NCBI GenBank assembly: GCA_003144275.1
Contig: NJBF01000044.1
Coordinates: forward strand, 1-26,493
DNA from: Candidatus Heimdallarchaeota archaeon B3_Heim
GTDB lineage: Archaea > Asgardarchaeota > Heimdallarchaeia > Hodarchaeales > Hodarchaeaceae
Direction of reading: 5' to 3'
DNA: 26,493 nucleotides
The notes below the pieces were generated by a model that worked only from the letters and a program-made list of their open reading frames with translations, did no database searches and was not told where the DNA came from. This document shows, one piece after another, positions 1 through 26,493 of this stretch. Positions within the stretch are counted from its first letter, which is position 1, and each line of letters begins with the position of its first letter. The translations under genes were made by a program, and so were the position numbers.

Positions 1-62
1 CTTGGTGGTTCTTTCAAAATGCATATAATGGACTCTCCAGTCTCTATATGCAGAACTACCAC

Positions 63-77
63 TATTTAAACCTTTTT
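63..77 (-). promoter_or_regulatory. Archaeal BRE/TATA promoter for a gene running off the left edge (possible ATG at 24)
   Basis: Minus strand reads AAAAAGG-TTTAAATA. An ATG at 24 opens MHFERTTK up to the window edge. Confidence 0.45.
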
Positions 78-150
78 GTCTATAAATTAACGTCAAAAAC
101 GGAGAAGTCTAGTTACGGGAAAACTGATTCATTTATTCCATTATAATTCC

Positions 151-1248
151 TTAAACTATTATACGATTGTATTTTCGTAAGATTGTCAGTAATTCGTCAT
201 GTGGTAGTGCATAGACAATATTATCGTTGATACCTGTCATTGTTTCAGCATTTACTAAGGCATTAATGATTGCTTCTTCAGTGGCCTCGATAATTGCTTT
301 GAAGAAAGGAGACAACTGGTTATCTACCAATGATTTGACAGTATTGATTAAATTTCCGCTTGAGTCGGAAATTATATTTGCTGTGGAGAAAGCAAGAAAT
401 ATATCTCCCGATGTATGACCTCCATATCCTCCAACGCGTGCTAACCCTGCGGGTACTCTTTTGACCATTCGTTTTAATTGGTAAGGTAGTAATGGGGCAT
501 CTGTTGCGATAACTGCAATAATTGATCCGCTTTCCTCGGATTGGAGACTTGTTTGACCTTTTGAGAGACTGATTTTAGGCTTATTTTTTGTTAATTCTTT
601 ACCAGCGGGAACTCCTGCAATTGTCAAATGTTCCCTTACTCCATAATTCGCTTGAACATAAATACCAATTGTACAATTTCCCACTCGTCGTGAACTAGTT
701 CCAACTCCCCCTTTAAAACCGTGACAAATCATACCAGTTCCACCTCCCACACTCCCTTCTTTAACTGGTCCTCCTTGTGCTTCGTCTAATGCTAAAAAAA
801 CATGTTCCTTCTTAATATGAAACCCATTTATGTCATTCAATATCCCATCATATGTTTCTGCCACTACAGGAAGTCCCCAAAAAACGGGAGTAGTATAGAA
901 ATTATTCTGAATTCTCCATTGAATAATAGCATCTCTTACAACTCCGACACTATGTGTGTTCGTAAGACATATTGGCCCTTTAAGTTGTCCCGATTCATTT
1001 ATCCAATGGCTACCAGTCATTTCCCCATTACCGTTATAAGAATAAATGGCAGCATATACTCGATTAGTTTTTTTCCCATATGGGAATATAGCTGTCACCC
1101 CAGTTCGTATTGGCCCTTTACCAACGATTAGATTGCCCTTTCCTTCAATTAGGGTGCAGTGGCCAACCTCGACACCTGATACATCTGTAATTGAGTTATA
1201 TTTTCCCGTTTGGCCCTCAAAGGGAATTCCAAGATCTCTTGCTTTCAT
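151..1248 (-). CDS. dmpA: DmpA-like L-aminopeptidase/D-esterase (peptidase S58, P1 family)
   Basis: Family motifs SITDVxGVEVGH, RTGVTAI, NGNGEMTG, LTNTHSVG, PVVAET, GSVGGGTGM, VQANYG and SGDIFLAFST are present. So is the autoprocessing G-S site (SGSIIAVIATDAP). Confidence 0.92.
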   Translation of the reverse strand: MKARDLGIPFEGQTGKYNSITDVSGVEVGHCTLIEGKGNLIVGKGPIRTGVTAIFPYGKKTNRVYAAIYSYNGNGEMTGSHWINESGQLKGPICLTNTHSVGVVRDAIIQWRIQNNFYTTPVFWGLPVVAETYDGILNDINGFHIKKEHVFLALDEAQGGPVKEGSVGGGTGMICHGFKGGVGTSSRRVGNCTIGIYVQANYGVREHLTIAGVPAGKELTKNKPKISLSKGQTSLQSEESGSIIAVIATDAPLLPYQLKRMVKRVPAGLARVGGYGGHTSGDIFLAFSTANIISDSSGNLINTVKSLVDNQLSPFFKAIIEATEEAIINALVNAETMTGINDNIVYALPHDELLTILRKYNRIIV

Positions 1249-1375
1249 AAACTTAGTTAAGGAATTATGAATATTAGAATTTTCTTATCTTCTTGTTCTA
1301 ATATGGTTAAGGACTATCTTTACGGGCTTGAGCAAACACCTAAATCATTCAACTTAATTAAAGATTTGACTTACA

Positions 1376-2581
1376 ATGGCTACCCCAGATTCCCGTAAAC
1401 ACATGGAAAATGCGTTAAAGAAAGGAAAGATACCGCTTGCCATCGATAAATCGCTGTACAGACGGTTTTCTGAACGTGACATGATATTTGCCCGTGTTAT
1501 GTGGGATGAGACATTTTCAGGATATCGTAGAGCTATTAATGAGAAAGAGGGGACAAAAGTTGGGATGAGTGGATATAGTCAGGAGGGCTATGCGGCGATG
1601 AATGCTGCTTGGATGGTTCATGATTCTTTTCGGCAAGCATTTTCGTGGGAAAATCCGAAAAAAGAAGCTGTTTCTCTTACCCAATCTACAACTAAACTAG
1701 GAAAATTCGAATCTACAGCTGTTAAACAAAACTCACAAATTGTCAAACGAATAGGTAAAGTTTTTGGCGCTTGTAGTGTAGGAATTACTAAATTAGATCC
1801 TGATTATCTATTCTTATATTCCCATAACAGGCAGAATGAACCTATAAAATTACCTGAGGGAGTTAAGTATGCAATTGTGATGCTAATTCAAATGGATTAT
1901 CAAGCCCTCAAAACATCACCGGCATTACCAGCCAGTATCACAACAGGAAATGGCTATTCCCGTATGGCGTTTACTATTGCAAGTATGGCAGATTTTCTCC
2001 GCAATCTTGGATATCAGGCAATTCCAGCGGGGAATGATACGGGGTTATCTGTTCCTTTAGCCGTACAAGCCGGTCTAGGCCAATTTGGAAGAAATGGATT
2101 GCTGATAAATCCGAAATATGGTCAAGCAGTTCGTATTTGTAAGGTTTACACTGATTTTCCGTTAGAAATTGACCAGCCAATAGATTTCGGGGTAACCCAG
2201 TTTTGTCGTGTTTGTAAGAAATGTGCGAAATATTGTCCAAGTCAAAGTATCTTATATGATGACGATCCGACTTGGGAGAGCCCCTGGGGATCATTTTCCA
2301 ACAATAATGGAGCCTATAAGTGGTACGTGAATGTAGAGACATGTTATGAATTCTGGGTCAAGAACTCAACTGATTGCTCAAATTGTATGCGTGTCTGCCC
2401 GTTTACGAAACCCCCCGGATTAGCTCACGATGTTGCTCGTTTTTTTATAAAATATCTACCTATATTAGATCCTTTATGGCTTAGACTCGATAATTTAATG
2501 GCTCTCTTTCCATGGTGGCGATATGGGAAGAAGGATAATGCTGACAAATTTTGGAAGGGAAAAAAATACTTAGGAAAATAA
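1376..2581 (+). CDS. rdhA: Cobalamin/2x[4Fe-4S] reductive dehalogenase catalytic subunit (RdhA/PceA-like), no Tat leader
   Basis: Contains RFSERDMIFAR, AGLGQFGRNGLLINPKYGQAVRICKVYTD, PIDFGVTQFCRVCKKCAKYCP (CX2CX2CX3CP) and CYEFW...CSNCMRVCPF, plus a PceA-like C-terminus. An in-frame TGA at 1367 excludes a longer leader. Confidence 0.88.
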   Translation: MATPDSRKHMENALKKGKIPLAIDKSLYRRFSERDMIFARVMWDETFSGYRRAINEKEGTKVGMSGYSQEGYAAMNAAWMVHDSFRQAFSWENPKKEAVSLTQSTTKLGKFESTAVKQNSQIVKRIGKVFGACSVGITKLDPDYLFLYSHNRQNEPIKLPEGVKYAIVMLIQMDYQALKTSPALPASITTGNGYSRMAFTIASMADFLRNLGYQAIPAGNDTGLSVPLAVQAGLGQFGRNGLLINPKYGQAVRICKVYTDFPLEIDQPIDFGVTQFCRVCKKCAKYCPSQSILYDDDPTWESPWGSFSNNNGAYKWYVNVETCYEFWVKNSTDCSNCMRVCPFTKPPGLAHDVARFFIKYLPILDPLWLRLDNLMALFPWWRYGKKDNADKFWKGKKYLGK

Positions 2582-2606
2582 TGTGGATATTTATGGATGA
2601 ATTATA

Positions 2607-3596
2607 ATGAAAGTACTCTTTTGCCATCGTGTAACCCCTGTTTTACGTGATCATTACCGTTCCTCATTACCTGAGGGTATCGAGCTCATTTTCCCAAATG
2701 ATTTATCTGATTCTGAACTGCAACGGTATGCTCCAGATATTGAAGTGGCTGTGGGGTATAAATTTACTAAAGAGTTCTTAGATCAAGCACAAAAGCTCCG
2801 TCACATCCAGATTCCCTGGACGGGAGTTGAGACCCTGGATTTTGAATTAATGAAGCGGTATTCAAATCTCACTATCTCGAATTCCCACTCCAATAGTTTA
2901 GCAATAGCTGAGCATGCAGTCGCTCTCTTTCTCTCCGCTGCGAAAAAGATAGTTTACCGTGATTCAGTAATGCGAAAAGGAGACTGGTCAACACGGTACA
3001 ATGATGTAACCTCACAATGGTTGTCCAGAAAGACTCTTGGAGTCATTGGTTATGGGGCTATAGGTAGTAAAGTCGCTCGTATGATGAAGCAGGGATTCAA
3101 CATGCAGATTTACGCTATTAAGAGACATCCTACAACAGATCAAACGGAAGAGGTAGATTTCATTGGAACACTTGATTCTTTAGATTATGTAATAAAAAAA
3201 TCTGATTACCTTCTGATTGCATTACCTTTGACCCCTGAGACAAAAGGATTAATAAGGGAAAGAGAACTAGCCCTACTGAAACCGAATGTTGTTTTGGTAA
3301 ACATTGGAAGGGGAGATGTTATTAATGAAAAAGATTTGTATGATTTCATTGAGAAATCCGAATTAGCAGCTGTAGGGTTGGATGTATGGTATAATTACCC
3401 AAAAGATCGAAAGAAGCCTTTGGTGAAGCAAAATTCTCCTTTTGAAGAGTTACCATATTTAGTAATGAGCCCTCATTCTGCATTTAAGGTGGAATCACGA
3501 GAGATTCCATTTACAGAAGATATCATTAGTAATCTCAAGGCTATTTACAATCAGGAAGAACCTCAAAATCGGGTTAATATCAACGAAGAATATTGA
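2607..3596 (+). CDS. D-isomer-specific 2-hydroxyacid dehydrogenase family protein
   Basis: SNSHSNSLAIAEHA, GVIGYGAIG (Rossmann), LPLTPETKGLI, NIGRG, GLDVWYNYP and SPHSA motifs. Confidence 0.9.
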   Translation: MKVLFCHRVTPVLRDHYRSSLPEGIELIFPNDLSDSELQRYAPDIEVAVGYKFTKEFLDQAQKLRHIQIPWTGVETLDFELMKRYSNLTISNSHSNSLAIAEHAVALFLSAAKKIVYRDSVMRKGDWSTRYNDVTSQWLSRKTLGVIGYGAIGSKVARMMKQGFNMQIYAIKRHPTTDQTEEVDFIGTLDSLDYVIKKSDYLLIALPLTPETKGLIRERELALLKPNVVLVNIGRGDVINEKDLYDFIEKSELAAVGLDVWYNYPKDRKKPLVKQNSPFEELPYLVMSPHSAFKVESREIPFTEDIISNLKAIYNQEEPQNRVNINEEY

Positions 3597-3645
3597 ATAA
3601 AGAAAAAAATAGAAAAATTGAGAGAAAAAGAAGGAGGAAGGTGTT
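3597..3645 (-). terminator. Pyrimidine/oligo-T tract, likely terminator of the ABC operon
   Basis: Minus strand reads ...CTTCCTCCTTCTTTTTCTCTCAATTTTTCTATTTTTTTCTTTATT just after the ATPase stop. Confidence 0.5.
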
Positions 3646-3655
3646 TGAAAGGTAT

Positions 3656-4795
3656 TTAGATGGTTAAATTTTTCTCCGTTTTTCCATCGAAAATGTGAAC
3701 CCGACTCATATCAAATACTAAATCCATTCTTTGGTCAACACTAGCAGTTGTAGCTGTGTTCACACGAGCATTAAACTCAATCGAGTCAACTAGCACTGAC
3801 AAAAATATGTCAGAGCCGTAATTTTCTCGAACCATTACTTTTACGGCAACAATATTCTCTACACTTGGGTTTAGAGCAAATTCTCGATCCTCAATATCCT
3901 CTGGACGAATACCCAAGATTATATTGTTTACATCAGTGGCATTTTTCAAAATGCTGGTTACCATTGATTCAGGGAGATTTAGACTAAAGACAGGTGTAAC
4001 AAAATCTGATCCATCTAATTTTCCTTCAATGAAATTCATAGAGGGTGATCCAATGAATCCAGCAACAAACTTGTTGACAGGCTTATCATATACCTCTTCA
4101 GGTGTGCCAATTTGCTGAAAAATACCTTCATGCATACATGCAATACGATCACCTAATGTCATAGCTTCAGCTTGATCGTGCGTTACATAAATGGTTGTGA
4201 CCCCAAGATCTATTTGTAAACGTTTAAGCTCAGTACGCATATGAGAGCGCAATTTTGCATCAAGATTGGACAATGGTTCATCCATCAGGAAGACTTTTGG
4301 TTGTCTAACAATTGCTCGTCCCATTGCAACTCGTTGCTGTTGCCCTCCTGATAATTCAGTCGGTTTTCTTTTGAGGAGATCCTCTATTTTTAAAATGCGT
4401 GCTGCAACCTTGACTTTTTCATCAATCTCATCGGGCCGAAACTTACGTGGTTTCGCCTTAGGATCATCTACATCAACTATACTCTTTCGTGCGCGTAATC
4501 CAAAAGCGAGATTGTCATACACAGTCATATGTGGATAAAGAGCATAATTTTGAAAAATAAATGCGATATCTCGGTCTTTCGATGGCATAATATTGACAAC
4601 TTTATCTCCGATATATACTTTCCCACTCGTAATTTCTTCTAAACCAGCAACACATCGCATAGCCGTACTTTTTCCGCATCCCGAAGGGCCTACAAATACT
4701 ACTAGTTCTTTGTCTGCAATATTGATATTGATATTGTCCAAAACAAGTTTGTCTCCAAAGCGTTTGGTTACATTTTCCATTTTGACTTCTGTCAT
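3656..4795 (-). CDS. Sugar ABC transporter ATP-binding subunit (MalK/MsmX/UgpC family)
   Basis: Walker [11 protein letters not shown]-loop [10 protein letters not shown], signature LSGGQQQR, Walker [12 protein letters not shown]-loop VTHDQ and a C-terminal TOBE-like region. SD-like AAGGAG lies 8 nt upstream. Confidence 0.96.
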
Positions 4796-4818
4796 TAAAA
4801 TAACTCCTTAATTTCTAC

Positions 4819-7125
4819 TTAACCTTTCAAACCTTCAACTGATACTCCTTTTTTAATATAATCTTGTGCAAGGAACAATATAACAAATATTGGAAGCACA
4901 ATTACTGTTGCTAATGCCAGAATTACTCCTGCCTGTTCTTGTAATTCAGCATTAATATGATAAATTCCCAAAGGAAGCGTTCGTAATAAGGGGGCAAATT
5001 CGCTCTGATCTAGCAATAAAAGAGGCCACATGAATGCATTCCAATTACCGATAATATTAATGATGACCATTACAGAAATCACAGGAATAGATAAGGGTAA
5101 AACAATTTTTCTGAATATTTCAAATTCACTATATCCATCAACTCTGGCTGCATCCAAATAATCATCAGGAATACCCCGCATAAATTCAGCACAGAGGAAA
5201 ATACTGAATGGTTGGATTAAAAACGGAAATATTACACCTAAAAGGGAACCTACAAATCCCAGACGATTAAGTTCTAAATATAGGGGAATTACCTGCACAT
5301 ATGGGGGTACCATTTGAATCGCAATGATTAGAGTAAAGAGTAGTTTCCTACCAATGAAATTTCTTTTTGCTAAACAATACCCTGCCATAGCAGAGAATAT
5401 TACTAAAAACCCTGTTACGAAGAGAGCGGTTACAATTGAATTGAATAACCATGTTACTACTTGATATTCCAATGTTTCATATGGAGCTGGTACAAGGCCA
5501 AATATTTGTGCATAATTCCTAGTTGTAAATGGGTCAGGTATCAGTCCCTGTTGCGCAAAATCAACTGAATTTTGAGCGTTTGTCTGGATACTATTCTTAA
5601 TCATCCATATGAACGGTACAACCATGATGATGGCAATAGCTACTGCTGTTCCATTTATTAAAATGCTACTAGCAATTATACTCCGACTTCTGCCTTGACG
5701 AACTTGAATAATACCCCATGCTATAGCTGCTAAACTCACTCCTATGAAAGTCAATAATATTCCTAAAGATAGAAACGAAGCGAATGAGTCGGTCTGCATC
5801 TCATAAGAATCACCGAATAATCTATTGTAATTCTGTGGATCAAAGACATAAACAAATACAAATAATACAAAAAATAATACTGCCACTTTGAGGAAGTTAG
5901 AATGTCTTCTCAACCCAATTTTCCAGTCAGTTAAGGAATCCATCGATAGCTCGTACATGATAAGATAAACAACATAGAGTAGCAGAAAAATGATGAAGAG
6001 GAGTAAGGTTATCCAGAAAGCAGGTTGAATGGCACCCAAGATTGAAATATCACTTGGTCTAATAGGAATCATTCCATTCGAGATTTGTCGAGCTGCATTG
6101 ACTATTATATCAAAACTATCTTTGATCAGTGTTATCAATTCACCAGAAAAGTCTAAGGGATTATGGATCATATAACCCATAATCCAAGGGAGATTCAATA
6201 GGAAAAATGTTATACCAGAACTGGAAGATTGTAATACTAAAGTGTCTAGTAGTGGTATACCGAATATTAGTAAGAAAATGAAATAAACCACTTGTTTAAT
6301 GTTCATTTTCTCTTTATATTTAATTTTGATAACATCTAGAACCGTACGGTCAGAGATCTGGGAACTAAAGATGACCCATATTACTGCAATAGGAACTAAT
6401 GCACTAATTATCCCGATCATTAACAGATTTGGGTCTATATTGGTGAATGAGGTTATAGAATAAACATCATCACTGAAATGAGACGTTAATGAAATTAGAA
6501 AGATGAAGATAAGCGTTACAAATATGATGGTTTTCTTCCAAGATATTAGTTCAACATATGATAATCTTGTATTTTCACTCTTCTCTTGTTGTAGATTATC
6601 AATATACCAATAACACGCTAGAAAGATAGCTACAATAGTGCCTATCCACAGGTAGTCAACTGTTAACGGGATGAATAATAGTATGATAATGAGTTTCTTT
6701 GGAGAAAAAAGTTTGAAGAAATTAGATCTATTCACATAATTTACTATGAAATAAATAACAAAGAGAATGATTAGGAGTGGGATAATTATATACAAACCTG
6801 TTAAGAAATATCCTACCTCTGATATTATTTCTAAATTAAATTGTATGAGTTGAGAATAGAAGTCCAGCATATTTTGGAAGAATACGATAGTACTGTCGAC
6901 ACCTGTAGTAATCAAAGTCGTAAATGTTCTGAACTGGTTGACATAAAAGCTATTTAGTGCGACCACCCATTTCATAACGGATTGGTCTGTTAATTGGCGT
7001 AAATTATCTAATCTGGTAGATGAGATCGGGATGACCAAAGCGGCAATAAAGGCTAAAAAAAGCATTAACCGGCGTTTAATATAAATGAAGTCAAGAATAC
7101 TTGCTTGTATTTTGTTTCTATCCAT
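4819..7125 (-). CDS. Carbohydrate ABC permease, MalG-type, with a ~475-aa N-terminal membrane extension
   Basis: The C-terminal ~290 aa has NSIVTAL..AGYCLA, QMVPPYVQVIPLY, the EAA loop IPDDYLDAARVDG and WNAFMWPL. The N-terminal part is hydrophobic and multi-TM. Confidence 0.9.
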   Translation of the reverse strand: MDRNKIQASILDFIYIKRRLMLFLAFIAALVIPISSTRLDNLRQLTDQSVMKWVVALNSFYVNQFRTFTTLITTGVDSTIVFFQNMLDFYSQLIQFNLEIISEVGYFLTGLYIIIPLLIILFVIYFIVNYVNRSNFFKLFSPKKLIIILLFIPLTVDYLWIGTIVAIFLACYWYIDNLQQEKSENTRLSYVELISWKKTIIFVTLIFIFLISLTSHFSDDVYSITSFTNIDPNLLMIGIISALVPIAVIWVIFSSQISDRTVLDVIKIKYKEKMNIKQVVYFIFLLIFGIPLLDTLVLQSSSSGITFFLLNLPWIMGYMIHNPLDFSGELITLIKDSFDIIVNAARQISNGMIPIRPSDISILGAIQPAFWITLLLFIIFLLLYVVYLIMYELSMDSLTDWKIGLRRHSNFLKVAVLFFVLFVFVYVFDPQNYNRLFGDSYEMQTDSFASFLSLGILLTFIGVSLAAIAWGIIQVRQGRSRSIIASSILINGTAVAIAIIMVVPFIWMIKNSIQTNAQNSVDFAQQGLIPDPFTTRNYAQIFGLVPAPYETLEYQVVTWLFNSIVTALFVTGFLVIFSAMAGYCLAKRNFIGRKLLFTLIIAIQMVPPYVQVIPLYLELNRLGFVGSLLGVIFPFLIQPFSIFLCAEFMRGIPDDYLDAARVDGYSEFEIFRKIVLPLSIPVISVMVIINIIGNWNAFMWPLLLLDQSEFAPLLRTLPLGIYHINAELQEQAGVILALATVIVLPIFVILFLAQDYIKKGVSVEGLKG

Positions 7126-7130
7126 GGTAA

Positions 7131-9053
7131 TTACGCTCCGTTAATATCCTCCTGTGGAAATAAAAAGGAAGCAAACTGCTGTTGTTTAAGGAAAGGGATA
7201 ATATAACGTGCTAATAGCATTAAAATAGCAATAATCAGCATTAGCAAGCCAAGAATGCCTGAAGGTATGAACCATATTTGTGTTGAACCAGCTCCTGATT
7301 GTGTAATAGTATTATACCCGTTGAAAAGATAAAATGGGACAACACAAGAAATGAAAATACCAGTTATTCGGAGATCACTTACATCATTCTCAAGTTGTTT
7401 GTATTTCAAAAGAGAGTAGATGATATAATATGCCAAACAGATAAACGCTAAGACAAGGAAAAGTAAATCATAAGTAAGCCATTTCACAGTGAATCCTAGT
7501 GATTTTGCAGAAAGGCCAAAACGATTTGATGGAATAGAAAATAAAATAGCTAACAGAGAAAATAGAGCAAATCCCTTTAAAACATTTTTTATTTCAACCC
7601 GTCCAAGTAATCCAAGAAACGCTGTCATTCCAAAAATGAAATAACCAACTGTTGATGCAAAGGTCATAATTGTCGGACTAGCATAATTAGCGATAAGATA
7701 TATGGCTAATGATTGGTCTCCACCAAATTGAGCAATATTTAAACCGTAGAATTCTTGAAAAATTTGCCAACCATTAATCAGTTCTAAAATCATAACTACT
7801 CCAAGTGGACCTTTGAGCATTGGTAATGTAATATTCTTGAATTTAGACCACCCACCATGACCATCAATTTCAGCTGCTTCATAAAGTGACGCAGGAATCG
7901 ATTTTAAACCCGCTAATAATATTAATACATCAAAACCTACTCTTCTCCAAATACTCATCAGTGCTACTGATTCTATCATTGCTATCGAAAGCCAATTGAG
8001 GCTTTCTCCAACTACATTGGCAGGGACAACTCCTAATGTTACTATATTTAGTATATAGTACAGAAAATCAAGAATTGGAGCGATTAGGTGAAAAATGGCT
8101 GATAAGAGTCCATCAAGAGAAAAAACCACTCTCAACCAGATAACAGAAACGACAAGTACTGAAGTGACCACAGGCATATAGAAAATTGTTGTGTAAGTAT
8201 TCTCTCCTTTCAATAATTTGTTATTCAACAAAACTGCGAGAGCTAATGAAAGTATTATTACACCGGGAACGAAAATGATTACGAAGAAGATATTATTATC
8301 GAGCGCATTTTGGAATGATGTAGCAGGCGTAGTTTGGGAGAAAAGTTGAAGATAATTGTCTATCCCAACAAAGATTGGATCTTGTTTTTGCAATCCTCCG
8401 AGAATTGCATGAATTGTCCAAAGAAGAGGGTCTTGAGTGTAATCAACAGGAATAAATGCACGGGATAAATCTCCTGCAGGATAGGCGAACAATGTGATAT
8501 AAAACCCTCTGATGATAGGAATAATGTAAGTGAATATGAGAAAAATCAACGCTGGGATAATCAAAATGTACGGTAACTTATTTTTTCTCAATTCTCCGAC
8601 AAAACGCTCTCTCAGACTTAAATCTTGTTCTTTCGATCGCGTATTTCGGAATGCAACTATCGCGAGTAGACCTAAAGGTAATGTAAGAATACCTCCAATT
8701 AACCATGCGTTCCTCCCTTTCATAACACCAGTTGAATCCTTTTGAAGGCTTTGAAGACTTCCAAATAGAAGTAACAGACAACCAGCTATTACCAATAACG
8801 TTATCGTCAGATTGGCTGTAGCCTCTGCCCCAACTATCGAAATACCAAAGAAAAACCAATGAGTGACCTCAGGGACAATAGATACAAATGCTGAGAGGCC
8901 CAGAATTTCGCTCCAGCCGTAGATAAAATAACCTGGAGTAAAAAAATAGTTATCACTCACAAATAGAAAGAAGATAGCAAGTATTAAGGGGATAATTCCA
9001 TTTATAAGCGCAAATCGTTGAGGTTTTGATTGTGATTGTTCCCAGATCATCAT
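7131..9053 (-). CDS. Carbohydrate ABC permease, MalF-type, with N- and C-terminal membrane extensions
   Basis: PYILIIPAL, FVGIDNY, IFYMPVVTS and the EAA loop IPASLYEAAEIDG..WSKFKNITLPML. Confidence 0.9.
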   Translation of the reverse strand: MMIWEQSQSKPQRFALINGIIPLILAIFFLFVSDNYFFTPGYFIYGWSEILGLSAFVSIVPEVTHWFFFGISIVGAEATANLTITLLVIAGCLLLLFGSLQSLQKDSTGVMKGRNAWLIGGILTLPLGLLAIVAFRNTRSKEQDLSLRERFVGELRKNKLPYILIIPALIFLIFTYIIPIIRGFYITLFAYPAGDLSRAFIPVDYTQDPLLWTIHAILGGLQKQDPIFVGIDNYLQLFSQTTPATSFQNALDNNIFFVIIFVPGVIILSLALAVLLNNKLLKGENTYTTIFYMPVVTSVLVVSVIWLRVVFSLDGLLSAIFHLIAPILDFLYYILNIVTLGVVPANVVGESLNWLSIAMIESVALMSIWRRVGFDVLILLAGLKSIPASLYEAAEIDGHGGWSKFKNITLPMLKGPLGVVMILELINGWQIFQEFYGLNIAQFGGDQSLAIYLIANYASPTIMTFASTVGYFIFGMTAFLGLLGRVEIKNVLKGFALFSLLAILFSIPSNRFGLSAKSLGFTVKWLTYDLLFLVLAFICLAYYIIYSLLKYKQLENDVSDLRITGIFISCVVPFYLFNGYNTITQSGAGSTQIWFIPSGILGLLMLIIAILMLLARYIIPFLKQQQFASFLFPQEDINGA

Positions 9054-9231
9054 GTTTGTGTACCTTCTTCACTTAAATGTAATATTTCATAGAAATGTTG
9101 CTGAAGTAGTGAAATAAATTGAGATGAGTTAGAAGAGTCTGTACACTTTTAAATATTGCTATAAGCTATGTAAATCCAATGAAAAGCTGGAAGAAGTTAG
9201 GTAAAGTTAGCTTTGCGTATCAGAATGAATT

Positions 9232-9258
9232 AAAAAAAAAGAAAATAAAAAAAGGGGG
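9232..9258 (-). terminator. Oligo-T terminator after the substrate-binding protein gene
   Basis: Minus strand CCCCCTTTTTTTATTTTCTTTTTTTTT begins 12 nt after the SBP stop. Confidence 0.6.
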
Positions 9259-9270
9259 ATGAGGATGAAC

Positions 9271-10800
9271 TCATCGACGTTTGCGAGCAGCAAAGAGGGC
9301 AACACCCAAGATAGCGAGTGTACCAACTAAAAGCTCGAAACCAGGTGCACTAGTACCAGGTTCTTCGATCTCAACATATGGACCACCAAGATAGTAGCAT
9401 TGAATATCAGCAGCCATCTTGTCAAGGGCTAGTTGAGCTTGTTCCGTATACCATGCATCAGAGTAACCTTTGCCATATTTGACAGCAAGAAGGGCATCAC
9501 GATATCCAGGCATCATGACAGTCTCATGGACTGTAAGCCATTCAGGATGTTGTTTACCCCATGGGAATGCATATACTTGACTTTCAATATGGGTTACAAA
9601 GTTTGCTCGTTCACCGTGACCAGCTTCAGTAAACCAAGGATCGCTCTTTAGTGATTGACGAACTGGAATTCTCCACGAGCTACCAAGCCAGTTTTTGACG
9701 GTTTTTATCTGATTTTCATCATCTAAAAGCCATTGAGCAAGTTCGACTGCATCAGCAAGTTCAGTTGCATTAGCTGTAACGGTTGGAACTAATGAAATTC
9801 CACCACCTGTGATGGTTGAACGTACGCCATCTGAAGTTTTTGGCATAGGAACTGCCATAAAATCAGCCATATCTAATCCACCTTCTCCTCCGAAGATGCC
9901 TGTACCCCAAGGTCCACAAAGAACCATACTTACATTTCCAGCTTTGAAATGATCGTTAGCTTGACCACCACCGTCAGTATCGACAGTTTCAGGAACCCAA
10001 CCTTCACCTTTAAGCTTTAAGTAGTTAGCAAATCCTTCAACACTAAGAGAACCATTTGTACCATACATATCATCGGTACCCCAGCTAAAGACTGAGGCAG
10101 GGTCCTCTGAAGAGTCGATGAAGTTATCAGTCGAGGCAAACATGTAATTCATGTAAGCCAAATCGCTTTGTAACATGCCTACCATTGCGTAAGGAGTTTT
10201 TCCAGCATCTGCCAATGTTTCAGCGGCAGACATAAATCCTTCCATTGTGTCTACATCGGCTGCTGTCAAACCAACTTCTGTGAAGTCAGCCAGGTTGATA
10301 TAGGGGAGAATGGATTGTCCAAAGAATGGAAGTGCATAAATATCGTCTCCTGATCCATCACCATTTGCTTTGTCAAGAATGGACCACCAGCCTGCGGGGA
10401 TATCTGCTTGCCAAGTTTCGCGCTCGCCGCTCCATGCAGCGATGTCGTCAGAGAAGTCATACCAGATACCGAACTCTGCAAATTCTGTGTACCAATCCTG
10501 AGTTGCTAGGATAAGGTTTGGGTAATCACCAGCGAGAAATCGTGCAACAAGTGCGTCACGATCGCTAGGTCCTCCTCCAACAGCTGTATAAGTGAAATTA
10601 TACTTAGTTCCAAGTGTGGAGTGATTTCCTATCATTGATCTAATGATCTTGCCTCGTTCATGATCAGTACCCCAGGGCATAACAATTTCAAAATTTGTTG
10701 CTGCTGTAGCTTGGGGCTTTGCGGTTGTTTGTGCAAAACCGAACGATGCTAAGAGTATTAAACCAAAAGTTAAGGCAAAAAAAACATTTGTTTTCTTCAT
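9271..10800 (-). CDS. Sugar ABC substrate-binding protein with signal peptide and C-terminal PGF-CTERM-like anchor
   Basis: N-terminal MKK plus a hydrophobic stretch. SBP_bac_1-like motifs IYALPF, FKAGNVSMVLCGPW and GGGISL. The C-terminus is APGF + TM + RKRR. ATG 10800 is preferred over TTG 10815 because GGTGA lies 8 nt upstream. Confidence 0.88.
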   Translation of the reverse strand: MKKTNVFFALTFGLILLASFGFAQTTAKPQATAATNFEIVMPWGTDHERGKIIRSMIGNHSTLGTKYNFTYTAVGGGPSDRDALVARFLAGDYPNLILATQDWYTEFAEFGIWYDFSDDIAAWSGERETWQADIPAGWWSILDKANGDGSGDDIYALPFFGQSILPYINLADFTEVGLTAADVDTMEGFMSAAETLADAGKTPYAMVGMLQSDLAYMNYMFASTDNFIDSSEDPASVFSWGTDDMYGTNGSLSVEGFANYLKLKGEGWVPETVDTDGGGQANDHFKAGNVSMVLCGPWGTGIFGGEGGLDMADFMAVPMPKTSDGVRSTITGGGISLVPTVTANATELADAVELAQWLLDDENQIKTVKNWLGSSWRIPVRQSLKSDPWFTEAGHGERANFVTHIESQVYAFPWGKQHPEWLTVHETVMMPGYRDALLAVKYGKGYSDAWYTEQAQLALDKMAADIQCYYLGGPYVEIEEPGTSAPGFELLVGTLAILGVALFAARKRR

Positions 10801-10887
10801 ATCAGTTTTCACCAAATATTGGTTTCTATAATTGATCCTTATAGTAAGGAAAAACTTACATAAGGATGATCTTTGTCACTGTACTAG

Positions 10888-10903
10888 TTTTAAAAAACTT
10901 TTC
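10888..10903 (-). promoter_or_regulatory. BRE/TATA promoter of the ABC operon
   Basis: Minus strand GAAAAG-TTTTTTAAAA, about 90 nt upstream of the SBP start. Confidence 0.5.
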
Positions 10904-11187
10904 CCACCCGTATCGTAGATATGGGTTTAAAGAATAGCTTTGTTAATGATTTAGTTACTTTATATTCATATCCCAGTAATTTCTATTTATTTATTGGCGG
11001 AGTTAGGATTTCTAGGTGTTTTCAACAGATAAACTATCGATATAGATTATACTTCCTTTCTGTTTACTAAGATTAACTTCAGATAACTAGGAGCAGTATA
11101 TAGTCGTTAGTGAAGTAATAACAATTTGAGATTGTCAAATATATTGATAGAAATTAAGTGGAGAATTTGCAAAATAACTTTTCTGGT

Positions 11188-11202
11188 AAAAAAAGTTTAA
11201 AG
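11188..11202 (+). promoter_or_regulatory. BRE/TATA promoter of the mggS-like gene
   Basis: AAAAAAAG-TTTAAAG, about 55-65 nt upstream of the start. Confidence 0.5.
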
Positions 11203-11266
11203 AATTGACGAATTTCGGCTCTTTATAGTAATAAATTGTTCTTATGAACTCAATGTGTGGAAGAAT

Positions 11267-12622
11267 ATGAATATAGCAATGGTTCACTTTAGAGTGGGAG
11301 AACTTGACGGCGTTTCATTAGAAATGGATAAATGGAAGAAAGTACTTGAGGAAAAATTTAAACATGAGGTAATTTACCTCGCAGGATCCTTAGGACGAAG
11401 TGATGGCATTTCTATATCCGAATTTTCCTTAGATTTTGTTCCAGGCCAAGAAATTAGGAAAGCTGCTTTCTCTTCTCCGCTGAATAAATCCCAAGAAAAG
11501 GCTTTAGAAGTCGAAATCAGAACTCTTATATATGAAATTAAGCCTAAAATTCTCAAATTCATTGAAGAATACAACATTCAGTGTTTTATTCCAAACAATA
11601 TGTTTAGTTTACCCTTGAATATTCCTGCCTCGCTTGCCCTCTTTGAAATTCTTCAAGAAACAGGAATTCCTACAATTAGTCACAATCACGATTTTACATG
11701 GGAACGTACTAGCTATAACCCTAGTTGTTCTCTCATTAAGGATTATCTCGACAAGTATTTTCCTCCCAAACTTCCCAATATAAGACATGCTGTAATTAAT
11801 TCCATTGCTAAAGATGTTCTTAGCGATAAAAAGAGCATTGAATCAGTTGTTGTCCCCAATGTCTTCTATTTCGAAGAACCGGATTGGGTTAAAGATTCTT
11901 TCAATTCTGATGTAAGAGCTACTCTGAATATTTCCAATAGCGATATTATTATCTTGCAAGCAACTCGACTTGTAGATCGAAAAGGTATAGAATTAATTAT
12001 TGATGTTATTGCAAGGTTAAATACAAAAGAATACAGGAAGCAGTTATCCTCCAAACCATTGTATGATGGTAGACGATTTACGAATAATGACAAAATATTA
12101 ATAGTCATGCCTAATTTAGTAGAAGATATCACTTACAAGAATAAGTTGGAAAAGAAATGTAATGAGCTGAGTGTCGAATATCGATTCTGTAACCCTTTCT
12201 TCGCCCATCAACGATCTGAAGTGGATAATGAGAAAAAAATCTACAATCTATGGGACATTTATTCTCATTCAGATTTCGTCTCATACCCAAGCTTGGTAGA
12301 AGGATGGGGAAATCAATTTTTAGAGGCTGTCAAGGCAAAATTGCCAATCATTCTCTATGAATATGATGTATATATCAGAGATATTGGCCCTCTCGGATTC
12401 TCAACAATCTCTTTGGGGTCTGACCTCCAAAAATCTGCTGAACATGGATTGGTTACTGTTTCCGATGAAAGAATCAAGCAAGCTGCTGATGAAACGGTTC
12501 TAATACTCCAGGATAACACGTTAAGAGAAAAGATGGTAAACAAAAATTTCGAGATTGGGTTGAAAGAGCTGTCTATAACTGCTCTTGGGAAGTATCTCAA
12601 TTTATTACTTTCTTCGCTTTAG
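11267..12622 (+). CDS. mggS: GT4 glycosyltransferase, mannosylglucosylglycerate synthase (MggS)-like
   Basis: IAMVHFRVGELDGVSLEMDKWKKVL, HNHDFTWER, QATRLVDRKGIEL and YPSLVEGWGNQFLEA match my recollection of the Thermotogales MggS family. The track start GTG 11255 is an alternative. Confidence 0.72.
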   Translation: MNIAMVHFRVGELDGVSLEMDKWKKVLEEKFKHEVIYLAGSLGRSDGISISEFSLDFVPGQEIRKAAFSSPLNKSQEKALEVEIRTLIYEIKPKILKFIEEYNIQCFIPNNMFSLPLNIPASLALFEILQETGIPTISHNHDFTWERTSYNPSCSLIKDYLDKYFPPKLPNIRHAVINSIAKDVLSDKKSIESVVVPNVFYFEEPDWVKDSFNSDVRATLNISNSDIIILQATRLVDRKGIELIIDVIARLNTKEYRKQLSSKPLYDGRRFTNNDKILIVMPNLVEDITYKNKLEKKCNELSVEYRFCNPFFAHQRSEVDNEKKIYNLWDIYSHSDFVSYPSLVEGWGNQFLEAVKAKLPIILYEYDVYIRDIGPLGFSTISLGSDLQKSAEHGLVTVSDERIKQAADETVLILQDNTLREKMVNKNFEIGLKELSITALGKYLNLLLSSL

Positions 12623-13755
12623 TTGCTACCCTTAGATTGGAAAAGTGTCTTGAAGTATTTTTCGAATTTCAACATTTGGCTTTTCCGATCATGTTGATCA
12701 ATAACTAGTCGTCTAGCATTCTCTCCCATCTGAATATAGTGTTTTTGATCCTGCCAAGTACTTAAAATTGCATTAACTAGATTATCTACATCACCTGGAG
12801 TAACGAGATATCCAGTATATTTGTTTCTGACCACTTCTTGTATTCCTCCAATATCTGAGGCAACAACAGGGATTTTCAACGAAAAAGCTTCCAAAATAAC
12901 ATTAGGAAGGCCTTCTTTCGAAATACTGGGTACTACTAAGATATCACAAGTCGTAAAAATTTCAAGAGTATTCCTTGTAAAAGGAATAAACGTGACATTT
13001 GGCTGCATATTCAGTTTATTTACTTTTTCTTTTAGCAGTTTTTCATCTGGGCCATCCCCAACAATTAATAGATGAATATTGGGAATTTCATTTTTTCTGA
13101 TAACATTTATGGCTTTGAGTAGATGGATTTGCCCTTTTCTATGTTCTAGAGAGCCGATACATCCTATAACAGGTTTGTACGCAGATAGTTTGTCTTTTAA
13201 AAGTGATTCTTTTGTTTCTTCTTTACTCCCAAAGTATTTCAAATCAATTCCTTGGTAGAGAAGTTTTATTTTTTCCTCTGGTATCCTGTATTCGGAAATT
13301 AAATGATTATAAATCGTCTTCGTAATTGCAATTGTTCTAGCATTAGCTAACTGATCAGACAGATAATATTGGTTTTTGTAACTAGGCACTATTGTTCCTG
13401 TTTTCGTCACCAACGTCACTTGAAGGGCTAATTCTTTGATGCATTTCGCAGCAAATAATGAACAATGAAACTTTTCTCGTGGCGGGTGAACTGTGCATAC
13501 TGCAATATCTGAGTCTGTTAAAGCATTTCCCCAAATTGTTACATACTTTTTTGCTTGAGTAATGATACCTGAAAAATCATAAGTTACTAGCTTAACTGTC
13601 TTAGAAATTTTTTGGCATTCCTTGGCAATCCACCCATTTCTGGGAGTAATAACCGTGATTTTCCACCCCTGTCTAAGAAAAAATACAATTGCATCCATTA
13701 CCCACAGTTGTGTACCTCCATGTAACTTAGTGTCTTCAATGAACGTAATCTGCAT
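12619..13755 (-). CDS. GT4 (GT-B) glycosyltransferase
   Basis: HGGTQLWV, IGSLEHRKG and PSISKEGLPNVILEAFSLKIPVVASDIGG (EX7E motif). Confidence 0.9.
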   Translation of the reverse strand: MQITFIEDTKLHGGTQLWVMDAIVFFLRQGWKITVITPRNGWIAKECQKISKTVKLVTYDFSGIITQAKKYVTIWGNALTDSDIAVCTVHPPREKFHCSLFAAKCIKELALQVTLVTKTGTIVPSYKNQYYLSDQLANARTIAITKTIYNHLISEYRIPEEKIKLLYQGIDLKYFGSKEETKESLLKDKLSAYKPVIGCIGSLEHRKGQIHLLKAINVIRKNEIPNIHLLIVGDGPDEKLLKEKVNKLNMQPNVTFIPFTRNTLEIFTTCDILVVPSISKEGLPNVILEAFSLKIPVVASDIGGIQEVVRNKYTGYLVTPGDVDNLVNAILSTWQDQKHYIQMGENARRLVIDQHDRKSQMLKFEKYFKTLFQSKGSN

Positions 13756-13931
13756 AATTCTTTGGGTTTCATTATGAATTATTTTAATTATAGTTCACTT
13801 CTTTAGAGCCTCAAGTAATTCGAAATTAAACATCAACTTCATATTTGGAGTAGAACAGTTTCAAATTGTTTACCAAATAGACCTTTCCTAAACAGAATTA
13901 CCGTTTTTCTGATTTAAAAAGCAATAATAGG

Positions 13932-15812
13932 ATGTATACAGTTTTGGTATTTTTTCCCTTGGAAGTAAGGACAAGAATAGAAAGAAAATTAGAAATTCTT
14001 TATGGTGACCAATCGAATGTTCTATATAAGGATATTGAAAGTCTTCTAGTAAGTTATACCCACAGTCATGCAATCCACCAGTTGGAAAAGTCGGAAGAAG
14101 GGTCTTTAAAGGGAAAATATTCCAAGGGTGACATTATTCTTAATACTTATGCTGATTCTATTCAGGGTGATGAAGGTACTCCTTTAGAAGTTCTCAATCG
14201 CTTTTCTACAAACTTTTTGAAAAAAACTATCAATGGTTGTCATATTCTACCCTTTTACTCTTGGGATACAGACAGAGGATTTTCTGTTTTAAATTACTAC
14301 AATGTTGACCCTAGAAATGGTACATGGGAAGGATTCAGTGCACTGAAAGAAGTTTTTGATGTATTGATGGTTGACTGTGTACTCAACCACGCATCTCTCG
14401 GTAATCCTATTGTTCAAGAAGCGCTCATTGGTAATCCTGTATACCAAGATTTTGTAATTATATTTGACGAAAAAAGCAAACCTAGCAAAGAAGATCAGCT
14501 CAAAATAACTCGTGCCCGTCCCTATCCAGTTTTAACTCAGTATTTCGTTGCTGATGTAGGTAATAATCGCTTTGTTACCCTTAATAAACCTCACAATGGA
14601 AAAATTATTGGGAAAGGTTGGGTGTGGACGACATTCAGTCGTCCAAATAATCCTGATGGATCTGTTGCGACAAGACAAGTCGATCTTAATTTTCAGAATC
14701 CTAGAGTATTTCTAGAAATTCTTAGAATTATCTTATACTACATCTCAAAGGGAGCAAGTTGGATTCGTCTTGATGCGATAGGTTATTTGTGGAAGAAAAT
14801 TGGGACTAGTTGTCTTCACCTTCCAGAGACCCATTTATTTATTGAAATACTTGCAGAGATCTTTAAATACTTAGAACCCGGCAATACTGTCCTTATCAGT
14901 GAAGTTAATGAACCTCAAGATCGTGCTCTACAGTATCTTGGATCAAGCACCGTCCACAAATCCGATATGATATATTTATTCACCCATTTTCCACTTGCGG
15001 TCCATGCAGTGCTTACTGGATCGTCAAAATATTATCAAGAATGGCTTCCGTCTCTCAAAGAAGCCAAGGGTCGACTATTTGTAAGTGTTTTAGGAACCCA
15101 TGATGGAATGGGAATGAAACCCATTGGTAATTGGCTACCCGACTCTGAAAAGCATAAATTACAGAAAATTTTACTGCAAGAACATGGAGCGCTCGCGAAC
15201 TACGCGAAACTACCTGGAGGGCAAGAAATTGTCTATGAATTGTGTTCTACCCCTTGGAATTTTATTAATAAGGAAAATTCTTCAGAAAGTTTTGAGCTTC
15301 AACTAAATCGTTATCTTGCAGTCTTTGCATTAGGATTAATGATCAAAGGTGTTCCCTCAATCTATATTAATGGATTATTGGGGATTAGTAATAACAAGAA
15401 TCCTCTAGATGAGAATCGATCAATAAATAGAGAAATTCTTTGGGAGAAGGAGATAACTTCCACACTACAGAATGACGGATCACAAATGTTCAGAGTATTG
15501 GATAAAATATTGGAATTAATTTCAATACGTAAGAGAGAATCGGCGTTTGATCTAGATGGATCTTTTGAAGTCTTAGCTCTTAATGAAAGTGTCGTATCAG
15601 TGCTTTTGTCATCTTCTACCCCTACAAATAAAATTATTGCTCTAGTAAATGTATCCGATTCTGATAAATCTTTCGTTGTTGATTGTTCTCAATTAGGATT
15701 GCATACATCTGTTTTGACAGATTTAATCACTAATCAAACGTACAATATTCCTGCTCACGGAGAAGAACTTGGAATTACCTTATCCCCTTATCAAATAAGT
15801 TGGCTCCGATAA
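13932..15812 (+). CDS. GH13_18 phosphorylase, probable glucosylglycerate phosphorylase
   Basis: TYADSI, HILPFY, VLNH, WTTFS..QVDLNF. Catalytic residues in RLDAIG, SEVNEP and THDG. Acceptor loops read E-x-N and YE rather than the sucrose phosphorylase E-x-H and YQ. Confidence 0.8.
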   Translation: MYTVLVFFPLEVRTRIERKLEILYGDQSNVLYKDIESLLVSYTHSHAIHQLEKSEEGSLKGKYSKGDIILNTYADSIQGDEGTPLEVLNRFSTNFLKKTINGCHILPFYSWDTDRGFSVLNYYNVDPRNGTWEGFSALKEVFDVLMVDCVLNHASLGNPIVQEALIGNPVYQDFVIIFDEKSKPSKEDQLKITRARPYPVLTQYFVADVGNNRFVTLNKPHNGKIIGKGWVWTTFSRPNNPDGSVATRQVDLNFQNPRVFLEILRIILYYISKGASWIRLDAIGYLWKKIGTSCLHLPETHLFIEILAEIFKYLEPGNTVLISEVNEPQDRALQYLGSSTVHKSDMIYLFTHFPLAVHAVLTGSSKYYQEWLPSLKEAKGRLFVSVLGTHDGMGMKPIGNWLPDSEKHKLQKILLQEHGALANYAKLPGGQEIVYELCSTPWNFINKENSSESFELQLNRYLAVFALGLMIKGVPSIYINGLLGISNNKNPLDENRSINREILWEKEITSTLQNDGSQMFRVLDKILELISIRKRESAFDLDGSFEVLALNESVVSVLLSSSTPTNKIIALVNVSDSDKSFVVDCSQLGLHTSVLTDLITNQTYNIPAHGEELGITLSPYQISWLR

Positions 15813-15836
15813 AAACTGTTCCTAGGCTGATATAAA

Positions 15837-17042
15837 TTGAAAAAACCAGTAATTGTTGTTCCTTCTTATTGGTCTCAAGGACCAATAACAGAGACTGATG
15901 TTGTATATGACCATCCAACAGATCTGCTAAATCCCTGTGAAACCCTCTCGAAAACTTTGAAGTCATTTGAGAAAATCACTGGTAAGTTTGATGTATTAGT
16001 GATAGGTTGTCCCACTAGAACTTCAATAGGAAAAGACATGGACAGATCAGTATTAGAACTAATAAAGAGCTCCACCCCCTCGTATCGAATTAAGTATTTT
16101 GGTTCTAAGGAATACAACATTCTAAAATCATTTATTGAGGAAAAACTCTAATTAAAATTAGCAAAGTTGATATCAAATAAAGGATATGGAAATGTTCGAA
16201 ATCTGTGTTTGCTTCTTCCCCATATACTTGATTACGATGTTGCTCTTCTCATTGATGATGATGAAATAGTTACAGATCATTTGTTTTTGCAAACTGCCAC
16301 TGAGTTCATTGGTTCTCAAGTGAAGAATAAGATTTTAGGTGTGGTTGCGGGGTACTATGTGAATGCTGATGGGTCGATTTTTCTTGATGAATCACAAACT
16401 CTCTGGTGGAATCTTGTTTGGGAAAAGGAAAAATTGATGAATGAGGCTTTTCGGATTATCACTGACTCTAAATCTGAACGTTTAGTTGATACACCGTTTG
16501 CCCTAGGTGGAAATCTGGTCATCTATAGGAAATGTTGGGAACAAGTACCATTCGACCCCTTAATTACGAGAGGAGAAGATATGGATTACTTGCGTAGCGT
16601 TAAATATTTTGGTTTTGAAGCAAAACTAGATCGATCGCTTTCGATAAAACATGAGCCTCCAAATGTTTCTACATCATATAAAATCAAATTTCGGCAGGAT
16701 ATCCATCGCTTTCTATATTCTAAATATAAGCTAGAGCATATGAAGGTTGATCCATCCGAATTCGATCCCTATCCAGGATACTTTCTTCGTCAAACCGAGG
16801 GAAAAGTCATACTGACCGAGCTTCTCTACAACATTTTCCAAAACAAGGAAGCATTAGTTGAGTTAGAGGATGTTACTCAATTTTTAGACCATATGAAGGA
16901 TATTGATTTTTATTTCAAAGAGATACATGAGGAATGTCGTAACACAAGTGAGAAGTATTTTGAGTTCCAGAAGAATTGGAAAACTTTAATGGTAAATCTA
17001 ACCTCACTAAAGATTCCATCAGATACAGCAGCAAAAATCTAA
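15837..17042 (+). pseudogene. GT-A fold (GT2-like) glycosyltransferase interrupted by one in-frame TAA at 16149-16151
   Basis: Track ORFs 15837..16151 and 16167..17042 share a frame, and the read-through is FIEEKL*LKLAKLISNKGYGNVRN. The 5' part has VIVVPSYW; the 3' part has LIDDDE, FALGGNLVI, RGEDMDY and IKHEPP. Confidence 0.75.
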
Positions 17043-17058
17043 ATACAGGAAGTTTCTC

Positions 17059-17736
17059 TTATCCGTAAATTAAATAAGAGAATTTTGTTACTCGGAAGAA
17101 CAACAAATTTTGGTTGAATAAGAAAAGAATTAGAAAAATGATATATGTTAAATTAACTGGATCGATAGCGGAAATTGCATTCTGAAATATGATCAATGAA
17201 GCTGATTCTAAAAACCAATAGCCCGTAACGAGTGTACCCAGAATCAAGTGAATAGCAATCCGTTTATTGAATAGGATAGCATTGATATGATTCTCCCTCA
17301 GTATTATTTTCCAGTAGATAATTATCCACATAACCAATAAGGAATAAAAGAGTAACCACGACGCACTTACTAAAGTAGAAAATAGAATGAAGATTTCAGG
17401 AGATACTAACGGGGTAGGAGGGAGAAGAATCTTGATTCCAAGGAGAATGCTAATAATTAAATTTACTCTAGCCCAAATGATGAGATCAGAAACAGAGTAG
17501 TCTTTTAAGTCGAGTACGGGTGGATGAGCTCCTAGAACGCGGTATAATCCGAATGTAAAACCGCTGAACCCTAGTAATAATCCCCATTGCATGATATATT
17601 GTAAGAATGCCATTAAGGGGGGTGCTATAATTATAAATCTTAATAGAATCAGGGAGAGGCGATAGATCTCGGTTAATAAAAGAAGACTCGAACTCATGTA
17701 AATTGTAAGTCGAATCCAAGCAATATTACTTCTCAT
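17059..17736 (-). CDS. Hypothetical multi-pass membrane protein (~6 TM)
   Basis: A 225-aa ORF filling the gap between genes, made of alternating hydrophobic segments. No family recognised. Confidence 0.7.
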   Translation of the reverse strand: MRSNIAWIRLTIYMSSSLLLLTEIYRLSLILLRFIIIAPPLMAFLQYIMQWGLLLGFSGFTFGLYRVLGAHPPVLDLKDYSVSDLIIWARVNLIISILLGIKILLPPTPLVSPEIFILFSTLVSASWLLFYSLLVMWIIIYWKIILRENHINAILFNKRIAIHLILGTLVTGYWFLESASLIIFQNAISAIDPVNLTYIIFLILFLFNQNLLFFRVTKFSYLIYG

Positions 17737-17890
17737 TATGCTGGCTTTATACTCAATTCTAATTATAAGTTTCTGTTGGAGCGATTATTATAAAGGTAAG
17801 ATTCTTGGAATCTATCATATTACAGTTAAGAAATTCCTTTTTTCTAATCGTCCAATTCAATTCACTTATGATTTTCTAAATAAGTGATAT

Positions 17891-26342: not shown

Positions 26343-26493
26343 TTTCTTAAACTCTACTATTATTTTTAAACAGAGGTGTTCAAAACTTTTTCCCTCCTAA
26401 TGATGAATAAGAGTGAAAATGCTTAGTTTTTCCAAGGATTTGATTATAACAGACTAGTAAAAGATCACTTAAAACAGCTAATTGTAAATGAAC

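What the first reader, a model, noticed from the sequence alone, without database searches (positions are those of the whole stretch)
9271..17042. Candidate archaeal glucosylglycerate/mannosylglucosylglycerate osmolyte system with its own importer
Seen: an MggS-like GT4, a second GT4, a GH13_18 enzyme with E-x-N/YE acceptor motifs and a GT-A gene are clustered. The mggS-like gene is divergent from a sugar ABC operon across a shared intergenic region. Known: glucosylglycerate phosphorylase interconverts Glc-1-P + D-glycerate and GG, and MggS adds mannose from GDP-Man to GG. MGG is described from bacteria (Petrotoga, Rhodopirellula), whereas archaeal GG synthesis is known through GpgS/GpgP. Inference: a phosphorylase-plus-MggS route in an archaeon. 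The two extra glycosyltransferases might extend the product into an undescribed glycosyl-glycerate, and the ABC system might scavenge such solutes.
Basis: partly seen in the sequence, partly recalled or inferred. Interest (0 to 1): 0.72.

Follow-up and report, generated by a model that had tools for sequence, protein, structure and literature searches.

The report
Asgard sugar-glycerate uptake and processing locus
An Asgard archaeon carries a conserved gene cluster, of a type common in bacteria, that pairs a sugar importer with enzymes related to those that make and break the stress-protectant sugars glucosylglycerate and mannosylglucosylglycerate. The genes are real, but whether the cluster builds, salvages or eats these compounds is not settled.

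Summary
The window carries an MggS-family GT4, a second BshA-like GT4, a GH13 phosphorylase-like enzyme and a 401-aa GT-A protein. They face a CUT1 sugar ABC importer across a shared intergenic region.

- **Conservation:** the whole set, plus a 225-aa membrane protein, is syntenic in Hodarchaeales and Thorarchaeota, and rearranged in a Promethearchaeota MAG.
- **GH13:** it is 32% identical to E. coli YcjM, a glucosylglycerate phosphorylase. It falls in a well-supported, uncharacterised sister clade of the canonical enzymes, with SEVN instead of (T/S)ETN but with the loop-A Tyr-Glu kept.
- **GT4:** it belongs to the MggS family but scores 369 bits against a cut-off of 640. It is not in the Thermotogae clade that passes the cut-off.
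- **GT-A "break":** a single TAA splits the gene in this assembly. Contigs from four public metagenome runs read TCA there, so the gene is probably intact.

The MggS-like/GH13 pair is not an archaeal peculiarity. In bacteria of many phyla it sits in LacI-, RpiR- or CdaR-linked operons with ABC importers, glycerate kinase, GH38 mannosidases and phosphomannomutase. This supports the glycerate and mannose link.

Verdict: a new variant of a known kind, of moderate interest.

The parts
3656..4795 (-). MalK-type ABC ATPase, last gene of the importer operon
   Evidence: ABC_tran plus OB_MalK plus TOBE. Its orthologues sit in the same place in Asgard loci at 72-81% identity.
4819..7125 (-). MalG/UgpE-type permease of 768 aa, with a membrane extension of about 490 aa at the N-terminus
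   Evidence: BPD_transp_1 at residues 580-762. UgpE/MalG/GlcU models match residues 494-768. Orthologues of 780-840 aa occur.
7131..9053 (-). MalF/UgpA-type permease of 640 aa, with extra membrane segments at both ends
   Evidence: UgpA/MalF/GlcT models match residues 223-447. Orthologues of 647-875 aa occur.
9271..10815 (-). Surface-anchored sugar-binding protein of the importer. The likely true start is the ATG at 10800.
   Evidence: Orthologues carry SBP_bac_1/SBP_bac_8. There is a weak match to maltodextrin-binding protein 1elj. The C-terminus is PGF + TM + RKRR, with PGF-CTERM/Heimdall-CTERM at E 0.002-0.008.
10903..10925 (.). Conserved imperfect palindrome in the divergent intergenic region, a candidate operator. 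A GTTTAAAGAAT box occurs twice, at 10925 and 11195.
   Evidence: This is the best-conserved block in the alignment of the intergenic regions of four Hodarchaeales loci. The direct repeat is family D4. Its function is inferred, not shown.
11267..12622 (+). MggS-family GT4 glycosyltransferase (the ORF is open from the GTG at 11255)
   Evidence: NF041101 at 368.6 bits over the full length, below the cut-off of 640. The fold is GT-B/GT4: HepE, BshA, PimA and TreT at Z 24-29. The EX7E motif is invariant. It sits in a monophyletic Asgard clade within the family.
12619..13755 (-). Second GT4 glycosyltransferase (GT4b), BshA-like
   Evidence: Glycos_transf_1 at E 1e-41. Its best solved relatives by sequence include BshA, at E 1e-15 to 1e-18. 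It is conserved in Asgard clusters and lies next to MggS-like genes in some bacteria.
13932..15812 (+). GH13 phosphorylase-like enzyme, in the sister clade of glucosylglycerate phosphorylase
   Evidence: 32% identity and 280 bits against E. coli YcjM. Motifs are RLDA / SEVN / HD / VYE. In the tree, LONG+Asgard has 100/99 support and is sister to canonical GGaP at 96/88, rooted on sucrose phosphorylases.
15837..17042 (+). 401-aa soluble GT-A protein (GT2-like / MtdL-like fold). It is split in this assembly by a TAA at 16149-16151.
   Evidence: Same frame on both sides of the stop. It is 97% identical to intact P0122, which has Ser at the stop. Four runs read C at 16150. The model has pLDDT 91. 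Fold matches are MtdL at Z 21, MPGS at Z 17.6 and GT2 enzymes.
17059..17736 (-). 225-aa multi-pass membrane protein of no known family that travels with the cluster
   Evidence: It is present beside the cluster in Hodarchaeota, Thorarchaeota and Promethearchaeota loci at 38-60% identity. It has no Pfam or NCBIfam hit and no informative Atlas hit.

Best explanation
This is an accessory locus for uptake and intracellular turnover of glycosyl-glycerate-type glycosides, meaning glucosylglycerate and mannosylglucosylglycerate or close relatives.

**Proposed steps**
1. A surface-anchored binding protein and a CUT1 ABC transporter bring the glycoside in.
2. The MggS-family GT4 interconverts the mannosylated form and glucosylglycerate. 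It most likely runs in reverse, as TreT does in the Thermococcus trehalose/maltose transporter cluster, to give GDP-mannose plus glucosylglycerate.
3. The GH13 enzyme interconverts glucosylglycerate plus phosphate with glucose-1-phosphate plus D-glycerate.
4. The BshA-like GT4 and the GT2-like GT-A protein are accessory enzymes that remodel or rebuild related glycosides.

**What is shown:** the gene identities at family level, conserved synteny, the phylogenetic positions, and the genomic company these families keep.

**What is inferred:** every substrate, the direction of flux, and the roles of the two extra transferases and the 225-aa membrane protein.
For: - **GH13 position:** it groups with characterised glucosylglycerate phosphorylases (E. 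coli YcjM, plus a Meiothermus taiwanensis relative of the characterised M. silvanus enzyme) to the exclusion of sucrose phosphorylases, with 100/100 support. It keeps the catalytic residues and the loop-A Glu that the GH13_18 review gives as a GGaP mark.
- **GT4 position:** it is a full-length member of the MggS family, and the above-cut-off Thermotogae clade is nested in that family. By the literature, the only characterised MggS is the T. maritima enzyme (PMC3736172).
- **Neighbours of MggS-like genes in the 82 loci with a match** (mostly bacterial): permeases in 46, binding proteins in 34, GH13 in 34, MalK in 32, LacI in 23, GH38 mannosylglycerate-hydrolase-like in 14, glycerate kinase in 9, CdaR in 8 and GH130 in 8. 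All 9 glycerate-kinase loci also carry the GH13. In four Vibrio loci a phosphomannomutase-type gene travels with it; in V. barjaei it directly follows the GT4.
- **Bacterial GH13 neighbours:** almost all carry the exact GGaP motifs TETNVPH and PYE(L/M)N; two Atribacterota copies read TQTN.
- **Thermotogae MggS:** above-cut-off MggS is the last gene of an SBP-permease-permease-MalK operon in 5 of 8 loci examined.
- **Meiothermus taiwanensis:** its GGaP-type phosphorylase lies in a LacI-SBP-permease-permease-ATPase-glycosidase operon.
- **Woesebacteria:** an MggS-like GT4 is divergent from a long-clade GH13. The pair therefore holds across both GH13 clades.
- **Asgard conservation:** importer and enzymes are conserved together.
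Against: - No substrate has been tested for any protein of this locus or its clades.
- The GH13 is in an uncharacterised sister clade. It has Val where GGaP has Thr, and EPQ where GGaP has VPH. Other long-clade members sit beside sugar-acid genes and Opp-type transporters rather than MggS-like genes.
- Three transferases in one cluster fit synthesis better than breakdown.
- The characterised T. maritima MggS was assayed in the synthetic direction (PMC3736172).
- No glycerate kinase lies in the Asgard cluster. A MOFRL-type kinase is on another contig.
- The TreT precedent is recalled from memory and was not checked here.
Confidence: 0.5

Rival explanations
1. This is a biosynthetic osmolyte route. 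The GH13 runs in reverse (glucose-1-phosphate plus D-glycerate gives glucosylglycerate), or the BshA-like GT4 makes glucosylglycerate from an NDP-glucose. The MggS-family GT4 then adds mannose from GDP-mannose. The GT-A enzyme extends the product. The importer only salvages leaked solute.
For: - Three glycosyltransferase-fold genes are conserved in the cluster.
- No GpgS above cut-off was found in the 94%-complete genome, so another source of glucosylglycerate would be needed.
- The T. maritima MggS makes mannosylglucosylglycerate from GDP-mannose and glucosylglycerate, and the same phosphorylase-plus-MggS route was hypothesised for R. baltica (PMC3736172).
- GT4b resembles BshA, which glycosylates a small hydroxy-acid.
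- In two Anaerolineae loci a GT4 sits directly upstream of the MggS-like gene with no GH13 nearby. It clusters with GT4b in L043 and matches it at 41% in L079.
- The organism comes from marine sediment and cold-seep samples.
Against: - The R. baltica phosphorylase made no glucosylglycerate, and its MggS homologue showed no activity.
- The bacterial versions of the module are in repressor-controlled importer operons with hydrolases, glycerate kinase and phosphomannomutase.
- The GH13 was found in only 4 of 201 sampled Asgard genomes, all of one genus. That is odd for a core osmoadaptation system.
- By general knowledge, phosphorylases usually run in the degradative direction in cells.
Confidence: 0.25
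2. The locus handles a different alpha-glucoside or mannoside, not a glycerate conjugate. Examples would be a glucosyl sugar-acid, a glucosyl-hydroxyacid or an oligosaccharide. The resemblance to MggS and GGaP is then only at family level.
For: - Both key enzymes fall outside the characterised clades.
- The GH13 acid/base loop differs from GGaP at three positions, and the change is conserved across the whole long clade.
- Long-clade GH13 genes in Spirochaetes lie beside enolase-superfamily, altronate-dehydratase-like and GFO/IDH genes.
- The GT-A family lies between two GH130 beta-mannoside-phosphorylase-like genes in an Atribacterota locus.
- GH13_18 already holds at least one clade of unknown substrate.
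Against: - The MggS-like partner is the same family that accompanies canonical GGaP in 34 loci.
- The pair recurs with the long clade in Woesebacteria and Asgard.
- The loop-A Glu that marks GGaP is kept.
Confidence: 0.2

Closest known systems
Rhodopirellula baltica mggS-like / mggB / sucrose-phosphorylase operon-like cluster (Cunha et al. 2013, PMC3736172)
   Same: An MggS homologue is clustered with a GH13 sucrose-phosphorylase-like gene. A non-phosphorylating phosphorylase-plus-MggS route to mannosylglucosylglycerate was hypothesised there.
   Different: It is bacterial. That phosphorylase was active on sucrose and made no glucosylglycerate, and the MggS homologue was inactive when tested. 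The paper describes no importer, second GT4 or GT-A gene in that cluster.
Characterised glucosylglycerate phosphorylases (E. coli YcjM, Meiothermus silvanus, Spirochaeta thermophila; GH13_18, EC 2.4.1.352) and their importer-linked operons
   Same: The fold and catalytic residues are shared, as is the loop-A Tyr-Glu. Identity to YcjM is 32% over the full length. The genes are likewise adjacent to CUT1 ABC importer genes.
   Different: The window enzyme is in a sister clade about 60 residues longer. It has (S/G/A)EVNEPQ instead of (T/S)ETNVPH, and WDTDR instead of (Y/W)(S/T)SDD. Its activity is unknown.
Thermotoga maritima MggS and the Petrotoga mobilis non-phosphorylating pathway (GgS + MggS)
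   Same: It is the same GT4 family, with full-length matches and an invariant EX7E motif. The above-cut-off Thermotogae MggS genes are also embedded in ABC importer operons.
   Different: The Asgard proteins score 369-376 bits against the model's cut-off of 640 and form their own clade. The GgS-like partner seen in some Thermotogae loci is a different GT-A family from the 401-aa one here.
TreT in the trehalose/maltose ABC transporter cluster of Thermococcus litoralis (recalled from memory, not checked here)
   Same: A GT4 Leloir transferase is encoded with an ABC importer. It is used reversibly to process the imported disaccharide. TreT is a structural neighbour of the MggS-like model at Z 24-25.
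   Different: The substrate is different, there is no phosphorylase partner, and the similarity is at fold level only.

Membership tests
Mannosylglucosylglycerate synthase (MggS; NCBIfam NF041101 equivalog) | Whole-protein score at or above the curated cut-off of 640 bits | tested here: not met
   The score is 368.6 bits over profile positions 1-428 of 431. Thor and Loki orthologues score 376 and 370 bits. Thermotogae members of the equivalog clade score 648-765 bits.
Mannosylglucosylglycerate synthase (MggS; NCBIfam NF041101 equivalog) | GT-B fold of family GT4 with the EX7E motif | tested here: met
   The model has pLDDT 92. GT4 structures match at Z 24-29 over residues 1-451. E345 and E353 are invariant in 21 sequences.
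Mannosylglucosylglycerate synthase (MggS; NCBIfam NF041101 equivalog) | Placement inside the above-cut-off Thermotogae clade (the model's equivalog class, which also passes in the T. maritima control genome) | tested here: not met
   The Asgard sequences form a separate clade (SH-aLRT 99). The above-cut-off clade (100) lies elsewhere among bacterial MggS-like sequences. This is the same family but not the same orthologue group.
Mannosylglucosylglycerate synthase (MggS; NCBIfam NF041101 equivalog) | Transfers mannose from GDP-mannose to glucosylglycerate | not testable with these tools
   This needs an enzyme assay.
Glucosylglycerate phosphorylase (GH13_18, EC 2.4.1.352) | GH13 catalytic nucleophile Asp, acid/base Glu and transition-state Asp | tested here: met
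   RLDA, SEVN and HDG align with the same motifs of YcjM and 33 other family members.
Glucosylglycerate phosphorylase (GH13_18, EC 2.4.1.352) | [quoted passage not shown] | tested here: not met
   The window has SEVN, and the Asgard and long-clade consensus is (S/G/A)EVNEPQ. Canonical members have TETNVPH. Glu and Asn are kept, and Thr is replaced by Val.
Glucosylglycerate phosphorylase (GH13_18, EC 2.4.1.352) | Glu in loop A where other GH13_18 clades have Gln (PMC7178133) | tested here: met
   The window has VYE, aligned with PYE of YcjM and the other canonical members.
Glucosylglycerate phosphorylase (GH13_18, EC 2.4.1.352) | Placement inside the clade of characterised enzymes | tested here: not met
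   It lies in the sister clade. LONG+Asgard has 100/99 support and canonical GGaP has 96/88. Together they have 100/100 support against sucrose phosphorylases.
Glucosylglycerate phosphorylase (GH13_18, EC 2.4.1.352) | Phosphorolysis of 2-O-alpha-glucosylglycerate and no activity on sucrose | not testable with these tools
   This needs an enzyme assay.
CUT1-type carbohydrate ABC importer | A binding protein, two MalF/MalG-type permeases and a MalK-type ATPase with an OB/TOBE tail, in one operon | tested here: met
   Searches identify the parts. Orthologous operons appear. The binding protein itself is recognised only through its orthologues' Pfam hits and a weak 1elj match.
Canonical archaeal glucosylglycerate route (GpgS + GpgP) | A glucosyl-3-phosphoglycerate synthase gene in the genome | tested here: not met
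   The best NF010496 match in the own genome is 38.6 bits against a cut-off of 262. The genome is 94% complete, so absence is not proven.
GT2-type inverting GT-A glycosyltransferase (for the 401-aa protein) | GT-A fold with a DxD motif and a downstream acidic ED motif | tested here: inconclusive
   D140-D141-D142 and R245-G246-E247-D248 are invariant. The fold matches the MtdL mutase (Z 21), retaining MPGS (Z 17.6) and many GT2 enzymes (Z 14-17) about equally well. The Pfam GT2 hit is only E 0.022.

The most novel reading that the evidence does not exclude
MggS-family GT4 enzymes that sit in importer operons may work in the breakdown direction, either by TreT-like reversal with GDP or by phosphorolysis. 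Together with glucosylglycerate phosphorylase, or with its uncharacterised EVNEPQ sister clade, they would form a widespread two-step pathway. That pathway would conserve bond energy while consuming mannosylglucosylglycerate-type solutes, in more than a dozen bacterial phyla, in CPR bacteria and in Asgard archaea. It would make these 'rare' compatible solutes a common currency in sediments, and would mean 'MggS' is misnamed for most of its family.
Probability: 0.3. Interest if true: 0.65.

Novelty: new variant of a known kind. Interest (0 to 1): 0.45.

Why it matters
Glucosylglycerate and mannosylglucosylglycerate are treated as rare stress solutes of a few bacteria. In archaea only the GpgS/GpgP route is known.

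Here the enzyme pair linked to these solutes turns out to be common and importer-linked across many bacterial phyla. It is also present, in a divergent form with extra transferases, in several Asgard lineages from marine sediments.

If the substrates are confirmed, three things follow:
- Asgard archaea would be shown to take up and process other microbes' compatible solutes.
- The large uncharacterised sister clade of glucosylglycerate phosphorylase would gain a function.
- The physiological role of the MggS family could be tested.

The phosphorylase clade is also of practical interest, because GH13_18 enzymes are used to make glycosidic osmolytes.

Tried and rejected
- **MggS-like, sequence search of solved structures:** no hit at E <= 0.01.
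- **GT-A C-terminal part, same search:** only chance hits.
- **GT-A family:** no Pfam or NCBIfam family. I considered that it might be the GgS/GpgS-like partner seen in Thermotogae. A direct comparison with that 397-aa GT-A gave only 29 bits. Fold matches to GpgS (Z 13.4) and MGS (Z 13.0) rank below MtdL, MPGS and GT2 enzymes. The question stays open.
- **In-frame TAA as recoding or a true pseudogene:** rejected as the main reading, because contigs of four runs from three studies read TCA. These are contigs, not raw reads, so a minor allele is not excluded.
- **MAG contamination by a bacterial contig:** rejected, because the full cluster recurs in several Asgard MAGs and the binding protein has an archaeal PGF-type anchor.
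- **SBP against E. coli YcjN:** no similarity.
- **Above-cut-off MggS genes in Thermotogae:** searches limited to the five genomes behind my loci, and to the family of one of them, found none. The class-wide search found them.
- **Papers not held:** Fernandes 2010 and Franceus 2017. Their content is cited only through PMC3736172 and PMC7178133.
- **Prior reports:** searches for glucosylglycerate or sucrose phosphorylase together with Asgard or Heimdallarchaeota gave nothing relevant by title or abstract; the two papers returned were not opened.
- **225-aa membrane protein:** Atlas and Pfam searches gave no usable lead.
- **Not attempted:** a complex prediction and an RNA-level expression check.
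Full report
**What is in the window**

The 26.5-kb window is a whole contig of a 3.95-Mb genome that is 94% complete. Its proteins are closest to those of Hodarchaeales/Heimdallarchaeota MAGs. Public runs holding near-identical DNA are marine-sediment and cold-seep metagenomes.

The genes relevant to the finding are as follows.
- **Minus-strand operon:** a binding protein (9271-10815), two oversized permeases (7131-9053 and 4819-7125) and a MalK-type ATPase (3656-4795).
- **Divergent from it, across 10816-11266:** an MggS-like GT4 (11267-12622).
- **Then:** a second GT4 on the minus strand (12619-13755), a GH13 (13932-15812), a GT-A gene (15837-17042) and a 225-aa membrane protein on the minus strand (17059-17736).

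The GT-A gene is one 401-aa frame, interrupted in this assembly by a single TAA at 16149-16151. A 97%-identical relative is intact and has Ser at that position. The other family members returned as full-length hits are mostly about 375-420 aa.

Contigs assembled independently from four public runs, covering three studies, all read C at 16150, which gives TCA. The stop is therefore most likely an assembly error or a minor allele. I treat the gene as functional.

**The cluster is conserved**

Three Hodarchaeota MAGs and a Thorarchaeota MAG have the same genes in the same order. A Promethearchaeota MAG has the importer, the membrane protein, GT4b and the MggS-like gene together. Its GH13 and GT-A homologues are recorded on a contig of the same length, 393,993 bases.

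The distribution is patchy. The GH13 was found in only 4 of 201 sampled genomes of the phylum, all in the window's own genus. This is an accessory island.

**The GH13**

- Its best solved relatives are all GH13_18 phosphorylases, at about 110 bits.
- Against E. coli YcjM, annotated as and reported to be a glucosylglycerate phosphorylase, it gives 280 bits and 32% identity over the full length.
- The GH13_18 review names two sequence marks of glucosylglycerate phosphorylase: a (T/S)ETN motif at the acid/base loop, and a Glu in loop A.
- The window has SEVN and VYE.
- Homologue searches show that the Asgard proteins belong to a distinct set of proteins, mostly about 600-660 aa, at 40-47% identity. 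The named members come from Spirochaetaceae, Woesebacteria, Deltaproteobacteria and Bdellovibrionales, with one Trimastix transcript. The six sequences I read all carry AEVNE(P/E)Q and (I/V)YE(L/I/M/V)C.
- In a careful tree rooted on three plasmid-borne sucrose phosphorylases, canonical glucosylglycerate phosphorylases form one clade (96/88). The long clade plus Asgard forms its sister (100/99). The two together have 100/100 support. Asgard is monophyletic within the long clade (100/100).

The enzyme is therefore a close cousin of glucosylglycerate phosphorylase whose substrate has not been determined.

**The MggS-like GT4**

- It matches the NCBIfam MggS model over its whole length, but at 369 bits against a cut-off of 640.
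- A survey of 151 Thermotogae genomes shows two score classes. One is at 648-765 bits in 24 genomes. A much larger one is at about 370-470 bits.
- In a family tree, the high-scoring clade is a long-branched group nested among bacterial MggS-like sequences. The Asgard sequences form their own clade (SH-aLRT 99).
- The predicted structure is a standard GT4 GT-B fold. Its neighbours include BshA, PimA and TreT.
- Membership of the family is clear. Orthology with the characterised enzyme is not.

**What company these genes keep**

This is the most informative result. I fetched 80 loci encoding relatives of the GT4 from species-representative genomes, added two Asgard loci found earlier, and clustered the neighbours.

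| Neighbour of the MggS-like gene | Loci (of 82 with a match) |
|---|---|
| ABC permeases | 46 |
| Binding protein | 34 |
| GH13 | 34 |
| MalK | 32 |
| LacI regulator | 23 |
| GH38 similar to mannosylglycerate hydrolase | 14 |
| Glycerate kinase | 9 |
| CdaR regulator | 8 |
| GH130 beta-mannoside phosphorylase-like | 8 |

- All nine glycerate-kinase loci also hold the GH13.
- The bacterial GH13 neighbours almost all carry the canonical TETNVPH and PYE(L/M)N motifs. They are true glucosylglycerate-phosphorylase types.

Examples:
- **Caloranaerobacter:** GH65, LacI, SBP, permease, permease, MggS-like, GH13.
- **Vibrio barjaei:** LacI ... MalK, permease, permease, SBP, GH13, divergent from MggS-like followed by phosphomannomutase.
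- **Meiothermus taiwanensis:** LacI, SBP, permease, permease, ATPase, a trehalase-family glycosidase, then the phosphorylase.
- **Above-cut-off MggS of Thermotogae:** it is the last gene of an SBP-permease-permease-MalK operon in five of eight loci examined.
- **Woesebacteria:** an MggS-like GT4 (34% identity) is divergent from a long-clade GH13.

The GT4/GH13 pair is therefore a conserved functional unit across both GH13 clades. Its surroundings tie it to glycerate and mannose. Those surroundings are the typical dress of uptake and catabolic operons.

**The accessory genes**

- **GT4b:** by sequence it is closest to BshA-type enzymes. It appears beside MggS-like genes in some bacteria.
- **The 401-aa GT-A family:** it has no Pfam or NCBIfam model. 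It folds with high confidence (pLDDT 91). It resembles the GDP-sugar mutase MtdL (Z 21), a mannosyl-3-phosphoglycerate synthase (Z 17.6) and many GT2 enzymes.
- **Where the GT-A family recurs in bacteria:** in one uncultured bacterium it lies in a single operon with SBPs, permeases, MggS-like, GH38, a GpgS-like GT-A and GT4b. In an Atribacterota locus it lies between two GH130 genes.
- Their chemistry remains open.

**Mechanism**

I commit to an uptake-and-turnover reading at about 0.5.
1. The importer brings in a glycosyl-glycerate.
2. The GT4 removes or exchanges the outer mannose. The precedent, recalled from memory, is the reversible GT4 TreT, which is encoded inside the Thermococcus trehalose/maltose transporter cluster.
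3. The GH13 splits glucosylglycerate into glucose-1-phosphate and glycerate.

In its favour:
- Three transferase-fold genes are conserved in the cluster.
- No GpgS was found in the genome.
- The only assayed MggS works in the synthetic direction.

A third possibility, at about 0.2, is that the divergent GH13 clade acts on another glucoside. That would fit the sugar-acid genes beside its Spirochaete members.

**Comparison with what is known**

- The phosphorylase-plus-MggS idea was published for Rhodopirellula baltica in 2013. There the phosphorylase proved to be a sucrose phosphorylase and the MggS homologue was inactive.
- Importer-linked glucosylglycerate phosphorylases are known from E. coli ycj.
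- New here are the presence of the module in Asgard archaea, the uncharacterised sister clade of the phosphorylase, and the fixed association with two further transferase-fold genes, a novel membrane protein and oversized permeases.
- I found no paper in the held library that reports this.

Noticed in passing
window 16149-16151: The in-frame TAA that splits the GT-A gene is not seen elsewhere. Logan contigs of four public metagenome runs (three studies) read C at 16150, giving TCA (Ser), as does a 97%-identical intact homologue. This is a likely consensus error or minor allele in the MAG.
   Followed up: yes
window 10903-10925 (also 10925-10935 and 11195-11205): An imperfect palindrome (CCCA..AT..T-ATCG-A..AT..TGGG type) is the best-conserved block of the divergent intergenic region in four Hodarchaeales loci. 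It is preceded by a TTTAAA-like box. An 11-nt GTTTAAAGAAT box occurs twice. Together these are a candidate shared operator and promoters.
   Followed up: partly
window 17059-17736 (-): A 225-aa multi-pass membrane protein with no family assignment travels with the cluster in Hodarchaeota, Thorarchaeota and Promethearchaeota loci. In the last it lies between GT4b and MalK.
   Followed up: partly
window 4819-9053 (-): Both ABC permeases are two to three times the usual size (768 and 640 aa, with the conserved cores at residues 494-768 and 223-447). Orthologues in other Asgard lineages are even longer, up to 875 aa.
   Followed up: no
protein P0346: A transcript-derived protein labelled Trimastix, a metamonad eukaryote, is a full-length member (42% identity) of the long GH13 clade and carries the AEVNEPQ motif. 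It could reflect gene transfer to a eukaryote or contamination.
   Followed up: no
window 21736-26006 (-): A tight operon holds an FGGY kinase, a nickel-pincer LarA-family putative hexonate epimerase (NF052594, 611 bits, above its cut-off) and a 6-phosphogluconate dehydrogenase. This is a sugar-acid route next to the glycoside locus.
   Followed up: partly
window 1376-3596 (+): A reductive-dehalogenase-family protein (TIGR02486, 221 bits) and a D-2-hydroxyacid dehydrogenase lie just left of the importer. They keep that position in the four Hodarchaeota/Heimdallarchaeota loci but not in the Thor or Loki loci. The dehydrogenase could act on glycerate/hydroxypyruvate, but its best models are generic.
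   Followed up: partly
L075 (Vibrio barjaei) 19791-21128 and 18193-19794: This Vibrio locus holds a second MggS-like gene (395 bits). It is preceded by a 533-aa protein of no known family that recurs in three loci.
   Followed up: no
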